Assembly: GCA_963662795.1 (NCBI GenBank)
Contig: OY759746.1
Coordinates: forward strand, 2,464,001 to 2,528,000
Source of the DNA: Spirochaetia bacterium
Lineage (GTDB): Bacteria > Spirochaetota > Spirochaetia > CADAEX01
Direction: 5' to 3'
Length of the DNA: 64,000 nt
The notes under the pieces were generated by a model. The model had not been told where the DNA came from and did not search any database. It saw nothing but the letters and a program-made list of their open reading frames with translations. Made by a program: the position numbers and the translations under genes. Positions 1-64,000 of this stretch are shown piece by piece. Within the stretch, counting starts at the first letter, position 1. The number at the start of each line of letters is the position of its first letter.

Positions 1-453
1 AATATTGATGATCTCAACGACTACAGGCCTGGATTAAAAGCACTGAAAGAATTAAAAATAAAAAGTCCTCTTGTTGAATGTGGTTTTACAAAAAAAGACG
101 TCAGAATTGTTTCAAGAATGATGAATTTGCCGACCTGGAATAAAAAATCTTCAACATGTCTTCTTACCAGACTCCAATATAACAGCCGGATAGAGCTGCC
201 GACTTTGAAAATGATCGAATCATCTGAGAAATATATTGAAGGTAAAGGATTTACCAATGTAAGGATTCGTACCATCGGCAGAAGTGGAGTAATCGAAATA
301 TCAAAAGAAGAATTATCAAAACTGGCTGGGGATGAAATGATGCAGAAAATCTATGTTGTGCTTAAAAAAAATGGGTACGAGTATATAGTTGTTGATCCTG
401 AGGGATATAGAAGCGGAAGCATGAATATATTTTATCAAAATGGAAATAAATAG
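1..453 (+). CDS. larE: ATP-dependent sacrificial sulfur transferase LarE, 5'-truncated by the window edge
   Basis: Frame 1 is open from base 1: NIDDLNDYRPGLKALKELKIKSPL...PTWNKKSSTCLLTR...RIR...GYRSGSMN, typical LarE motifs; directly upstream of larB. Confidence 0.9.
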   Translation, partial: NIDDLNDYRPGLKALKELKIKSPLVECGFTKKDVRIVSRMMNLPTWNKKSSTCLLTRLQYNSRIELPTLKMIESSEKYIEGKGFTNVRIRTIGRSGVIEISKEELSKLAGDEMMQKIYVVLKKNGYEYIVVDPEGYRSGSMNIFYQNGNK

Positions 454-1196
454 TGAAAAAACTTGAAGAGATTCTGGATAAATATAAACGCAATCAATTA
501 TCAACTGAGGATGCATGCCGATTGATTGACAACGGTTATTACAGTGATATCGGTCATACAATTATTGATACAGGAAGAGTAATACGTACAGGGTATCCTG
601 AAGCAATTTTTTGTAAGGGTAAAACAACTGAGCGGATTATTGAAATAATGAAATCCATGAAAGAAAATGGAATTAATATCCTTGCTACCAGAATGACCTC
701 TGAAGTTTATCTGTCAATTTCCAATGAGTTTCCTCATGGAGTTTACAGCAGGGATGCCTCTATATTTACACTCTTATGTACTGAACAGGAAATATCAGGA
801 AAAGGTTTTATAGCTGTAGTTTGTGCCGGCACTTCAGATATTTCTGTGGCCGAAGAGGCAGCAATAACAGCAGAATTTTATGGTCATAGTGTTAAAAGAT
901 TTTATGATGTAGGTATAGCAGGTATACACAGATTGTTCAGATGTATTGATGAAATCAGAAATGCAAAAGTAATTATTGCTGTTGCAGGAATGGAAGGAGC
1001 GCTTGCGAGTGTGATTGCAGGTCTTGTAAAGACTCCAGTCATCGCAGTACCTGTCAGTACCGGGTATGGTGCTTCATTCAGCGGAGTCGCGGCCTTACTG
1101 TCAATGCTTACTAGTTGTTCATCAGGTATTTCTGTTGTAAATATTGATAATGGATTTGGGGCAGCACAGTTTGCCTCAAGAATCTGCAGTTTATAA
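453..1196 (+). CDS. larB: Nickel pincer cofactor biosynthesis protein LarB (AIR carboxylase-like)
   Basis: RTGYPEAIFCKGKT, AGTSD, DVGIAGIHRL, AGMEGAL, PVIAVP, VVNIDNGFGAA motifs; GTG start overlaps the larE stop. Confidence 0.93.
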   Translation: MKKLEEILDKYKRNQLSTEDACRLIDNGYYSDIGHTIIDTGRVIRTGYPEAIFCKGKTTERIIEIMKSMKENGINILATRMTSEVYLSISNEFPHGVYSRDASIFTLLCTEQEISGKGFIAVVCAGTSDISVAEEAAITAEFYGHSVKRFYDVGIAGIHRLFRCIDEIRNAKVIIAVAGMEGALASVIAGLVKTPVIAVPVSTGYGASFSGVAALLSMLTSCSSGISVVNIDNGFGAAQFASRICSL

Positions 1197-1299
1197 AAAA
1201 TATCAATTAAAGCCGGTGATGATAAATTAAATTTCAATTACAGTACTGCCAGGACTATACCTTGGTTCGCCCCCGATATAATAGACAAATGATTAAGCC

Positions 1300-1422
1300 A
1301 TAATAAAAATGGAGCATGCCTCTCCGTGAGTGGAAACCAGCTTTGAACCGATTTTTATTGGAATATGGAGAGCGGTTTTCTGATGAATAAAAAGTCAGTT
1401 ACACGGAATTCTTTACAGGCTC
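1300..1422 (+). mobile_element. IS256-family remnant (transposase C-terminus and right end)
   Basis: Translates KWSMPLREWKPALNRFLLEYGERFSDE*, followed by GTTACACGGAATTCTTTACAGGCTC, which resembles IS256 right ends; not in the ORF track. Confidence 0.75.
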
Positions 1423-1456
1423 TATTCCAACTCTACATGGCCGTAAAGTTGGAATA
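1423..1456. terminator. Hairpin downstream of metE, possible terminator
   Basis: TATTCCAACT...AGTTGGAATA inverted repeat just after the metE stop; weak U tract. Confidence 0.4.
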
Positions 1457-1472
1457 TTCATCTTAAAGATTT

Positions 1473-3728
1473 TTACTGCCTAATTTCTAATGTAGCTTGA
1501 ACCATATTTGCTAATGCAGGTTTTACCTCTTCCCATTTTCTGGTTTTTAAACCGCAATCCGGATTGACCCACATCTTTGATTTATTAACAACTTGAAGTC
1601 TTTCTATTATCTGCTCTTTAAACTCATTAATTGAAGGAACCCGTGGAGAATGAATATCATATACTCCTGGCCCGATCTCATTTTTGTAATCCGTATCATG
1701 AAATATTTTTAATAGTCTATTACCACTTCTTGCTGTTTCAATCGTTATGACATCCGCATCCATCTCTTCAATTTTTTTTATAATGTCATTGAATTCACTA
1801 TAACACATATGAGTATGGATTTGTGTTTCTTTTTTTGCAGTAGAAACTGCTAATTTAAAACTAACGACAGCCCACTGCTCATATTTTTCAATTCTTTCTT
1901 TACGCAGGGGATACCCTTCTTTAAATGCTGCTTCATCAACCTGTATTATTTTTATACCGGCATTTTGTAAATCACTTATTTCATCAGACAAAGCAACAGC
2001 TATCTGCTTTGCAATCTCTGAACGGGGAATATCATTCCTTACAAATGACCAGTTAATTATTGTTACAGGTCCGGTTAGCATCCCTTTCATTTTTTTCTGA
2101 GTTTTACTCTGTGCATAGGAAATCCATTGTACAGTCATCGGTTCAGGGCGGCTTATGTCACCGTAAATTACCGGGGGCTTAACGCAGCGACTGCCATAAC
2201 TTTGCACCCATCCGTTTTTCGTAAAGTGAAACCCGTCTAAAAGCTCACCAAAGTATTCAACCATGTCATTTCTTTCAGGCTCGCCATGAACTAATACATC
2301 AAGACCAATGCTTTCTTGAAATGATATGCAATAATCAATGTATTTTTTTATTTCTGATTCATATTCCTTGTATGAAATTCGATTATTTTTAAAATCCAAT
2401 CGAATTTTACGTATTTCCGGTGTTTGTGGAAAACTGCCAATTGTTGTGGTGGGCAATGGAGGAAGATTCATTTCTTCTTTCTGGATTTTTATTCTCTCAT
2501 TGAAACTGCCTTCTCTTGATAAAACCGTAACATTTTTTAATCTGTCGCTTACTACTTGATTTGTGATTAATTTTGACGTTGCCTTTTCATTTAATACTTT
2601 CCTGTTTTGATCAATTTTACAGTTATCTTCATTTGATATAACGTTGTCATGAAAAATCCTTCCAAGAAAAGCCACTTCCTCAACTTTTTCAATAGCAAAG
2701 GCCATCCATTGTTTGATATCACTTTCCGGTTCTTTTTTTAAAGAATATGGCACATGAAGCAAAGAGCAACTTGTAGAAATTATTATCTGATCCTTTGAGA
2801 CTATCTCCGATATTTTATTAAGAAGTTCAAAAGATTTATTAAAATTATTCATCCAGATGTTTCGACCATCAACTATACCGGCAATAAGTTTTTTATTACC
2901 AATAAAGCTGAGACTATCCAGATTTTTATTTCCATGGATAAAATCAAGCCCAATACCCCAGATAGATGTATTTGCAAGCTCCTCTACAGCTTCGCAAGCA
3001 TGTTCAAAAAAGGTGTTAACAATAATTTTGATGTTTTTACTGACAAACGACAATTCTTCATAAGTATTTCTTACGAGAGAAAGTAGTTTTTCAGTTGGAT
3101 TTTTTACAAGAATTGGTTCATCAAACTGAATAAAAATTGAATTATCCAGTTTTTCAAGTATTAATAATAATTCTTTGTAAATCGAAAGCACATTATCAAA
3201 ATAAACAAAGGGGTCTTTTCCATTTGTAGTTTTTGATAAGCCAATAAAGGTGATTGGGCCAATAATATTGATTTTAGTTTTAATACCAATATCTTTTGCC
3301 TCCTGATATTCTTTAACAAGTTTTTCTGGATTTAGCTGAAATTTTATACTATCATCCAGTTCTGGAACGATATAATGATAGTTTGTATTAAACCATTTAG
3401 TCATTTCCATTGCGACGGTAGTAGCATTTCCCCTCGCCATAGCAAAATAGCGTTCAGCATAATCTTTAATATTGCGAAATCTTTCGGGGATAGCATTAAG
3501 CATCAGTGATGTATCCAGCATATTATCATAATAGCTGAAATCATTTGAACTTATAAAATCTATGCCCTTATTTTTTTGCTCAACCCAATGTTTTTTCCGT
3601 AATTCTCGTGCAACCTTTTCAAGTTCTTTTAATGTGGTTTTGTTGGACCAGTAATTTTCCAACGCATTCTTAAGTTCTCTGTTTTCCCCGATTCTGGGAA
3701 AACCAGTAATCATCGTTTTGTTTTTCAT
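1473..3728 (-). CDS. metE: Cobalamin-independent methionine synthase
   Basis: 751 aa; GFPRIG, MTKWFNTNYHYIVPE, TTTIGSFPQT, HGEPERNDMVEYF, HTHMCYS, WVNPDCGLKTR. Confidence 0.98.
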   Translation of the reverse strand: MKNKTMITGFPRIGENRELKNALENYWSNKTTLKELEKVARELRKKHWVEQKNKGIDFISSNDFSYYDNMLDTSLMLNAIPERFRNIKDYAERYFAMARGNATTVAMEMTKWFNTNYHYIVPELDDSIKFQLNPEKLVKEYQEAKDIGIKTKINIIGPITFIGLSKTTNGKDPFVYFDNVLSIYKELLLILEKLDNSIFIQFDEPILVKNPTEKLLSLVRNTYEELSFVSKNIKIIVNTFFEHACEAVEELANTSIWGIGLDFIHGNKNLDSLSFIGNKKLIAGIVDGRNIWMNNFNKSFELLNKISEIVSKDQIIISTSCSLLHVPYSLKKEPESDIKQWMAFAIEKVEEVAFLGRIFHDNVISNEDNCKIDQNRKVLNEKATSKLITNQVVSDRLKNVTVLSREGSFNERIKIQKEEMNLPPLPTTTIGSFPQTPEIRKIRLDFKNNRISYKEYESEIKKYIDYCISFQESIGLDVLVHGEPERNDMVEYFGELLDGFHFTKNGWVQSYGSRCVKPPVIYGDISRPEPMTVQWISYAQSKTQKKMKGMLTGPVTIINWSFVRNDIPRSEIAKQIAVALSDEISDLQNAGIKIIQVDEAAFKEGYPLRKERIEKYEQWAVVSFKLAVSTAKKETQIHTHMCYSEFNDIIKKIEEMDADVITIETARSGNRLLKIFHDTDYKNEIGPGVYDIHSPRVPSINEFKEQIIERLQVVNKSKMWVNPDCGLKTRKWEEVKPALANMVQATLEIRQ

Positions 3729-3769
3729 TGTATCTCCTTTTGTTTACGCGACAAAATTTGGTTATTACT

Positions 3770-3858
3770 ACCATGGCATTCGGACTTAGAGATTGTTTAA
3801 AAGCGTCTCAACACCGTAGCGCGACTGTGCCTGATTCTCACAGGTCTTCCCCATATAA
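3770..3858 (-). ncRNA. Cobalamin riboswitch (compact, class II-like)
   Basis: Minus strand reads ATGGGGAAGACCTGTGAGAATCAGGCACAGTCGCGCTACGGTG...AAGTCCGAATGCCAT, i.e. B12-element core motifs, in the metE leader. Confidence 0.85.
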
Positions 3859-4112
3859 GAAAGTAATGTTTATTCTTGTATTAAATCTATCGTGTTTTGT
3901 CAATTATTATGTCCTTTCATCCTCCATCTTTCTATTTTTTGAGGCTAAGGATAGCCGGGCCGTCTTATTATATCTTCTGCACCTATTGTGTAAAACTCTT
4001 ATCCTTCGCAATATTGTGTCTATCTTGCAATCATACACCCGGGATAGGGATATAAATAGCCTTATTTATATTGCAACTGAATCCGTAATAAGTAAAATAT
4101 AGAGAGGCAAAA

Positions 4113-4598
4113 TTAAATTTTATCCAGGGAAGACAGAAAAACGGTTTTTAAATCTATTACAAAATATTCTGCATTATTTAAATCCAATTCATTTGGCCTT
4201 TTCTTGTTTAACCCGCCAAAAAAATATTTAGTAAAACCGTAATTCATGAATCCCCTGCAGATAAATTCATCGATTACAATAAACCCTTTTGTAATTAAGG
4301 CAATTCTTAACGGTTCGTGCATTTTTTTATAGCAGATGGTTGCTGTTGAAAAAATAAATGATTTTAATTTATCTTGCTGTTTTATGGTATCAAGCAGATT
4401 AAACAGACTAATGTGATGTTTTCTGTTATAAATACCGGATCCAAAACCGATTAAATCATACTTGGTAAAATCATTTGAATCAACTTCAGAAGGCAATTTA
4501 ATATCAGCATTAAGTTCCCTGGCAATAGTTTTTGCAATTCTCATTGTATTGCCGTGGTGCATTGAATGGCATATTACTAATGTTTTTTTGGGGGGCAT
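4113..4598 (-). CDS. Flavodoxin family protein
   Basis: SMHHGNT FMN loop, DLIGFGSGIY, FIFST, F.CRG, RPNE.DL. Confidence 0.85.
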   Translation of the reverse strand: MPPKKTLVICHSMHHGNTMRIAKTIARELNADIKLPSEVDSNDFTKYDLIGFGSGIYNRKHHISLFNLLDTIKQQDKLKSFIFSTATICYKKMHEPLRIALITKGFIVIDEFICRGFMNYGFTKYFFGGLNKKRPNELDLNNAEYFVIDLKTVFLSSLDKI

Positions 4599-4650
4599 AA
4601 TAATCCTCTGTCTGGTATTTTACACCTGTTCCAGGAATCTGAAAAGTAGA

Positions 4651-5638
4651 TTTTACCTTGGGGATGAACAGTTAAAAGAGAAGGTTCCCCCCCCGCTGCC
4701 CATAATCAAAGAAAATGAGTAGCATGGAATTACGACAAACCAAAAAAGGAGGAACCTATGCATACATATTACCAACTATACAAAAACTGTAAGAAAATGG
4801 CTTCGAAGATTTGAAGAAGAAAAAAAAGGAGACCTCAAAGACAGATCAAAACGCCCCAAAAAATTTCCAAATGAAATAAAGCTATTCTGGTATTTTAAAA
4901 TCGTAGATATCTGTAAAGAGGCCAAAAATAGTAACAAAAGAATAAATGCTGCCATGATAAAAAGAAAGCACAACATACCATACAGCAAGAATACAATTCT
5001 AAAAGTCATGAGAGAGATTGATTTCCTGCCCCCAGAAGAGAAAAAAACATCAGAGAAAGCGGGATTTAAGGGAAATAAAGGCTAAAATGAAACCTTTTGA
5101 AAAAGTGCAGGTTGATATCAAATATCTTGATGATATTCCTGAAATGTATGGTTCATATATTGTTCATAAGCTTTCCGGATATCAAATAACAGCCAGAGAC
5201 GTAAGTACAGGAGCATTGTTTTACTCATATGCCATAGAAAAGAACTCAACCAATACAACAATGTTTATTCTTGAGTTAAAAGAGCATCTGGAAAGAAATG
5301 GCAGAGAGATGTTGAAACATCTCACCGACTGATTGAGGATGAGCTTTATGCCTGTGAAATATTTTCATCAAAGAACAATTTCTTCGAAAAAGCAGTTGTT
5401 TACCAAAAGTTCTTTAATGCAGGACGCAATAATTCGTACAAAGGTGCGACTCCAAAAGAATTATTGCTCGAGAGAGCAGTTAACATTAACCCGGATGTAT
5501 TGATTTTTAAACCAGTTCTGATTGATACGTATTACAGAAAATATAAAGATATTTTTAAGAATTTAAGTGACGAGAATATTGCTTCATGATTTATTGGGGG
5601 GGGAACCTTCTCTTTTAATATCCCAGTTTTACCTTGGG
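4651..5638 (+). mobile_element. Decayed IS481-like element with subterminal inverted repeats and flanking direct repeat
   Basis: IR TTAAAAGAGAAGGTTCCCCCCCC (4672) / GGGGGGGGAACCTTCTCTTTTAA (5596-5618); TTTTACCTTGGG on both flanks; frameshifted fragments KTVRKWLRRFEE...DRSKRPK and VQVDIKYLDDIP...YQITARD. Confidence 0.8.
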
Positions 5639-5834
5639 TAGATGATTGAGATTCCTTGACAATTTACTACTGTTTTGCGATAATATTTTTTATCTCATTT
5701 ACTAAATCGTTTTATCAGTAATTTCAGAATACCACTGGTAAAAATATTTTCTATATGATTCCCATGGTCATCAAGGATTTCTCTTGGATCGTCACTAAAA
5801 AATAGCCATGCCTTTGATTAACTATTTGGGATAT

Positions 5835-6629
5835 TCAGATGCTAGAAATCCCTTTTAGTTTTTTTGATGGATCAGTACTCGAGCATGGTAAGCCTACAAG
5901 ACATTTGCCACAAACATCTGCATATCCAAAGTCTTTGTAATATTCTGCATTTTCTAAACACATTTGATGACATCTATTTCTATCAAAATTAAGAGAATGG
6001 AAAGCATTGTTTACGCATCTATCAATACAAATTCTACAACTTCCATTTATTTTATACAAACATTTTTCATCACTTATTTTATTCTCGAAATCTATATCAT
6101 AATTTGTTACTATTGATCCTATTCTTCCACAACAACCATTTTCAGTAATTAACATATTGTTCAGTCCGAAACTCCCCAATCCAGAAAGAAATGCTATATG
6201 CCTATGAGACCAATTACTTACTAAAGTCTCCTTATTGAAATTATTTGTTGCAGGTATTTTTCCAGCTTTATAGCCATTCTTTATCATTAATTTTTCTATA
6301 ATTTCATTTATTTCTTTAATTAAATTATTAGTTTCAATATATGCAATTGTCCATTCTTTGGATGCCCTTTTGTTCCCAATATTACTTTTTACTATTTTTT
6401 CTGTAAACGGAATAAAGAAACATATAATGCTTTTTGCATCCGAGAGGATTTCGTTTGGTAATAAATGATCTATTGATACAATACCCTTTAAATTAATAAT
6501 TTGAGAATTATCACTTTTTAGAAAACTAATTAATGGCTTTTTCCATATTTGAGATTCTTTATTTCTGGCATTTGCAGATGCTACACAAGTATTAATCTCA
6601 TTGATTATATAATTTGTCATATTTTTCAT
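5835..6629 (-). CDS. Epoxyqueuosine reductase-like 4Fe-4S protein
   Basis: WSHRHIAFLSGLGSFGLNNMLIT..GCCGRIGS, C..CIDRC and DVCGKC..GLPC clusters. Confidence 0.75.
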   Translation of the reverse strand: MKNMTNYIINEINTCVASANARNKESQIWKKPLISFLKSDNSQIINLKGIVSIDHLLPNEILSDAKSIICFFIPFTEKIVKSNIGNKRASKEWTIAYIETNNLIKEINEIIEKLMIKNGYKAGKIPATNNFNKETLVSNWSHRHIAFLSGLGSFGLNNMLITENGCCGRIGSIVTNYDIDFENKISDEKCLYKINGSCRICIDRCVNNAFHSLNFDRNRCHQMCLENAEYYKDFGYADVCGKCLVGLPCSSTDPSKKLKGISSI

Positions 6630-7174
6630 ACATTAAGCTCATTAATTTTATTTAAAATGAAATCAACTCTACCCTTAATAGAGATCAGTGGTACTGTTAT
6701 TATATTGTATCCTAGCTGTCTATATATTCTATAAATCTTTTCCCCAAATTCATTTGCTGATTGAAAATCCATTTTCCTTTCATCATCAGTTGTATATATT
6801 TCTTCCCAACCTTTAAGGCAAAATATATTTTTATTATATCTATATAATTCAGAAGATTTTTTATATATTTTTATATCAATACCAAATAATTCTCCGTATG
6901 CAATCATATCAGGAATTCCTCTATCAAAGATTATAAGTTTATTTTTATGTAAGAAATCAAGATAATTCTTGGTTGATCTTGAGAGCATCAATTGATTAAA
7001 TAAAGCTGAATTAATTTCAGGTACACCATCAGCTTGAATTGCTCTCTGTTCTTTTAATATCTGTCTTGCTGGTTCAGGGATGCATTTTATATCTTTTTTC
7101 ATAATTTCATTTATTATTGTAGATTTACCAGATCCCATAGCACCAGTAAGTATAATAAAATTATTTTTGAACAT
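6626..7174 (-). CDS. AAA_28 / NadR-type small P-loop ATPase
   Basis: ILTGAMGSGKST Walker A, EPAR, FDRGIPD, Y.TD.ER. Confidence 0.8.
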   Translation of the reverse strand: MFKNNFIILTGAMGSGKSTIINEIMKKDIKCIPEPARQILKEQRAIQADGVPEINSALFNQLMLSRSTKNYLDFLHKNKLIIFDRGIPDMIAYGELFGIDIKIYKKSSELYRYNKNIFCLKGWEEIYTTDDERKMDFQSANEFGEKIYRIYRQLGYNIITVPLISIKGRVDFILNKINELNV

Positions 7175-7287
7175 TCTTCTTACCCCTTTGATTATTTTTG
7201 CTTAAGTTGAAAAAATGATAATATACTTTTCTGGAACAACTCAACAAATAATATTGCATAATTGACCTTGCCAGTTGGCTGGAGGTT

Positions 7288-8311
7288 TAAACTGCGCCCT
7301 TTTGTCAACACACTTTTGACAAGTGTTTAAGGTGTATCACGCCGCCTGTTCGCCAGGCTGACAGCCTGAAATGATTCATGTATTTCATCAGGAGTCCTGT
7401 ATTCAAGACTCTGGTGGAAACGCCTGGTGTTAGAAAAATTAAAATATTGCGTTACTCCTTCCTTAAGTTCTTTAACTGTTTCATAATGTTTTATATAAAT
7501 ATCTTCGTACTTGAGTGATCTCCAGAGCCTTTCGACAAAAATATTATCAGGCGCACGGTTTTTCCCGTCCATGCTTATTCTTATGCCATAATCATGCAGT
7601 ACTTCTGTCCAGCAGGGTGAATTAAATTGGCAGCCCTGATCAGTGTTGAAAATTGCAGCCACTCCATACTTTTCAATTGTTTCATGTAAGCAGTTTGCAA
7701 ATATTGGCGCATCAAGTGTATTGGTTATTATCCAGTTAAGCACTTTGCGTGAATAAAGATCTATTACCGCCATCAGGTACACAGGCCCTGATGGCAGTTT
7801 GATATAAGTCAAATCAGCAGCCCAGACCTGATTCGGGTATCTTATTATTTCCCCTTCAAGCAGATACGGATATTTCTTGCTTTCCTGCCTTGCTTTTGAA
7901 AGATTCTCTCCGGGGAATATTGCCATAAGCCCTGCTTTTCTCATGATTCTGCGTATCTGTTTCCGGGATACACTTAAGCCTTTACTATTGATCTCAAGAG
8001 CTATTTTTCTATAGCCATAAAATGGCAGGAGAATTAATGTTTCCCTTATCTTTTTAAGTATCTCAATATCTTTTTCCTCAACTTTCCTCCTGCTTTTTCC
8101 ATAGGCTGATCTGGTTTGGATGTACGTCATACTTTTTAGCAATTTCCTGTAAGGTTAGTTCCTCTCGAAGTGCATCAAGTGTTACTTTTACCTTGAATGC
8201 CTTGTCAAATCTTTGTCTTTTTTTCATTGTGTTTTCCGCTCCTTTAATTATAGCGGATTTTACACCTTAATCATACAGGTTTTTTCTGTCCTGTTTTCCG
8301 GGCTCATTATA
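7288..8311 (-). mobile_element. IS3-family element, internally deleted (OrfA C-terminus and OrfB N-terminus missing)
   Basis: Left end TATAATGAGCCCGGAAAACAGGACA; right end TTGACAAAAGGGCGCAGTTTA; OrfA start MKKRQRFDKAFKVKV...HPNQISLWKKQ at 8228; OrfB with W.ADLTY, NTDQGCQF, ERLWRSLKYE. Confidence 0.9.
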
Positions 8312-8367
8312 ATCTGCTGGTCGAAGGTCCGGGATGAATGTTTGCTATTAGGTGTATTCAGTTGTTA

Positions 8368-8889
8368 TTATTTAACTATTGCATATATTTTACAATCTCG
8401 TGGAATATTTGAAATGTTCGGATGCCGTGAATATCTACGAAGAATACCTTCATATTTCATACCCAGTTTCTCCATTACTCTTCCTGAAGCTGTATTTTCA
8501 AGATCATGTACAGCCTCAATTCTAAAAATATCATCTCTTAAAATAAGCGCATCTATGATTGCTTTTCCAGCTTCTGTCATTAATCCTTTATTCCAGAAAG
8601 ATTTTGCTAATACATATCCAATCTGGATCCTGAAATCATAAAATCTAAAATCGATCATTCCGATTGTTTGTTCTGATTCTTTATGCCATAGAACAAAAGG
8701 TAAACATACATTTTCATCCCAGGTATCGATACATTCTTTAATCCAGGATTTTGTAATATTAATGTTTTCATGGGGTTTCCAAACTAAATAGCGTGTAACC
8801 TCGGAATCTTGAGCATAATTATTAAAAATATCTGTAGCATCAGAAATAATAGGTTTCCTTAGAATTAATCTTGTTGTTTCAAATATCAT
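8368..8889 (-). CDS. GNAT N-acetyltransferase (RimJ/RimL-like)
   Basis: ETTRLILR, IGYVLAKSFWNKGLMTEA, N.ASGRVMEKLGM.YEG. Confidence 0.9.
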   Translation of the reverse strand: MIFETTRLILRKPIISDATDIFNNYAQDSEVTRYLVWKPHENINITKSWIKECIDTWDENVCLPFVLWHKESEQTIGMIDFRFYDFRIQIGYVLAKSFWNKGLMTEAGKAIIDALILRDDIFRIEAVHDLENTASGRVMEKLGMKYEGILRRYSRHPNISNIPRDCKIYAIVK

Positions 8890-8961
8890 TATTGAACCTC
8901 TATACGATATTGCAAATAATTACTTTACTCCTACTCTTTGTAAGAATGTTATAATTATCCA

Positions 8962-8990
8962 ATTCTACACCCTCGCCCGGGATATGAAAA
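8962..8990 (-). promoter_or_regulatory. Putative sigma70 promoter of the GNAT gene
   Basis: TTTTCA-17 bp-TAGAAT with TG immediately before the -10 box. Confidence 0.5.
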
Positions 8991-9344
8991 GTGGAATTTC
9001 TGGAGGCTAGGTAATTGCTCTACCTGTACAACTTATTCTTATATTTCATCTTCTTGTTCAATACAGTTTTCTTCTGTTATAGATGGTTCATTTGATGAAG
9101 TGACTGATATTTTTCTGGATAGCCATTCATCAAGCTCTTCAAGTTGACTAAGTTCTTCAACCGACAAGGTAATAGCAGAAGATGCATGCGAAACAATTTT
9201 TCGTTTATTGTTGAGAAAATTCGTCTATTATTATTTTTAAAGTATGGAATAAACTGACTTTAAGCCAGTAAGGCCGGATATAGGAGTAAATGTATATTAA
9301 TATAACTTAACAGCTTGTCAGACTGTCATGCTTTTAAAAAGTAT

Positions 9345-10619
9345 CACAGCTGTCCAAAATAATCATAGCAATACTAACTGACCAGGAATTTCCCTTTGAA
9401 TTGAATCACGTTCAAAAGGTTCATTTAACCAAAGCCAAAGATCTTTCCTTGAAAATAGAACTGTCGGAAGCAGAGATGCTAAGCTGTATATTGTCCATCC
9501 TAATGTAGATAAAAATCTCATATAGCTCAGTAACAAGTGGGTAATGAGTGCAGATGCAATTTGGATCATTAGAGCATTTCTGGAAGTGCCCACAAAGCTT
9601 TTTATTTTCAGTTTTTGTTTCATTGCCTGAAAAAATATTTCAATCTGCCATCGATCTTTATAAATAGCACCAACGATATCAGGAGGCCATTCAAAATTAT
9701 TTGTCAAAATAACAATATATTTACCGGATTCCGAATCTTTTATCCTGATCCTTCGTAGTTTCAGAGAACACTTTTTAATTGAGTAAAAACCGGTAAAACT
9801 GATTATCTGATCAGATGCAACATCTTTAAAATCTTTCACTTTTTTTCTTTCAAGTATTCTATACTTTGCATTTTTCTTTAGTCTCGTGACAAAGTAAGTA
9901 CCTTTAGTACAAAGACTTGCAAAGAAGGAGTAATCATTGTAACCACGATCAAAGGTTACTACATCTCCTTTTTTGAAAGGTATTTCGGAAACTGCAGTTA
10001 GATCATTAGCCTTTGCATCAGAGAGAACAGCAAATACAGGAATATATCCTGTATGATCAAACTTCACATGTAATTTAATTCCACCTTTGGTCTTTCTAAA
10101 CTTTGCCCAGTTGAATACAGAAAGACATAAATCTATAGTTGTGGAATCAATACTGTAGAGTGGATTCTTGAACTTGAATTTATGCCTGGGTGCTGCGGGC
10201 AGTATTTTATTCAGGAGAAAATAGAAAATATCTCCGAACATTTTGGAGCTTCTGTTTTTATTAGCATAACTTAATGTTGATCTGCTAACATGCTGGATAC
10301 CAAGATGATAATGACTTTTTGCCTGAGAGTTTAATGCATTAGTAATACTCCGGAGATTATCCAACCCTGATAACTGGGCAAAAATCATTGCTACAAAATG
10401 GGTCCATGAAGAAAATCCCTTTGCTGATTTTTCTGCTTGATGACGATTTACAAAATTCTGAAATTCAAGTCTCGGTATTATTTGAAGAATTTGATTTAAT
10501 ATGGTAGATTTATAACTCACTGCCTGATCTCCTTTGTTTATAATGATTTAGCTGGCAAGGCTTGTTTCATTATAGACGGGATTTCAGGCAATTAATAGTA
10601 TTTGTTTTGGACAGCTATG
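9345..10619 (-). mobile_element. IS4-family element, 1275 bp
   Basis: Terminal IRs CACAGCTGTCCAAAATAA / TTGTTTTGGACAGCTATG; no matching target duplication on the flanks. Confidence 0.92.
9363..10520 (-). CDS. IS4-family transposase (DUF4372 + DDE)
   Basis: SRSTLSYAN, IDSTTIDL, KGGIKLH, FDRGY, YKDRWQIEIFF (YREK-like motif). Confidence 0.93.
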   Translation of the reverse strand: MSYKSTILNQILQIIPRLEFQNFVNRHQAEKSAKGFSSWTHFVAMIFAQLSGLDNLRSITNALNSQAKSHYHLGIQHVSRSTLSYANKNRSSKMFGDIFYFLLNKILPAAPRHKFKFKNPLYSIDSTTIDLCLSVFNWAKFRKTKGGIKLHVKFDHTGYIPVFAVLSDAKANDLTAVSEIPFKKGDVVTFDRGYNDYSFFASLCTKGTYFVTRLKKNAKYRILERKKVKDFKDVASDQIISFTGFYSIKKCSLKLRRIRIKDSESGKYIVILTNNFEWPPDIVGAIYKDRWQIEIFFQAMKQKLKIKSFVGTSRNALMIQIASALITHLLLSYMRFLSTLGWTIYSLASLLPTVLFSRKDLWLWLNEPFERDSIQREIPGQLVLL

Positions 10620-11575
<956 letters not shown>

Positions 11576-11641
11576 TTCGAATCCTTTATCCTACAATTAT
11601 TTTTCAGGTTTTCACACAATTTTTTCGGTTCATTTTTATTA

Positions 11642-12436
11642 TCATTCATTTACAGTAATTCTGCACTTCCCGTTTACCGAATGATGGTTAATAACTGCTT
11701 TTTCATTAGATTTATCAATTCTAAGTTTTTTGCTATAGGAATCATTGTTTATATAAAGCTTCCCATTTAATGATACCATATTAATATCATAATCATTTCG
11801 GGATCCAAAAAGTTGAAGTTCCGAACTGCCGTTTACTGTATTTATATCAGCATTGCAATAATCAAATGTATTCAAATAGATATCGCCATTTACAGTCTTG
11901 AGATCTATATCTGACTTAATAATTGTATTAATATCGATTTTGCCGTTAACAGTATCTGCGCTAACTGAATCAACGCATATATCCTTCATACTTATTATTC
12001 CGTTTACCGTTTTTAGTTTTAATTTTTGAAGAATTATATCATTTGGTATATAAACATTTACAGCAGTATTTCTAAAATTACGAATACCAAAATTCCACAT
12101 TTTGAATTTTGCTGATACTGATACTGAAATGTCCGGCCCGGCTAATGTTTCGTTATAGTAAAAATGTGGATTTTTTACATATTCAATTCTAATATTGTCA
12201 TCATCAGAAGTCTGGACGTCTATGTTTGAATTGATAAATTCCAGGGAAATAGAATTAATATTATCATTAATTATTATTTTCCTGTTTTCAGTTGTTTCTG
12301 TTTTGTTGAAATGAGTGATTTTATTCCAAAATGCTCTGATTCCATTATTGGCAACTATTGAATAACTTGTCATTGCGAAGCCAACTATGATAAATACAGC
12401 GGATATTATAATAATTGTAAAAGAACGCTTTTTCAT
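11642..12436 (-). CDS. DUF4097 beta-strand repeat membrane-anchored protein
   Basis: N-terminal TM helix; repeated TVNG motifs; in a PadR-DUF1700-DUF4097 operon. Confidence 0.85.
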   Translation of the reverse strand: MKKRSFTIIIISAVFIIVGFAMTSYSIVANNGIRAFWNKITHFNKTETTENRKIIINDNINSISLEFINSNIDVQTSDDDNIRIEYVKNPHFYYNETLAGPDISVSVSAKFKMWNFGIRNFRNTAVNVYIPNDIILQKLKLKTVNGIISMKDICVDSVSADTVNGKIDINTIIKSDIDLKTVNGDIYLNTFDYCNADINTVNGSSELQLFGSRNDYDINMVSLNGKLYINNDSYSKKLRIDKSNEKAVINHHSVNGKCRITVNE

Positions 12437-12437
12437 T

Positions 12438-13025
12438 TTATTTCTTTCCCCTTAGTCCTTCATTTATTTTTTTGATAAAGTTTGCAAGCAAGACAATGAT
12501 AAAGCTGCTTGCTCTCATTATTCCGTAGCCAGTTAGTATCAGCAATCCTGTTGCAATCAGGCATAGACCAAGTAAACCAATACCAGATACTGGATCAGTG
12601 ACTATCATTGTGATTGAAGTGCTGATTATCGAAAAAGCAACAATAAAAAATACAACGACAACAACTCCTATTGAAACTAGACTTGCGAAAATCGAAACAA
12701 TAATTGCGATAATAACTGCCAGTAAAACAATAGCAAGGGGCAATGCCGTTGGCAGTGCACAAAGGCTAAGCACAGCAATTAACAGCTTAACGGAATTTCT
12801 TAATGATGGTTTTTCCTTTGCTTTATTAATGCGATAGTCAGCTTGAATAATTGCTGCAACATCTTTTGGTGAGCCAAGGGATTTATATATTTCATCCCAG
12901 GACTTCCCTGAAGACTCTGCTTCAAAAACATACTCTTTGTAATAATTTATGGCTTCTTTTTTTTCTGCATTGTTCATGAAATGAAGCTTCTTTTCCAATT
13001 CATTAAAAAAATCATCTTGTGTCAT
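12438..13025 (-). CDS. DUF1700 membrane protein
   Basis: MTQDDFFNELEKKL...YY.EY..E...LGSPKDVA followed by TM helices; ATG 13025 has GGAGG upstream. Confidence 0.85.
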   Translation of the reverse strand: MTQDDFFNELEKKLHFMNNAEKKEAINYYKEYVFEAESSGKSWDEIYKSLGSPKDVAAIIQADYRINKAKEKPSLRNSVKLLIAVLSLCALPTALPLAIVLLAVIIAIIVSIFASLVSIGVVVVVFFIVAFSIISTSITMIVTDPVSGIGLLGLCLIATGLLILTGYGIMRASSFIIVLLANFIKKINEGLRGKK

Positions 13026-13335
13026 TTGAGTTTCCTCCCACAATATAATCAATAGTTTTTTTTAATTCTTTTAATTCCTTTTTTGATTCATTCAGTTTTA
13101 AAATGCCCTCAGGAGTTATTGAGTAGTATTTTCTCAACCTTCCTCCATACTCACGAGAGTAGGTTTTTAAGTAACCAAGATTTTCAAGCCGCCTTAATAC
13201 CGGATAAAGTGATGACTCAGAAATATCCATTAAACTAAGAATATCCTGTGTAATCTTATATCCGTATGTATCTTCATTTAAAGCAGCGGTCAAAACACAA
13301 GAATTTAATAAACCCTTTTTCAATTGTATGTCCAT
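13012..13335 (-). CDS. PadR-family transcriptional regulator
   Basis: QLKKGLL, DTYGY, SESSLYPVLRRLE, GRLRKYYSIT..G. Confidence 0.93.
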   Translation of the reverse strand: MDIQLKKGLLNSCVLTAALNEDTYGYKITQDILSLMDISESSLYPVLRRLENLGYLKTYSREYGGRLRKYYSITPEGILKLNESKKELKELKKTIDYIVGGNSNDTR

Positions 13336-13349
13336 TATAATGTCCTATT

Positions 13350-13384
13350 TATAATACTATACGATATACAGTATTATATGTCAA
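13350..13384 (-). promoter_or_regulatory. padR promoter with overlapping inverted repeat (putative PadR operator)
   Basis: TTGACA-17 bp-TATAGT on the minus strand, overlapped by TATAATACT-N11-AGTATTATA. Confidence 0.65.
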
Positions 13385-13488
13385 GTAGTATTTTAATTAC
13401 CATTAAAATGATTTATTGAGAAATATTATATTGTGTTTGGGATACTAAGGGGAAAGAATAAATAATTATATGTATTCATCATTAAATA

Positions 13489-14256
13489 TTATTGCCTATT
13501 GGCTTTATACAATTGCTCGATAAGTGGAATCAATTCAGGCAAGCTTGATATTGTGTGAGTTTGAATTTTCGGTTTTACCATCCTGTGACTTTGATTAGCT
13601 GCGAAATCCAAAGCATTAACATCAGTTCCACGGACTTTTCTTTGTATCAATACTGAATGCATATCTGCAGCCTTGGCCGCGGTTATGTCATCACTTGTAT
13701 CACCAATATATATCACTTCACTTGCTCGAATATTGGTATCTTTTAAAGCCTTGTCAAATATTTTCGGATCCGGTTTTTTTACACCAACTTCTGCCGATAC
13801 CACAATTGTATCTAAAAAATTATCAAGTTGATACTCAGATAAGCATTTTCGAACATGTCTGGGATGATCAAAATTACTTACAAGTCCGATAAAATAATTA
13901 CGGCTTAGATTTTCAAGAACCGGAATTGTATCAGGATCAAGTTCAATAAAATCTTGCCAACTGGTAACTATAATGTCGGCAATTTCTTTTATATCTCTCT
14001 TTGAAGCTAATAATCTGTAATTATGAACTAATTCATTAATTCGATTTTCCAGCAATGTCATTCCACTGTCAGGATTTTCAGGCTCCTCTCTTCCGAAGAA
14101 CTGGTCACATGCGCCTGAAAAATCTTCTATGGTAATTGAGAGCCCAAGATCTCGCATGCATTTGTAAAAAGTGCTCAACCAAACATTCCAGGCTTGTTTC
14201 ATGTCACCATATAGAAAAAGCGTTCCGTATAAGTCAAAAAATATGCCTCTAATCAT
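13489..14256 (-). CDS. HAD-superfamily hydrolase
   Basis: FFDLYGTL, VSNFD, KKPDPKIF, YIGDT.DD. Confidence 0.9.
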   Translation of the reverse strand: MIRGIFFDLYGTLFLYGDMKQAWNVWLSTFYKCMRDLGLSITIEDFSGACDQFFGREEPENPDSGMTLLENRINELVHNYRLLASKRDIKEIADIIVTSWQDFIELDPDTIPVLENLSRNYFIGLVSNFDHPRHVRKCLSEYQLDNFLDTIVVSAEVGVKKPDPKIFDKALKDTNIRASEVIYIGDTSDDITAAKAADMHSVLIQRKVRGTDVNALDFAANQSHRMVKPKIQTHTISSLPELIPLIEQLYKANRQ

Positions 14257-14382
14257 TTCTTCCTCAACATTTTTTAGATTATCATTACCTGGCCATGGCG
14301 ACTAGTCTTACATAGTCAATTATAAAAAATAGTGTCACGTTTTACGAATATGTAATGTTGGTCGATTGACAATTTAGATGTC

Positions 14383-14413
14383 GCAGAACGGGACCTCATA
14401 TCCGCTGTTATTG
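14383..14413 (-). repeat. Collapsed attC-like relic
   Basis: Starts 12 bp after the 14425 stop: CAATAAC AGCGGATA...GTTCTGC; shares TAACAG.GGATA with the full element at 25620-25790. Confidence 0.4.
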
Positions 14414-14424
14414 TGTTGTTCCAA

Positions 14425-14838
14425 TTATTCTTTGCGCTTCATAATTGCGCTCCAGGAATTGATTAATTCATCTCCATTATATAGAGCTCCATAAGCTTTA
14501 CATATATTGTTTTCACGAATTATTATTTCAAATCCATTCATGTCGCTATTTGCAATTTGAAATTTTGAAAAAATTGTATTTCTGTCTAATGTGAATATCC
14601 CTTTTAGCGTACCTAAACCTGGATTCTCAGATATAAATGAATATTTAGTCTCTGTAATTTTTGTTATTGAATAGAAATTTTCAATTTTTAAATCATTAAG
14701 CATCGCCCAGCTTTTATTTATTATTTTATTTTCATCAATAGTAATTCTTGTTTCTCCTGTTGCTTTCAATATATTTCCATCAGGAGTGACAAACTCAGAA
14801 AAAGATATCCATATAGCGTTTTCTGCTAAAAGATGCAT
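14425..14838 (-). CDS. Hypothetical protein (beta-rich)
   Basis: 137-aa ORF with AAGGAGG RBS; no motif recognised. Confidence 0.7.
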   Translation of the reverse strand: MHLLAENAIWISFSEFVTPDGNILKATGETRITIDENKIINKSWAMLNDLKIENFYSITKITETKYSFISENPGLGTLKGIFTLDRNTIFSKFQIANSDMNGFEIIIRENNICKAYGALYNGDELINSWSAIMKRKE

Positions 14839-14990
14839 GATTATTTCCTCCTTGTCATTATGGCATTAGTTATTTTATATCCATGCTACGAATGAGGGAA
14901 GATTAATATTTTGATAAAATTGACGATATACTTGGAGTTGGGCAATGGAAATCTTTCCTGCTTATTAGTAGAAAATAATGGTAAAACAAA

Positions 14991-15605
14991 TTAATCATCA
15001 CTTAATGCTAATTTAGCAGCTAGTCCAATAAATAACAGTCCAAATGACTGCTGAATTCTATTCGCAATTACTGCTGAATTGAGGATTAATTGCTTGAAGT
15101 AATTTGCAAGAAGTCCATAAAGTATAAATATAATGAGTGTCATAATCATGAAGAATGCTCCTAGTAATATTATCTGAGGAAGATAGCTTTTATATATACT
15201 GTCAATAAACTGAGGTAGAAAAGAAAAGAAAAAAAGAGATAATTTTGGGTTTAATAAATTAATTAAAATCCCCTTTAAAAAGATTTTTACTTTATTATTT
15301 TCTTTGATTCCTTCAGTAATCTGAATATTACTTTTATTTCTGATCATGCCTATACCAAGATAGAAAAGGTAAGCGACACCTATTATTTTGATTATTTTAA
15401 AAAGTATTGAGCTCGCATAAAATATTGCAGATAAGCCGATCATACTTGTAATTAAGTGAGGGATTATTCCTGCAGTACAACCAAATGCTGCAGTAATACT
15501 ATCTCTTTTATTTCCTGAGATAGCAATTGAAACAGTATAAATAACGCCAGTCCCTGGCGTTAAAATTACAATTAAGCTTGTTAATATGAATCCATAGCTT
15601 ATCAT
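14991..15605 (-). CDS. LysE/RhtB family translocator
   Basis: LTPGTG, G.AYL.YLG, GILINLLNPK..LFF..FLPQF. Confidence 0.92.
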   Translation of the reverse strand: MISYGFILTSLIVILTPGTGVIYTVSIAISGNKRDSITAAFGCTAGIIPHLITSMIGLSAIFYASSILFKIIKIIGVAYLFYLGIGMIRNKSNIQITEGIKENNKVKIFLKGILINLLNPKLSLFFFSFLPQFIDSIYKSYLPQIILLGAFFMIMTLIIFILYGLLANYFKQLILNSAVIANRIQQSFGLLFIGLAAKLALSDD

Positions 15606-15955
15606 ATAACCCTCATTGAATAAAATTATTACTTATTCTACACCCGCGCGGAGAAAATGGAAAGGAAATATTATTTCAGGCTATGGAGAAGGGGATGTCA
15701 GGAAATTGTTCTATTTGTACAATTCATCTATTTTCACTTATATCCTGTTGTTTGTCATTTCTATAATTTTTGGAAAATGTTTCTATACAAATTCCTTTTT
15801 TCTTTATCTTATTTTGTAACATTTCATCTCTAGCATCATCTAATATTTCTACTAACACTAGAATTGTAGTTTCCATGTTTCAACTTTTATTAAATATTCT
15901 GTTTCAAGATTATTGACTAATAATCAAGACTTGTAATAATATGAGCTTAATTTTT

Positions 15956-16048
15956 AAGGGGAGTTCGGAACATTGCCGGGCTGAGAGGAAGGCACAAAGG
16001 GCCTTCGACCCATTGAACCTGATCTGGGTAATGCCAGCGAAGGGAAGG
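15956..16048 (+). ncRNA. TPP riboswitch (THI element)
   Basis: GGGGAG...CTGAGAG...GACCCATTGAACCTGATCTGGGTAATGCCAGCGAAGGGA upstream of ykoF/E/D-C. Confidence 0.96.
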
Positions 16049-16150
16049 GTTTTCGCATTCAATGCGGAATTTCAGTGAAACTGCTTGCAACATGCGGTTG
16101 TTTGAATTCAGGTACATGTCTATCTCCCCCTAATTCAAGGGGGTACACAT

Positions 16151-16738
16151 TTGAAGTGTGGAAGTCAATTTTCATTATATCCTATGACAGCAAGATTTAC
16201 GGATGTCATTATGCCGGCAGTAAATCAGCTGAAGGCTGGCAAGGGAACAGGATTAACAGTACAGACCGATGATCTCAGTACCTTGGTACATGGCGGAGTA
16301 ACAGATGTTTTTACGGCGTTACGGGACTCCTTTGCAGCAGCCGCTGAGGAGGGGGAACATGTGGCGGCAAGCATACTTTTCAGCCGGGGATGCCCCGGTG
16401 AGACAGAATGTTGTTCTGCCGGTGACAAGTTGGATGATGCGTTTCCGGCTTTAGTTCTTCCCGATGGTAATGTTTCCGACAGAGAGATTTCTGCCCAGTT
16501 TTCTCTCTATCCATTGGGGACTCCAGACTATATGGACTGTATCTACGATGTTGTGGACATCACCAAACGAAAGGAAACATTTACCTGTTCTAAAAACTTT
16601 TGCACCCGCATAGACGGTACAGTTGCAGATGTTTTTCAGTCAATCTATGAAAGTTTTATAACTACTCAGATTTCGCATGTAGTAATTCATGTAACACTTT
16701 CAGCGAATAGTCCCAGTAAAAAAGGAGAAATACTGTAA
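16151..16738 (+). CDS. ykoF: YkoF-like thiamine/HMP-binding protein
   Basis: Two repeats of QFSLYP; TDDLST; SRGCPG; C-terminal SANSPS; TPP riboswitch upstream. Confidence 0.85.
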   Translation: MKCGSQFSLYPMTARFTDVIMPAVNQLKAGKGTGLTVQTDDLSTLVHGGVTDVFTALRDSFAAAAEEGEHVAASILFSRGCPGETECCSAGDKLDDAFPALVLPDGNVSDREISAQFSLYPLGTPDYMDCIYDVVDITKRKETFTCSKNFCTRIDGTVADVFQSIYESFITTQISHVVIHVTLSANSPSKKGEIL

Positions 16739-17319
16739 TGAAAACTAATCAAAAATCACTTTCCTGGTCAACCAGAGATACTGTTGTAGTGGCTATATCC
16801 TCTGTTGTTTTCGGTGTATGTTATCTTGCCTGGGTTCAGATTTGGCTACTTGCCCAGGGCCTTATCGGTCCACTGGCAATGGATATCGTATTTGGATTCT
16901 GGTTTGCGGGATCAACCTTCACTGCTTATGTAGTTCGTAAACCCTGGGTTGCGTTTGCTACTGCAATTCTTGCTGTAGTCGCTGAGATCTTCTCAGGTAA
17001 CGCGGCAGGGGCAATTCTTCTTTTAACAGGTTTTATTCAGGGACTCGGCTCAGAGATGCCTTTTCTGTCTACACGCTGGAGACGTTATGGATGGCCTGTT
17101 CTACTTTTTTCTGGTGTCAGTGCAGCGTTGTTCAGTTTTGTTTATAACTGGGTGCGCTTTGATTATGAGAGTCTAAAGCCTGGGCTGCTTATAACCATGT
17201 TCAGTATCCGGATTTTAAGTGGCATGATACTGGGAGCAGTACTGCCGAAGATCGTTGCTGATCGATTGCTTAAAACTGGGGTATTAGATGGTTTGGCCAT
17301 CGAAACCGATGGTAAATAA
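16738..17319 (+). CDS. ykoE: ECF transporter S component, YkoE family (thiamine/HMP)
   Basis: W..RD, G.WF, VRKPW.A, QGLG.E, hydrophobic 193 aa; operon context. Confidence 0.88.
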   Translation: MKTNQKSLSWSTRDTVVVAISSVVFGVCYLAWVQIWLLAQGLIGPLAMDIVFGFWFAGSTFTAYVVRKPWVAFATAILAVVAEIFSGNAAGAILLLTGFIQGLGSEMPFLSTRWRRYGWPVLLFSGVSAALFSFVYNWVRFDYESLKPGLLITMFSIRILSGMILGAVLPKIVADRLLKTGVLDGLAIETDGK

Positions 17320-19591
17320 ATACGGAGATTCAGGAATATATAATTTGCCGGAGATCATCCCCGATGACATTGTCGAAGAAGTATTCCCTGCAGTCTCTGC
17401 GCGGGCGCTTTCAATAGGATATCCACGTTCCGTTTCTTGCGCTGTCAATGCCGCAGATTTTAGTATTCCGCGCGGAGGAGTCTGCTGGTTACTCGGACAC
17501 AATGGTTCCGGCAAGAGTTCTCTGGGACTTGCCTTAGCAGGCATGCTTCCGGGGATTGTTCCCGGCATCCGGAAGGGGTATTTGCGGGTTCATGGCCGTG
17601 ATCCGGCCATGCTGACGCCCCTCGAACGTATTGAACTAAGCGGATTTATTCTTCAGGATCCTTCATCACAACTTTGTACTCTGACTGTAGAAAGTGAGAT
17701 TGCTCTGCTTTTAGAAAATAAAAATGAATGTCGAGAGGAAATATCACGACGTACTTCTCTGATTTTGGATCAGTTTGGTATTTCGCACCTTGCGAATCGG
17801 GATATTCTAACCCTGAGTGGTGGCGAAAAACAACTTGTTGCCCTGGCTTCTACTGCACTTGCACCTCCTCAAGTACTAGTCCTCGACGAACCCTGCGCTT
17901 ATCTTGACGACAGAAATCGGAAGTTAGTTCTCCAGATAGTGTCTCGCATGAAGAATGAGATTCCCGGCATGACTTTGATTATAATTGAGCACCGAACCGA
18001 TGGACTGCCTGCTTCTGATTGCATCCTGTTGTTAAATAGTGAAGGGAAAGTAACCTCCGTAAATGAATCCGTGGAATGGGATAGGGATTTCCCCACCATA
18101 TCCGGCAGAAAAACAGATGGAAATCCAGTTGTGCTTCGGATAACTGATCTCCATTTCCGTTATTCCGGGAAGCCTTATTTGCCGTTGCTCCTGAATGGAC
18201 TTAACCTGACTGTTCACCGCGGGGAGATTACGGTATTAAAAGGGATAAACGGTAGCGGTAAATCAACACTATTGCACCTGATAGCAGGCGCACTTTGTGA
18301 GCGGGTTAAGTCTGGTCTCAAAGCAGAATCAGGCACAATAGAGTTTATTCCTTCAGCAGATCAGGATATCCATGAGACGCCAATTATGCTTGTCCCTCAG
18401 AATCCGGAACACCTATTTATAAGCAGTTCAGTTCAAGCTGAACTCTTTACAGCCTGCAAGGGAAATGAAGAGACAATATGTGAGGTTATGAAACGGTTTG
18501 ATCTTATGGAACTTAATGACAGAAATCCCTATACGCTGTCCACCGGGCAGAAGCGGCGGCTTAATTTGGCGGTGGCTTCTGTGATTCCAGCACAGATAGT
18601 TCTCATGGATGAGCCTACCTTCGGCCTGGATAGCCCGGGGGTATGCGAACTTATCCGGTTAATGGAACAGTTACGAGACCAAGGGAAAACCTTGTTGGTA
18701 GCAACTCACGATGACAGTTTTTCCCGTGCGGTAGCCGATACTATCTTAATACTTGATCGGGGGGTTCTCAGAAATAAAGAAGATAGTGTTGAAATGGATG
18801 AATCGGGGTCAAAGGGATTGGAAACCGGTACAGGAAAAAAAGGTATCACGGCATGCCGGAGCCCGTTTTCCCGGTTGAACCCCCTGGCTCGGGGAGCAGG
18901 AGTCATGATTTTTATTCTTGGAGTGAGTTTTAGCGGATCTCTTCAAATTACGCTGAGCTGGCTTGTTCCGGGGCTTCTATCGGCGCTTTGCTTTACATCT
19001 CTGCATCCTTCGGTATTACTACGCAAAATGTTCCCATTCGCTTTGATCGGGGCCGGATTTTTATGGGCAAACTTGCTTTTTCATCGTAACGGCGGTTTTG
19101 CTGACGGTTTTACCATCGGATTATTACTTTTTTTTCGCTCCCTGGTGTTCGGTGTCTTTTCTCTGCTTTTTGTTCAGGACATGGATCCTGAGGAGTTTGC
19201 GCACTCCCTGCTGCACTATCTCAAAGTCCCTCCTAAATTAGTTTACTCAACACTGATCGCCTTTCGGCTCGGACCGGAATTGAAATCCGAACTGAGTACT
19301 ATTCGTTTTGCTGTGGACCTGAGGGAGATCAATGTTAACAAGCGAAGGATATTAAACAAAATAGGCCGTACTTTTCATATATTTTTCGCAGTGTTTGTCT
19401 CAGCTTTTCGCAGGGCTGGTAGGATCGCAGTTGCCCTTGAAGGTCGGGGGCTCGACAACGGACCTCGCAGTATGCGCTCTGTTCCGGCATTCTCATGGAT
19501 GGACATTATGTTTCTGGTAGTTTGTATTCTGCTGTTTACGGCACCTCTGATTGTGCTGGGTACAAATATCTGGCAGGGTGGGTATTTTTAA
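17309..19591 (+). CDS. Fused ECF module: two ABC ATPase domains plus EcfT transmembrane component (YkoD-YkoC fusion)
   Basis: GHNGSGKS/LSGGEKQ/LDEP and GINGSGKS/LSTGQKRR/MDEP, then LNPLAR, TM helices and ALEGRG (EcfT motif) in one frame; start may be 17288 or 17309. Confidence 0.85.
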   Translation: MVNKYGDSGIYNLPEIIPDDIVEEVFPAVSARALSIGYPRSVSCAVNAADFSIPRGGVCWLLGHNGSGKSSLGLALAGMLPGIVPGIRKGYLRVHGRDPAMLTPLERIELSGFILQDPSSQLCTLTVESEIALLLENKNECREEISRRTSLILDQFGISHLANRDILTLSGGEKQLVALASTALAPPQVLVLDEPCAYLDDRNRKLVLQIVSRMKNEIPGMTLIIIEHRTDGLPASDCILLLNSEGKVTSVNESVEWDRDFPTISGRKTDGNPVVLRITDLHFRYSGKPYLPLLLNGLNLTVHRGEITVLKGINGSGKSTLLHLIAGALCERVKSGLKAESGTIEFIPSADQDIHETPIMLVPQNPEHLFISSSVQAELFTACKGNEETICEVMKRFDLMELNDRNPYTLSTGQKRRLNLAVASVIPAQIVLMDEPTFGLDSPGVCELIRLMEQLRDQGKTLLVATHDDSFSRAVADTILILDRGVLRNKEDSVEMDESGSKGLETGTGKKGITACRSPFSRLNPLARGAGVMIFILGVSFSGSLQITLSWLVPGLLSALCFTSLHPSVLLRKMFPFALIGAGFLWANLLFHRNGGFADGFTIGLLLFFRSLVFGVFSLLFVQDMDPEEFAHSLLHYLKVPPKLVYSTLIAFRLGPELKSELSTIRFAVDLREINVNKRRILNKIGRTFHIFFAVFVSAFRRAGRIAVALEGRGLDNGPRSMRSVPAFSWMDIMFLVVCILLFTAPLIVLGTNIWQGGYF

Positions 19592-19777
19592 ACATTTTTT
19601 TAAAATAAATTCGTGGTGCCTGAATTATTCAGTCATTTTCTTTAACCCGGAAAATGAGATTCTGACTCATCTTTTGGAAAATGATTTTCTTCAAGGGGAT
19701 CTAAGAAGTAAGAAGAAGATTTTCTCTGGAGGGGAGGGAGGACCCAAGGCTGAATTTCTTCTGTTTATTACCTCGTT

Positions 19778-20224
19778 TTAAGTATCTATCCTTTCTAATT
19801 CCTCTAAAGAAATTACTTTATCTCTATACACTAAATCTCTTCTTTCTTTAAAACCCAATTTGTCCCAAAAATTATTTCCATTATCATTATTCCTGAATAC
19901 TACAAAAGCTATCTTATTTATTCCTTCTTCTCTAAGTGCATTAATAGATCTATCGACTAAGGCTTTTCCAATTCCATTATATCTTTTTTCCTGCTTTACT
20001 GCTGTATGATGAATATACCCCCTTCTTCCATCATGGCCACTTAAAATAACACCTACAATTTCCCCATTTTCTTTTGCTGTGAAACAAGTCGTAGGATTTC
20101 GCCTTAAATATTTATCAATTCCTGCTTTTGAATCATCAAGTGCGTTCAACCCCATCCCAGGAGTATTTATCCATAAATTATATACATTTTCGTAATCTGC
20201 TATTGTCATTTCTACAATTTCCAT
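19778..20224 (-). CDS. GNAT acetyltransferase (YpeA-like)
   Basis: GVILSGHDGRRGYIHH.AV, R..GIGKALV, N..GN.FW.KLGF. Confidence 0.9.
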   Translation of the reverse strand: MEIVEMTIADYENVYNLWINTPGMGLNALDDSKAGIDKYLRRNPTTCFTAKENGEIVGVILSGHDGRRGYIHHTAVKQEKRYNGIGKALVDRSINALREEGINKIAFVVFRNNDNGNNFWDKLGFKERRDLVYRDKVISLEELERIDT

Positions 20225-20533
20225 TTTTATATTTTCCTTCTTCTCTACTATTACCTATACAGTCATGGCTATTTGATCTCTCTAATTCTTTTATTTTTTA
20301 TATTATTGCATATCCTCTCCCATTAATCGGAGCCCAGGCGCTTATTTTTGAAGCGAAAACAGTCTGTAAAACTTCTTAATCTTATAATCCTACATCAGGA
20401 TGGGGGATAAGGAAAGGAGAATTCTTAATGCCATGTGAGAATTGGAAATGAAGTATAGTTAAGTAATTTTTTCATTGACAAATTACCGATAAAAATTAAT
20501 AATAAACTATTCTAAATTTTCAGGAGGTCGTTA

Positions 20534-20581
20534 ATGTCTATTTTTGTAATTAAGGATGCTCCTGTTTTTGTCAGAATGTAA
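20534..20581 (+). CDS. Putative leader peptide MSIFVIKDAPVFVRM
   Basis: Strong RBS CAGGAGG at 20521, downstream of TTGACA (20475), overlapping a leader hairpin in front of the RNHCP gene. Confidence 0.6.
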   Translation: MSIFVIKDAPVFVRM

Positions 20582-20692
20582 AAAAATCCTATTATTTTTT
20601 GGTAATTTTTATTTTCTTAACATTACAGGACATCCAATCTCTTTTCCATTACGTCCGTAAGTTTTACGGTTTTATCAACTCGGGAGAAGAGT

Positions 20693-21082
20693 ATGCACAA
20701 AAAATATATAAATACTATAAATACAAATGAAAATAATGCATTTATCTGCGAACATTGTGGAAGTGTTGTAACTGCTACCTTAAACGGGACATCAAACCGT
20801 AATCATTGTCCTCATTGCCTAAGAAGCTGTCATGCAGATATTTGCATTGGAGACCGCCGCTCATGGTGTAGAGGTATTATGGATCCAATTGGTATTTGGG
20901 TAAAATCAAATAATGAATGGGCATTAATTCATCGTTGCAGGAAGTGTGGAATTTTACGTACAAACAGAATCGCAGGTGATGATAATGAAGAATTACTTTT
21001 TGCACTAGCCGCGGTTCCTTTAACATCAATGCCATTTCCAGCTAATCATATTTTAGGAGAAAAAATTAATGCAAAAAAATAA
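20693..21082 (+). CDS. RNHCP domain protein (Zn-ribbon-like)
   Basis: F.CEHCG, RNHCPHCL.S.H.D...GDR...CRG.M.PI, IHRC..CG...NRIAGDD. Confidence 0.93.
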   Translation: MHKKYINTINTNENNAFICEHCGSVVTATLNGTSNRNHCPHCLRSCHADICIGDRRSWCRGIMDPIGIWVKSNNEWALIHRCRKCGILRTNRIAGDDNEELLFALAAVPLTSMPFPANHILGEKINAKK

Positions 21083-21109
21083 AAATATTTTAAATTGATT
21101 TTTATATTT

Positions 21110-21146
21110 TCGACTCCTTTCTCTTAAGGAGTCGATTTTTATTTTT
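21110..21146 (+). terminator. Intrinsic terminator after RNHCP
   Basis: TCGACTCCTT-loop-AAGGAGTCGA followed by TTTTTATTTT. Confidence 0.85.
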
Positions 21147-21289
21147 GTATCTGGTGAAAAGCTAATTATAAAATATCCACACATGCAAGGGTATATGGGA
21201 AAGGGATTTTGTTGTTGAAAGAAGAAAGAAGGGCTGCCAGTGTTAGTAGGTTCTGCAGGTGTAAAAGCTAACTAAGTATTATTTATAAG

Positions 21290-21751
21290 TTAGATGTTGA
21301 TCTCTCTATTATTATACTCAGAATGATCTTTTATTGCAGCTAAGTAATGCTTTTCCATTAACTCTGAAGATATCAAATAATCTGCTGTTGCTCTATTACT
21401 CGCTGTCGGGATATTATATAGAACTGCTATTCTTAAAAGCGCTTTCACATCTACATCATGTGGTTGGGGCTGCATTGGATCCCAGAAGAATATTAGTACG
21501 TCTATTTTTTCATCTGCTATCATTGCTCCAAGTTGCTGATCACCACCTATAGGTCCAGATTTTAATAAGATTATATTATGTTTTAAAGGATGATTTTCGT
21601 CTATTCTTTCATTTAAAGCTTCCTGTACTAATTTTCCTGTTGTTCCGGTACAGACAAGCTGATGGTTTAAAAGGATTTTCCAATTCCATTTAACCCATTC
21701 TACCATGTCTTTTTTTAAATTATCGTGTGCTACAAGTGCAATATGTTTCAT
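21290..21751 (-). CDS. mgsA: Methylglyoxal synthase
   Basis: IALVAHD..K, TGTTG, SGPIGGDQQ.G, FFWDP...PHDVDVKAL.R. Confidence 0.96.
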   Translation of the reverse strand: MKHIALVAHDNLKKDMVEWVKWNWKILLNHQLVCTGTTGKLVQEALNERIDENHPLKHNIILLKSGPIGGDQQLGAMIADEKIDVLIFFWDPMQPQPHDVDVKALLRIAVLYNIPTASNRATADYLISSELMEKHYLAAIKDHSEYNNREINI

Positions 21752-22145
21752 TACATATAAGATACTAGAAATAATAAAATAAGTACATGATTTGTTTTAT
21801 ATTAATAATTAGCATTATTCTAAATCTGTGAAAAGCAGGTTTTTCTTCTAATGGTATATCACAAGAAATACCTAAAATCGTGATACTTTCATATAAAAGG
21901 ATTAAAAGTAATATATTCATTGCATTTATGGCATTTATAGTATCTCATTTTATAGCCTTAAAAATTATTCTTTGCTCGTCGGTCGGAATTCTATGTGATT
22001 ATTACTTCCCAACAGTAAGCTCCTCCGCAATCAGCTCCAATAATTTTATAGTACACCCACTCAAACGCGCAGAGAAGCGGTTTTTCCTCTTTGCCAGGGG
22101 TGGGGGGAGGTGAAGGCAGAGCCAAGGATGGACTTTCAAATATAA

Positions 22146-23012
22146 TTAATAGTATTTTTTTAGGAAATCTATGATTAGCTGATTAACTTTATAGGGCATT
22201 TCCATCATTAAAAAGTGACTTACATCGGGAATATAATAATATTCAATTATTGGAAATGTTTTGCTTAATTCATTTTTATAATCAACAGGTAGTTGATAAG
22301 CTGGAGAATATATAGCCAGAAATGGTTTGTTTATTGTTTTTTTTCTCCAATATTTTTGATCTTTTTCAACTCCTTCAATCATCGCTTTTCCTATTGATAA
22401 TGGCACTTTTCTGCTACCTGCAAACACTTCTTCTTTTAATAACATAGGTGAATCAGGCATAAAAAGCGCTTCTAAAAAAGCTTCCCGTCCTGATTCGTTA
22501 TTCATAGTATTTGCAAAGATTCGATTATATTCTATCCATTCCTTTACAGCTTTTTCATCATCTGATATCTCAAAATGTGCTCCATCCATACTACATATAC
22601 CTATGCATTTTTCCGGATATTTTTGTGCTATAACTTCGCAAACCGATAATCCCATACTATGACCTATGAAGAAGCTTTTGCTAATTTTTTCTTTTTCAAG
22701 TACTTTATAGACTGAATCAGCAAATATTTCCATTGTATAATCTACATTCTCTATCTTACTGCTTTTTCCATTACCAGGCAGGTCAATAGCAATAACTTTA
22801 TACTCGGGAAAAGCTTTTGTTTGGTATTTCCAGTTCTGTATATTACCAGTCCATCCATGAATTAAAATAATTGTTTTCGGTGAGTTCCCATATATTTCAT
22901 AGTAAATACTATGTTCATTATATTTAATATATTTTTCCTTAAAGTTGTCATTACTATTACAAGAAATTAACAGGAGTAATACAATTAGCAATAATACGAT
23001 ATTTTTATTCAT
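22146..23012 (-). CDS. Alpha/beta hydrolase, putative lipoprotein
   Basis: Signal peptide with LLISC lipobox; IHGW, DLPGNG.S, GHSMG nucleophile elbow, SHFLM. Confidence 0.88.
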   Translation of the reverse strand: MNKNIVLLLIVLLLLISCNSNDNFKEKYIKYNEHSIYYEIYGNSPKTIILIHGWTGNIQNWKYQTKAFPEYKVIAIDLPGNGKSSKIENVDYTMEIFADSVYKVLEKEKISKSFFIGHSMGLSVCEVIAQKYPEKCIGICSMDGAHFEISDDEKAVKEWIEYNRIFANTMNNESGREAFLEALFMPDSPMLLKEEVFAGSRKVPLSIGKAMIEGVEKDQKYWRKKTINKPFLAIYSPAYQLPVDYKNELSKTFPIIEYYYIPDVSHFLMMEMPYKVNQLIIDFLKKYY

Positions 23013-23094
23013 TCTAAATCCTTATATTATATATATGCTTCTATCATTTTTAATGAAGCTGTTAGAAAACTTTATACTTAACGACACCTTAATA

Positions 23095-24021
23095 TTATTT
23101 TATCTTTGATTTTCCTAAAGGACGGACTGGACGTGCCTCAATATATCCTCGCCAGCCTTGTGGTTCAAGTTGAAAACGGGGAGCTGAATCAAAGTCCCAG
23201 GCGAAACCATAAAGTGTCGGATCATATTTATCAATTTTTTTCATCATTGAATTAATTACATCCAGAAAATCCTCATCAGCAAATGGTTCTCCTTGGAAAA
23301 CCATCATCATTGCTGGTCCAAATTCTGCTAATTCAAATCCTTCAGGAATTATTCCTTGCCAATTAGGAGGTAATTCAACTCCTTGAACATATTCGGAAGT
23401 GTTTATTGGACGGAGCTTTGAGGGAAGCCAAAGCCCAATTGGCTCATACAAAGCTTCTTTAACGCTTGTCAGGATACCCCATATATCGCAACCAACTTCT
23501 TCACAGTAGGTAAAATAATCACTTGCTGTCTTAGCTCTTTTCATTAGCACTTTTCGAGCTGGTCTTTCAATTATCTGAACAAAAACAGTTTTCATTACAT
23601 TGTCATCCATTATTTCTTCTCCTCTTTTGTCTTTTTTGCACACAGTAAGAGGATAGGGCAAAAACAGCTTTACCGGACGTGGCTGATTACGATAACTTAA
23701 AGGAGTAATACCAAATTCTTTCGAAAAGGAACGGGTAAACCCCTCATGGGAATCGAACATAAAATCAAGAGCGACATCAATGATCTTAGATGGTGTGTCT
23801 CTCAATACAAGCGCAGCCTGCGAAAGTCTCAGTCTACGAATATAATCAAAAGGTGGTTGACCTATAAGTTCCTTAAATATTCGTTGTGCATGCCATGCTG
23901 AATAGCCAGCAGCGTATGCAAGATCATTCGCCGAGATTTTTTCATGCACATGTGATAGGATATAATCCTGCATTTTGCGTACAGCCAGGGTTATATCATT
24001 TCGTGTATATTCTCGTTCCAC
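23095..24021 (-). CDS. AraC-family transcriptional regulator (N-terminal HTH, GyrI-like C-terminal domain)
   Basis: AGYS.WH..RIFKE, RLRLS.AA, FDSHEGFTRSF..EFG. Confidence 0.92.
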   Translation of the reverse strand: MEREYTRNDITLAVRKMQDYILSHVHEKISANDLAYAAGYSAWHAQRIFKELIGQPPFDYIRRLRLSQAALVLRDTPSKIIDVALDFMFDSHEGFTRSFSKEFGITPLSYRNQPRPVKLFLPYPLTVCKKDKRGEEIMDDNVMKTVFVQIIERPARKVLMKRAKTASDYFTYCEEVGCDIWGILTSVKEALYEPIGLWLPSKLRPINTSEYVQGVELPPNWQGIIPEGFELAEFGPAMMMVFQGEPFADEDFLDVINSMMKKIDKYDPTLYGFAWDFDSAPRFQLEPQGWRGYIEARPVRPLGKSKIK

Positions 24022-24263
24022 AATCTCCTCCTGTGTACATACTGTATTTTACAGATTCAAAGATTTGGATTCTTGACTTGTATTGCTAAAATATAAATTA
24101 TTAGAATAATTTTAATAATTTATCAGTTTGTAATCCAAGTCAATTAAAAAAGTTTTACTACTTTCAATTATTTATTAATAGCTTATATACAAAAGGTATT
24201 AAAGTAATATTCACAATACTGCATCTCTCCGCCCGCCGGCCGAGGATCCGGACTATTTTATCT

Positions 24264-25610
24264 TGTCTGGTCCAGTTTCACGACATCGGTAACGGATTTG
24301 TGTCACGACATCGGTAACACTTTTCTTCTTTTTCTTTTCATAAGTGTATACTTCTTTTCCGGTACCAGCAACAAACTTTCCTGGTCAAAATACCCAAGAA
24401 GAGAGTCTGCGAACCACACATCCAGCTGCCCTGTTTCAGTGGGATGTATGCCTATGTTATAACCCCCAAAAGGATTCCCAACAAAATAGCGAACACCTTT
24501 AAAGCTGACAAATCCTCGGTTATTTACAAAACGTTTTCTGTAATTTATCGGATATGCAAACTCCACAAAGTCCCCATAATATTCCTGCTCTGATACTTTA
24601 TATACTGTAGAGGGTGTTTTCATATTCAGTGATTCATGCGGCCGCTCTTCATTATATTCTACACGCCACTTTTCAAACATCTTCTGATGATACCTGATAT
24701 CTCCATAAATCTGGCCTTCCAATTCATTCGCCATATCCAAATGCATCCGTTCATGTGCTCCGTTCTGATAAGGTGATGCTGGTTCTATTCTGTCCAACTT
24801 AATCCCTAATGATAGCCACCAAACTGATAATCTTGTCAGACCGAATAAACTTCGCATATTCGCAAAAGGAGGGCCATTATCTGATCTAATTACCTCTGGA
24901 AGACCGTATTCCCTGAATAATTGGTCGAATTCCTTGTAAACACTTGCTGTATCACCCTTATCCAGAGTTTTAATTGTTAAAATGTACTTGGAATGATCAT
25001 CTCGTACTATAAGCGGATTTACTCGTTCTCTGTTAGGGGTATACCACCATCCTTTAAAATCCACCGTCCATACATGATTTGGATGTGTTGCTTCTACACG
25101 ATTTTCAATTCTAATACCTTCAGCTGTTCTCTTCTTTCGACGCTTCTTGGCTAATCCAGCCTTCTGAAAAAATCGATTAAATGTACTCACTGAGGGCAGC
25201 CTCTTATCAGGATATTTATTAGCGTAAATCTCTCTGATCTTTTTAGCTCCCCAATTCTTCTTTTGATGTTTGATTTTAATTATAGAGAGTATCTCTTCTT
25301 CTGATAAACTCTCTGGGCTTGTTTTTGGTTTTCTTGATAATTCCTCAAGTCCTTCAAAGCCTTGCTCAAGAAACCTCTCTTTCCACTTGTAGCCAGTCTT
25401 TGGACTGATACAATATTTCGCACACAGACTGGTAAAATTCATTGTTCCCTTGAGTGCTTCCAGAACAAATTCTTTTTTCTGATCCATAACATTGGTCTCC
25501 TTCCATGGCATCTCTCAGTCCTCCTAAATAGGATTGTACTAAAAGATTTACATGTGTGGTGTTACCTATGTCGTGATAAAAAGTGTTACCTATGTCCTGA
25601 TTTGACCGGC
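24264..25610 (-). mobile_element. IS481-family element
   Basis: Duplicated subterminal boxes TCACGACATCGGTAAC (left, x2) and GTTACCTATGTC.TGA (right, x2) in inverted orientation; exact tips uncertain. Confidence 0.85.
24303..25511 (-). CDS. IS481-family transposase
   Basis: MPWKE, ISPKTGYKW..RF, WTVDFKG, RSDNGPPF, QNGAHERMH, YNEERPHESL. Confidence 0.95.
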   Translation of the reverse strand: MPWKETNVMDQKKEFVLEALKGTMNFTSLCAKYCISPKTGYKWKERFLEQGFEGLEELSRKPKTSPESLSEEEILSIIKIKHQKKNWGAKKIREIYANKYPDKRLPSVSTFNRFFQKAGLAKKRRKKRTAEGIRIENRVEATHPNHVWTVDFKGWWYTPNRERVNPLIVRDDHSKYILTIKTLDKGDTASVYKEFDQLFREYGLPEVIRSDNGPPFANMRSLFGLTRLSVWWLSLGIKLDRIEPASPYQNGAHERMHLDMANELEGQIYGDIRYHQKMFEKWRVEYNEERPHESLNMKTPSTVYKVSEQEYYGDFVEFAYPINYRKRFVNNRGFVSFKGVRYFVGNPFGGYNIGIHPTETGQLDVWFADSLLGYFDQESLLLVPEKKYTLMKRKRRKVLPMS

Positions 25611-25619
25611 TGGTATTGA

Positions 25620-25790
25620 GCATAACGTCTCGCGATTATTCGATGTTTTGCAGTTAACATTTAAAACACTTCTGACTTTTTTACGAAACCCGAGAAGTAT
25701 TAAATATTAATTGCTCTGTTTAAATGATAGCAAAATATGCCGCAGGCCAAGCGAGGTACTCCGAGCGCAACGAATTATCCTCTGTTATGA
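25620..25790 (-). repeat. Spirochaete-type attC-like gene-cassette recombination site
   Basis: Minus strand: TCATAAC AGAGGATAATTCG...CTCGCTTGGCCTGCGGCATATTTTGC...GCAAAACATCGAATAATC...GTTATGC; AAC/GTT core ends plus internal dyads; resembles Leptospira/Treponema cassette repeats as recalled. Confidence 0.7.
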
Positions 25791-25875
25791 GCAGTGTTCC
25801 CGCTTCTTGTCCAAGCCACACGGCGGAGCCAAGGCTGGACTTCTACCATTGTCAGGTAATTACTATACCTGTACA

Positions 25876-25969
25876 TTTTTTTCATTGTGTTTTCCGCTCT
25901 TTTAATTATAGCGGGTTTTACACCTTAATCATACAGTTTTTTTATGTCTTGTTTTCTGGGCTCATTATA
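25876..25969 (-). mobile_element. Isolated left end of the IS3 element seen at 7288-8311
   Basis: About 90 bp near-identical to 8218-8311, including the terminal IR, RBS and start ATG. Confidence 0.85.
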
Positions 25970-26039
25970 GAGTGCCCACATCATATTTGAATCCCATCTA
26001 CTCGTTAAACAACACATAACAACATGATCACCCATTATA

Positions 26040-27117
26040 GGGCACCTCTAAAAACCCTTGGTTAAAACCAATTATTTTTTGACTTGTGCCAAATATTCGA
26101 TCCTTTTAATAAACCCATGATTTCCAGTATGCAGTCTGTCTGCAGTCAAGCCGTTATGCCCTGCATATCTGCAGGTATCTTATCATATTATAAGTCAGAT
26201 TTGTTAGTCCAATTATTGCATTGGCCCTGATAATCCCACTTCCTCTTATCATGTTACCTTTCAACGAATTCTTTATGCACCCAAATACATGCTCTATCCT
26301 GCAGCGGATTTTTGATTTCTTCCTGTTCCTTACCATTTGCTGCCTGCTTAAAGTTTTATACCTATACCCTTTTTCATGTATCCGGTTTTTTATATTATTT
26401 TCCTCCAATGTGCTTTTTTTAATTGTTTTTCCTGAATAAGCACTGTCTGCATACATTTCATGATGATAATCTTTTTCTGTAATAAGGTTTTCCATAACTT
26501 GACTGTCATGCACTGAAGCCGATGTTATACAATATTTTTTTATCAGTTTTGATTTACGGTCAATATTTATATGATTCTTGTAGCCATAATGTCTTTGCCC
26601 TGTCTTTGTAACCCAGCGGGCATCTACTATTTTCCCATTTTGCGCTATAATTCCTTTGTCATAGAGGTATAGTCCAAACTTTTCAAAAAGTACTTCTACT
26701 TTGCCTGATTTTGTAAGGGTTTCGCGAAATAGCCATATTGTTTTTTCATCCGGCACCTGATCCTGAAGCTCTAATCCCAAAAACCTCATAAAAGAAAAAC
26801 GATCCATTATTTGAAACTGAGTCTGTGCATCTGACAAGTTATAAAGTCTCTGAAGAATCAGTATTTTAAACATCAGCACATAGTCATAGGCAGATCTTCC
26901 TCCAGGACCCTTGGCCTGCTTTGTAAACACACGGTTTAAGGTATGACGAAAACTTTCCCATGGAATTATTTTATTCAAGGTTATCAGCGGGTCTCCCTGC
27001 TTTTGTCTTAATTCATCATCAAAAAATCCGCGTTGCTTTTTCATTTTATCCTCCCCCAGGGAGAGTATTACATTTATTCAAGATTATGAAAATTCCATTG
27101 AGTTTTTAGAGGTGCCC
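26040..27117 (-). mobile_element. IS5-family element, transposase ORF 26154-27044 internally deleted
   Basis: Perfect IR GGGCACCTCTAAAAAC / GTTTTTAGAGGTGCCC with TA flanks; MFKILILQ.LYNLSD, VPDEKTIW.FRE, YGYKNH, ADSAY, R.RIEHVFG. Confidence 0.9.
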
Positions 27118-27845
27118 TAAAGCTGTAATCCTGATTCAGGAAACAATGGACAATGGCGTATGCAGTACAGCTGAAATATCGCTGCTAACTTATCAGCGCT
27201 GGAAGAAAGGGGAAACAAAAGATAAAAGGAAATACGCAGAAAAACATATACCGGGAAAGTTATCAGATAAAAAAAAGATATTATAGATGTTTGCTGCAGC
27301 GATGAATATGCCAAAGATCTTTTTGAAAGAACACTTCAGGAAGAAAAATATCCACAAGTAAGTGTTCATTCTGATAACGGTAATCCCATGAAAGGGATAA
27401 GCCTTCTCTCTCTTTTTGATGATCTTGGAATAAAAAACAGCTTCTCACGTCCCTGGGTAAGCAGTGACAATCCGTTTATTGAATCATCTTTCGGAATAAT
27501 GAAAACCAGCGTTAAATATCCTGGCAAGTTTGAAAATATCCATGAAGCAAGATTGTGGATGGCTGATTTTGTTAACTGGTATAATAATTATCACAGGAAT
27601 TCGGGCAATCAGTATTTCACTCCAGCTTAAATGAGGGATGGAAGTTTTATTGAGCTTGCAAAATCAAGAAGCAATACAATTTCTGAAGCATATAAAAACA
27701 ACCACCAGAGATGGAGCGGGAAGGGTAAGCAATGGAAAGGCAGGCAAACCGTAATTTTAAATCCTTCTCTAAAAACACGGCAGAAAAACAAAAATGCCGC
27801 ATAATTTTTTTCAAAAATCATACGTCATATATGTTGACATAAAAA
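27118..27845 (+). pseudogene. IS3-family remnant interrupted by the IS5
   Basis: Fragments HSDNGNPMKG...SFSRPWVSSDNPFIESSF..MK...WYN..H.NS..YFTP; IS3-like end GTCATATATGTTGACAT near 27840. Confidence 0.75.
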
Positions 27846-28000
27846 GGTACACATTGGCCTTATGGTCGTAATACTCTCTCACTATGATCCGGATGATTTC
27901 TCACCAGTTTTTTGTGTAAAAAAGGTTAAGGAGTATCGAGGTTTTGAATGATAATAAAGACTTCTGTTTGAAGCATATTCTGAAATGATATTGATATTTA

Positions 28001-28897
28001 TTATATTTGTGTTGAGCTGTTTAATAAAAAATCAACAAAATATTTTATATTGTTATTCTCTGCTTTAATTTTAGGTAAAACTAGAAGGAATTTTCTATTG
28101 ATTCGAACATTATTAATATTAATTTTTTTAAATTGATTTTTTTCAGTATCATTATTTAAAGCTAGCTCTGACACTATTCCATATCCAACTCCGCTTAATA
28201 CAGCTGATTTTACTGATTCAGCATTTCCCATAACTAAAGCTATTTTAAGATTGTCAGTATTTATATTATTCTGTTTTAAATATCTTTCAAATATTTCTCT
28301 TGTTCCGGATCCTTTTTCTCTTATTACTATTGGTTCTGAAAGTAAGTCATCAATTTCAATAAAAGGTTTAGTACACCATACATGATGTAAATTTACTATA
28401 ACAATAATTTCATCATCGAAAAATGGAATAGTAACATGATTGTTAAAATCAATTGGTTCGCTAATAATTGCAATATCCATGCTCAACTCTTTAAGTGATT
28501 TTACAAGGAAAGCATTATCTCCAGCAAGCATGGTAATATTAACGTTTGGATACTTAATTTTAAAATTACCAAGTATTTTTGGAAGAAGATATTTCCCAAG
28601 AACGGTTGATACTCCAATTGTGATTGCGCCTTTTATATTTATACTTACATTGCAAACCGCATTTTTAGCTAATTCGTATTGTTTTAAAATATTTTCAGCA
28701 TGTTCATACAATACTTTACCTGGTTCTGTTAGCTTTATTATTGATCCATTTCTATCAAAAAGCCTTATGCCGTATTCTTCTTCAAGTTTTTTAATTTGTA
28801 TTGTAACAGCTGGTTGTGTCATAAATAGTATGCTTGCCGCTTTTGAAAAGCTATTTTCTCTCGCAACAGTAACAAATGTCTTTAATTTATAATCCAT
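28001..28897 (-). CDS. LysR-family regulator (CysL-like), divergent from the mutase operon
   Basis: SFSKAA..L.MTQPAVT.QIK.LEE, REKGSGTR, VKSAV..G.G. Confidence 0.95.
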   Translation of the reverse strand: MDYKLKTFVTVARENSFSKAASILFMTQPAVTIQIKKLEEEYGIRLFDRNGSIIKLTEPGKVLYEHAENILKQYELAKNAVCNVSINIKGAITIGVSTVLGKYLLPKILGNFKIKYPNVNITMLAGDNAFLVKSLKELSMDIAIISEPIDFNNHVTIPFFDDEIIVIVNLHHVWCTKPFIEIDDLLSEPIVIREKGSGTREIFERYLKQNNINTDNLKIALVMGNAESVKSAVLSGVGYGIVSELALNNDTEKNQFKKININNVRINRKFLLVLPKIKAENNNIKYFVDFLLNSSTQI

Positions 28898-29070
28898 AAC
28901 TATAAATATATTTTATACCAAAATTGCAAATAGTCAAATTAAATTTAATTTAATTAGACTTAAAATAGATATTTATAAATAAAAATCAATTTATATCAAC
29001 AAAAACATATAAATATAACAATGATATAAATATTTATTATACCTATATAAATATTTATAATTTGATTTAT
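28898..29070. promoter_or_regulatory. Divergent AT-rich promoter region with putative LysR boxes
   Basis: Repeated ATATAAATATTTAT at about 29024 and 29046 (ATA-N9-TAT / T-N11-A type); the region is very AT-rich, so specificity is low. Confidence 0.4.
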
Positions 29071-29124
29071 TTTTACTTTCATATAAATAATTAGTCACCA
29101 ACAAGAAAATTGAAAGAGGAACAA

Positions 29125-30000
29125 ATGTATAGTAAATCAGTTTTATTAAGAGAAAAAATTAATTCGAATAAACTAATTATTGGGATAGGAGCCAGAGATG
29201 CTCTTGAAGCAAAATTAATTGAAGAAGCTAATTTTGATTTCGTGTGGTCAAGTAGTTTAGGTGTTTCGGCTTCTTATTGTATTCCTGATGCTAGTTTAAT
29301 ATCCATGAGCCAATATCTATCAGCAGCCAGGTCAATGAATGAAGTAATATCAATACCTGTAATTGCTGATTGTGATACAGGGTATGGTAATATTAATAAT
29401 TTAATTTATGCTGTTAAACTATTTGAAGATTCTGATATCGCAGGAATTTGTATTGAAGATAAAAAATTCCCCAAAGATAATAGTCTTCTTGAAGGGGGAA
29501 GACAAGAACTTCTAGATATAAATGAATTTTCTTCTAAAATAAGAGCTGCTAAAGATACTCAGAAAAGTGACTCTTTTTGTGTTATTGCAAGATTAGAGTC
29601 ATTTATTGCTGGCTGGGGAATAGAAGATGCACTTGAAAGAGCATATAGTTATGAAAAAGCTGGTGCGGATTTGATTCTTGTGCATTCAAAATTAAATGTT
29701 CCGGATGAAATTATAAATTTTACAAATAATTGGAAAGGTAAAATACCTATAGTTATTGTTCCTACCAATTATTACAGTTTTACTGAAGAACAGGTACAGG
29801 CATTTAAAAAAATAAAAATAGTTATATATGCTAATCAGATACTTAGAAAATCTATTTTAGCGACACAAGTGATTCTCAAAGAAATAAAAAATAGTAAAGG
29901 GATAAATAGTGTTCAAAATAAAATATCACCTGTATCAGAAATATTCCGATTACAAGGTGTACCTGAAATGAAAGCTCAAGAAAAAAAATATAAAACTTGA
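29125..30000 (+). CDS. Isocitrate lyase/PEP mutase superfamily enzyme (PEP mutase or phosphonopyruvate hydrolase-like)
   Basis: IPVIADCDTGYGN, IEDKKFPKDNSL (EDK-X5-NS), VIARLE, HSK, IVPT.Y, IYANQ; ATG 29125 has GAGGA RBS. Confidence 0.92.
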   Translation: MYSKSVLLREKINSNKLIIGIGARDALEAKLIEEANFDFVWSSSLGVSASYCIPDASLISMSQYLSAARSMNEVISIPVIADCDTGYGNINNLIYAVKLFEDSDIAGICIEDKKFPKDNSLLEGGRQELLDINEFSSKIRAAKDTQKSDSFCVIARLESFIAGWGIEDALERAYSYEKAGADLILVHSKLNVPDEIINFTNNWKGKIPIVIVPTNYYSFTEEQVQAFKKIKIVIYANQILRKSILATQVILKEIKNSKGINSVQNKISPVSEIFRLQGVPEMKAQEKKYKT

Positions 30001-30061
30001 TGATAAATTATAAGAATGTAAAATAAATGTTTTGAAGAATCTCGACTAAATGGAGTATTAA

Positions 30062-31390
30062 ATGATAAGCGAATTGGCAATTGAACTTAATGAGAAAATA
30101 GATGGAACAGCTCTTTATCATCAGCTTTCAGACTTTGGGAAAAGAATATATTTCCCAAAGGGAACAAAAAAACAATCTGAAGAAGCTAAAAAATATGCAT
30201 ACAAATATAATGCAACAGAGGGTATGGCTTTTGCAGAGGATCACCCATTTGTATTGAAAAACATCAGAAATTATTTACAGGAATTAAATATTGAAGATGT
30301 TGTTACTTATGCCCCTATCCTGGGTCTTCCTTCCTTAAGGGAATTATGGAAAAAGGAGCTTTACAGAAAAAACAACTCACTTGAAAATAAAAATATTTCA
30401 AAGCCAATTGTAACAGGTGGACTTACCCATGGCCTATCTATTGCTGGCGATCTTTTTACTGACGAAAATACAGTTTTAGTAATTCCTGATCTTTTCTGGC
30501 CTAATTATGAAATTATATATAAGGAAAGAAGAAACTGCTTAATTAAAACATATAATTTCTTTGAAAAGGGGAAAATTGATTTTGAAAGTTTTAAAAAAAC
30601 AATAAGAGAAATTGAAAAGAATAAAAAAATATTTACAATTTTCAACTTTCCCCATAATCCGACTGGATATTCTCTGACCCATAGAGAAGTATCTGAAATA
30701 AAAGAGATTATGAAAGCTTTTGCTGATGATGGTTATAAAATTACAGTCCTTCTTGATGATGCATATTTTGGACTTGTATATGAGGATAACATATCAAGTG
30801 AATCACTCTTTTCCATATTTGCTGATCTTCATAAGAATATTATAGCCATAAAGGTTGATGGTGCAAGTAAAGAATACTATGGGTGGGGTTTACGGGTTGG
30901 TTTTATAACATTTTCTTCTAAAGGATTTGGAAATGAACACTATGCTGCACTTGAAAATAAACTATCAGGATTAATTAGATCATCAATTTCAAACTCATCT
31001 AAGATTTCACAACTTATTCTTGAAAAAATGATTATGGACAAAGAGACAGAGAAAGAAAAGAAAAAATATTTTGCAGATCTTAAAAACCGGTATAAAGCAG
31101 TAAAAAAAATTATTAGCGTATACAGCGAAAGTATACTCTCTCCATTCCCTTTTAATTCAGGTTATTTTATGTGTTTTACTGTTAAAACAGGAAAAGCAGA
31201 AATCTTAAGAAAATATCTTCTTGAACATTATGGTATCGGTACAACATCAATGCAGAATAAATATCTGAGAGTTGCATTCGCTTGTGTTGATGAAAAAAAT
31301 ATAAAAAATCTTTATGAAATAATTTATAAAGCATCCATGGAGTACCTGGATGAAAATATTGCAATAAAAAATACGGAGGTACAAAAATGA
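30062..31390 (+). CDS. PLP-dependent aminotransferase class I/II (aspartate aminotransferase-like), copy 1
   Basis: NFPHNPTGY, DDAYFG, KVDGASKE (PLP lysine), WGLRVGF, LRVAF. Confidence 0.92.
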   Translation: MISELAIELNEKIDGTALYHQLSDFGKRIYFPKGTKKQSEEAKKYAYKYNATEGMAFAEDHPFVLKNIRNYLQELNIEDVVTYAPILGLPSLRELWKKELYRKNNSLENKNISKPIVTGGLTHGLSIAGDLFTDENTVLVIPDLFWPNYEIIYKERRNCLIKTYNFFEKGKIDFESFKKTIREIEKNKKIFTIFNFPHNPTGYSLTHREVSEIKEIMKAFADDGYKITVLLDDAYFGLVYEDNISSESLFSIFADLHKNIIAIKVDGASKEYYGWGLRVGFITFSSKGFGNEHYAALENKLSGLIRSSISNSSKISQLILEKMIMDKETEKEKKKYFADLKNRYKAVKKIISVYSESILSPFPFNSGYFMCFTVKTGKAEILRKYLLEHYGIGTTSMQNKYLRVAFACVDEKNIKNLYEIIYKASMEYLDENIAIKNTEVQK

Positions 31391-32420
31391 ACAATCTGGC
31401 AATTGAACTTAATAAAAAAATTGAAGGGACAGCTCTTTATAACCAACTTTCAGACTTCGGGAAAAGAATTTACTTCCCTAAAGATACTAAGATACAGTCA
31501 GCAGAAGCGAAAGAACTGGCCACTAAATATAATGCAACAGAGGGTATGGCATTTAAAGACCATAAACTAATTTCAATTTCTTCAATTACACAATTCTTTT
31601 CTGATCTTGATCTTGAAGAATCAATAAGTTATGCAGGATCTGCAGGAGATGCTGAACTGAGGGATTTATGGGAAAAAGATCTTAAAAGGAAAAATCCTTC
31701 TTTAAATAAAATTGAATTTTCAAAACCGATAGTTGTTGCTGGACTTACACACGGTCTTTCTGTTGTTGGAGATTTGTTTATTGATAACTCAACAACAATA
31801 TTACTTCCTTCTGTTTACTGGCCCAATTATGACCTTATATTCGGGGAAAAATATCGTGCTGAAATAAAAACATATAATATCCACTCTGAAGGACATCTTG
31901 ATATTGAAAGCCTGGTTAAAGCGATTAGGGCAGAAAGGAAAGATAAAAAAATTGCTATCATTTTAAATTTTCCTCAAAATCCGACTGGATATTCACCTCT
32001 TAAGTTAGAAGCTGAAGAATTAAAACAGGAATTCTTTAAACTAGCAGAAGAAGGATACAAACTTCTGATAATTCACGATGATGCTTATTACGGTTTATTC
32101 TATGAAGAAGATATATATCCCGAGTCACTTTTTTCGATATTTTCTAATTTACATGAGAATATTTTAGCCTTGAAAATAGACGGTCCGACTAAAGAGTATT
32201 TTGTTTGGGGATTTAGGGTTGGTTTTATTTCTATTGGAGCAAAAGGATTAACACGTGAACAGTATCAGGTAATTGAAACAAAAATAATGGCAGCAATAAG
32301 ATGCTCAATTTCAACTGCATCAAAACCAGCCCAGTCAATAATAATAAAAGCATTAAAAGAAAGAACCACTGAAGAAGAACAAAAGAAGGGGGGTGATGTA
32401 ATTAAGAAAAGATATGAAAT

Positions 32421-33695
32421 CATAGGTGTCCAAAACAAGGACTATTAATTGCCTGAAATCCCAACTATAATGAATTAAGCTTGGACGGCTAATTCTTTAC
32501 AGGAAAAGGAAATCAGGCAATGAGTTACAATAATACCATTTTAAAACAAATTCTACAAATAATTCCGAGACATGAATTTGAAAAATCTGTAAAAAAACAT
32601 AAAGGGGACTTTGCTTCCAAAGGTTTTACCTGTTGGCAGCATTTTGTCTCCATGCTCTTTGCACAACTTTCAGGACAGACCGGGTTAAGAGGCATTGAAA
32701 ACTCTTTTGAATCAATCAGTAACCACCTTTATCATATGGGTGTAAAAAAGGTAAAACGCTCTACATTATCTTACGCAAATAATAATAGAAGCTGTGAAGT
32801 TTATGAAAATGTTTTCACTGATCTTCTTGATAAGATATTATCCATGAAGAGAGCGCATAAACATAAATTTAAAAATCCTCTTTACAGTGTTGATGCATCA
32901 ACTATTGACTTGTGTTTAAATCTCTTTCCATGGGCAAATTTCAGAAAATATAAAGGCGGAATAAAACTTAATGTAAAACTTGACCATAGTGGATATATTC
33001 CAGCTTTTGTATCAGTTACAACTGCAAAAACACATGAAGTCAATTCCTTGAAAAAAATGGCTTTCAACAAAGGCGATGTCATCACGTTTGATCGTGGTTA
33101 TACTGACTTTAAATTATTCGCAAATTATTGTAATACCGGTATTTATTTTGTTACCAGGTTAAAAAAGAATGCTGATTATAAAATTGTCCAGAGAAAAGAT
33201 ACCTCCTCCTTTAAAAATATTACATCTGATCAGATCATAGAAATGAAAGGATTTTACACCAGTAAAAAATGCCCGTTAAAATTAAGACGAATCAGAAGCA
33301 GAGATCCTGAAACCGGTAAATATATTGTAATTCTTACCAATAATTTCCTTTGGTCTCCAACAACAATTGCTGCTGTTTACAAAGACAGATGGCAGATTGA
33401 AATATTTTTTAAAACTATCAAACAGAACCTCAAGATCAAGAAATTCTTTGGTACTTCCAGAAATGCTGTAATGACACAAATCTGGATTGCCCTAATTGCT
33501 TTTCTGTTACTTCAGTTCCTTAAAATGTTTTCATGTAGAAAATGGACTCATTTTTCACTGATGAAATTGATTCCTGTAATACTGACATCAAGAAAAGATA
33601 TCTGGACTGTTCTCAATAAACCGCCTTCAGAACAGACTAAAAAAACTAGTTTCAATCTTCAACTGGAGCTGTTATGATTGTTTTGGACACCTATG
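32421..33695 (+). mobile_element. IS4-family element, 1275 bp, with 9-bp target-site duplication
   Basis: Perfect 18-bp IR CATAGGTGTCCAAAACAA / TTGTTTTGGACACCTATG; ATATGAAAT at 32412-32420 and 33696-33704. Confidence 0.97.
32520..33677 (+). CDS. IS4-family transposase (intact)
   Basis: Paralogue of 9363-10520; DASTIDL, FDRGY, YKDRWQIEIFFK. Confidence 0.95.
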   Translation: MSYNNTILKQILQIIPRHEFEKSVKKHKGDFASKGFTCWQHFVSMLFAQLSGQTGLRGIENSFESISNHLYHMGVKKVKRSTLSYANNNRSCEVYENVFTDLLDKILSMKRAHKHKFKNPLYSVDASTIDLCLNLFPWANFRKYKGGIKLNVKLDHSGYIPAFVSVTTAKTHEVNSLKKMAFNKGDVITFDRGYTDFKLFANYCNTGIYFVTRLKKNADYKIVQRKDTSSFKNITSDQIIEMKGFYTSKKCPLKLRRIRSRDPETGKYIVILTNNFLWSPTTIAAVYKDRWQIEIFFKTIKQNLKIKKFFGTSRNAVMTQIWIALIAFLLLQFLKMFSCRKWTHFSLMKLIPVILTSRKDIWTVLNKPPSEQTKKTSFNLQLELL

Positions 33696-34266
33696 ATATG
33701 AAATAGTGAAAAAAATTATAGACAAGAGTGAGTTCAACGGATCAATAAAACCGGCGCCATTTAACTCCGGTTACTTTATGTGCTTTGAATTAATTGGAAA
33801 AAGTGCTGAAAATATTAGAAAACATCTTTTAAACGAGTATGGAATCGGGGTGATTTCATTTAAAGACAAATACTTGAGAGTCGCTTATTCCTGTATTGAT
33901 AAATGTGATATAGAAAATTTGATTACTACAATAATCAAAACAGCAGAGGAAATAGAATGATCTTTCCTGTGCTGGTACAATATCGGGACAATTTCTGGAG
34001 ACGGAAAATTGTTGTCAATATAAATCAAATAATATATGTCGCAGTGTATAAAAGCTTACTCACTTTTTTAAGTATATCTATCGGCATAAATAAGCACGAG
34101 TTAAAAATACATAATCCATATATTGATCCCGGTATTTCCAGACTTGAACAGCCGAATGGTTTGTTTAAAAGAAAATAAACAGGAGGGGTGACTAAAAAAC
34201 TTATAAGAAATGTGAAACATGAATGTTTCAGGAAACACAGAAAATATTATTTTATAAGGAGATAAT

Positions 34267-35550
34267 ATGAAAAAGAAAAAAAGTATAGCAACAATTATTA
34301 TGCTGGCAATGTTGGCTGGTATCATCGTAGGTATCATTTTAAATGGGTTTGCTGATACGCCTTTTGTAAAGACAGTTCTGACTGGTTTTATTTTTAAATT
34401 GGGGGGCATGGGTTTTACCTATATGATTTCAATGATAGTTGTTCCAATTGTTTTATTTTCTTTGATAGTTGGAACTTCCGATATGGGAGATGTTGTCAGA
34501 CTTGGTAGAATTGGGACAAAAACAATTGGTTGGTATCTGACGACAACTACGGTTGCTATTATTATTGGTTTAACCATATCTTTAATGATTAAACCTGGAC
34601 TAGGATTCGATTTGACCAATTATGCACAAACAATTGAGTCTTACAAAGCGAAAAGTGGATCGCCTGCATTGGTAGACGTTCTTTTAAACATTATTCCCAA
34701 GAACCCATTTAAGGCTTTATCTGAAGGGGTGATGCTTCAAGTTATCTTTTTTGCAATGATGATAGGCACAGCATTAACTATTCTTGGAGAAAAAACATCA
34801 AGTATAAGGAAAGTATTTGTAGAGGGGAATGAAGTGGTTATGCAGATTGTATGGATCGTTATGAAAGCTGCTCCATTTGGCGTATTCTGCCTAACTGCTG
34901 ATACATTTACAAGACTTGGAATTGCTGCGTTTAAACCTTTGGCGATTTATATGATCACTGTTGTCATTGCTCTGTTTATCCACGCTATTGTGGTATATGG
35001 ATCCTTACTCACTGCAGTGGCTAAGCTGAATCCTATTCAGTTTCTTAAGAATTTTGCTCCCGCCATTTCTGTTGCCTTTTCTACTGCAAGCAGTAATGCC
35101 ACCTTACCAGTGGCCCTTGACTCTGTAACCAACAGGTGTGGTGTTCACAAGGATATCAGTTCTTTCACTATTCCGCTTGGTGCTACAATAAATATGGATG
35201 GGTCAGCTATTTCCATGAGCTGCCAGGCCCTTTTTCTCGCTCAAGCCTACGGTATTGAACTTACTGTTCTTCAACTTGCAATGATAGTTGTAACTGCTAC
35301 ACTGGCGTCCATAGGTAATGCAGGGGTTCCTTCAGCGTCTCTAATACTCTTATCTGCGATTCTCATGCAGATTGGGGTTCCTGTTGAAGCTGTTGGTATT
35401 CTCCTAGGTGTTGACAGAATCCTTAGTATGACTAGAACAACAATAAATGTTTCTGGTGATGCAATAGTTTCAATAATTGTTGCAAAATCAGAAGGCTTGT
35501 TTGATATTGATATTTTTAAAAAGAAAAATGTAATTAAAGAGGCAGTATAA
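34267..35550 (+). CDS. Dicarboxylate/amino acid:cation symporter (DAACS/GltP family)
   Basis: IIPKNPF, AFSTASSNATLP, PLGATINMDGS, ASIG.AGVP, GVDRILSMTRT..NVSGD. Confidence 0.95.
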   Translation: MKKKKSIATIIMLAMLAGIIVGIILNGFADTPFVKTVLTGFIFKLGGMGFTYMISMIVVPIVLFSLIVGTSDMGDVVRLGRIGTKTIGWYLTTTTVAIIIGLTISLMIKPGLGFDLTNYAQTIESYKAKSGSPALVDVLLNIIPKNPFKALSEGVMLQVIFFAMMIGTALTILGEKTSSIRKVFVEGNEVVMQIVWIVMKAAPFGVFCLTADTFTRLGIAAFKPLAIYMITVVIALFIHAIVVYGSLLTAVAKLNPIQFLKNFAPAISVAFSTASSNATLPVALDSVTNRCGVHKDISSFTIPLGATINMDGSAISMSCQALFLAQAYGIELTVLQLAMIVVTATLASIGNAGVPSASLILLSAILMQIGVPVEAVGILLGVDRILSMTRTTINVSGDAIVSIIVAKSEGLFDIDIFKKKNVIKEAV

Positions 35551-35714
35551 AAATACAGGTTAAATAGCTTGTAATCACTGTAAATAATCAACTGGTTTAT
35601 TATAAATACATTCATTATAAACCAGTTTTTTAAAAAGATTTCGAAGTCCGTATTGTAATATTTTCTACTAATAACGCTATTGAGAATAAATGACAAAAAA
35701 TATAAATTAAGTTC

Positions 35715-35749
35715 AACGGGCAGAACGGATAGGGTTTTGCCCGTTTTTT
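35715..35749 (+). terminator. Intrinsic terminator after the symporter
   Basis: AACGGGCAGAAC-loop-GTTTTGCCCGTT followed by TTTT. Confidence 0.8.
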
Positions 35750-36582
35750 ATCCAAGCTTTTTATATTCAATAATATTACTTTTATCTGAATATGTCTCAT
35801 CAATTTTTTCTGCGATAATACTTAGATTTTCCGGTGTTATATGAGTATAGATAGCCTGTGTACCCTTATTCCCAGGTATTTCTTCACATATAACTCAGAG
35901 CAGCCTGCGAGCAGGAGATTGGTATTCAGGGAATGCCGGAAGCTCTGAGGAGTAAGGTTTCTCTCTAAATAATTGATCTTCAAATTTTCGATTGCTTTTA
36001 TAAAATTTTTTCTCCACCATGTTTCTCCCAGGTGTAATCCTTTAATATTAAAAACATAGTTACCTGCTTTTTTCCATGCCCTGTCTATTGTGCAGTATTT
36101 CCCCTGTATCTGTTCCCATTAAAGAGCAAGAATTTCTGACGCCTTACGTCTGGTAAAGGCTGCGAATCTGAATATCTGATATGCAAGTAAAGCAGTCCAT
36201 TTTTTGTAATCAGTCAGGTCCGCAAATCAATGATATGGCCTCTTTTATATCTCTTAACAGCATATCAGCAAATTTGCCGGTATAAACGTACTTTGAAATC
36301 CACCTGTTCAATTTTTCAACATATCCCTGGCTATAGTTCGTTCCTTCCATGGATAGTCTTGGTCTTCTGGGACTGGTTTCATATTTAAGATATTTAGCTG
36401 AGTAATTACGAAAAGTTACAGATGAATAAGTGGTAAGAGAATCAATAAAATCCTTTATAACTCTTTTTCCTCACCAATTTTTGAAGTTCCGCAGGATTTT
36501 AATTTTCTTTTCCCGGTTAGCTGATCTTCATAGTTAAAGAACAGTGTTCCATAACCTTTCTTTTGAATGGATCAGGATACAC
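35748..36582 (-). pseudogene. Tyrosine recombinase/phage integrase pseudogene
   Basis: Manual translation: FAAFTRRKASEILAL*WEQI (box I), LTPQSFRHSLNTNLLLAG...YLG and TQAIYTH (box II); AGGAGG + GTG at 36582; multiple stops and frameshifts; absent from the ORF track. Confidence 0.85.
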
Positions 36583-36675
36583 TTTTTTACCTCCTGATAT
36601 CTATTTGCTATGCATTCGCTGACAAATAACGTCGATAAAAAAGTGTAAATCCTTATCTTGTAATAAAATATTTAT

Positions 36676-36749
36676 TATCCCGGACGCGAATCGAACGCAT
36701 GACCTGTTGCTTAGGAGGCAACCGCTCTATCCTACTGAGCTACCGGGAC
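36676..36749 (-). tRNA. tRNA-Arg (anticodon CCT), no encoded CCA
   Basis: GTCCCGGTAGCTCAGTAGGATAGAGCGGTTGCCTCCTAAGCAACAGGTCATGCGTTCGATTCGCGTCCGGGATA folds as a cloverleaf. Confidence 0.97.
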
Positions 36750-36820
36750 ACTTGATAGTGTTATACTATAATGAATTACCCTGAGTGTCAATTAATTGAC
36801 ATCAAATATTGCGGATACTG

Positions 36821-36857
36821 AAAAAAAGGGGAGACCGCTGAAAGCAGCTTCCCCCCT
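36821..36857 (-). terminator. Intrinsic terminator of the glutamine synthetase gene
   Basis: GGGGAAGCTGCT-TTC-AGCGGTCTCCCC followed by TTTTTT on the minus strand. Confidence 0.8.
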
Positions 36858-36881
36858 AATGTTTTTATAGATAATAAAAAG

Positions 36882-39011
36882 TTAAATCTTGAAAAGAAGG
36901 TCAACATAGGTCGGGAATGGCCAATCCTCTTTCCCTGTCATTTTTTCGAGTGTATCTGCATATAATCTTACCCTGCTCATTAAAGGGAATACCTTTTCAT
37001 GATACGTTTTTGCCTGTGAAAGATGATCTTCAACAGATTTGGCATTTAAGAGTTCTTTTGCAAGCAGATCTGTGCTGTATTTAAGTTCCTCAAAATTCTT
37101 CATCATCTGCTCAAGCATTTCCCTCTGTTCGCTTATCCCGTTTTTAATGCCGGCAGCAGTCATGGAGTTTATAATATCTGCACATTTTCCGGTATATTTA
37201 AGTACGGCAGGGAAAATTTCAAGTCTTACCATATCTATCATTACGCCGGCTTCAATATTTATCTGTTTGCTGTATTTTTCAAGATATATAGTATACCGCG
37301 ACTCAAGTTCTTCCCTGGTCATTATGCTGTATTTTGTAAAAAGTTTTATTGAAGATTCACTGAAAAGCGCCGGTATTGACTCAACGGTTGACTTTATATT
37401 GGGAAGGCCCCTTTTTTCAGCTTCTTTTAACCATTCTTCCGCATATCCGTTGCCGTTGAAAATTATTTTTTTATGGTTTTTGTAAGTCCGTGCGACAATC
37501 TCTTTTATTGTGCCTGTAATATCCTTTGAGTTTTCAAGCTCTGATGCAAATTCAGACAGCACATCAGCAACTACTGCGTTAAGGACTGTATTCGGCATTG
37601 AGATTGAGCCGGAGGAAGGGACCATCCTGAATTCAAACTTGTTGCCTGTAAAAGCAAACGGGGAGGTCCTGTTTCTGTCTGTTGAGTCCTTTGGAAGCTT
37701 TGGAAGCGAGTTTACTCCAAGTTCGAGGTAATTTCCGTTTGTTGATTTTACCGGCTTGTTTTCAGAGAGCTTCTCCAGAATATCGCTGAGTTCAGAACCC
37801 AGGAATATTGAGATAATCGCAGGAGGAGCTTCATTTGCGCCCAGCCTGTGGTCATTTCCTGTATTGCTTGCGGACCACCTCAAAAGCGGAGCATATATGT
37901 CTACGGCCCTGATAATGGCAGAGAGGAATATGAGAAACTGTATATTCTGATGCGGGCTGTCGCCAGGGTCAAGCAGGTTTATCCCGTCATCTGTGCTTAA
38001 TGACCAGTTATTGTGCTTGCCTGATCCGTTAACGCCGGCAAAAGGTTTTTCATGCAGGAGCGCTACAAGATTATGTCTGTTCGCGACTTTCTGGATTACC
38101 TCCATGGTGAGCTGATTATGGTCGGTTGCTACATTTACAGTTGTAAAGATCGGCGCTATCTCAAACTGATTTGGAGCAACTTCGTTGTGCTGTGTTTTTG
38201 CGGAAATGCCAAGTCTCCAGAGTTCATAGTTTAGCTCTCTCATAAAGTCTGCAACGCGGAGCTTGAGCGGACCAAAATAATGGTCCTCCATTTCCTGCCC
38301 TTTTGCCGGCATGGCGCCGAATAGAGTTCTGCCTGTAAGGAAAAGATCCATCCTTTTGTCGAAAAATGATTTATCCACAAGAAAATATTCCTGTTCAGCT
38401 CCGGCTGTCGGGATAACCTTTTCCGATGTTGTGTTTCCAAGAATCCGGACAACACGCATGGCTTCCCTGTTTATGACTTCCATTGATTTAAGGAGCGGGA
38501 CTTTCTTGTCAAGAGCTTCGCCTGTATAGGCAAAAAAAGCTGTTGGAATTTTAAGTGTTACACCTGTGTTGTCATTCATGAGGAATGCGGGTGATGTTGT
38601 ATCCCATGCTGTATAGCCTCTGGCCTCAAATGTCGCCCTGAGTCCTCCGCTTGGAAAAGATGAGGCATCAGGTTCTCCCTTTATGAGTTCCTTGCCTGAA
38701 AATTCAAGTATAACTTTTCCATCCGCTGTGGGTGATATAAAAGAGTCGTGTTTTTCTGCCGTTAAACCAGTCATGGGCTGAAACCAGTGTGTGTAGTGTG
38801 TTGCTCCCTTTTCAATAGCCCAGTCTTTCATTGTGCTTGCAACTACTTCCGCAACTTCGAGAGAGAGCGTCTTGTTCCCTTTCTGTACTTCCTTGAGCTC
38901 CCTGTAAATGCTTTTGGGCAGTCTTGTCCGCATTACTGCATCGTTAAAACAGTTTTCCCCGTATACTTCGCTTAACGGGGTTTTGATGAAATCAATAGTT
39001 TTTTCTTCCAT
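36882..39011 (-). CDS. glnA: Glutamine synthetase type III
   Basis: 709 aa; HYTHWFQP.TG.TAEKHDSF, EPDASSFPSGGLR.TFEARGY, HEKPFAGVNGSGKHNNWS, DRNRTSPFAFTGNKFEFR. Confidence 0.97.
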   Translation of the reverse strand: MEEKTIDFIKTPLSEVYGENCFNDAVMRTRLPKSIYRELKEVQKGNKTLSLEVAEVVASTMKDWAIEKGATHYTHWFQPMTGLTAEKHDSFISPTADGKVILEFSGKELIKGEPDASSFPSGGLRATFEARGYTAWDTTSPAFLMNDNTGVTLKIPTAFFAYTGEALDKKVPLLKSMEVINREAMRVVRILGNTTSEKVIPTAGAEQEYFLVDKSFFDKRMDLFLTGRTLFGAMPAKGQEMEDHYFGPLKLRVADFMRELNYELWRLGISAKTQHNEVAPNQFEIAPIFTTVNVATDHNQLTMEVIQKVANRHNLVALLHEKPFAGVNGSGKHNNWSLSTDDGINLLDPGDSPHQNIQFLIFLSAIIRAVDIYAPLLRWSASNTGNDHRLGANEAPPAIISIFLGSELSDILEKLSENKPVKSTNGNYLELGVNSLPKLPKDSTDRNRTSPFAFTGNKFEFRMVPSSGSISMPNTVLNAVVADVLSEFASELENSKDITGTIKEIVARTYKNHKKIIFNGNGYAEEWLKEAEKRGLPNIKSTVESIPALFSESSIKLFTKYSIMTREELESRYTIYLEKYSKQINIEAGVMIDMVRLEIFPAVLKYTGKCADIINSMTAAGIKNGISEQREMLEQMMKNFEELKYSTDLLAKELLNAKSVEDHLSQAKTYHEKVFPLMSRVRLYADTLEKMTGKEDWPFPTYVDLLFKI

Positions 39012-39056
39012 AAGTTATAAAAATGACCTCCAGTCAGATTGTTCTGCTATATATAA

Positions 39057-39072
39057 TGCAAAAAACGTGCCA
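39057..39072 (-). promoter_or_regulatory. Sigma54 (-24/-12) promoter of glnA
   Basis: TGGCAC-GTTTT-TTGCA, a perfect consensus match about 45 bp upstream of the ATG. Confidence 0.92.
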
Positions 39073-39181
39073 TGATTGCAATAGATAGGTAATGTTGATA
39101 TAAGTTGTTGTAAAACAAGCAGATGCTGCTGATCAATATATTAGTTTTACCGTTTTAATTAAAACTTAAATCCTGTAAAAA

Positions 39182-39222
39182 TACATTATTGTAGAAAAAT
39201 GGCATGAATATACATGAATGTA
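39182..39222. promoter_or_regulatory. Tandem TACA-N4-TGTA palindromes, putative enhancer (UAS)
   Basis: TACATTATTGTA (39182-39193) and TACATGAATGTA (39211-39222), 110-150 bp upstream of the sigma54 promoter. Confidence 0.6.
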
Positions 39223-40779
39223 TTATTTTTCACGGGTGAGTGTTTTCGGGTTTATACCGAATTTGCTTTTTCTTAAGCCCATTATCCTCTCGCTGATGCC
39301 CAGCATTTTTGCCGCTTTGGTCATATTTCCATGACTTGATTTAAGTGCGTCGAGGATCATTTCCTTCTCAAGTTCATCAACCGCCTGCTGAAGCGTATTG
39401 TGGATTTCAGTTCCGGTAGATTCAGCGCTCTGCAGACTCGGAGGAAGGTGATTGCCGTGGATAACATCATCCGTACTTATAAGGACTGCCCTTTCAATGC
39501 AGTTTTCAAGCTCCCTCACATTCCCGGGCCAGTGGTAGCTTGTAAGGAGCTGTATCGCGGGAGTTGATATCCTTTTTATGTCCTTGTTGTTTTTTTTGCT
39601 GTATTTTTCTGTAAAATAGTCTGCAAGAAGCATTATATCGCTTTTCCTCGATCTTAAAGGAGGTACGTGTACCGGGAAAACATTCAGCCTGTAATAAAGG
39701 TCTTCCCTGAATTTCCCCTCAGTGAGGAGCTGTTCAAGATCCCTGTTTGTCGCCGCAATAATCCTTACACTGGTTTTTATTGTCTCATTTCCTCCGACCC
39801 TTTCAAATTCTTTTTCCTGAAGAATTCTCAGAAGTTTTACCTGTGTTGTAGGGGAGAGGTCTCCGATTTCATCCAGGAATATTGTTCCCCCGTCAGCAAG
39901 CTCAAAGCGTCCCTTTCTTGTAGAAAGGGCTCCTGTAAAAGCACCTTTTTCGTGGCCGAACAGCTCGCTTTCTATAATTGTTTCCGGCAGAGCCGCGCAG
40001 TTTACCTTTATCAGAGGCATATCAGAGCGTTTACTGTTGTAATGGATCGCGTTTGCTATAAGTTCTTTCCCTGTACCGCTTTCTCCCCTTATAAGAACAG
40101 TAGCCTCGCTCCCCGAAACCTGTGCAATAAGGTCAAAGACTTCCTGCATTGCGGTAGAACTTCCTATTATGTTCTTGGGCTTGAATTTATTCTTAAGCGC
40201 GTTCTGGAGTCTTTCGTTTTCATGTTTGAGCTTTTCCTGTTCTTCCTGGTATGTTCTCCTGAGTTCGGCGGCGAGGGCTATCATTGAACCGATTATGGAA
40301 AGAAGTTTTGCGTCCTCTTCAATGCTGAACCCTTCTGAGGTTTGTCTCTGGCAGCTTATCGTTCCTATGGTTTCTGTCCCTATTTTCACGGGAATACAGA
40401 TAAAAGACTGATTTTTCCATTTTTTCCTTGATTCTGTTTTGTCCAGAAAAAGAGGATTGCCCGAGACATTTTCGATTGTAATCGGCTCTCCCGTCTCAAT
40501 AACTTTACCTGTTATTCCTTCTCCTACCTTGTATTTTATTTTTTCCGCAAAAACTTCACTGATTCCGTATGATGCTTCGATTGATATTTCCCTTGAATGC
40601 CTGTTAAGCAGTGTTATGGCTCCCTGAAGCATCTCCATCGACTGGACAGTGTGCTTTATTATGGGAGAAAGGGCCGTCTGCATGTTTTCGCTTTTCTGCA
40701 GGATCTGGCTTATATCAAAAAGCAGGGAAAGTTCCTGAATTTTACGTCTGTAATGTTTCGAAGGAATTGAATCTGGCAT
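39223..40779 (-). CDS. Sigma54-dependent activator, GAF-AAA+-HTH (NifA-like architecture)
   Basis: [50 protein letters not shown], Fis-type HTH; start placed at ATG 40779 (ORF track extends to 40839). Confidence 0.93.
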
Positions 40780-40786
40780 GGAATAT

Positions 40787-40815
40787 ATGCTACAAATTTG
40801 TAGGTGAAATTTCAA
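40787..40815 (-). promoter_or_regulatory. Putative sigma70 promoter of the activator with embedded CTACAAATTTGTAG palindrome
   Basis: TTGAAA-17 bp-TAGCAT, followed 7 nt later by the ATG; palindrome at 40790-40803. Confidence 0.55.
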
Positions 40816-40865
40816 GCTGATTTTAGTGCGGATTAGCATTAAATAAATTAACTTACAGGATTATT

Positions 40866-41516
40866 ATGATAAAAAACAAACTTGTTATTTTTGATTACGA
40901 CGGGGTGATTGCCGATTCTCTTTCTTTATGGATAAATGCATTTGCGGATGCCGGTGTTATCAACAATATTCCCTACAGGCTTACAAAAAAAGAGATAAGC
41001 CGGCTTGAGCATATTACATTCGGATCTATTTTAAGCCAGGCAGGCCTGGATAAGCATGAATCTGTTTCAAAGTATGTCCAGGATATAATAGCCATATTTG
41101 ATAAAAAAACTGACGATGTAAAATTTTTTCCCGGAATTGGAATGCTGATGGAAAATCTTCACAATGCCGGAAATATAATCTGCATAAACACTGCGAATAA
41201 TTCTGCGGTAGTCAGAAAAAGACTTGAGTCAGAAGGACTGATCTCTTTTGTCTCGGATATTGCGGGAGGAGACCACGAAGGGAGCAAGTCGGATAAGATA
41301 CTTCTTTTTCTGGCTAATTACGGGTTTGATAAAAAGAATGCTTTCATGATCGGGGATTCGCTCGGAGACATTACAGAGGGGAAGAAAGCCGGTGTCAAAA
41401 CAGTTGCGGCAGGCTACGGCTGGCAGGAATCTGAAAAACTTATGTCGGGGCAACCTGATTTTTTCTGCAGTACGCCGGAAGATCTTGGATCATTGTTTTT
41501 ATCAGATGTCTGCTGA
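40866..41516 (+). CDS. HAD-family phosphatase (phosphoglycolate phosphatase-like)
   Basis: IFDYDGVIADS, MIGDSLGDI.EGKKAG, GYGW. Confidence 0.88.
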   Translation: MIKNKLVIFDYDGVIADSLSLWINAFADAGVINNIPYRLTKKEISRLEHITFGSILSQAGLDKHESVSKYVQDIIAIFDKKTDDVKFFPGIGMLMENLHNAGNIICINTANNSAVVRKRLESEGLISFVSDIAGGDHEGSKSDKILLFLANYGFDKKNAFMIGDSLGDITEGKKAGVKTVAAGYGWQESEKLMSGQPDFFCSTPEDLGSLFLSDVC

Positions 41517-42992
41517 AATCTTCCGGCCTGACTGATTTTCTGCGGATGCAGGGATTATTATACTGAAACGGACAATCCTGTTCCTCCCTTTTTTAGTGTT
41601 TTCCGCTGTAATAACTCCTCCGTGTTTTTCTACCGCGGCCTTTGCTATTGTCAGCCCGAGTCCTGATCCCCTGGTCGACCTGCTGAACTCACCCCTGTAA
41701 AGGCGGTCGAAGATTCTCTTTATTTCCTTTTCAGGTATTTCTCCCGGATTTTCCACAGATATAACGGCGCTGCTGCCGGACCGGGATATTGAAATCCTGA
41801 TTTTTGCCCCTTCCGGACTGTACTGGATGCTGTTCTGAGCAAGATTGCTTAAAGCCCGCGTTAATAGATTGACATCACATCTGATTATAAAATCATCATT
41901 TTCAATCTGCAGGGTAACCCCTTTTTCCTTTGCCTGGACCGCGAACCTTTCCCTTAATACATCTGCGAGTTCTCCTGATGAAATATCTGAAAGGACAAGT
42001 GCAGCTTCCGGAGATTCAATATTTGTGAGCCGGTTCATGTCCTCGACAAGATGTTCAAGTCTGCCTACTTCTGCGAGCAGCATCTCAAGCCTCTTGCTGT
42101 CCGGTTTGAGTACGCCGTCGGCCATGGCTTCCAGCTGCGCCTTTATTGCAGTTGTCGGAGTCCTTAAGTCATGGGCAATATCCTGTGTCCATTGTTTTCG
42201 AGCCCTCTCTTCTCCTGAAAGCCTCTCCTGCAATATAAGCGCACTTTTACTTATTGTTGCAATCTCATTGGAACTGCCATCGGGGAATTCAACATCCCGG
42301 CTTCCGGCTGCGAGTTTTTCAAGCCCGCCTGAAACAGCGGATGCCTCTTTTGTGATCCTTCCTGAAATAAGCGATGTTGAAAGTATCGCTGCCACGACAG
42401 ATAATGTGATTCCGATAAAAAGCGTAAGGAATACAGCCTGAAGAAGCCTGCGGTTAAGGCCGTCCTCTGTCTCAAACCTCGAGGATTTTACCCAAATATA
42501 CGCGGCCGTACGTCCTTCCAGTATAACCGGGGTAAGCGCCTTGAAAAAATCAGGCATCATTTCCATATGCGCATCAGGCATCATCATCCCCGGTCCATCC
42601 CTCCTGTTCATTCCCGGCCCGCCTGGCAGGTAGGTATTTCCGCCGGGCCACCGCTGGGCAGGGGGCATCATCATGCCGGGAGGAATCCGGTTTCTCTTTA
42701 TATTATGCGACAGGATGATATTCCCGTCAGGTGAAAAAACAATAAGCGAGAACCTCTCTCCGAGATGCTGCTCAAGTGCTTTTTTTATCCCTGCAACTGA
42801 AAAATTATCAGATCTGCTGTAGAATTTTTCAAGTGTTCTTGCAATTGAGGATGCATACCTTGCCTCTGAAGCCCTGTACCACCCTTTAAAGGCAATATTC
42901 AGGCCGGAAAAGATAATTACAGATACAAAAATGAGAAATATGGCAAGACTTGCTGAAAAGGAAAGTATTATTTTCTTTTTTAATGATGCCAT
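41502..42992 (-). CDS. Sensor histidine kinase (BaeS-like)
   Basis: Two TM segments, HAMP, IAHDLRTP H-box, N-box, F.RLYRG, GSGLGL. Confidence 0.95.
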   Translation of the reverse strand: MASLKKKIILSFSASLAIFLIFVSVIIFSGLNIAFKGWYRASEARYASSIARTLEKFYSRSDNFSVAGIKKALEQHLGERFSLIVFSPDGNIILSHNIKRNRIPPGMMMPPAQRWPGGNTYLPGGPGMNRRDGPGMMMPDAHMEMMPDFFKALTPVILEGRTAAYIWVKSSRFETEDGLNRRLLQAVFLTLFIGITLSVVAAILSTSLISGRITKEASAVSGGLEKLAAGSRDVEFPDGSSNEIATISKSALILQERLSGEERARKQWTQDIAHDLRTPTTAIKAQLEAMADGVLKPDSKRLEMLLAEVGRLEHLVEDMNRLTNIESPEAALVLSDISSGELADVLRERFAVQAKEKGVTLQIENDDFIIRCDVNLLTRALSNLAQNSIQYSPEGAKIRISISRSGSSAVISVENPGEIPEKEIKRIFDRLYRGEFSRSTRGSGLGLTIAKAAVEKHGGVITAENTKKGRNRIVRFSIIIPASAENQSGRKISADI

Positions 42993-42995
42993 GTC

Positions 42996-43700
42996 CTATC
43001 CTGATATCTTTCCGTCAAACCTGTAGCCGAACCCCCTGACTGTTTTTATCCAGTTTTGGTTTTTCATTTTTGACCTTATATTTTTTATGTGTGTATCAAC
43101 AGTCCTTTCCGATCCTTCATAAAAATAATCAAGGCATTCTCCAAGGATCTTTTCCCTTGAAAGAAGTATCCCTGCATTGCCGGCAAGGTAATCTGTTATT
43201 TTCCATTCCGCTGCAGTAAGATCCACTGTTTCCCCGTTTTCCATTACGGTGTGACTCTCCTCATCAATTTTAAGTGTCATTCCGTCAAGGGTCCAGACTG
43301 ATTTTCCGTTTCTCCCTTCCGCCTCAGATCCGGCCGGCTTATGAGTCCGTTTCAGAACTGCCTCAACCCTTAGTACCAGTTCCCGCGGTGAAAAAGGTTT
43401 TACAACATAGTCATCAGCTCCGATCTCAAACCCTGTTATCCTGTCTGATTCCTGGTCCCTTGCAGTAAGAAAAATAAACGGGATATCATTTTTTTTCCTG
43501 ATCTGTTTCGCGAGATTAAACCCGCTGCCGTCAGGCAGCATTATGTCGATAATAATTAAATCAGGCTGTTTTTTACTGACAGAGTCAATTACCCCGTCAA
43601 GTTTTGCGAACCTGACGACTTCATGCTCGTTAAGCTCAAGATAACCTTTTACCGCTTCGCTTATTGCATCGTTATCCTCAACAATATATATTCTTGCCAT
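42996..43700 (-). CDS. OmpR-family response regulator
   Basis: IYIVEDN, DIMLPDGSG, GADDYVVKPF, RTVDTHIKNIR, TVRGFGY; start placed at ATG 43700. Confidence 0.95.
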   Translation of the reverse strand: MARIYIVEDNDAISEAVKGYLELNEHEVVRFAKLDGVIDSVSKKQPDLIIIDIMLPDGSGFNLAKQIRKKNDIPFIFLTARDQESDRITGFEIGADDYVVKPFSPRELVLRVEAVLKRTHKPAGSEAEGRNGKSVWTLDGMTLKIDEESHTVMENGETVDLTAAEWKITDYLAGNAGILLSREKILGECLDYFYEGSERTVDTHIKNIRSKMKNQNWIKTVRGFGYRFDGKISG

Positions 43701-43848
43701 ATATACAATATATGTGCAGTATTGAAAATAATAAATGATTATTTTGTGAAGATTCGGTGGAGAGAAGCGGGCGCATGTGAAGTGAATAATACCAATGCTC
43801 ATACCCGGAGAATGCGTAACTCAGGGTTTAAAGGCGGTTAATGGAAAG

Positions 43849-44847
43849 GTGAACAGCGGAATTGAAAAGAAAAGACTTTCAATATTAAAAATTCTTCAAG
43901 ATTCGTCAGAGCCTTTGTCAAGCGCTGTAATAACAGAAGAGCTTAACAGGATGGGCAGCTCCATAAGCGAAAGGACTGTAAGGTTTCACCTCCTTGATAT
44001 GGACCGCTGCGGGCTTACAGAGCGGGCGGGAAAACTGGGACGGCTGATTACACCGCTGGGCTCTGATGAACTTTCAATTGCAAGAATACATGAGAAGGTG
44101 GGTTTTCTTACCGCAAGAATTGATGAGATGACCTGGCGGATGGATTACAATATCTGGAACGGCACAGGACGAATTGTCATAAATGTGACTCTTGTAAAAA
44201 ACAGTGATTTACCCCCAGCTGTTCCCCTGCTCGCAAAAAGTTTTGAATCAGGTTTTACCATGGGTGAACTTGTGACAGTAATCAGGCCGGGTGAGACCGC
44301 CGGAACTGTAAAGATACCATGGGACTGTACAGGTATCGGCACTGTAAGCTCAATCAACGTCAACGCGGTCCTTCTTAAAAACAGCATACCTGCTGTTTCT
44401 TTATTCGGCGGCATTCTTGAGATATCAGACATGAAGCCCCAGAGATTCCTTGAGGTGATAAAATATGACGGGACAACTATCGATCCCCTTGAGATATTCA
44501 TTAAAGGGAGAATGACAGATATCCGGGGTATTACTGAAACCGGAAACGGCAGGGCAGGCGCAAGTTTTATAGAAATGCCGGGCGTGAGCAGGAAAGAGTT
44601 TATTGATATCAACAATGCTGTACGTGCGGCCGGACTCGGCGGCGCCCTTGCCGCCGGATGGCCTGGAAAGGAACTGCTTGGGATACCGGTAAACGAAGGA
44701 AGAGCGGGAGGAATTGTCCCCGGGGGGCTTAATGCTGTTGCTTTTCTTGAGGAAAACGGCATTGAAGTAAAATCCCAGGCCCTTTCCTGTCTGATGGATA
44801 TAGGAAATATGTTCAGCTACAGGGAGCTGAAGAACAGGCTTAAATAA
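43849..44847 (+). CDS. nrpR: NrpR-family nitrogen repressor (wHTH + NrpR regulatory domain)
   Basis: SERTVRFHL..MD..GLT, GR.IT..G..EL, G.I..N, GIGTVSS..VN..LLK..IP, Y.GTT.DPLEIFI, GGLN; adjacent to gltBD; start uncertain (GTG 43849 or 43795). Confidence 0.85.
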   Translation: MNSGIEKKRLSILKILQDSSEPLSSAVITEELNRMGSSISERTVRFHLLDMDRCGLTERAGKLGRLITPLGSDELSIARIHEKVGFLTARIDEMTWRMDYNIWNGTGRIVINVTLVKNSDLPPAVPLLAKSFESGFTMGELVTVIRPGETAGTVKIPWDCTGIGTVSSINVNAVLLKNSIPAVSLFGGILEISDMKPQRFLEVIKYDGTTIDPLEIFIKGRMTDIRGITETGNGRAGASFIEMPGVSRKEFIDINNAVRAAGLGGALAAGWPGKELLGIPVNEGRAGGIVPGGLNAVAFLEENGIEVKSQALSCLMDIGNMFSYRELKNRLK

Positions 44848-44864
44848 ATTTTTACTCACTTTTA

Positions 44865-45059
44865 AGGCAGGTTATTGCCTGTAGTCCGGCAATATTGCCG
44901 TAACAGTAGATGAAGATTCCTTTGCAAATATTAAATAAATAAAAAATATCCAATAACTCTATAATAGAGAATATCCTTTAGCCCTTTCTGTTATACTTAA
45001 TTGACAAAAAATACTGGTGATGTTAGATTCCTGAAAATCAAACGGCAAGTCATTGCCGT
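44865..45059 (+). promoter_or_regulatory. gltB promoter with GGCA-N6-TGCC palindromes (putative NrpR operators)
   Basis: TTGACA (45001)-17 bp-TAGATT with extended TG; AGGCAGGTTATTGCCT (44865-44880) and ACGGCAAGTCATTGCCGT (45042-45059). Confidence 0.65.
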
Positions 45060-45071
45060 GAGGAAGGGAAT

Positions 45072-48000
45072 ATGTCTGAAAAAACACTTTATGACCCCTC
45101 TTTTGAGCACGATAACTGCGGAGTCGGCTTTATTGCGGATATAAGCGGAAAAATCTCCCACGATATTATTGAAAAAGGGCTTCTGATTCTGAAAAACCTT
45201 GAACACCGCGGAGCGTCCGGAAGTGATTCAAATTCCGGTGACGGGGCAGGGATCCTTTCCGGGATACCTCATGATTTTTTTAAAGCTGTCGCTGCCAGGT
45301 CAGGAATAACCCTCCCGAAGCAGAACTCATACGGTGTCGGGATGCTGTTTATGCCCCGAAACCCCTCACAGGCAGAAGAAATTGAAAAAGATATTACAGA
45401 AATAATTAAAAGCCGCGGAGGTGAAATTCTTTTATGGCGCAGTGTTCCTGTTGCGCCTGAATGCCTTGGAGAGACTGCTTTACTCTCAAGACCTTATGTC
45501 AGACAGCTTGTCATGAAAATCGGATCGCTCTCGGGAGATGATCTTGAAAAAGAGCTTTATATTATAAGGCGGAGCATAGAGAAAAAGGAAGAATCAAATT
45601 ATTCAATAGAAGATTTTTATATCCCTTCTTTTTCCGCATATACAATTGTCTATAAGGGGCTTTTTATTGCGCCCCAGCTGGAACAGTTCTATCCTGACCT
45701 CACGGACAGCCTTTTCACGAGCTGCTTTGCGGTAGTTCACCAGAGATACAGCACAAATACATTTCCATCATGGCAGCTTGCCCAGCCTTTCAGGTATATT
45801 GCCCATAACGGGGAAATCAATACGATCCGGGGCAATGTAAGCAGGATGAAAGCCCGGGAGCAGACAATTATCGCGGAAAGCAGTGACCCTTACTATGAAA
45901 AAGTAATGCCTGTCATTAATGACGCTTTAAGCGATTCAGGCTGTTTTGATAATGTTTTTGAACTTCTTTTAAGGAGCGGCAGAAGCGCCGCCCACACGGT
46001 AATGATGATGATCCCCGAGCCGTTCAGCAGCGAGTATCATATAAGCCAGGACAGGCGGGCTTTTTACCAGTATCACGCGGCCCTTATGGAGCCGTGGGAT
46101 GGGCCGGCCGCCCTTGTTTTTACAGACGGAAAGATGGCAGCCGCTTCGCTGGACAGGAACGGACTCCGGCCTGCCAGATGGACAATTACAGGAGACAACA
46201 GGTTTATACTTGCCTCTGAAGCCGGCGTTATTCCTCTTGAAGATGAAAATATCAGAAGTACGGGACGGCTTTCCCCGGGAAGGATGGTTATAGTTGATTT
46301 TACCAAAAAGAGGGTTCTTTATGATAATGAAATCAAGGCATCTGTTACCAGGCAGAAGCCTTACCGGAAGTGGCTGGGAGAAAATCAGATTGATCTAAAG
46401 AACATGCTTCAGCTTCCAGGGGAAAATATTATAGAAAAACCGGATGTGAATCTTCTCTCTTCCGTTTTCGGCTATACAGGGGAGGATTTTGCCATAACAC
46501 TTAAAACAATGGCGGAAACGGGGCATGAGCCTGTAATTTCAATGGGGAATGATACTCCCCTTGCAGTCCTTTCAAAAAAGCCCCAGATGCTGTATCCGTT
46601 TTTCAGGCAGTTTTTTGCACAGGTTACAAATCCCCCCATCGATCCGCTCAGGGAAAAGATTGTAATGTCGCTTATGAGTTTTATAGGGAGGGAGAGAAAC
46701 CTGCTTGAGGAGACTCCTCTGCACTGCAGGCAGATCAAGCTGAACCATCCTGTTCTTACAAACGATGATATTGCAAAACTTATCGAAATTGATCTTGAAG
46801 GGCAGCGGACGGAAGTCCTTAAAATGTTTTATTACTGTACGGATAAATGCGCGGAGCAGCTTGATGAGGCGCTTACAAGTCTGTGCCTGAGGACAGAAGA
46901 AAAAATTGACATGGGAGCGACATTTGTTGTCCTTAGCGACAAAAATCTTGAAAACCGGCAGATACCCATTCCCGCGCTGCTTGCTGTTTCGGCAGTGCAT
47001 AATTACCTTGCCTCAAGAAAGAAAAGACAGCTTGCGGGGCTGATAGTGGAAACCGGCGAGGCCAGGGAGGTAATGCACTTTGCCGCGCTTATCAATGCCG
47101 GCGCAAGCGCGGTAAATCCCTATCTTGCATTTGAGCTTATCAGTTATATGAAGGAAAACGGAAAGATTGAGGATGATATCAAGCTGGACACGGCATTTGA
47201 AAACTATATTGAAGCAATAAAGCAGGGTCTGTTAAAGATTATGTCAAAAATGGGGATATCGACCATAAGAAGCTACCGGGGAGCAAAGACTCTTGAGGCG
47301 GTAGGGCTTTCATCTGATTTTATCAGCCGGTTCTTCCCGGGGATTGTTTCAAGGATCGGCGGTATAGGTCTTGACGAGATCGCATCCTCTGCCGCTGAAA
47401 GATACACACAGGCGGTCCGGACCGCAATCAGCAGCAAGGCGGTGGATTTTCCTGAAAGTGCCGGGACGCTTCACTACAGAAGGGGAGGGGAACAGCATCT
47501 GATGTCGCCTGAGGCTGTTGTTTATCTTCAGCGTTCTGTCCGGAGAAGCGATTATGAACTTTATAAAAAATATACAGAGGAAATAGATAATAAGACCAGC
47601 AGAAACACAACGCTGAGATCTCTTTTCAGATTTAAAAAAGGGGATCCTGTCCCGGTTGACGAGGTTGAGAGGGAAGATTCAATTGTAAAGAGATTTGTTT
47701 CCTCTGCCATGTCACTGGGCTCCTTAAGCGTTGAGGCGCATCATACTCTGGCTGCGGCCATGAACGCTCTGGGCTCTTCCAGCAACTCGGGCGAAGGGGG
47801 AGAGGAAGAGTCAAGGGTATCAGGAAAAGAGAGCAGCGATGCTTCAGTACCTGTGTCCGATGCGGGGAAAATAAGACAGATAGCTTCGGCGAGGTTCGGA
47901 GTTACAAGTCATTATATAGCAAACGCCAGAGAACTTCAGATAAAGATTGCACAGGGGGCAAAACCAGGAGAAGGGGGACATCTGCCGGGCTACAAGGTGA

Positions 48001-49619
48001 ATGAACTTATTGCTTCGGTCAGGTATTCAACTCCCGGTGTTACACTTATTTCCCCTCCTCCTCACCACGATATCTATTCAATAGAAGATCTTTCCCAGCT
48101 CATATATGATCTTAAAAACGCCAATCCCGAGGCGCGTATTTCCGTAAAGCTTGTTTCAGAAGCCGGAGTGGGAACAATCGCTTCAGGCGTTGCCAAGGCA
48201 GGTGCTGACATGGTTCTCATCAGCGGACATGACGGCGGAACAGGCGCGGCACCTGTCTCATCTGTTAAGTATGCCGGGCTCCCGTGGGAACTGGGGCTTG
48301 CTGAAACACAGCAGACACTTGTAAAAAACAATCTCAGGAGCAAGATAAGAATTCAGACAGACGGGCAGCTTAGAACAGGAAGGGATATAGCAATTGCTTC
48401 ACTGCTTGGCTCCGAAGAGTTCGGGTTTGGAACTGTCTCACTTGTCTGTCTGGGATGTATTATGATGAGAAAATGCCATAAAAACAGCTGTCCCGTCGGC
48501 ATTGCGACCCAGGATGAAGAACTCAGGAAGAGGTTTGCAGGAAAGCCTGAACATTTAATGAATTTCATGATTTTTACGGCAAGGCATTTAAGAGAGATAA
48601 TGGCATCGCTCGGCTTCAGGAGCCTTGATGAGATGACAGGCAGGTCAGATATGCTTGAAATCGATGATGAGAACCCTGTTATTGCAGAGAGAAAAATCAA
48701 CCTTTCACGTCTGATCTCTTTTGAACCGGTTCCTGATGAAATGAGAAAATCTTCATTATCAGGAAACTTTAAAAGGGAAAAAATTGATTTTCACGACCCT
48801 GTCGAAGATGCACTTATTGAATCTGTCCTTGAAAAAATCTATGCGGGAGAAAAAGCGGTTTTCAGTTCTGATATTTCAAACACAAACAGATCAATCGGAG
48901 CAAGGCTTTCATGGCACGTGTCAGGTAAATTCGGCCCCCGCGGCATGGAAGACGGTATGGTAAAAGCCCGTTTCAGGGGAAACGCAGGGCAGAGTTTCGG
49001 GGCATTCCTTTCCGGGGGGATTACCTTTATCATAAAAGGTTCGCTTAACGATTATCCGGGAAAAGGACTTTCCGGCGGAATTATAGCGGCTTTCCCTCCC
49101 GATACCCTGAAATTCCGCGCGGGGAAAAACGTCATTGCCGGCAACGCAGCCCTTTACGGGGCTACCTCCGGAAGCGCATTCTTCTCCGGTATGGCGGGAG
49201 AGAGGTTCTGTGTGAGAAACAGCGGAGCTTTAGCTGTAGCTGAAGGGACTGGGGACCACGGCTGTGAATACATGACAGGGGGAATAGTTGTTATTCTCGG
49301 GAGAACAGGGATAAATTTCGCTGCGGGAATGAGCGGCGGGACAGCCTATGTGCTTGATGAGGACCAGCTTTTTGATACGAGGTGCAACCTGGAGATGGTT
49401 GATATTGAACCTGTATCCCTTGAACGGGATAAAAAAGAACTGAAAGCAATTATTTCAAAGCATGCTGACTATACAGGCAGCGAATTCGGGAGAAACATAC
49501 TGTTTCACTGGGAGGAAATGTGGCCTCTCTTTGTAAAAGTAATACCATTTGAATACGGCAGCATAATGAGACCGTTATGGGAACGGGAAGAAAAGGAGCT
49601 TTGCAATGGGAAAGAATAA
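45072..49619 (+). CDS. gltB: Glutamate synthase large subunit
   Basis: HDNCGVGF, HQRYSTNTFPSW, EPWDGPA, IKIAQGAKPGEGG, C.MMRKCH.N.CP.G. Confidence 0.99.
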   Translation: MSEKTLYDPSFEHDNCGVGFIADISGKISHDIIEKGLLILKNLEHRGASGSDSNSGDGAGILSGIPHDFFKAVAARSGITLPKQNSYGVGMLFMPRNPSQAEEIEKDITEIIKSRGGEILLWRSVPVAPECLGETALLSRPYVRQLVMKIGSLSGDDLEKELYIIRRSIEKKEESNYSIEDFYIPSFSAYTIVYKGLFIAPQLEQFYPDLTDSLFTSCFAVVHQRYSTNTFPSWQLAQPFRYIAHNGEINTIRGNVSRMKAREQTIIAESSDPYYEKVMPVINDALSDSGCFDNVFELLLRSGRSAAHTVMMMIPEPFSSEYHISQDRRAFYQYHAALMEPWDGPAALVFTDGKMAAASLDRNGLRPARWTITGDNRFILASEAGVIPLEDENIRSTGRLSPGRMVIVDFTKKRVLYDNEIKASVTRQKPYRKWLGENQIDLKNMLQLPGENIIEKPDVNLLSSVFGYTGEDFAITLKTMAETGHEPVISMGNDTPLAVLSKKPQMLYPFFRQFFAQVTNPPIDPLREKIVMSLMSFIGRERNLLEETPLHCRQIKLNHPVLTNDDIAKLIEIDLEGQRTEVLKMFYYCTDKCAEQLDEALTSLCLRTEEKIDMGATFVVLSDKNLENRQIPIPALLAVSAVHNYLASRKKRQLAGLIVETGEAREVMHFAALINAGASAVNPYLAFELISYMKENGKIEDDIKLDTAFENYIEAIKQGLLKIMSKMGISTIRSYRGAKTLEAVGLSSDFISRFFPGIVSRIGGIGLDEIASSAAERYTQAVRTAISSKAVDFPESAGTLHYRRGGEQHLMSPEAVVYLQRSVRRSDYELYKKYTEEIDNKTSRNTTLRSLFRFKKGDPVPVDEVEREDSIVKRFVSSAMSLGSLSVEAHHTLAAAMNALGSSSNSGEGGEEESRVSGKESSDASVPVSDAGKIRQIASARFGVTSHYIANARELQIKIAQGAKPGEGGHLPGYKVNELIASVRYSTPGVTLISPPPHHDIYSIEDLSQLIYDLKNANPEARISVKLVSEAGVGTIASGVAKAGADMVLISGHDGGTGAAPVSSVKYAGLPWELGLAETQQTLVKNNLRSKIRIQTDGQLRTGRDIAIASLLGSEEFGFGTVSLVCLGCIMMRKCHKNSCPVGIATQDEELRKRFAGKPEHLMNFMIFTARHLREIMASLGFRSLDEMTGRSDMLEIDDENPVIAERKINLSRLISFEPVPDEMRKSSLSGNFKREKIDFHDPVEDALIESVLEKIYAGEKAVFSSDISNTNRSIGARLSWHVSGKFGPRGMEDGMVKARFRGNAGQSFGAFLSGGITFIIKGSLNDYPGKGLSGGIIAAFPPDTLKFRAGKNVIAGNAALYGATSGSAFFSGMAGERFCVRNSGALAVAEGTGDHGCEYMTGGIVVILGRTGINFAAGMSGGTAYVLDEDQLFDTRCNLEMVDIEPVSLERDKKELKAIISKHADYTGSEFGRNILFHWEEMWPLFVKVIPFEYGSIMRPLWEREEKELCNGKE

Positions 49620-51087
49620 GGGATTTCTTGAATTCAGTAAAACATATCCGACTTATCAGCCTGTACGGGACAGGGTATCCCATTACAGGGAATTTACAAA
49701 TAATCCTGACCTTAAAAAAATACAGACAGAATGCGGCAGGTGCATGGATTGCGGAATTCCGTACTGTCATGCCCTGGGATGCCCTCTGGGTACACTGATC
49801 CCGGAAATAAATGAAAATATATGGAACGGGGATTATCATGAAGCGTACCTGCGCCTTGAATCAACAGGAAATTTTCCCGAAATTACAGGGAGACTATGCC
49901 CCGCACTTTGTGAAGCATCATGTTCCCTTTCTGTCAATGACTATCCTGTTTCCATAAAATGCATTGAATACAGGCTTGCTGAAACAGCTTTTAAAAACGG
50001 CTGGGTAATTCCTTTGCCCCCTGTCTCTGAAAACGGAATCAAGGTCGCTGTAATAGGCTCCGGGCCGGCAGGACTTGCCGCGGCCCAGCAGTTAAGGAGG
50101 GCCGGCTTCAGCGTGACAGTTTTTGAAAAAGATAAAAAACCGGGCGGACTTCTACGCTACGGCATTCCTTCATTCAAACTCGAAAAGTGGGTTCTTGACA
50201 GGCGTCTTGAGCAGCTTAAGGAGGAGGGTGTTGTCTTCCGTAATGAAGTTGTTATCGGTGATGACATTTCCGCTGAATACCTGCGCCGTTTTTATAATAT
50301 TATTGTACTTGCGACAGGAGCGGGCAAACCGAGAGAAATCAAGGCAATCGGCTCAGGTTTTGAAAATATTGTATATGCGCTTGATTATCTTTCATCATCG
50401 GAGAGATGTCTTTCAGGAGAGTCTGCCGGAGACGGAACAGGCTGGCAAAAGCGTATAAATGCAGAAGGTAAAAGTGTTCTCGTTATAGGCGGCGGAGATA
50501 CAGGTGCCGATTGTGTCGGGACTGCCGTGAGACAGGGGGCAAAAAAGATCTGTCAGTTTGAAATAATGATGCCGCCCGAATCCCATAGCGGTGCAGGCAA
50601 TCCTGCGTGGCCCGATTATCCGGGGATAATGAGAAATTCATCCTCTCATGAAGAGGGCGGACAGCGGTATTGGGCTACGGAGGTCTATCAGTTTACTGGC
50701 AAGGATGTATATGTCGAAAAAGCGCTCTGCCGCAGGGTAAGCTGGAATTATGACCCGGCATCGGGGCGGCACAGCTTCAGTCCTGTAGGAGGCAGTGAAT
50801 TTGAAGCTGATGCAGACCTTGTTATAATAGCAGCCGGATTTATCCACACGGAACACAGCCGCCTTCTTTCCAAACTGGGAGTGACATTTGACAGGGCTGG
50901 TAATATAAAAAAAGATGAAAATAATATGACAGATGCTGAAGGAATATACGCTGCCGGGGACTGCTCTGCCGGAGCTTCGCTTATTGTAAAGGCAATTAAG
51001 AGCGGAAGGGATGCGGCGTCTTCCATCATAGCGAAATACAGAGATCTGCCTGGATACGAAGTTTCCGATAACACTCATTATCTTTGA
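49606..51087 (+). CDS. gltD: Glutamate synthase small subunit
   Basis: RCMDCGIPYCH, NFPEITGRLCPA.CE, GSGPAG, GGGDTGADC; overlaps the gltB end. Confidence 0.97.
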   Translation: MGKNKGFLEFSKTYPTYQPVRDRVSHYREFTNNPDLKKIQTECGRCMDCGIPYCHALGCPLGTLIPEINENIWNGDYHEAYLRLESTGNFPEITGRLCPALCEASCSLSVNDYPVSIKCIEYRLAETAFKNGWVIPLPPVSENGIKVAVIGSGPAGLAAAQQLRRAGFSVTVFEKDKKPGGLLRYGIPSFKLEKWVLDRRLEQLKEEGVVFRNEVVIGDDISAEYLRRFYNIIVLATGAGKPREIKAIGSGFENIVYALDYLSSSERCLSGESAGDGTGWQKRINAEGKSVLVIGGGDTGADCVGTAVRQGAKKICQFEIMMPPESHSGAGNPAWPDYPGIMRNSSSHEEGGQRYWATEVYQFTGKDVYVEKALCRRVSWNYDPASGRHSFSPVGGSEFEADADLVIIAAGFIHTEHSRLLSKLGVTFDRAGNIKKDENNMTDAEGIYAAGDCSAGASLIVKAIKSGRDAASSIIAKYRDLPGYEVSDNTHYL

Positions 51088-51118
51088 CTAACCCCGCTGC
51101 GGGGTATATATTATTGAA

Positions 51119-52372
51119 ATGCAGGATATATACGGAATAAAAAACGAAGAAGAAAAACTTCTTGAAAGATTTTTAAGATATGTGAAGATAGAAACTACAT
51201 CTTCATCAGAATCTTCCTCAACCCCCTCAACAGCGTGCCAGTGGGATATTCTTAAGCTTCTTGAAAAGGAGCTCATCGAAACAGGACTTTCAGAAGTTGA
51301 GCTTGACGGAAACGGATATATAAGAGCGCTTATCCCACCATCTCCGGGATACGGGAATGTTCCTGTTATAGGATTTCTTGCCCATGCTGACACAGCTTCA
51401 GATGTATCAGGTAAAAATGTAAAGCCTCTTGTACACCGTAATTACAGCGGTGAACCCATAGAGCTTAAGGGCGCAAGGCTTGATCCTGAGGATTTCCCCT
51501 CTCTTTTAAAGTACAGGGGAGAGACGATAATTACTTCGGATGGAACTACTCTTCTCGGAGCGGACGACAAGGCAGGTGTTGCGGAGATAATGACAGCCGC
51601 AGATTTTCTTGTCAGCCATAAAGAGATAAAACATGGCCCTGTTGAAATATTTTTTACCCCGGATGAGGAAATAGGGCGTGGTATGTCTAAATTTCCCCTT
51701 GAAAAGGTAAAGTCGGTTTTCTGCTATACTCTTGACGGTGACGGTGAGGGGAATATTGAAACTGAATGTTTTAACGCCTGGGCTGTAAATATAAAAATAA
51801 AAGGGCGGGTCATACATCTCGGGTCGGCAAGGGGAAAGCTCGTAAACGCGGTTAAAATTGCATCAGAATTTGTTTCAATGCTGCCATCATCAGAAAGTCC
51901 TGAATCTACGGACGGGAGATTTGGATATTACTGCCCCCACAGCATAACCGGAACACTTGAAAAAGCTTCAGTTGAGCTCCTTTTGAGGGATTTTGACGGA
52001 ATGGGCATGAAAAAACGGATTAAAGCTGTAGAAGACACGGCAAAAGCGCTGGAAAACCTCTATCCCGGAAGCAAAGTGGAAACTGTATTTACCAAACAGT
52101 ACAGCAATATGATTGATTTCATTGGAAAAGAGAGCAGGGGATTAAAGCTCCTGTTTGACGCAGTCGGAAAATCGGGAGCACAGCCGGTTGAAAAGATAAT
52201 AAGGGGAGGCACGGACGGTGCGAGGTTAAGTGAAATGGGGATACCATGCCCGAATATTTTTACAGGCGGGCATAATTACCACAGCAGGGAAGAATGGGCT
52301 GTCCTTTCCTCAATGGTTAAGGCCTGTTCAACCATAGTTGCCCTTGCAGACCTGTGGACGTCTGAAAGATAA
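51119..52372 (+). CDS. pepT: Peptidase T (M20B)
   Basis: TLLGADDKAG, FTPDEEIGRG, YTLDG, E.FNA, IRGGTDGA.LS, N.HS. Confidence 0.96.
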   Translation: MQDIYGIKNEEEKLLERFLRYVKIETTSSSESSSTPSTACQWDILKLLEKELIETGLSEVELDGNGYIRALIPPSPGYGNVPVIGFLAHADTASDVSGKNVKPLVHRNYSGEPIELKGARLDPEDFPSLLKYRGETIITSDGTTLLGADDKAGVAEIMTAADFLVSHKEIKHGPVEIFFTPDEEIGRGMSKFPLEKVKSVFCYTLDGDGEGNIETECFNAWAVNIKIKGRVIHLGSARGKLVNAVKIASEFVSMLPSSESPESTDGRFGYYCPHSITGTLEKASVELLLRDFDGMGMKKRIKAVEDTAKALENLYPGSKVETVFTKQYSNMIDFIGKESRGLKLLFDAVGKSGAQPVEKIIRGGTDGARLSEMGIPCPNIFTGGHNYHSREEWAVLSSMVKACSTIVALADLWTSER

Positions 52373-52425
52373 AATGTTTGAAAAAAGAGCCGTAATATAT
52401 TAAACTATATATTGAGGTACTCTAT

Positions 52426-54207
52426 CTGAAACAATTTATTCTGGTAGTATTGTCAATTTTCCTCATTGCCTGTACAAATCCGATTGGATCAAATGATTCG
52501 GAAGAGGCTGTAACTGTATATACCATTAAAAACGGTTCAATCCTTGAAACAGGCTCAGCTCTCCCTGTTACTCTTGTCTATGATGAATCTGTAAGTGATT
52601 TTGACTACCTTATGATCTCTCTTTATGATGACGCGGGGACAGAACTTGCTGCAAATAAAATAAGTAAGAATACGATAGGAAACAACAGGAAAAAAGAGAT
52701 AGATTTGCCTGGAAATCTGGAAAAAGGGCTTTATCATATAAAATTTGAACTTCTGAAAGGCGATACTGCTGTTTTCAGCAGTGTGACAGATTTTTTCAGT
52801 GAAACCGGTAATTACGCTGTAAAAACAATGCTTTCCTATCCGCCTGATCCGGCTCCCGGAGAAAATGTCCTGCTGATTGCTGATTCCGTATACCCGGCAG
52901 GCCGTGACCCGTACTACAGATGGGAAATAAACGGAAAGATTGTACATGAAGGGCTGTTCTCCGCGGGGGGAAATAAATACAGCTGGAAAACAACCGCCAA
53001 TGAAGGTGCATTCCCTGTCAGAGTGGAAATGTTTCCGTTTGCCCCCTCCAAAGCTGTTTTTGATAATTTTATCTCACCGTTTTATAATGAATCCATTATT
53101 TTTGTTTCTGAATCAAACAGAAAAAGATTCAATGAATTCACTCCGGAAAGTTCATACAGCACACTTTTCCATTTCAGGGGAGAAATAACTGATTCCGGTT
53201 ATAATTCGATAAAAGGGGCGGCCGGCATTATTACAGGATCTCCGGCACTGGATTTCCGAAGCGGCATATATGGCTACTATTTTAAAAATGACGATTCCAT
53301 ATCCAGCCCTTCTTTGTCTGTTCCATTTTCCAAACAGGGAGAAATGCAGCCTTTCTCAATAAAATTCAGATTTTTGCCGGATTATTCCGCCGCTTTTTCA
53401 GAAAAACAGGGAACAATCCCTCTCTTTACAGCGATTTCTGACGACGGCATATTCAGACTTGTCTCAGGGTTCTCCGGAAGGGGTGAGTATTATCTCGAGC
53501 TTGTTTCGGGAGGCCGGAGGTTTATAAGCAGGACCTATGATTCAATATCCGCAACCGGCAGTATCATAAATCTTAATATATCGGTTTATCCTGACAGCGG
53601 CTCAAGCCTGATTGTCTGGATGATAAACGGAAAGACTGTACAAAAGGATAAAGCCCCGTTCCGGCCTGAAATTGAAAATACAAAGGGAAGAACTGTTATA
53701 GGCAGCAGTTTATACCCGCTTCTCATTGATGAGGCAGGAGTATTTACAAAAACATCAGACGGAAAATCTTCAGTTGATCCTGAGGCCTTTAAAAACTATA
53801 ATCTGGAAAAATTCGGCAACGACCTTATTTTTGCTGAAGGATTTGATAATAACCTAAATTTAAGGAATATCACTGTGTCGGGAACTCCCGAGATTAAGGG
53901 AGGCAGTGTGATACTTGATCCCGGGGAGATGATCCGAATCGGCGATCAGCTGCAGTTATCGGAAAATGTGGAAATAGCTGTATCGGGAAACTGTACGCTC
54001 ATTGTAAAAGACAGCGAAGGTAAAGTGACTGCATCAGGGGATTTTGACAATGCAGGTGAAAGTCTGATATTGGAGGCAAATCCTGAAGAGAGATATAATC
54101 TCTTCCTTGAAAACCGGGACCTAATCAGCTCCGGTTTTGCTGATGATATACTTGCAACAAGAATACCTGCTGATTCCGGAAACGGATTAAAACTTGAGAA
54201 AAACTGA
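52426..54207 (+). CDS. Hypothetical lipoprotein (beta-rich, possible LamG-like domain)
   Basis: Extending to CTG 52426 (GAGG RBS) gives signal peptide MKQFILVVLSIFLIA-C. Confidence 0.75.
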   Translation: MKQFILVVLSIFLIACTNPIGSNDSEEAVTVYTIKNGSILETGSALPVTLVYDESVSDFDYLMISLYDDAGTELAANKISKNTIGNNRKKEIDLPGNLEKGLYHIKFELLKGDTAVFSSVTDFFSETGNYAVKTMLSYPPDPAPGENVLLIADSVYPAGRDPYYRWEINGKIVHEGLFSAGGNKYSWKTTANEGAFPVRVEMFPFAPSKAVFDNFISPFYNESIIFVSESNRKRFNEFTPESSYSTLFHFRGEITDSGYNSIKGAAGIITGSPALDFRSGIYGYYFKNDDSISSPSLSVPFSKQGEMQPFSIKFRFLPDYSAAFSEKQGTIPLFTAISDDGIFRLVSGFSGRGEYYLELVSGGRRFISRTYDSISATGSIINLNISVYPDSGSSLIVWMINGKTVQKDKAPFRPEIENTKGRTVIGSSLYPLLIDEAGVFTKTSDGKSSVDPEAFKNYNLEKFGNDLIFAEGFDNNLNLRNITVSGTPEIKGGSVILDPGEMIRIGDQLQLSENVEIAVSGNCTLIVKDSEGKVTASGDFDNAGESLILEANPEERYNLFLENRDLISSGFADDILATRIPADSGNGLKLEKN

Positions 54208-54225
54208 TAAAATCCGGATATAACC

Positions 54226-55491
54226 ATGATAAAAAAAATATCTGTCTCCGCAATTCTGTTTTTTGCAGTGATTGCAACTGCTTCTGCATCAGAAACTTCT
54301 GAATTCAATATCGGGTACAGGGGATTAACCTGGGATGAATCACTTTCAGATGCCTTGACTGCTGATAAAAAAAATGAGGTCACATCATATCTCAATAATC
54401 AGTTTATACAAATACTGACCTCTTCCGGTCTTTTTGTTGTTTCAGAATCTCCTCAGGAAGAGGGAAAGCGTGAAGAGTATGCATCCGGGAATTATTCGCT
54501 TTTTCCTGTTATAACTGTTTTTAAGGAGGTTGAATCTGAAATAAGCGGGTATTTTTTCGATTGCCAGATAACCCTTACAGTCCGGAATGATTCAGATACA
54601 GAAGTGGAGACTGAAGTAAACCCGGAAGTTGAAGTACCCCCGGAGGTAAATGCTGACTTGAATACTGGATCTGACGGGAGCGCCTCTGAGGTTTTCTATC
54701 TCAAGCATATTGGCTCAGGAAAAAATTCCGCCATTGCCATGCAGAAGAGTCTTGAAGGAATAGTCGACCAGTTTGAATTTCTCCTTATCGGGTTTGAACA
54801 GTGGTCAGACAGTTTCAGGGTAATTGATATATACCAGGGTGCGGTTATAATAAATTCAGGTAAAAAGCGCGGCCTCCGTAAAGGGGATTTCCTCCATTCG
54901 TTTGATTACAAAAGCGGAAAAATAACGGGCGATTTCGTTGTAGAAAAAACTGATGGAGATATTTCATATGCCCGTATACTCAAGGTGAAAAAATATCCGA
55001 AAGCAGGCGATCCTCTCCGTCTGGATGATTTTATCGGTTTTTCAGTAAACGGATATACGGATTATTTCTCAGGTGGAGAATTTTCAGGTTACACATCAGG
55101 TGTCAGCCTGCTATGGAGTGGCGGCCTTTATGTTTTTCATCCTCTTGCCGGATTTGAATATTTCAGCATAAAAGATATAAATGATGCCTTTATTGATATT
55201 CTTATCCCCTATGGCGGGTTTAAAATTGTAAGGCATATAGGGGCAATGACATTATCTTCCCTGATAACCGCAGGTGCTGGGTATGTCTCTGATTCAGATC
55301 TTCTTGGCACTGAATACCGGGGGTGGCAGTATAAGGGGGGAACAGTAAAGGCCTCGGTAGAAAGAAGATTCGGGAATCGTTTCTCTGTTTTTGCGGAAGC
55401 CGGATATTCATACTGGTATTCAGATGATGTTAGAGAGCTCACTGATATTGCCGGGTTTCTGGCGGGCGGGGGAGTGAGCGTAAAGTTTTAG
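54226..55491 (+). CDS. Hypothetical exported/outer-membrane protein
   Basis: Signal peptide; INSG...GL.KGD (FlgT-C-like); C-terminal amphipathic strands ending in Phe. Confidence 0.7.
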   Translation: MIKKISVSAILFFAVIATASASETSEFNIGYRGLTWDESLSDALTADKKNEVTSYLNNQFIQILTSSGLFVVSESPQEEGKREEYASGNYSLFPVITVFKEVESEISGYFFDCQITLTVRNDSDTEVETEVNPEVEVPPEVNADLNTGSDGSASEVFYLKHIGSGKNSAIAMQKSLEGIVDQFEFLLIGFEQWSDSFRVIDIYQGAVIINSGKKRGLRKGDFLHSFDYKSGKITGDFVVEKTDGDISYARILKVKKYPKAGDPLRLDDFIGFSVNGYTDYFSGGEFSGYTSGVSLLWSGGLYVFHPLAGFEYFSIKDINDAFIDILIPYGGFKIVRHIGAMTLSSLITAGAGYVSDSDLLGTEYRGWQYKGGTVKASVERRFGNRFSVFAEAGYSYWYSDDVRELTDIAGFLAGGGVSVKF

Positions 55492-55533
55492 TATATTGAA
55501 ACCCTTCTTTCTTTAAGCTATTCTGCTAAGGAT

Positions 55534-56898
55534 ATGAAATATTATGAATATGATACCGATGACATGATTGCAGCGCTCGCAACGCCATGGGGAGAGAGTG
55601 CGCTTGCTGTTATCAGGACCTCAGGTGATGGATGTATAGATACCTTGTCTTCCTGTTTCAGGGGAAAGGACAACCTTTCAGACTCAGACGGCTATTCACT
55701 GCATTATGGCAGGATAATTGATCCTGATACAGGAAATACGGTGGATCAGGTTGTTGCGGGAGTCTACAGAAAACCAAGGAGCTATACAGGACAGGATATG
55801 GTTGAGATTTTCTGCCACGGCAGTATGCCGGGAATTACAGGCATTCTTGATGCCCTCCGTATTAAGGGTTTCAGGGATGCAGCTCCGGGAGAGTTTACTC
55901 TAAGGGCATTTCTTAACGGAAAAATGGACCTGACCGGTGCCGAGGCTGTCAACGAGATTATCAGGGCAAAATCGCCGCAGGCAATGGGGCTTGCCCTTGA
56001 AAGACTTTCAGGTTCTGTCTTTAACAGCATAAACAGTATTAAAACACTTGTTTCTGAGATACTTGCCGAGATTGAGCTCCAGCTCGATTATGCGGAAGAT
56101 GAGGCAGACCCCGAAGCAGTTTTAAGTACCGGTAAAATTGAAACTGCACTCTCCGGCCTGAAGGAGCTTGCCTCTACCTACAGGATCGGAAAAGTTCTTC
56201 AGGAAGGGGTCCGGACCGTTCTTACAGGACGGACAAACGCGGGGAAATCATCGCTCTTTAACCTTTTAAACCGGGCGGAGAGGGCCATTGTTTCCGAGTA
56301 TCATGGAACTACAAGGGACTATATTGAATCTTTGCTTGTTATAAGCGGCATTCCTGTCAAACTCTATGACACGGCAGGGATACGGGTTTCCGATCATCCG
56401 GTAGAAGCGGAAGGCATTAAAAAAAGCGGAGAAATCATAGAAGCATCTGATATCATAGTATACCTTGTTGACGGAATCGACGGCCTTACTGATGAGGACA
56501 GAAAAAGAATAGACCTTCTTGACAGGAAAAAACTCATCAAAGTCTGGAATAAATCAGATATAAGCACAAAGGAAATTCCTGAAGATTATATTGCTGTCAG
56601 TTCGCTTACAGGTTCAGGACTTGATGAACTTGAGAGGGAAATAGTTTCCAGGGCAGGGGCTGGAAATATTATGCTTGATGACAGGGCTGTAATTGATTCG
56701 CAGCGGCAGAAGACCCTGATTGACAGTGCCCTTTTATCACTTGAAAATTCACGCTCTGCGATAAGGGGCAGCATGCCTCTTGATGTTGTAGCTGTGGATA
56801 TAAAGGAAGCGCTTGACAGTCTCGGGGAAATTACAGGGGAAATAACAACAGCAGATATTCTTGATCTCATGTTTTCACGATTTTGTGTAGGAAAATAG
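55534..56898 (+). CDS. mnmE: tRNA modification GTPase MnmE
   Basis: IAALATP.G, PGEFTLRAFLNGKMDL, G.TNAGKSSL, GTTRD, DTAG, FSRFCVGK. Confidence 0.99.
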   Translation: MKYYEYDTDDMIAALATPWGESALAVIRTSGDGCIDTLSSCFRGKDNLSDSDGYSLHYGRIIDPDTGNTVDQVVAGVYRKPRSYTGQDMVEIFCHGSMPGITGILDALRIKGFRDAAPGEFTLRAFLNGKMDLTGAEAVNEIIRAKSPQAMGLALERLSGSVFNSINSIKTLVSEILAEIELQLDYAEDEADPEAVLSTGKIETALSGLKELASTYRIGKVLQEGVRTVLTGRTNAGKSSLFNLLNRAERAIVSEYHGTTRDYIESLLVISGIPVKLYDTAGIRVSDHPVEAEGIKKSGEIIEASDIIVYLVDGIDGLTDEDRKRIDLLDRKKLIKVWNKSDISTKEIPEDYIAVSSLTGSGLDELEREIVSRAGAGNIMLDDRAVIDSQRQKTLIDSALLSLENSRSAIRGSMPLDVVAVDIKEALDSLGEITGEITTADILDLMFSRFCVGK

Positions 56899-56911
56899 CA
56901 GGTAAATAAAT

Positions 56912-58771
56912 ATGGATTTTGATGCAATTGTAATCGGCGGCGGACATGCCGGAATAGAAGCCGGCCTTGCCCTTGCAAGGCTTTCATACAGGACTCTCTT
57001 TATAACCCAGAATGTAGATACAATAGGAAAGTTGTCGTGCAACCCTGCAGTGGGGGGCCTTTCAAAAGGCAATATTGTCCGTGAAGTGGATGCCCTCGGT
57101 GGTGAAATGGCAAACCTGATTGACAGTACAATGATCCAGTTCAGGATGCTGAATAAAAGCAGGGGGCCGGCTGTCCAGGCGCCGAGAGCTCAGGCTGATA
57201 AATTCGCCTATAACCAGCTTGCGAAATGGACACTGGAAAGGCAGGACAATCTGCAGCTCTTTCAGGATACAGTGACGGATTTTATCTTAAACAGCAGCGG
57301 GAATAAAATCAAAGGGGTCGTAACAGAAAGGGGCCGGAGATTTACAGCAAATGCTGTCGTTCTTACAACAGGCACTTTCCTTGAAGGAATGATATTTATC
57401 GGCGATTATACTTCTGTCTCGGGCAGGATAGGCGAACCTGCCGCTTTGGGTCTTGGAGTAAATTTACGGAAAATGGGGTTTTCTGTAGGGAGGCTCAAGA
57501 CAGGAACCCCAGCGAGGGTCAGAAGGGGTTCCCTGGATTTCAGTAAAATGGAGAGGCAGGAGGGAGACGGTGAAATTATCCCTTTTTCATTCAGCAGGGA
57601 GAATGTTGAAAGGCCGCAGCTGCCGTGCCATATAACTTACACCAATGAAAAGACACACCAGATAATCAGGGATAATATAGGAAGATCGCCCCTGTTCGGG
57701 GGGAAAATATCAGGAAAAGGACCCCGCTACTGCCCCTCAATTGAGGACAAGGTTGTAAGATTTCCAGACAAGCTGCGCCATCAGGTATTTGTCGAGCCGG
57801 AAGGGCTTGAGTCGGAAGAGATGTATCTTAACGGAATTTCATCCTCCCTCCCGGAAGATGTACAGGAAGCATTTCTTAAAACCCTTCCCGGGCTTGAAAA
57901 AGTTGAAGTTATAAGGCCCGGATATGCGGTAGAATATGATTTTATCGATCCGAGACAGCTGAGACCTTGCCTGATGACTAAAAAAATCGAAGGACTTTTT
58001 GTTGCCGGACAAACAAACGGCACTTCCGGATATGAGGAAGCTGCCTGCCAGGGGCTTATGGCAGGAATAAACGCATCGCTTTATCTTGCGGGGCGTGAGC
58101 CTTTTATCCTTGGCAGGACGGAGGCGTATACCGGCGTACTGATTGATGATCTTGTTACTCTCGGGACAGAAGAACCTTACAGAATGTTTACTTCAAGGGC
58201 TGAGCACCGGCTTTCTCTCCGCCACGATACAGCAGACCGGAGGCTGATGCCTAAATCGAAGGAGATAGGACTGCTTGGGAATGAAGCCTGGGAAAAATTT
58301 CAGGAAAAGCTGTCCAGGACTGATGAGGTCCGGGAACTTTTGCGTCAGAGAAGGGTAACCGAAAGCGCAATTAAAACGGTTGAAGGGGATTTATACGCTG
58401 TTTTAAAGAAGCATATAGGAAAAACCTATGAACAGACAATAAAAGATCCGGATGTGACAATAGAGACTTTCAGAAATTTTGATGATGTAATAGACGGAAC
58501 AAGGAAGGAATGGCTTTCACTGATTGAGCTTGATATCAAATACGAAGGATATATAGACAGACAGGAGCGGCAGGTAAAACGGTTTGAAAAAATGGAAAAA
58601 ATGAAAATCCCCGATAATTTCAACTACGATACTGTAGACGGGATATCGACAGAATCAAGGCAGAAATTCAAGGCGATAATGCCTGCGACAATCGGGCAGG
58701 CAACGAGAATATCAGGTGTAAGGAATTCCGATATTGCCGTACTTATGATCTATCTCGGGAGAAAAAAGTGA
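56912..58771 (+). CDS. mnmG: tRNA uridine-5-carboxymethylaminomethyl modification enzyme MnmG (GidA)
   Basis: GGGHAG.EA, SCNPAVGG, RLKTGTP, GPRYCPSIEDK, YRMFTSRAE. Confidence 0.99.
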   Translation: MDFDAIVIGGGHAGIEAGLALARLSYRTLFITQNVDTIGKLSCNPAVGGLSKGNIVREVDALGGEMANLIDSTMIQFRMLNKSRGPAVQAPRAQADKFAYNQLAKWTLERQDNLQLFQDTVTDFILNSSGNKIKGVVTERGRRFTANAVVLTTGTFLEGMIFIGDYTSVSGRIGEPAALGLGVNLRKMGFSVGRLKTGTPARVRRGSLDFSKMERQEGDGEIIPFSFSRENVERPQLPCHITYTNEKTHQIIRDNIGRSPLFGGKISGKGPRYCPSIEDKVVRFPDKLRHQVFVEPEGLESEEMYLNGISSSLPEDVQEAFLKTLPGLEKVEVIRPGYAVEYDFIDPRQLRPCLMTKKIEGLFVAGQTNGTSGYEEAACQGLMAGINASLYLAGREPFILGRTEAYTGVLIDDLVTLGTEEPYRMFTSRAEHRLSLRHDTADRRLMPKSKEIGLLGNEAWEKFQEKLSRTDEVRELLRQRRVTESAIKTVEGDLYAVLKKHIGKTYEQTIKDPDVTIETFRNFDDVIDGTRKEWLSLIELDIKYEGYIDRQERQVKRFEKMEKMKIPDNFNYDTVDGISTESRQKFKAIMPATIGQATRISGVRNSDIAVLMIYLGRKK

Positions 58772-59400
58772 AAGAGCTTTTTGCTTCAGGTCTTGATAAG
58801 CTCGGGATTCCCTTTACCGCCAAACAGTTTGACACTCTTGTGAAATTTTACAGTGAACTTTCTGTCTGGAACAGAAAGAGCGGTTTTGTAAAGGCTGAGG
58901 GAAAAGACCTGGTTATCCGTCATTTTTTTGATTCACTTGCCGGCGTCAGGCTGTTGTCAGGAATGGATTTTAAAACTGCTGCCGATATAGGAACAGGGGC
59001 CGGGTTTCCCGGAATTCCTCTCTCTATCTTTTTTCCTGATAAAAAGTTTACACTGGTTGAAAGGTCCGCCAAAAAGAGTGATTTTCTGAATAATTGCAGG
59101 GTGCTTTTTTCACTGGATAATGTGGATATAGCAGAATCGGAACTTGAGAATATCAGCGATAAGTTTGATCTTGTTGCTTTCAGGGCATTCAGGAATTTTA
59201 ACGATTATTATAAAAAGCTTTTTTCAATACTTGCAGAGGACGGCTCAATTTTTGCCTACAAGGGAATAAAGGATAACGTAGAAGCGGAACTTGATGAGGC
59301 AGGAATAGAGGTTTATAAAATACACAAGGTACAGGTTCCATTCATGACAGAAGAAAGGCACATCGTTATTATAAGAAAAGAAGATTTAATCCCTTCCTGA
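58768..59400 (+). CDS. rsmG: 16S rRNA m7G527 methyltransferase RsmG (GidB)
   Basis: RHFFDSL, DIGTGAGFPGIPL, FRAF, YKG; follows mnmG. Confidence 0.96.
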   Translation: MKELFASGLDKLGIPFTAKQFDTLVKFYSELSVWNRKSGFVKAEGKDLVIRHFFDSLAGVRLLSGMDFKTAADIGTGAGFPGIPLSIFFPDKKFTLVERSAKKSDFLNNCRVLFSLDNVDIAESELENISDKFDLVAFRAFRNFNDYYKKLFSILAEDGSIFAYKGIKDNVEAELDEAGIEVYKIHKVQVPFMTEERHIVIIRKEDLIPS

Positions 59401-60750
59401 AACCCTGTTCAGAATGGAAAGAAGTTCTTTGTTCCCGATTAGATCGATAGTCCTTGCTTCAACAAATTTTACAGCGGTTTCCGTGTATGACCCTGCGGAA
59501 ATACAGTAGGATTTACCTGCCCTTACATCTTTGCTTTTGAAATAAAGATCTCTCAGCATAAGGTCTCCGACAGATGCCGTTGTCCGTATAAACCGGAAAA
59601 GTACTATATCCTCCACCTGTGCGGAGTTTACCTCAGTTACTATATCCACATAGTCATTTTTGGCGGCTGTAATATCAGTTATCTTTAAATGCGTTTTGGG
59701 GTAGAATAACGGAGCTATATTCCTGCAAAGATTTACAAACTCGGATGTCGGCGATATAAGATATGTTTTAAGGTTTTTGTTTTCTGCGAGTTCACTGTAC
59801 TTTAATTTAAGACCGTTTATATCTTTATACTCGGGGTTTATCCCGATCAGGATATCAATTATTTTAAGGGCGGCATTAAGCTTGTTTTCTTTAATATATG
59901 TTGATACAAGCACATATAAAAGTTCAAGCCTTACATCCGGCGGTATCTCTTTGTGTTTGAGACCGATTTGAAGGTCTTCAACAGCTTTTTCATAATTCCT
60001 TTTCTTCATATTGATTCTGCCGGTTTCAAGGCATGACTGGGGACCGTACTGAGGGTCAGGGCGGAGATGGAAAAAAATTCTGTAGGCATTCTCAATCTGT
60101 CCGGTTTCATTATAGGCTTGTCCAAGAAAAAAAAGGATTTCCTTATCCCCCGGAGTAATTTCGTAACTTTTCTTTAAATAGGATATCGCGTCCTTGTACC
60201 TGCCCATGAAAAAGAGTATTTTCCCCATGTACTGGACAGTCGTGGTGTGGTCCGGAAGAAGATGTCTCGCCGCAGTAAAAAGCAGTAACGCCTTTTCATA
60301 ATTTTTTCTGTCAAATTCAATTACCCCGAGATTATAATTGATTTCAAAAATGTCCTTATTAATGGATCGGGCATATGCAAAGTACTTGTATGCTTCATCA
60401 GTTCTGCCGGTCTTCAGGGCGGAAACAGCATATTTGTAAACAATATCGAATTCATCAAGCGATGAATTCGTGCCTGTCTGATCAAGAAGTATTTTTAATA
60501 AATGAAGTGATTTGTCATACATTTCTTCTGAATAATAAAGGTCGGCAAGGTCGGAAATAGCCTGCGCATCTTTAGGGTTCTGTTCCAGTCTTCTGTTTGC
60601 AGATTTTATAATCGCGTTTCTGTCTTTATTTTTTGAAGTTGAACTGATTATTCCGCCGGATGATAAATTTTTTATAAAAGATATTATCAATATTGCCACA
60701 GCTGCCACAGCTGCCGCAATTATAATTACAATAAAAAGTAAAAAGTTCAT
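59386..60750 (-). CDS. Membrane-anchored TPR protein with C-terminal Mrr/restriction-endonuclease-like domain
   Basis: N-terminal TM, multiple TPR-like helical repeats, C-terminal VG...LRDL...A.KFVEAR.IDLI. Confidence 0.8.
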   Translation of the reverse strand: MNFLLFIVIIIAAAVAAVAILIISFIKNLSSGGIISSTSKNKDRNAIIKSANRRLEQNPKDAQAISDLADLYYSEEMYDKSLHLLKILLDQTGTNSSLDEFDIVYKYAVSALKTGRTDEAYKYFAYARSINKDIFEINYNLGVIEFDRKNYEKALLLFTAARHLLPDHTTTVQYMGKILFFMGRYKDAISYLKKSYEITPGDKEILFFLGQAYNETGQIENAYRIFFHLRPDPQYGPQSCLETGRINMKKRNYEKAVEDLQIGLKHKEIPPDVRLELLYVLVSTYIKENKLNAALKIIDILIGINPEYKDINGLKLKYSELAENKNLKTYLISPTSEFVNLCRNIAPLFYPKTHLKITDITAAKNDYVDIVTEVNSAQVEDIVLFRFIRTTASVGDLMLRDLYFKSKDVRAGKSYCISAGSYTETAVKFVEARTIDLIGNKELLSILNRVSGRD

Positions 60751-60904
60751 ATGTCATTATGGTATAATCACTAAATCATTGTCAATAAAATAAATTATTG
60801 ACAAAATATGTACGCAGCTATAGGCTTTATATATAAGGGAACCAACCGAAGGAATTGTGGTTCCCTGAATATTTCAGTTATGCTGATATTTTGGAGGCAG
60901 TAAC

Positions 60905-61966
60905 TTGGATAAACCTACAATCGGAATAAGAATTGCAAATGGAACGTTCTTTCCGATACTCCGGGAAAATGATGCAAGAAGAAAAAAAATAATCCTATCT
61001 CCGGTCCGGGAAAATCAGAAAGATGTAAAAATTGATATATTCCGGGGAGAAGGCGATGGTATGCTTGACCCGGTTTATGTTGCCAGTCTGATTCTGAATG
61101 GCATCAGCCAGGATTCTGAACAACCGGTTGAAATCCAGATGCTTGTTAATATAAGCAGTGACGGGGTTCTTGACGCGGAAGCGTTTGAGCCGTTATCAGG
61201 TGTTAAACAGTTCCTCTCAATAAGCCTTGATTCCATTGAGGAGAATGCGGGTTTCTATGACATGAGTGATTCAGACTCTGAAAATGCGGCAGACATATCT
61301 GCCCAGATGGATGAGGAAGACTATTTCAGCAGCGAAGAGGATAACTCCGGAGATTCTGCTTTTGACGAATTTGAAACCGGCGATGAGAGCTTCGGGAATA
61401 TCGGGCAGAGTGATGAAAATGAGGAAATAACTGAAGAAGCTACCATTGATGAATCAGAAGAAGATGATAATGAGGAAGAGAATAATTCGCCCTGGCTCTA
61501 TGAAGCTGAAAATAAGGGCAGCAAAAAAAACAGACTCCTGAAATTAGCTGTTCTGGTTCTTGGAATAATATTCATAGCTTTACTGGCATTACTTATATAT
61601 ACGCTTTTTATGAAACCAACTCTTGCCAAAAACCGGACAACGGCGCCTGTCACAGCTGTCGCGCCTAGCGCGGCTGTAGAAGTGCCTAAAACCCCCGAAC
61701 CGGTACCTGCTCCTGTACCAGTGGTCAAGGAAGAACCTGCCGTTCCGGCAGCCGCGCCTGTTCCCCCGGTTGCAGCAGCTGTTGAGCCTGTAAAAAAAGC
61801 ACCTGAAAGTGTAAAATACAGGATTAAATGGGGCGATACTCTTTGGGATATCTCTAAAACCTACTACAGAACTCCATGGCTTTATAAAAAAATTGCAAAG
61901 GATAACAAAATCAAGAATCCTGATCTTATTTTTGCCGAGACATATATTAATATCAAATCTGAATAG
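60905..61966 (+). CDS. LysM peptidoglycan-binding membrane protein (spirochaete type)
   Basis: Hsp70-like beta N-terminus, acidic linker, TM helix, Pro/Ala linker, YRIKWGDTLWDIS..YY..PW.Y..IA..N.IKNPDLI. Confidence 0.9.
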   Translation: MDKPTIGIRIANGTFFPILRENDARRKKIILSPVRENQKDVKIDIFRGEGDGMLDPVYVASLILNGISQDSEQPVEIQMLVNISSDGVLDAEAFEPLSGVKQFLSISLDSIEENAGFYDMSDSDSENAADISAQMDEEDYFSSEEDNSGDSAFDEFETGDESFGNIGQSDENEEITEEATIDESEEDDNEEENNSPWLYEAENKGSKKNRLLKLAVLVLGIIFIALLALLIYTLFMKPTLAKNRTTAPVTAVAPSAAVEVPKTPEPVPAPVPVVKEEPAVPAAAPVPPVAAAVEPVKKAPESVKYRIKWGDTLWDISKTYYRTPWLYKKIAKDNKIKNPDLIFAETYINIKSE

Positions 61967-62077
61967 TTTTACCTGATCCCTTCCGAAATATAATAATAAA
62001 CTATATAATTGCATCAATTGCAGCAGCTGCTTTGAAAAGTCCTGCTGCTATTAATAAGTCATAGTGGAGTATTTTCA

Positions 62078-64000
62078 GTGTATACAGGCAAAAAAGGGAC
62101 AGCGGCGGCATTATTGATTGCTTCTTTGGCTCTATATCTTTCAATAGCTGTTTTTGCGGCTAAAACAGGTGTTCAAACAAACCCTTTGCTGTTTCCCGGT
62201 CAGTTTCTTTACAGCTACTATCTGGATTCCGCGTTTTATGTTCCGCTTTATCTTCTGGCATGCTCGTTTTTTCTTGTAAGGAAAAAATTCCACAGGGACA
62301 ATGTCATTCTACTGATTCTGACAATATTACCGTTTTTAACAACCGGACTTGCTTTGAGGCTTCACTTTCTTCCCCTGGAAGCAGGCTGGTTTGAAAAAGC
62401 CCTGCTGAAATCTTTCGGACAATTTGCGCCTGTTGTTGTTTTTCTGATAGCTCTGATTGAGGTAATGCTGATTATAAAAGCAGGCTTTTATCTGTCAGGC
62501 AGAAGAGGGGCAGATGCCCGATCGGAGGAGGAGAAATCTTTAACAGATGAAATACCTTCAGATGAATCCGTAAATAAATCAGGTGTTGAGGAGACCACAG
62601 ATTCAGGGACGGAAGATGTATCAGGGAAGAGAGGATTTGCCTCCTTAAGTCTTTCAGGTATAAGTTCCATTAGAGAGGAGATACCCCCGGTGGATGAGCT
62701 GCTTGATGAACCGGCCTATTTCCGGGTGAACAGGGAAACGGAAGGGACAGCATCTGACGGTACAGAACAGGAGGATGTTTTTACGGAAGCAGAAACCGGA
62801 GAAGAAAATTCAAATGAAAATGAATACTTTGAAATTTCCCCTGTAGATGAACCGTATAACGGAGAAACAGAAATGTATCCTGAAGATATACCTTCCGAAA
62901 CAATATATGCTTCCGCAAATCCTTTACAGGATGAAATAACAGAAGAAATGGTAAATGAAGAAATTATTGAGGCTGAAACAGATGCTTCGATAGAAGAGAA
63001 CCCGTCTATTGTAAAGGAGTATTTCGCGGCCCAGAAAAAAATCATTATAAAGAAAAAGGAATACAAAATACCGTTTGATATTCTCGATGAGTACCGTGAA
63101 GTCGGATATACAAGCATTGATGCCCGTACCAGGGATGAGGCTGAAATACTGAGGCAGACTCTGGCCGAGTTCAGAATTGAGGCAGAGGTTACAGGAATAA
63201 GAAAAGGGCCTGTAATTACAATGTTCGAAATATTACCTGCGCCGGGAGTAAAACTTTCCAGGATTACAAATCTTGCCGATAACATCGCACTTCGTCTTGC
63301 CGCATCAAGGGTCAGGATTGTAGCGCCCATCCCGGGAAAACACGCGGTCGGTATTGAGGTTCCCAACAGGAACAGGGCAATTGTATCTTTCAGGGAGCTT
63401 ATTGCTGTTGATTATCCCCAGTACACAAAATATCATCTGCCGATAATCCTCGGAAAGGATATAACCGGAGAGGAGCAGATTATTGATCTTACCCAGACCC
63501 CGCATCTTCTGATCGCGGGAGCAACAGGTTCCGGAAAATCAGTATGCGTCAATTCCATAATTGCGTCTCTCCTTTACACTAAGAAACCGCAGGATGTGAA
63601 GCTGATCCTGATAGATCCCAAGATAGTAGAATTAAAACTTTATAACGACATACCCCATCTGCTTACACCTGTTATAACTGATCCTAAAAAGGCCTTTCAG
63701 GCACTTCAGTACTGCATATTTGAAATGGAAAAACGGTATGCGCTGCTTGATGCTCTGGGAGTGAGGGATATACATTCCTTTAACAGAAAAATTAAAAGCA
63801 AAAATATCGCCACTCTTCCGCTTCCCTACATTGTCGTAGTTGTTGATGAGTTCGCAGACCTTATGGCCACCACAGGGAAAGAGCTTGAATCCACACTTGC
63901 CCGTCTTGCTGCCATGTCAAGGGCGGTCGGTATTCATCTTGTCCTTGCAACCCAGAGGCCTTCGATTGATGTTATTACAGGTTTGATAAAAGCCAATATA
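62078..64000 (+). CDS. ftsK: DNA translocase FtsK, 3'-truncated by the window edge
   Basis: GTG 62078 with GGAG RBS is in frame with GPVITMFE, RIVAPIPGK, PHLLIAGATGSGKS, IDPKIVEL, VDEFADL, ATQRPS; missing from the ORF track because it has no stop. Confidence 0.96.
   Translation, partial: MYTGKKGTAAALLIASLALYLSIAVFAAKTGVQTNPLLFPGQFLYSYYLDSAFYVPLYLLACSFFLVRKKFHRDNVILLILTILPFLTTGLALRLHFLPLEAGWFEKALLKSFGQFAPVVVFLIALIEVMLIIKAGFYLSGRRGADARSEEEKSLTDEIPSDESVNKSGVEETTDSGTEDVSGKRGFASLSLSGISSIREEIPPVDELLDEPAYFRVNRETEGTASDGTEQEDVFTEAETGEENSNENEYFEISPVDEPYNGETEMYPEDIPSETIYASANPLQDEITEEMVNEEIIEAETDASIEENPSIVKEYFAAQKKIIIKKKEYKIPFDILDEYREVGYTSIDARTRDEAEILRQTLAEFRIEAEVTGIRKGPVITMFEILPAPGVKLSRITNLADNIALRLAASRVRIVAPIPGKHAVGIEVPNRNRAIVSFRELIAVDYPQYTKYHLPIILGKDITGEEQIIDLTQTPHLLIAGATGSGKSVCVNSIIASLLYTKKPQDVKLILIDPKIVELKLYNDIPHLLTPVITDPKKAFQALQYCIFEMEKRYALLDALGVRDIHSFNRKIKSKNIATLPLPYIVVVVDEFADLMATTGKELESTLARLAAMSRAVGIHLVLATQRPSIDVITGLIKANI

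Follow-up and report, generated by a model that had tools for sequence, protein, structure and literature searches.

A LysR-linked PEP mutase-family locus in a spirochaete as a candidate pal-like catabolic island for a three-carbon phosphonate

The pal cluster of Variovorax sp. Pal2 (palR, palCDE, palB, palA) degrades phosphonoalanine (PnAla), and V. paradoxus as well as Rhizobium and Sinorhizobium plasmids share its layout. According to a review, 99% of 201 palA genomes belong to the Pseudomonadota (PMC10574752). The opposite traffic is also described; experiments have shown that a mutase/PnaA pair makes PnAla in Streptomyces, with coupling of PnaA and PepM demonstrated in vitro (PMC11867202). 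The locus analysed here comes from a spirochaete and lies in a window of 64,000 nucleotides (the whole stretch of DNA that was analysed). It has in common with pal a LysR-type regulator, a transporter, an aminotransferase and an enzyme of the PEP mutase/phosphonopyruvate hydrolase (Ppm/PPH) subfamily.

An earlier note had described a five-gene unit closed by a terminator. ORF calling with Pfam and NCBIfam finds all five named genes, and their coordinates were correct, but the second aminotransferase gene is split by an IS4-family element which that note had missed, so that the stretch holds six ORFs rather than five. The LysR-family regulator (28001–28897, minus strand; HTH_1 and LysR_substrate domains in Pfam) is divergent from the operon, from which it is separated by an AT-rich control region with repeated palindromes (28898–29124, ∼25% G+C). 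The ORF of the PEP mutase-family gene opens at 29110, but translation probably begins at the ATG at 29125; this ATG is preceded by AAGAGG and gives a protein of 291 aa (29125–30000, plus strand) in agreement with the 291-aa database form P0002. It is followed on the same strand by aminotransferase 1 (AT1, 30062–31390, 442 aa), by aminotransferase 2 (AT2), whose start at 31387 overlaps the AT1 stop by four bases, and by a DAACS (SDF) cation symporter (34267–35550; PF00375, 385.6 bits). The regulator, the PEP mutase-family gene, AT1 and the symporter are intact, with no internal stops. An intrinsic-terminator-like hairpin (35715–35745, 12 pairs) with a T-run, together spanning 35715–35754 on the plus strand, closes the unit 165 nt past the symporter stop; it has the longest stem among such sites in the region, where the overall number of terminator-like sites does not exceed chance (4, with shuffles predicting 4.5).

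We read the locus, with a probability of roughly 0.58, as a pal-like catabolic island under LysR control, whose three-carbon phosphonate substrate would be processed via phosphonopyruvate (PnPy). The DAACS carrier would import the acid and an aminotransferase of the PRK08637 type would interconvert PnAla and PnPy. AT1 is intact and could cover transamination alone, its partner AT2 having been inactivated in the present strain by a recent IS insertion. The PEP mutase-family enzyme would then remove the C–P bond, converting PnPy either to pyruvate and phosphate or to PEP, and the divergent LysR would activate the operon, with PnPy or PnAla as the probable signal.

The enzyme carries PF13714 (Pfam) and the motif IEDKKFPKDNS, which corresponds to EDK-X5-NS. 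It scores 293.0 bits against the PEP mutase model TIGR02320 and 273.4 bits against the PnPy hydrolase PalA model TIGR02321, in both cases below the curated equivalog cut-off (319.55 and 374.4 respectively). Its matches in the PDB include PPH (2dua, 253 bits), the Mytilus mutase (1m1b, 242 bits) and the Streptomyces mutase (5unc, 239 bits). An 89-row tree with E. coli PrpB as its root places the enzyme inside a clade of 50 rows (SH-aLRT 99) that includes a V. paradoxus PalA, identical to the crystallised hydrolase 2dua at all but one of 290 residues. The 20 dehydrogenase-linked relatives all belong to this clade, and the 32 rows that are decarboxylase-linked or biosynthetic all lie outside it. 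Six of the seven signature residues that set the PalA-side clade apart from the mutases are present in the window enzyme. One of the six is an Asp directly before the Asn/Thr position, which 94% of 49 clade rows have and none of the 32 mutase rows. The enzyme has R74, Y100 and K234, absent from mutases, and a GRQEL loop like that of the hydrolase. The row of the window enzyme has a deviant amino-acid composition, and an AU test does not reject a topology that groups the 49 remaining clade members without it (p = 0.15, lnL difference 25.3). The enzyme is most likely, on these comparisons, a PalA-side member of the PEP mutase/PnPy hydrolase subfamily.

At the position of PPH Thr118 the window enzyme has Asn (EDKKFPKDNS), as do the mutases, whereas the hydrolase has Thr (EDKxFPKDTS). 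This Thr is held by most authors to be responsible for hydrolysis, with doubts also voiced, as set out in PMC7916636. Sequence alone does not distinguish hydrolysis from a mutase reaction reversed to PEP as the last step. A catabolic PEP mutase, with Asn-type PalA-side enzymes and the canonical mutase of a related genome (G013, below) run downhill from PnPy to PEP, is possible though somewhat unlikely. If it were true, an anaerobic spirochaete would ferment PnAla or PnPy with the phosphoryl group conserved as ATP and no phosphate released, the Thr-type true hydrolases would be later offshoots of such mutases, and mining for EDKX5NS would list an entire catabolic clade among the phosphonate producers. 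In the non-decarboxylase clade most enzymes keep EDKX5NS, and the motif is therefore non-discriminating here. The warning in the earlier note against mining by EDK-X5-NS is thus borne out, and published pipelines do filter for biosynthesis by this motif, as described in PMC8942020 and PMC12723261.

The gene neighbourhoods of relatives point in the same direction as the tree. Among 80 genome loci, a Ppd neighbour is found in none of the 39 closest to the window enzyme (L010–L048) and in 29 of the 41 others. Substrate-binding-protein ABC systems, TctC/TctA and MFS carriers are the importers that recur beside close relatives, and 80 metagenome loci contain a dehydrogenase (57 loci), a window-type LysR (16), TctC (15) and MFS carriers (10). 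An aminotransferase of the PRK08637 type or a DAACS carrier adjoins the enzyme in none of these 160 related loci, which leaves the exact gene combination without synteny support except for the G013 analogue. There, a carrier of the window's Ser type (see below) stands beside a canonical PEP mutase (407 bits) and a PalB/PnaA-like aminotransferase. At locus L026, an enzyme of the Asn type (63% identical to that of the window) is arranged with a LysR, a PalB-like aminotransferase and an ABC importer, so an Asn-type enzyme does occur in the canonical pal arrangement. Both L026 and G013 have an aminotransferase with 44–46% identity to one from a pal cluster. Close homologues of the enzyme are rare: of other genomes searched, 2 of 400 from the class have one, and none of 19 from the family.

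The window LysR meets NF040786 with 265.6 bits (cut-off 250) and scores 171 bits against phn_lysR (TIGR03339), under the cut-off of 341. It is 45–46% identical to LysRs that adjoin PEP mutase-like genes at three loci (L012, L013, L035) and 40–41% identical to those of three others (L020, L026, L033), and its best paralogue in its own genome reaches 30%. The relatives at 45–46% come from Spirochaetes and Desulfobacterales MAGs, other phyla thus being included. By these identities the window LysR is a member of a subfamily that recurs beside PalA-side enzymes. The palindrome TATAAATATTTAT is found at 29025–29037 and 29047–29059 in the intergenic region between LysR and enzyme, with related copies at 28901–28917 and 28961–28977. 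We infer only that these could be LysR sites; at ∼25% G+C chance palindromes are likely, and a promoter scan of the region gave no signal above chance. The grouping of the enzyme with a characterised hydrolase and with importer-linked relatives, and the recurrence of this LysR subfamily, support the earlier proposal that the locus is pal-like and catabolic rather than biosynthetic.

The serious rival is PnAla biosynthesis, which we nevertheless judge unlikely: a PEP mutase and an aminotransferase that pulls the unfavourable conversion of PEP to PnPy on to PnAla, as for PnaD/PnaA, with the carrier handling a co-substrate or the product. In biosynthetic loci the mutase reaction is drawn forward by Ppd, a PnaA-type aminotransferase, an FrbC-type synthase or a VlpB-type reductase, accompanied by further biosynthetic genes. 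The retained Asn of EDKX5NS and an aminotransferase gene directly downstream of the enzyme gene would suit it, as would the PnaA/PepM precedent and the G013 analogue, where a canonical mutase is paired with a PalB/PnaA-like aminotransferase. One survey classes Ppm with a PF00155 aminotransferase as PnAla biosynthesis, which makes up 9.2% of 434 neighbourhoods (PMC8942020). The genome is, moreover, predicted to make phosphonates elsewhere, as a true decarboxylase lies next to a true pepM at C1:586820–589215, 1.9 Mb away, and this Ppd-linked PEP mutase copy scores 405.3 bits against TIGR02320. However, the window enzyme groups with the hydrolase and importer-linked relatives and apart from all 32 rows that are decarboxylase-linked or biosynthetic, the aminotransferases are outside the PnaA/PalB family, the LysR is divergent and of substrate type, and the sole transporter belongs to DAACS, a family known for uptake. 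No phosphonate tailoring domains, ligase, nucleotidyltransferase, or lipid or glycan transfer genes were found within ∼8 kb on either side. The earlier note had also reported that the window lacks a PnPy decarboxylase, and none was found there; it made the same claim for ligase, nucleotidyltransferase and exporter, and a LysE-type exporter is present in the window at 14991–15605, ∼12 kb from the unit.

The symporter has a full-length SDF fold, with the NMDG motif and the Asn at the N401 position kept, and among solved structures it matches the aspartate transporter 9bgz best (332 bits). Against the DctA model NF002461 it scores 240.9 bits, below the cut-off of 513. Its TM8 reads GVDRILSMTRT, compared with ..ILDM.RT in GltP and FMSEAR in DctA, which puts Ser at the GltPh D394 position and keeps Arg at the R397 position. 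In acidic amino acid carriers of the GltP/GltPh type an Asp at D394, which binds the α-amino group, is combined with an Arg at R397, as described in PMC12668577; by that rule the Ser predicts a substrate without an α-amino group, which argues against simple uptake of PnAla as an aspartate look-alike. A Ser-type carrier would fit PnPy better than PnAla, and the role of the aminotransferase would then be less obvious. Ser replaces the amino-binding Asp in both PEP mutase-linked carriers (window and G013) and in none of the 18 other spirochaete DAACS carriers examined, a pattern that ties the transporter to the proposed pathway.

The DctA-like Ser could also be taken as a sign of an acidic C3/C4 substrate that is not a phosphonate, either cysteate converted to sulfopyruvate or aspartate converted to oxaloacetate with the enzyme decarboxylating or hydrolysing oxaloacetate. 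Carrier and aminotransferases alike are of aspartate-type families, and the enzyme superfamily includes oxaloacetate-acting enzymes, as the PDB matches show. We consider such a substrate improbable, since the enzyme is 45–66% identical to members of the Ppm/PPH subfamily and reaches only 60–81 bits against enzymes such as methylisocitrate lyase and oxaloacetate decarboxylase. Residues aligned to the metal and phosphoryl sites of the Mytilus mutase look conserved (for residue roles see in part PMC7916636), and the G013 analogue employs a canonical PEP mutase.

AT1 is of the PRK08637/NF006388 type (495.8 bits, cut-off 301). Its best solved relative is the Asp/Tyr/Phe aminotransferase 2x5f (314 bits) and it is 66% identical to the database protein P0123. 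The two parts of AT2, both on the plus strand, fit the same NCBIfam model (NF006388, 433 positions) end to end. The N-terminal part (31387–32420, residues 1 to ∼345) covers positions 1–349 and is 51% identical to AT1 and 78% to P0125; the C-terminal part (33705–33960) covers positions 350–431 and is 65% identical to residues 346–428 of P0125. Between them lies the IS4-family insertion sequence (32421–33695, plus strand, 1275 bp), with perfect 18-nt terminal inverted repeats, a transposase (32520–33677; NF033592, 280 bits) and a 9-bp target duplication, ATATGAAAT, at 32412–32420 and 33696–33704. The element has 23 matches in the genome, 15 of them at 99–100% identity over the whole query. When the IS and one copy of the duplication were removed in a script, AT2 became an open frame of 429 aa that aligns with the intact P0125 without gaps over 428 aa (75% identity). 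A contig of 60,412 bases from run X4 links 32410 directly to 33695 and is thus the IS-free form at ∼99.9% identity; a near-identical strain has an intact AT2. The insertion is recent, as judged by the perfect target duplication and this IS-free form, and it may be polar on the carrier gene.

The G+C content is 25–33%, against 40–47% further on, the rise from 25–35% coming beyond ∼37600. A tRNA-Arg(CCT) gene (36675–36750, minus strand) is the likely right-hand border of the low-GC stretch. Between unit and tRNA, where 35750–36670 is broken into short frames, there is a tentative, degraded integrase-like fragment (35840–36118, minus strand; Pfam Phage_integrase, E = 0.0019, 18.4 bits, below the 27.1-bit cut-off). 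The left flank has IS481 and IS5 transposases and an rve fragment. The unit is most likely a horizontally acquired, strain-specific low-GC island adjoining tRNA-Arg. That it is instead a decaying, IS-eroded remnant, idle in the present strain, is unlikely: AT2 is split by an IS with at least 15 near-identical genomic copies and both flanks carry mobile-element sequences, but the other four genes are intact, the insertion is recent with an IS-free form in run X4, and AT1 could do the transamination by itself.

Known systems resemble the proposed catabolic island in part. The closest relatives of the window enzyme (53–66% identity) and of the window LysR are in unnamed clusters of MAGs and metagenomes that combine a PEP mutase-like gene, a gene of the β-hydroxyacid dehydrogenase type, a LysR and TTT, MFS or ABC carriers. 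These differ from the window in their carriers and in having a dehydrogenase, not an aminotransferase, as feeder; no published function for them was found, the literature searches having yielded only studies of phosphonate biosynthesis or of the established pal and AEP degradation routes, and review articles. The PEP mutases (Ppm/PepM/AepX) have EDKX5NS in common with the window enzyme and, as in the PnaD/PnaA pair, an aminotransferase gene follows the enzyme gene, but the window enzyme is outside all decarboxylase-linked groups, has no decarboxylase nearby and is accompanied by aminotransferases of a family different from PnaA/PalB. The carrier is overall closest to aspartate carriers (9bgz), but the D394 Asp of GltP/GltPh is replaced by the Ser it has in common with E. 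coli DctA, which makes the carrier a hybrid without a clean place in either DAACS class. With respect to pal, the host is a spirochaete, and PalA and the window enzyme belong to one well-supported clade but differ at the PPH-118 position (Thr and Asn respectively). The aminotransferases are PRK08637-type and not palB-type (AT1 matches the Variovorax pal aminotransferase at only 26% over 110 aa), the LysR is of another subfamily than palR, which it matches at 37.5% over 72 aa only, and the two regulators hit different NCBIfam models (a GcvA-like one for that of Variovorax), and a DAACS symporter takes the place of the palCDE ABC importer. Aminotransferases, regulator and carrier are thus no orthologues of their palB, palR and palCDE counterparts. 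Most likely the locus would work like the Variovorax pal operon, with only the C–P enzyme related and the other parts being non-orthologous replacements.

The unit between 28001 and 35749 probably represents a pal-like catabolic system, a reading to which we give a probability of about 0.58. A minus-strand LysR gene (28001-28897) stands divergently to a plus-strand series made up of a PEP-mutase-family gene, two aminotransferase genes (AT1 and AT2) and a DAACS symporter, the carrier (34267-35550), and a strong plus-strand hairpin with a T-run (35715-35745) closes the unit. The open reading frame of the PEP-mutase-family enzyme runs from 29110 to 30000 with its likely ATG at 29125, which is preceded by AAGAGG; the product matches the 291-aa database protein P0002. 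AT1 (30062-31390, 442 aa) is intact and the interrupted AT2 gene starts at 31387, overlapping the AT1 stop. Open reading frames and profile matches agree with the genes and coordinates listed in the earlier note, and the EDK-X5-NS motif that it had claimed for the enzyme is present as IEDKKFPKDNS. In the proposed route a substrate-sensing LysR would control uptake by the carrier, transamination between phosphonoalanine (PnAla) and phosphonopyruvate (PnPy), and cleavage of the C-P bond. A profile search of the window's own genome found no PhnJ and no phosphonatase above cut-off, and therefore the unit would be the sole recognisable C-P cleavage route among those searched. A promoter scan was uninformative (53 sites against 45.6 +/- 6.8 in shuffled sequences), and the intergenic palindromes upstream of the enzyme gene may be due to chance, the DNA being 25% G+C.

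The window enzyme falls under both curated cut-offs (PEP mutase 293 against 319.6 bits, PnPy hydrolase 273 against 374.4 bits) and scores similarly against solved structures of the hydrolase (253 bits) and of mutases (242 and 239 bits), so that database scores do not decide which enzyme type is encoded. The genome has two further PEP-mutase paralogues. One (405 bits) adjoins a true PnPy decarboxylase (Ppd) gene 1.9 Mb from the window enzyme and forms the usual biosynthetic locus. The other (C1:1470102-1470959 of the same genome, surveyed as L008/L096), encoded in a frame of 444 aa, reaches 318.7 bits, marginally below cut-off, and its motif EDKASFSRNE has Glu in place of the usual Ser after Asn.

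Gene context divides the relatives cleanly. In a survey of 80 related genome loci and 80 metagenome loci, Ppd is a neighbour in none of the 39 closest genome loci (L010-L048, 49-65% identity) compared with 29 of the 41 others. The commonest neighbour in the close group is a dehydrogenase of about 305 aa (NAD_binding_2/DUF1932, 20 loci), and substrate-binding-protein ABC systems, TctC/TctA, MFS carriers and LysR also recur; the metagenome loci have the dehydrogenase in 57 cases, LysR in 16, TctC in 15 and an MFS carrier in 10. A maximum-likelihood analysis of 89 rows, with E. coli PrpB as the root, places the window enzyme within a 50-row clade (SH-aLRT 99). Every one of the 20 dehydrogenase-linked rows belongs to it, and so do three enzymes from pal clusters, among them a Variovorax paradoxus PalA with one difference in 290 residues from the crystallised hydrolase (2dua). 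None of the 32 Ppd-linked or biosynthetic rows is found inside this clade. At seven alignment positions the clade and the mutases differ, and at six of these the window enzyme agrees with the clade; one of the six is an Asp just ahead of the Asn/Thr position (FPKD[N/T]S in the clade versus FPK[V/T/I/L]NS in mutases). The amino-acid composition of the window row is skewed, and a tree that groups the other 49 clade members without it is not rejected by the AU test (p 0.15).

The arrangement of a PalA-side gene directly followed by the dehydrogenase gene is a widespread cluster, seen in several phyla (within L010-L048 and the metagenome loci L151-L230; for example L010:2216-8280, L013:1510-7673 and L020:6731-12972), frequently with LysR, TctC/TctA, MFS or ABC carriers. 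The literature searched gave no published function for it; the cluster may process a hydroxy-phosphonate, phosphonolactate being one example. A 6007-base metagenome locus, L220, holds together a LysR gene 47% identical to the window's and a PEP-mutase-like gene at 56%, as well as two open reading frames 37-40% identical to the Ppd of the window's own genome. This is the clearest Ppd-like neighbour among the close relatives; two weaker cases, each at 30% identity, occur in the metagenome locus L186.

How the C-P bond would be broken is a separate matter. The clade has both Asn and Thr at the motif, with Thr in the PalA subgroup and in a second subgroup. According to a review, most authors blame the change of Asn122 to Thr for hydrolysis; the review itself doubts that this is the real cause and sets out two gating loops, one of the hydrolase and one of the mutase (PMC7916636). 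The loop of the window enzyme, DNSLLEGGRQELLD, is a mix of the two: compared by eye with the loops of that review, 8 of 14 residues equal the PnPy hydrolase and 7 of 14 the Mytilus mutase, a result that does not discriminate between them. Because the clade holds both Asn and Thr and the loop is a hybrid, sequence cannot choose between hydrolase and mutase for the last step, and the mutase run downhill that the earlier note had envisaged is neither supported nor excluded.

The carrier is nearest overall to aspartate carriers (9bgz, 332 bits). Its TM8 (GVDRILSMTRT) retains the Arg at the position of R397 in GltPh and has Ser at that of D394, a position occupied by Asp in E. coli GltP and by Ser in E. 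coli DctA. In acidic amino acid carriers of this family the Asp at D394 binds the alpha-amino group (PMC12668577). Among 20 aligned spirochaete DAACS proteins this position is Asp in 17, Gly in one and Ser in two. [quoted passage not shown] Thus two related genomes place a Ser carrier beside an aminotransferase and an enzyme of the mutase/hydrolase subfamily by way of non-orthologous genes, and this shared pairing with the same unusual carrier ties the carrier to the pathway. The Ser suggests a substrate that is not recognised via an alpha-amino group, which PnPy or a related oxo- or hydroxy-phosphono acid would fit; alternatively, we infer that the site may be re-tuned to the doubly charged phosphonate of PnAla. 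The Asp-to-Ser variant may mark phosphono acid transport. Two other carrier homologues (in genomes G282 and G196, 49-51%) were of no use as guides, their neighbours being an alcohol dehydrogenase, histidine kinases, TruB and RNase Y.

In the G013 operon a true mutase might work catabolically, or the operon might be a minimal one for making PnAla, and it enters into the main rival reading, that the window unit makes PnAla. An aminotransferase next to the enzyme, the motif itself and the pairing seen in G013 match the PepM/PnaA couple shown experimentally (PMC11867202), and they also agree with the classification rule of PMC8942020. Against biosynthesis, a serious rival that we regard as less likely, stand the clade of the enzyme, its regulator, a carrier of uptake type and the absence of downstream genes.

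The window LysR is 45-46% identical to the LysR proteins adjoining PEP-mutase-like genes in three of the close genome loci (L012, L013 and L035), 40-41% identical to its counterparts in three others (L020, L026 and L033), and 30% identical to the nearest paralogue that its genome encodes. Together with three of four checked relatives (those in L012, L013 and L035) it exceeds the cut-off of NF040786 ('selenium metabolism-associated LysR'), a name that may mislead for this subgroup since the contexts seen here do not fit it.

Both aminotransferases belong to NF006388/PRK08637, their closest solved structure being an Asp/Tyr/Phe aminotransferase (2x5f, 314 bits). Nearly every genome of the class has a member of this family (38 of 41, 37-49% identity), and a third copy in the window's genome (C1:3663117-3664385) is presumed to be a housekeeping gene. 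Identity between AT1 and AT2 is 51%, and both have closer relatives elsewhere: AT1 matches P0123 at 66%, and the two AT2 pieces match P0125 at 78% and 65%. P0123 and P0125 are each on record from a single 3296-base contig, which suggests that the pair travels together.

The two pieces of AT2 cover positions 1-349 and 350-431 of one NCBIfam model and are separated by a plus-strand IS4-family element of 1275 bp (32421-33695), which is bounded by perfect terminal inverted repeats of 18 nt and has duplicated 9 bp of its target. Deletion in silico of the element and one duplicate copy restores an open frame of 429 aa that aligns without gaps to the intact P0125 (75% identity). A contig of 60,412 bases from a public sequencing run with another organism label and study spans 27000-32410 and resumes over 33695-37000, omitting exactly the element and differing at nine letters in all. 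The genome has 23 matches to the element, 15 of them at 99-100% identity across the whole query. From these observations the insertion is recent and strain-specific, and the unit in its ancestral form comprised five intact genes. The five-gene unit of the earlier note thus holds for the genes present, the splitting of AT2 having been overlooked. Strains with and without the insertion form a natural pair that bears on why two aminotransferases persist. Many of the at least 15 copies at 99-100% lie at 1.9-2.2 Mb of the genome, and a diverged relative (68-75%) is found at 9363-10628 of the window.

G+C is 25-33% over 28000-34000 and 40-47% past about 37600. The left flank of the unit carries transposases of the IS481 and IS5 families together with an rve fragment; on the right follow broken-up sequence that weakly matches an integrase (E 0.0019, under the cut-off) and a minus-strand tRNA-Arg(CCT) gene (36675-36750). 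An enzyme homologue at 61% occurs in just two of 400 other genomes of the class, and a close homologue is absent from all 19 same-family genomes searched. By its low G+C, mobile-element flanks, tRNA-Arg and patchy enzyme distribution the unit is an island. Elsewhere in the window, a 94-nt direct repeat (8218-8311 and 25876-25969), whose copies are 94% identical and separated by 17.7 kb, may mark the ends of another mobile element; the IS481-type transposase adjoins one of them. A TPP riboswitch (15947-16062) precedes a higher-G+C block of ECF/ABC-type transporters (16-20 kb), and an AdoCbl riboswitch is located at 3723-3879 on the minus strand.

PnPy hydrolase genes are counted as rare and nearly exclusive to Pseudomonadota in published reports (PMC10574752, PMC3266647); here, a large multi-phylum clade with adjoining importers and LysR regulators lies on the hydrolase side of the tree. 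Most of its members retain EDKX5NS, which mining studies take as a biosynthetic mark, and if the clade enzymes are catabolic, surveys overcount phosphonate producers and undercount consumers. If they are mutases acting in reverse, they would provide an energy-conserving C-P cleavage route undescribed in the literature searched. That literature, with most subscription papers outside its scope, described no cluster of pal type that uses a DAACS carrier or aminotransferases of the PRK08637 type, no Asn-type PalA relatives and no PEP mutase in catabolic use. A PEP mutase was reportedly purified in 1992 from a phosphonate-utilising Pseudomonas gladioli (Nakashita et al.).

The system closest in logic is the pal cluster of Variovorax (palR, palCDE, palB and palA), which is induced by PnAla and PnPy (PMC3266647, PMC10574752). 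Its regulator and aminotransferase are of other types. The pal regulator is 37.5% identical to the window LysR over 72 aa and matches different profile models, and PalB is unrelated to AT1 and AT2 except in fold (26% over 110 aa). The conserved synteny suggested as a check by the earlier note was not seen for the exact gene set, with a PRK08637-type aminotransferase or DAACS carrier beside the enzyme in 0 of 80 genome and 0 of 80 metagenome loci. One close genome locus, L026, has in this order LysR, an Asn-type enzyme that shares 63% identity with that of the window, a PalB-like aminotransferase and an ABC importer, and by this gene content it bridges the Variovorax pal layout and the window unit.
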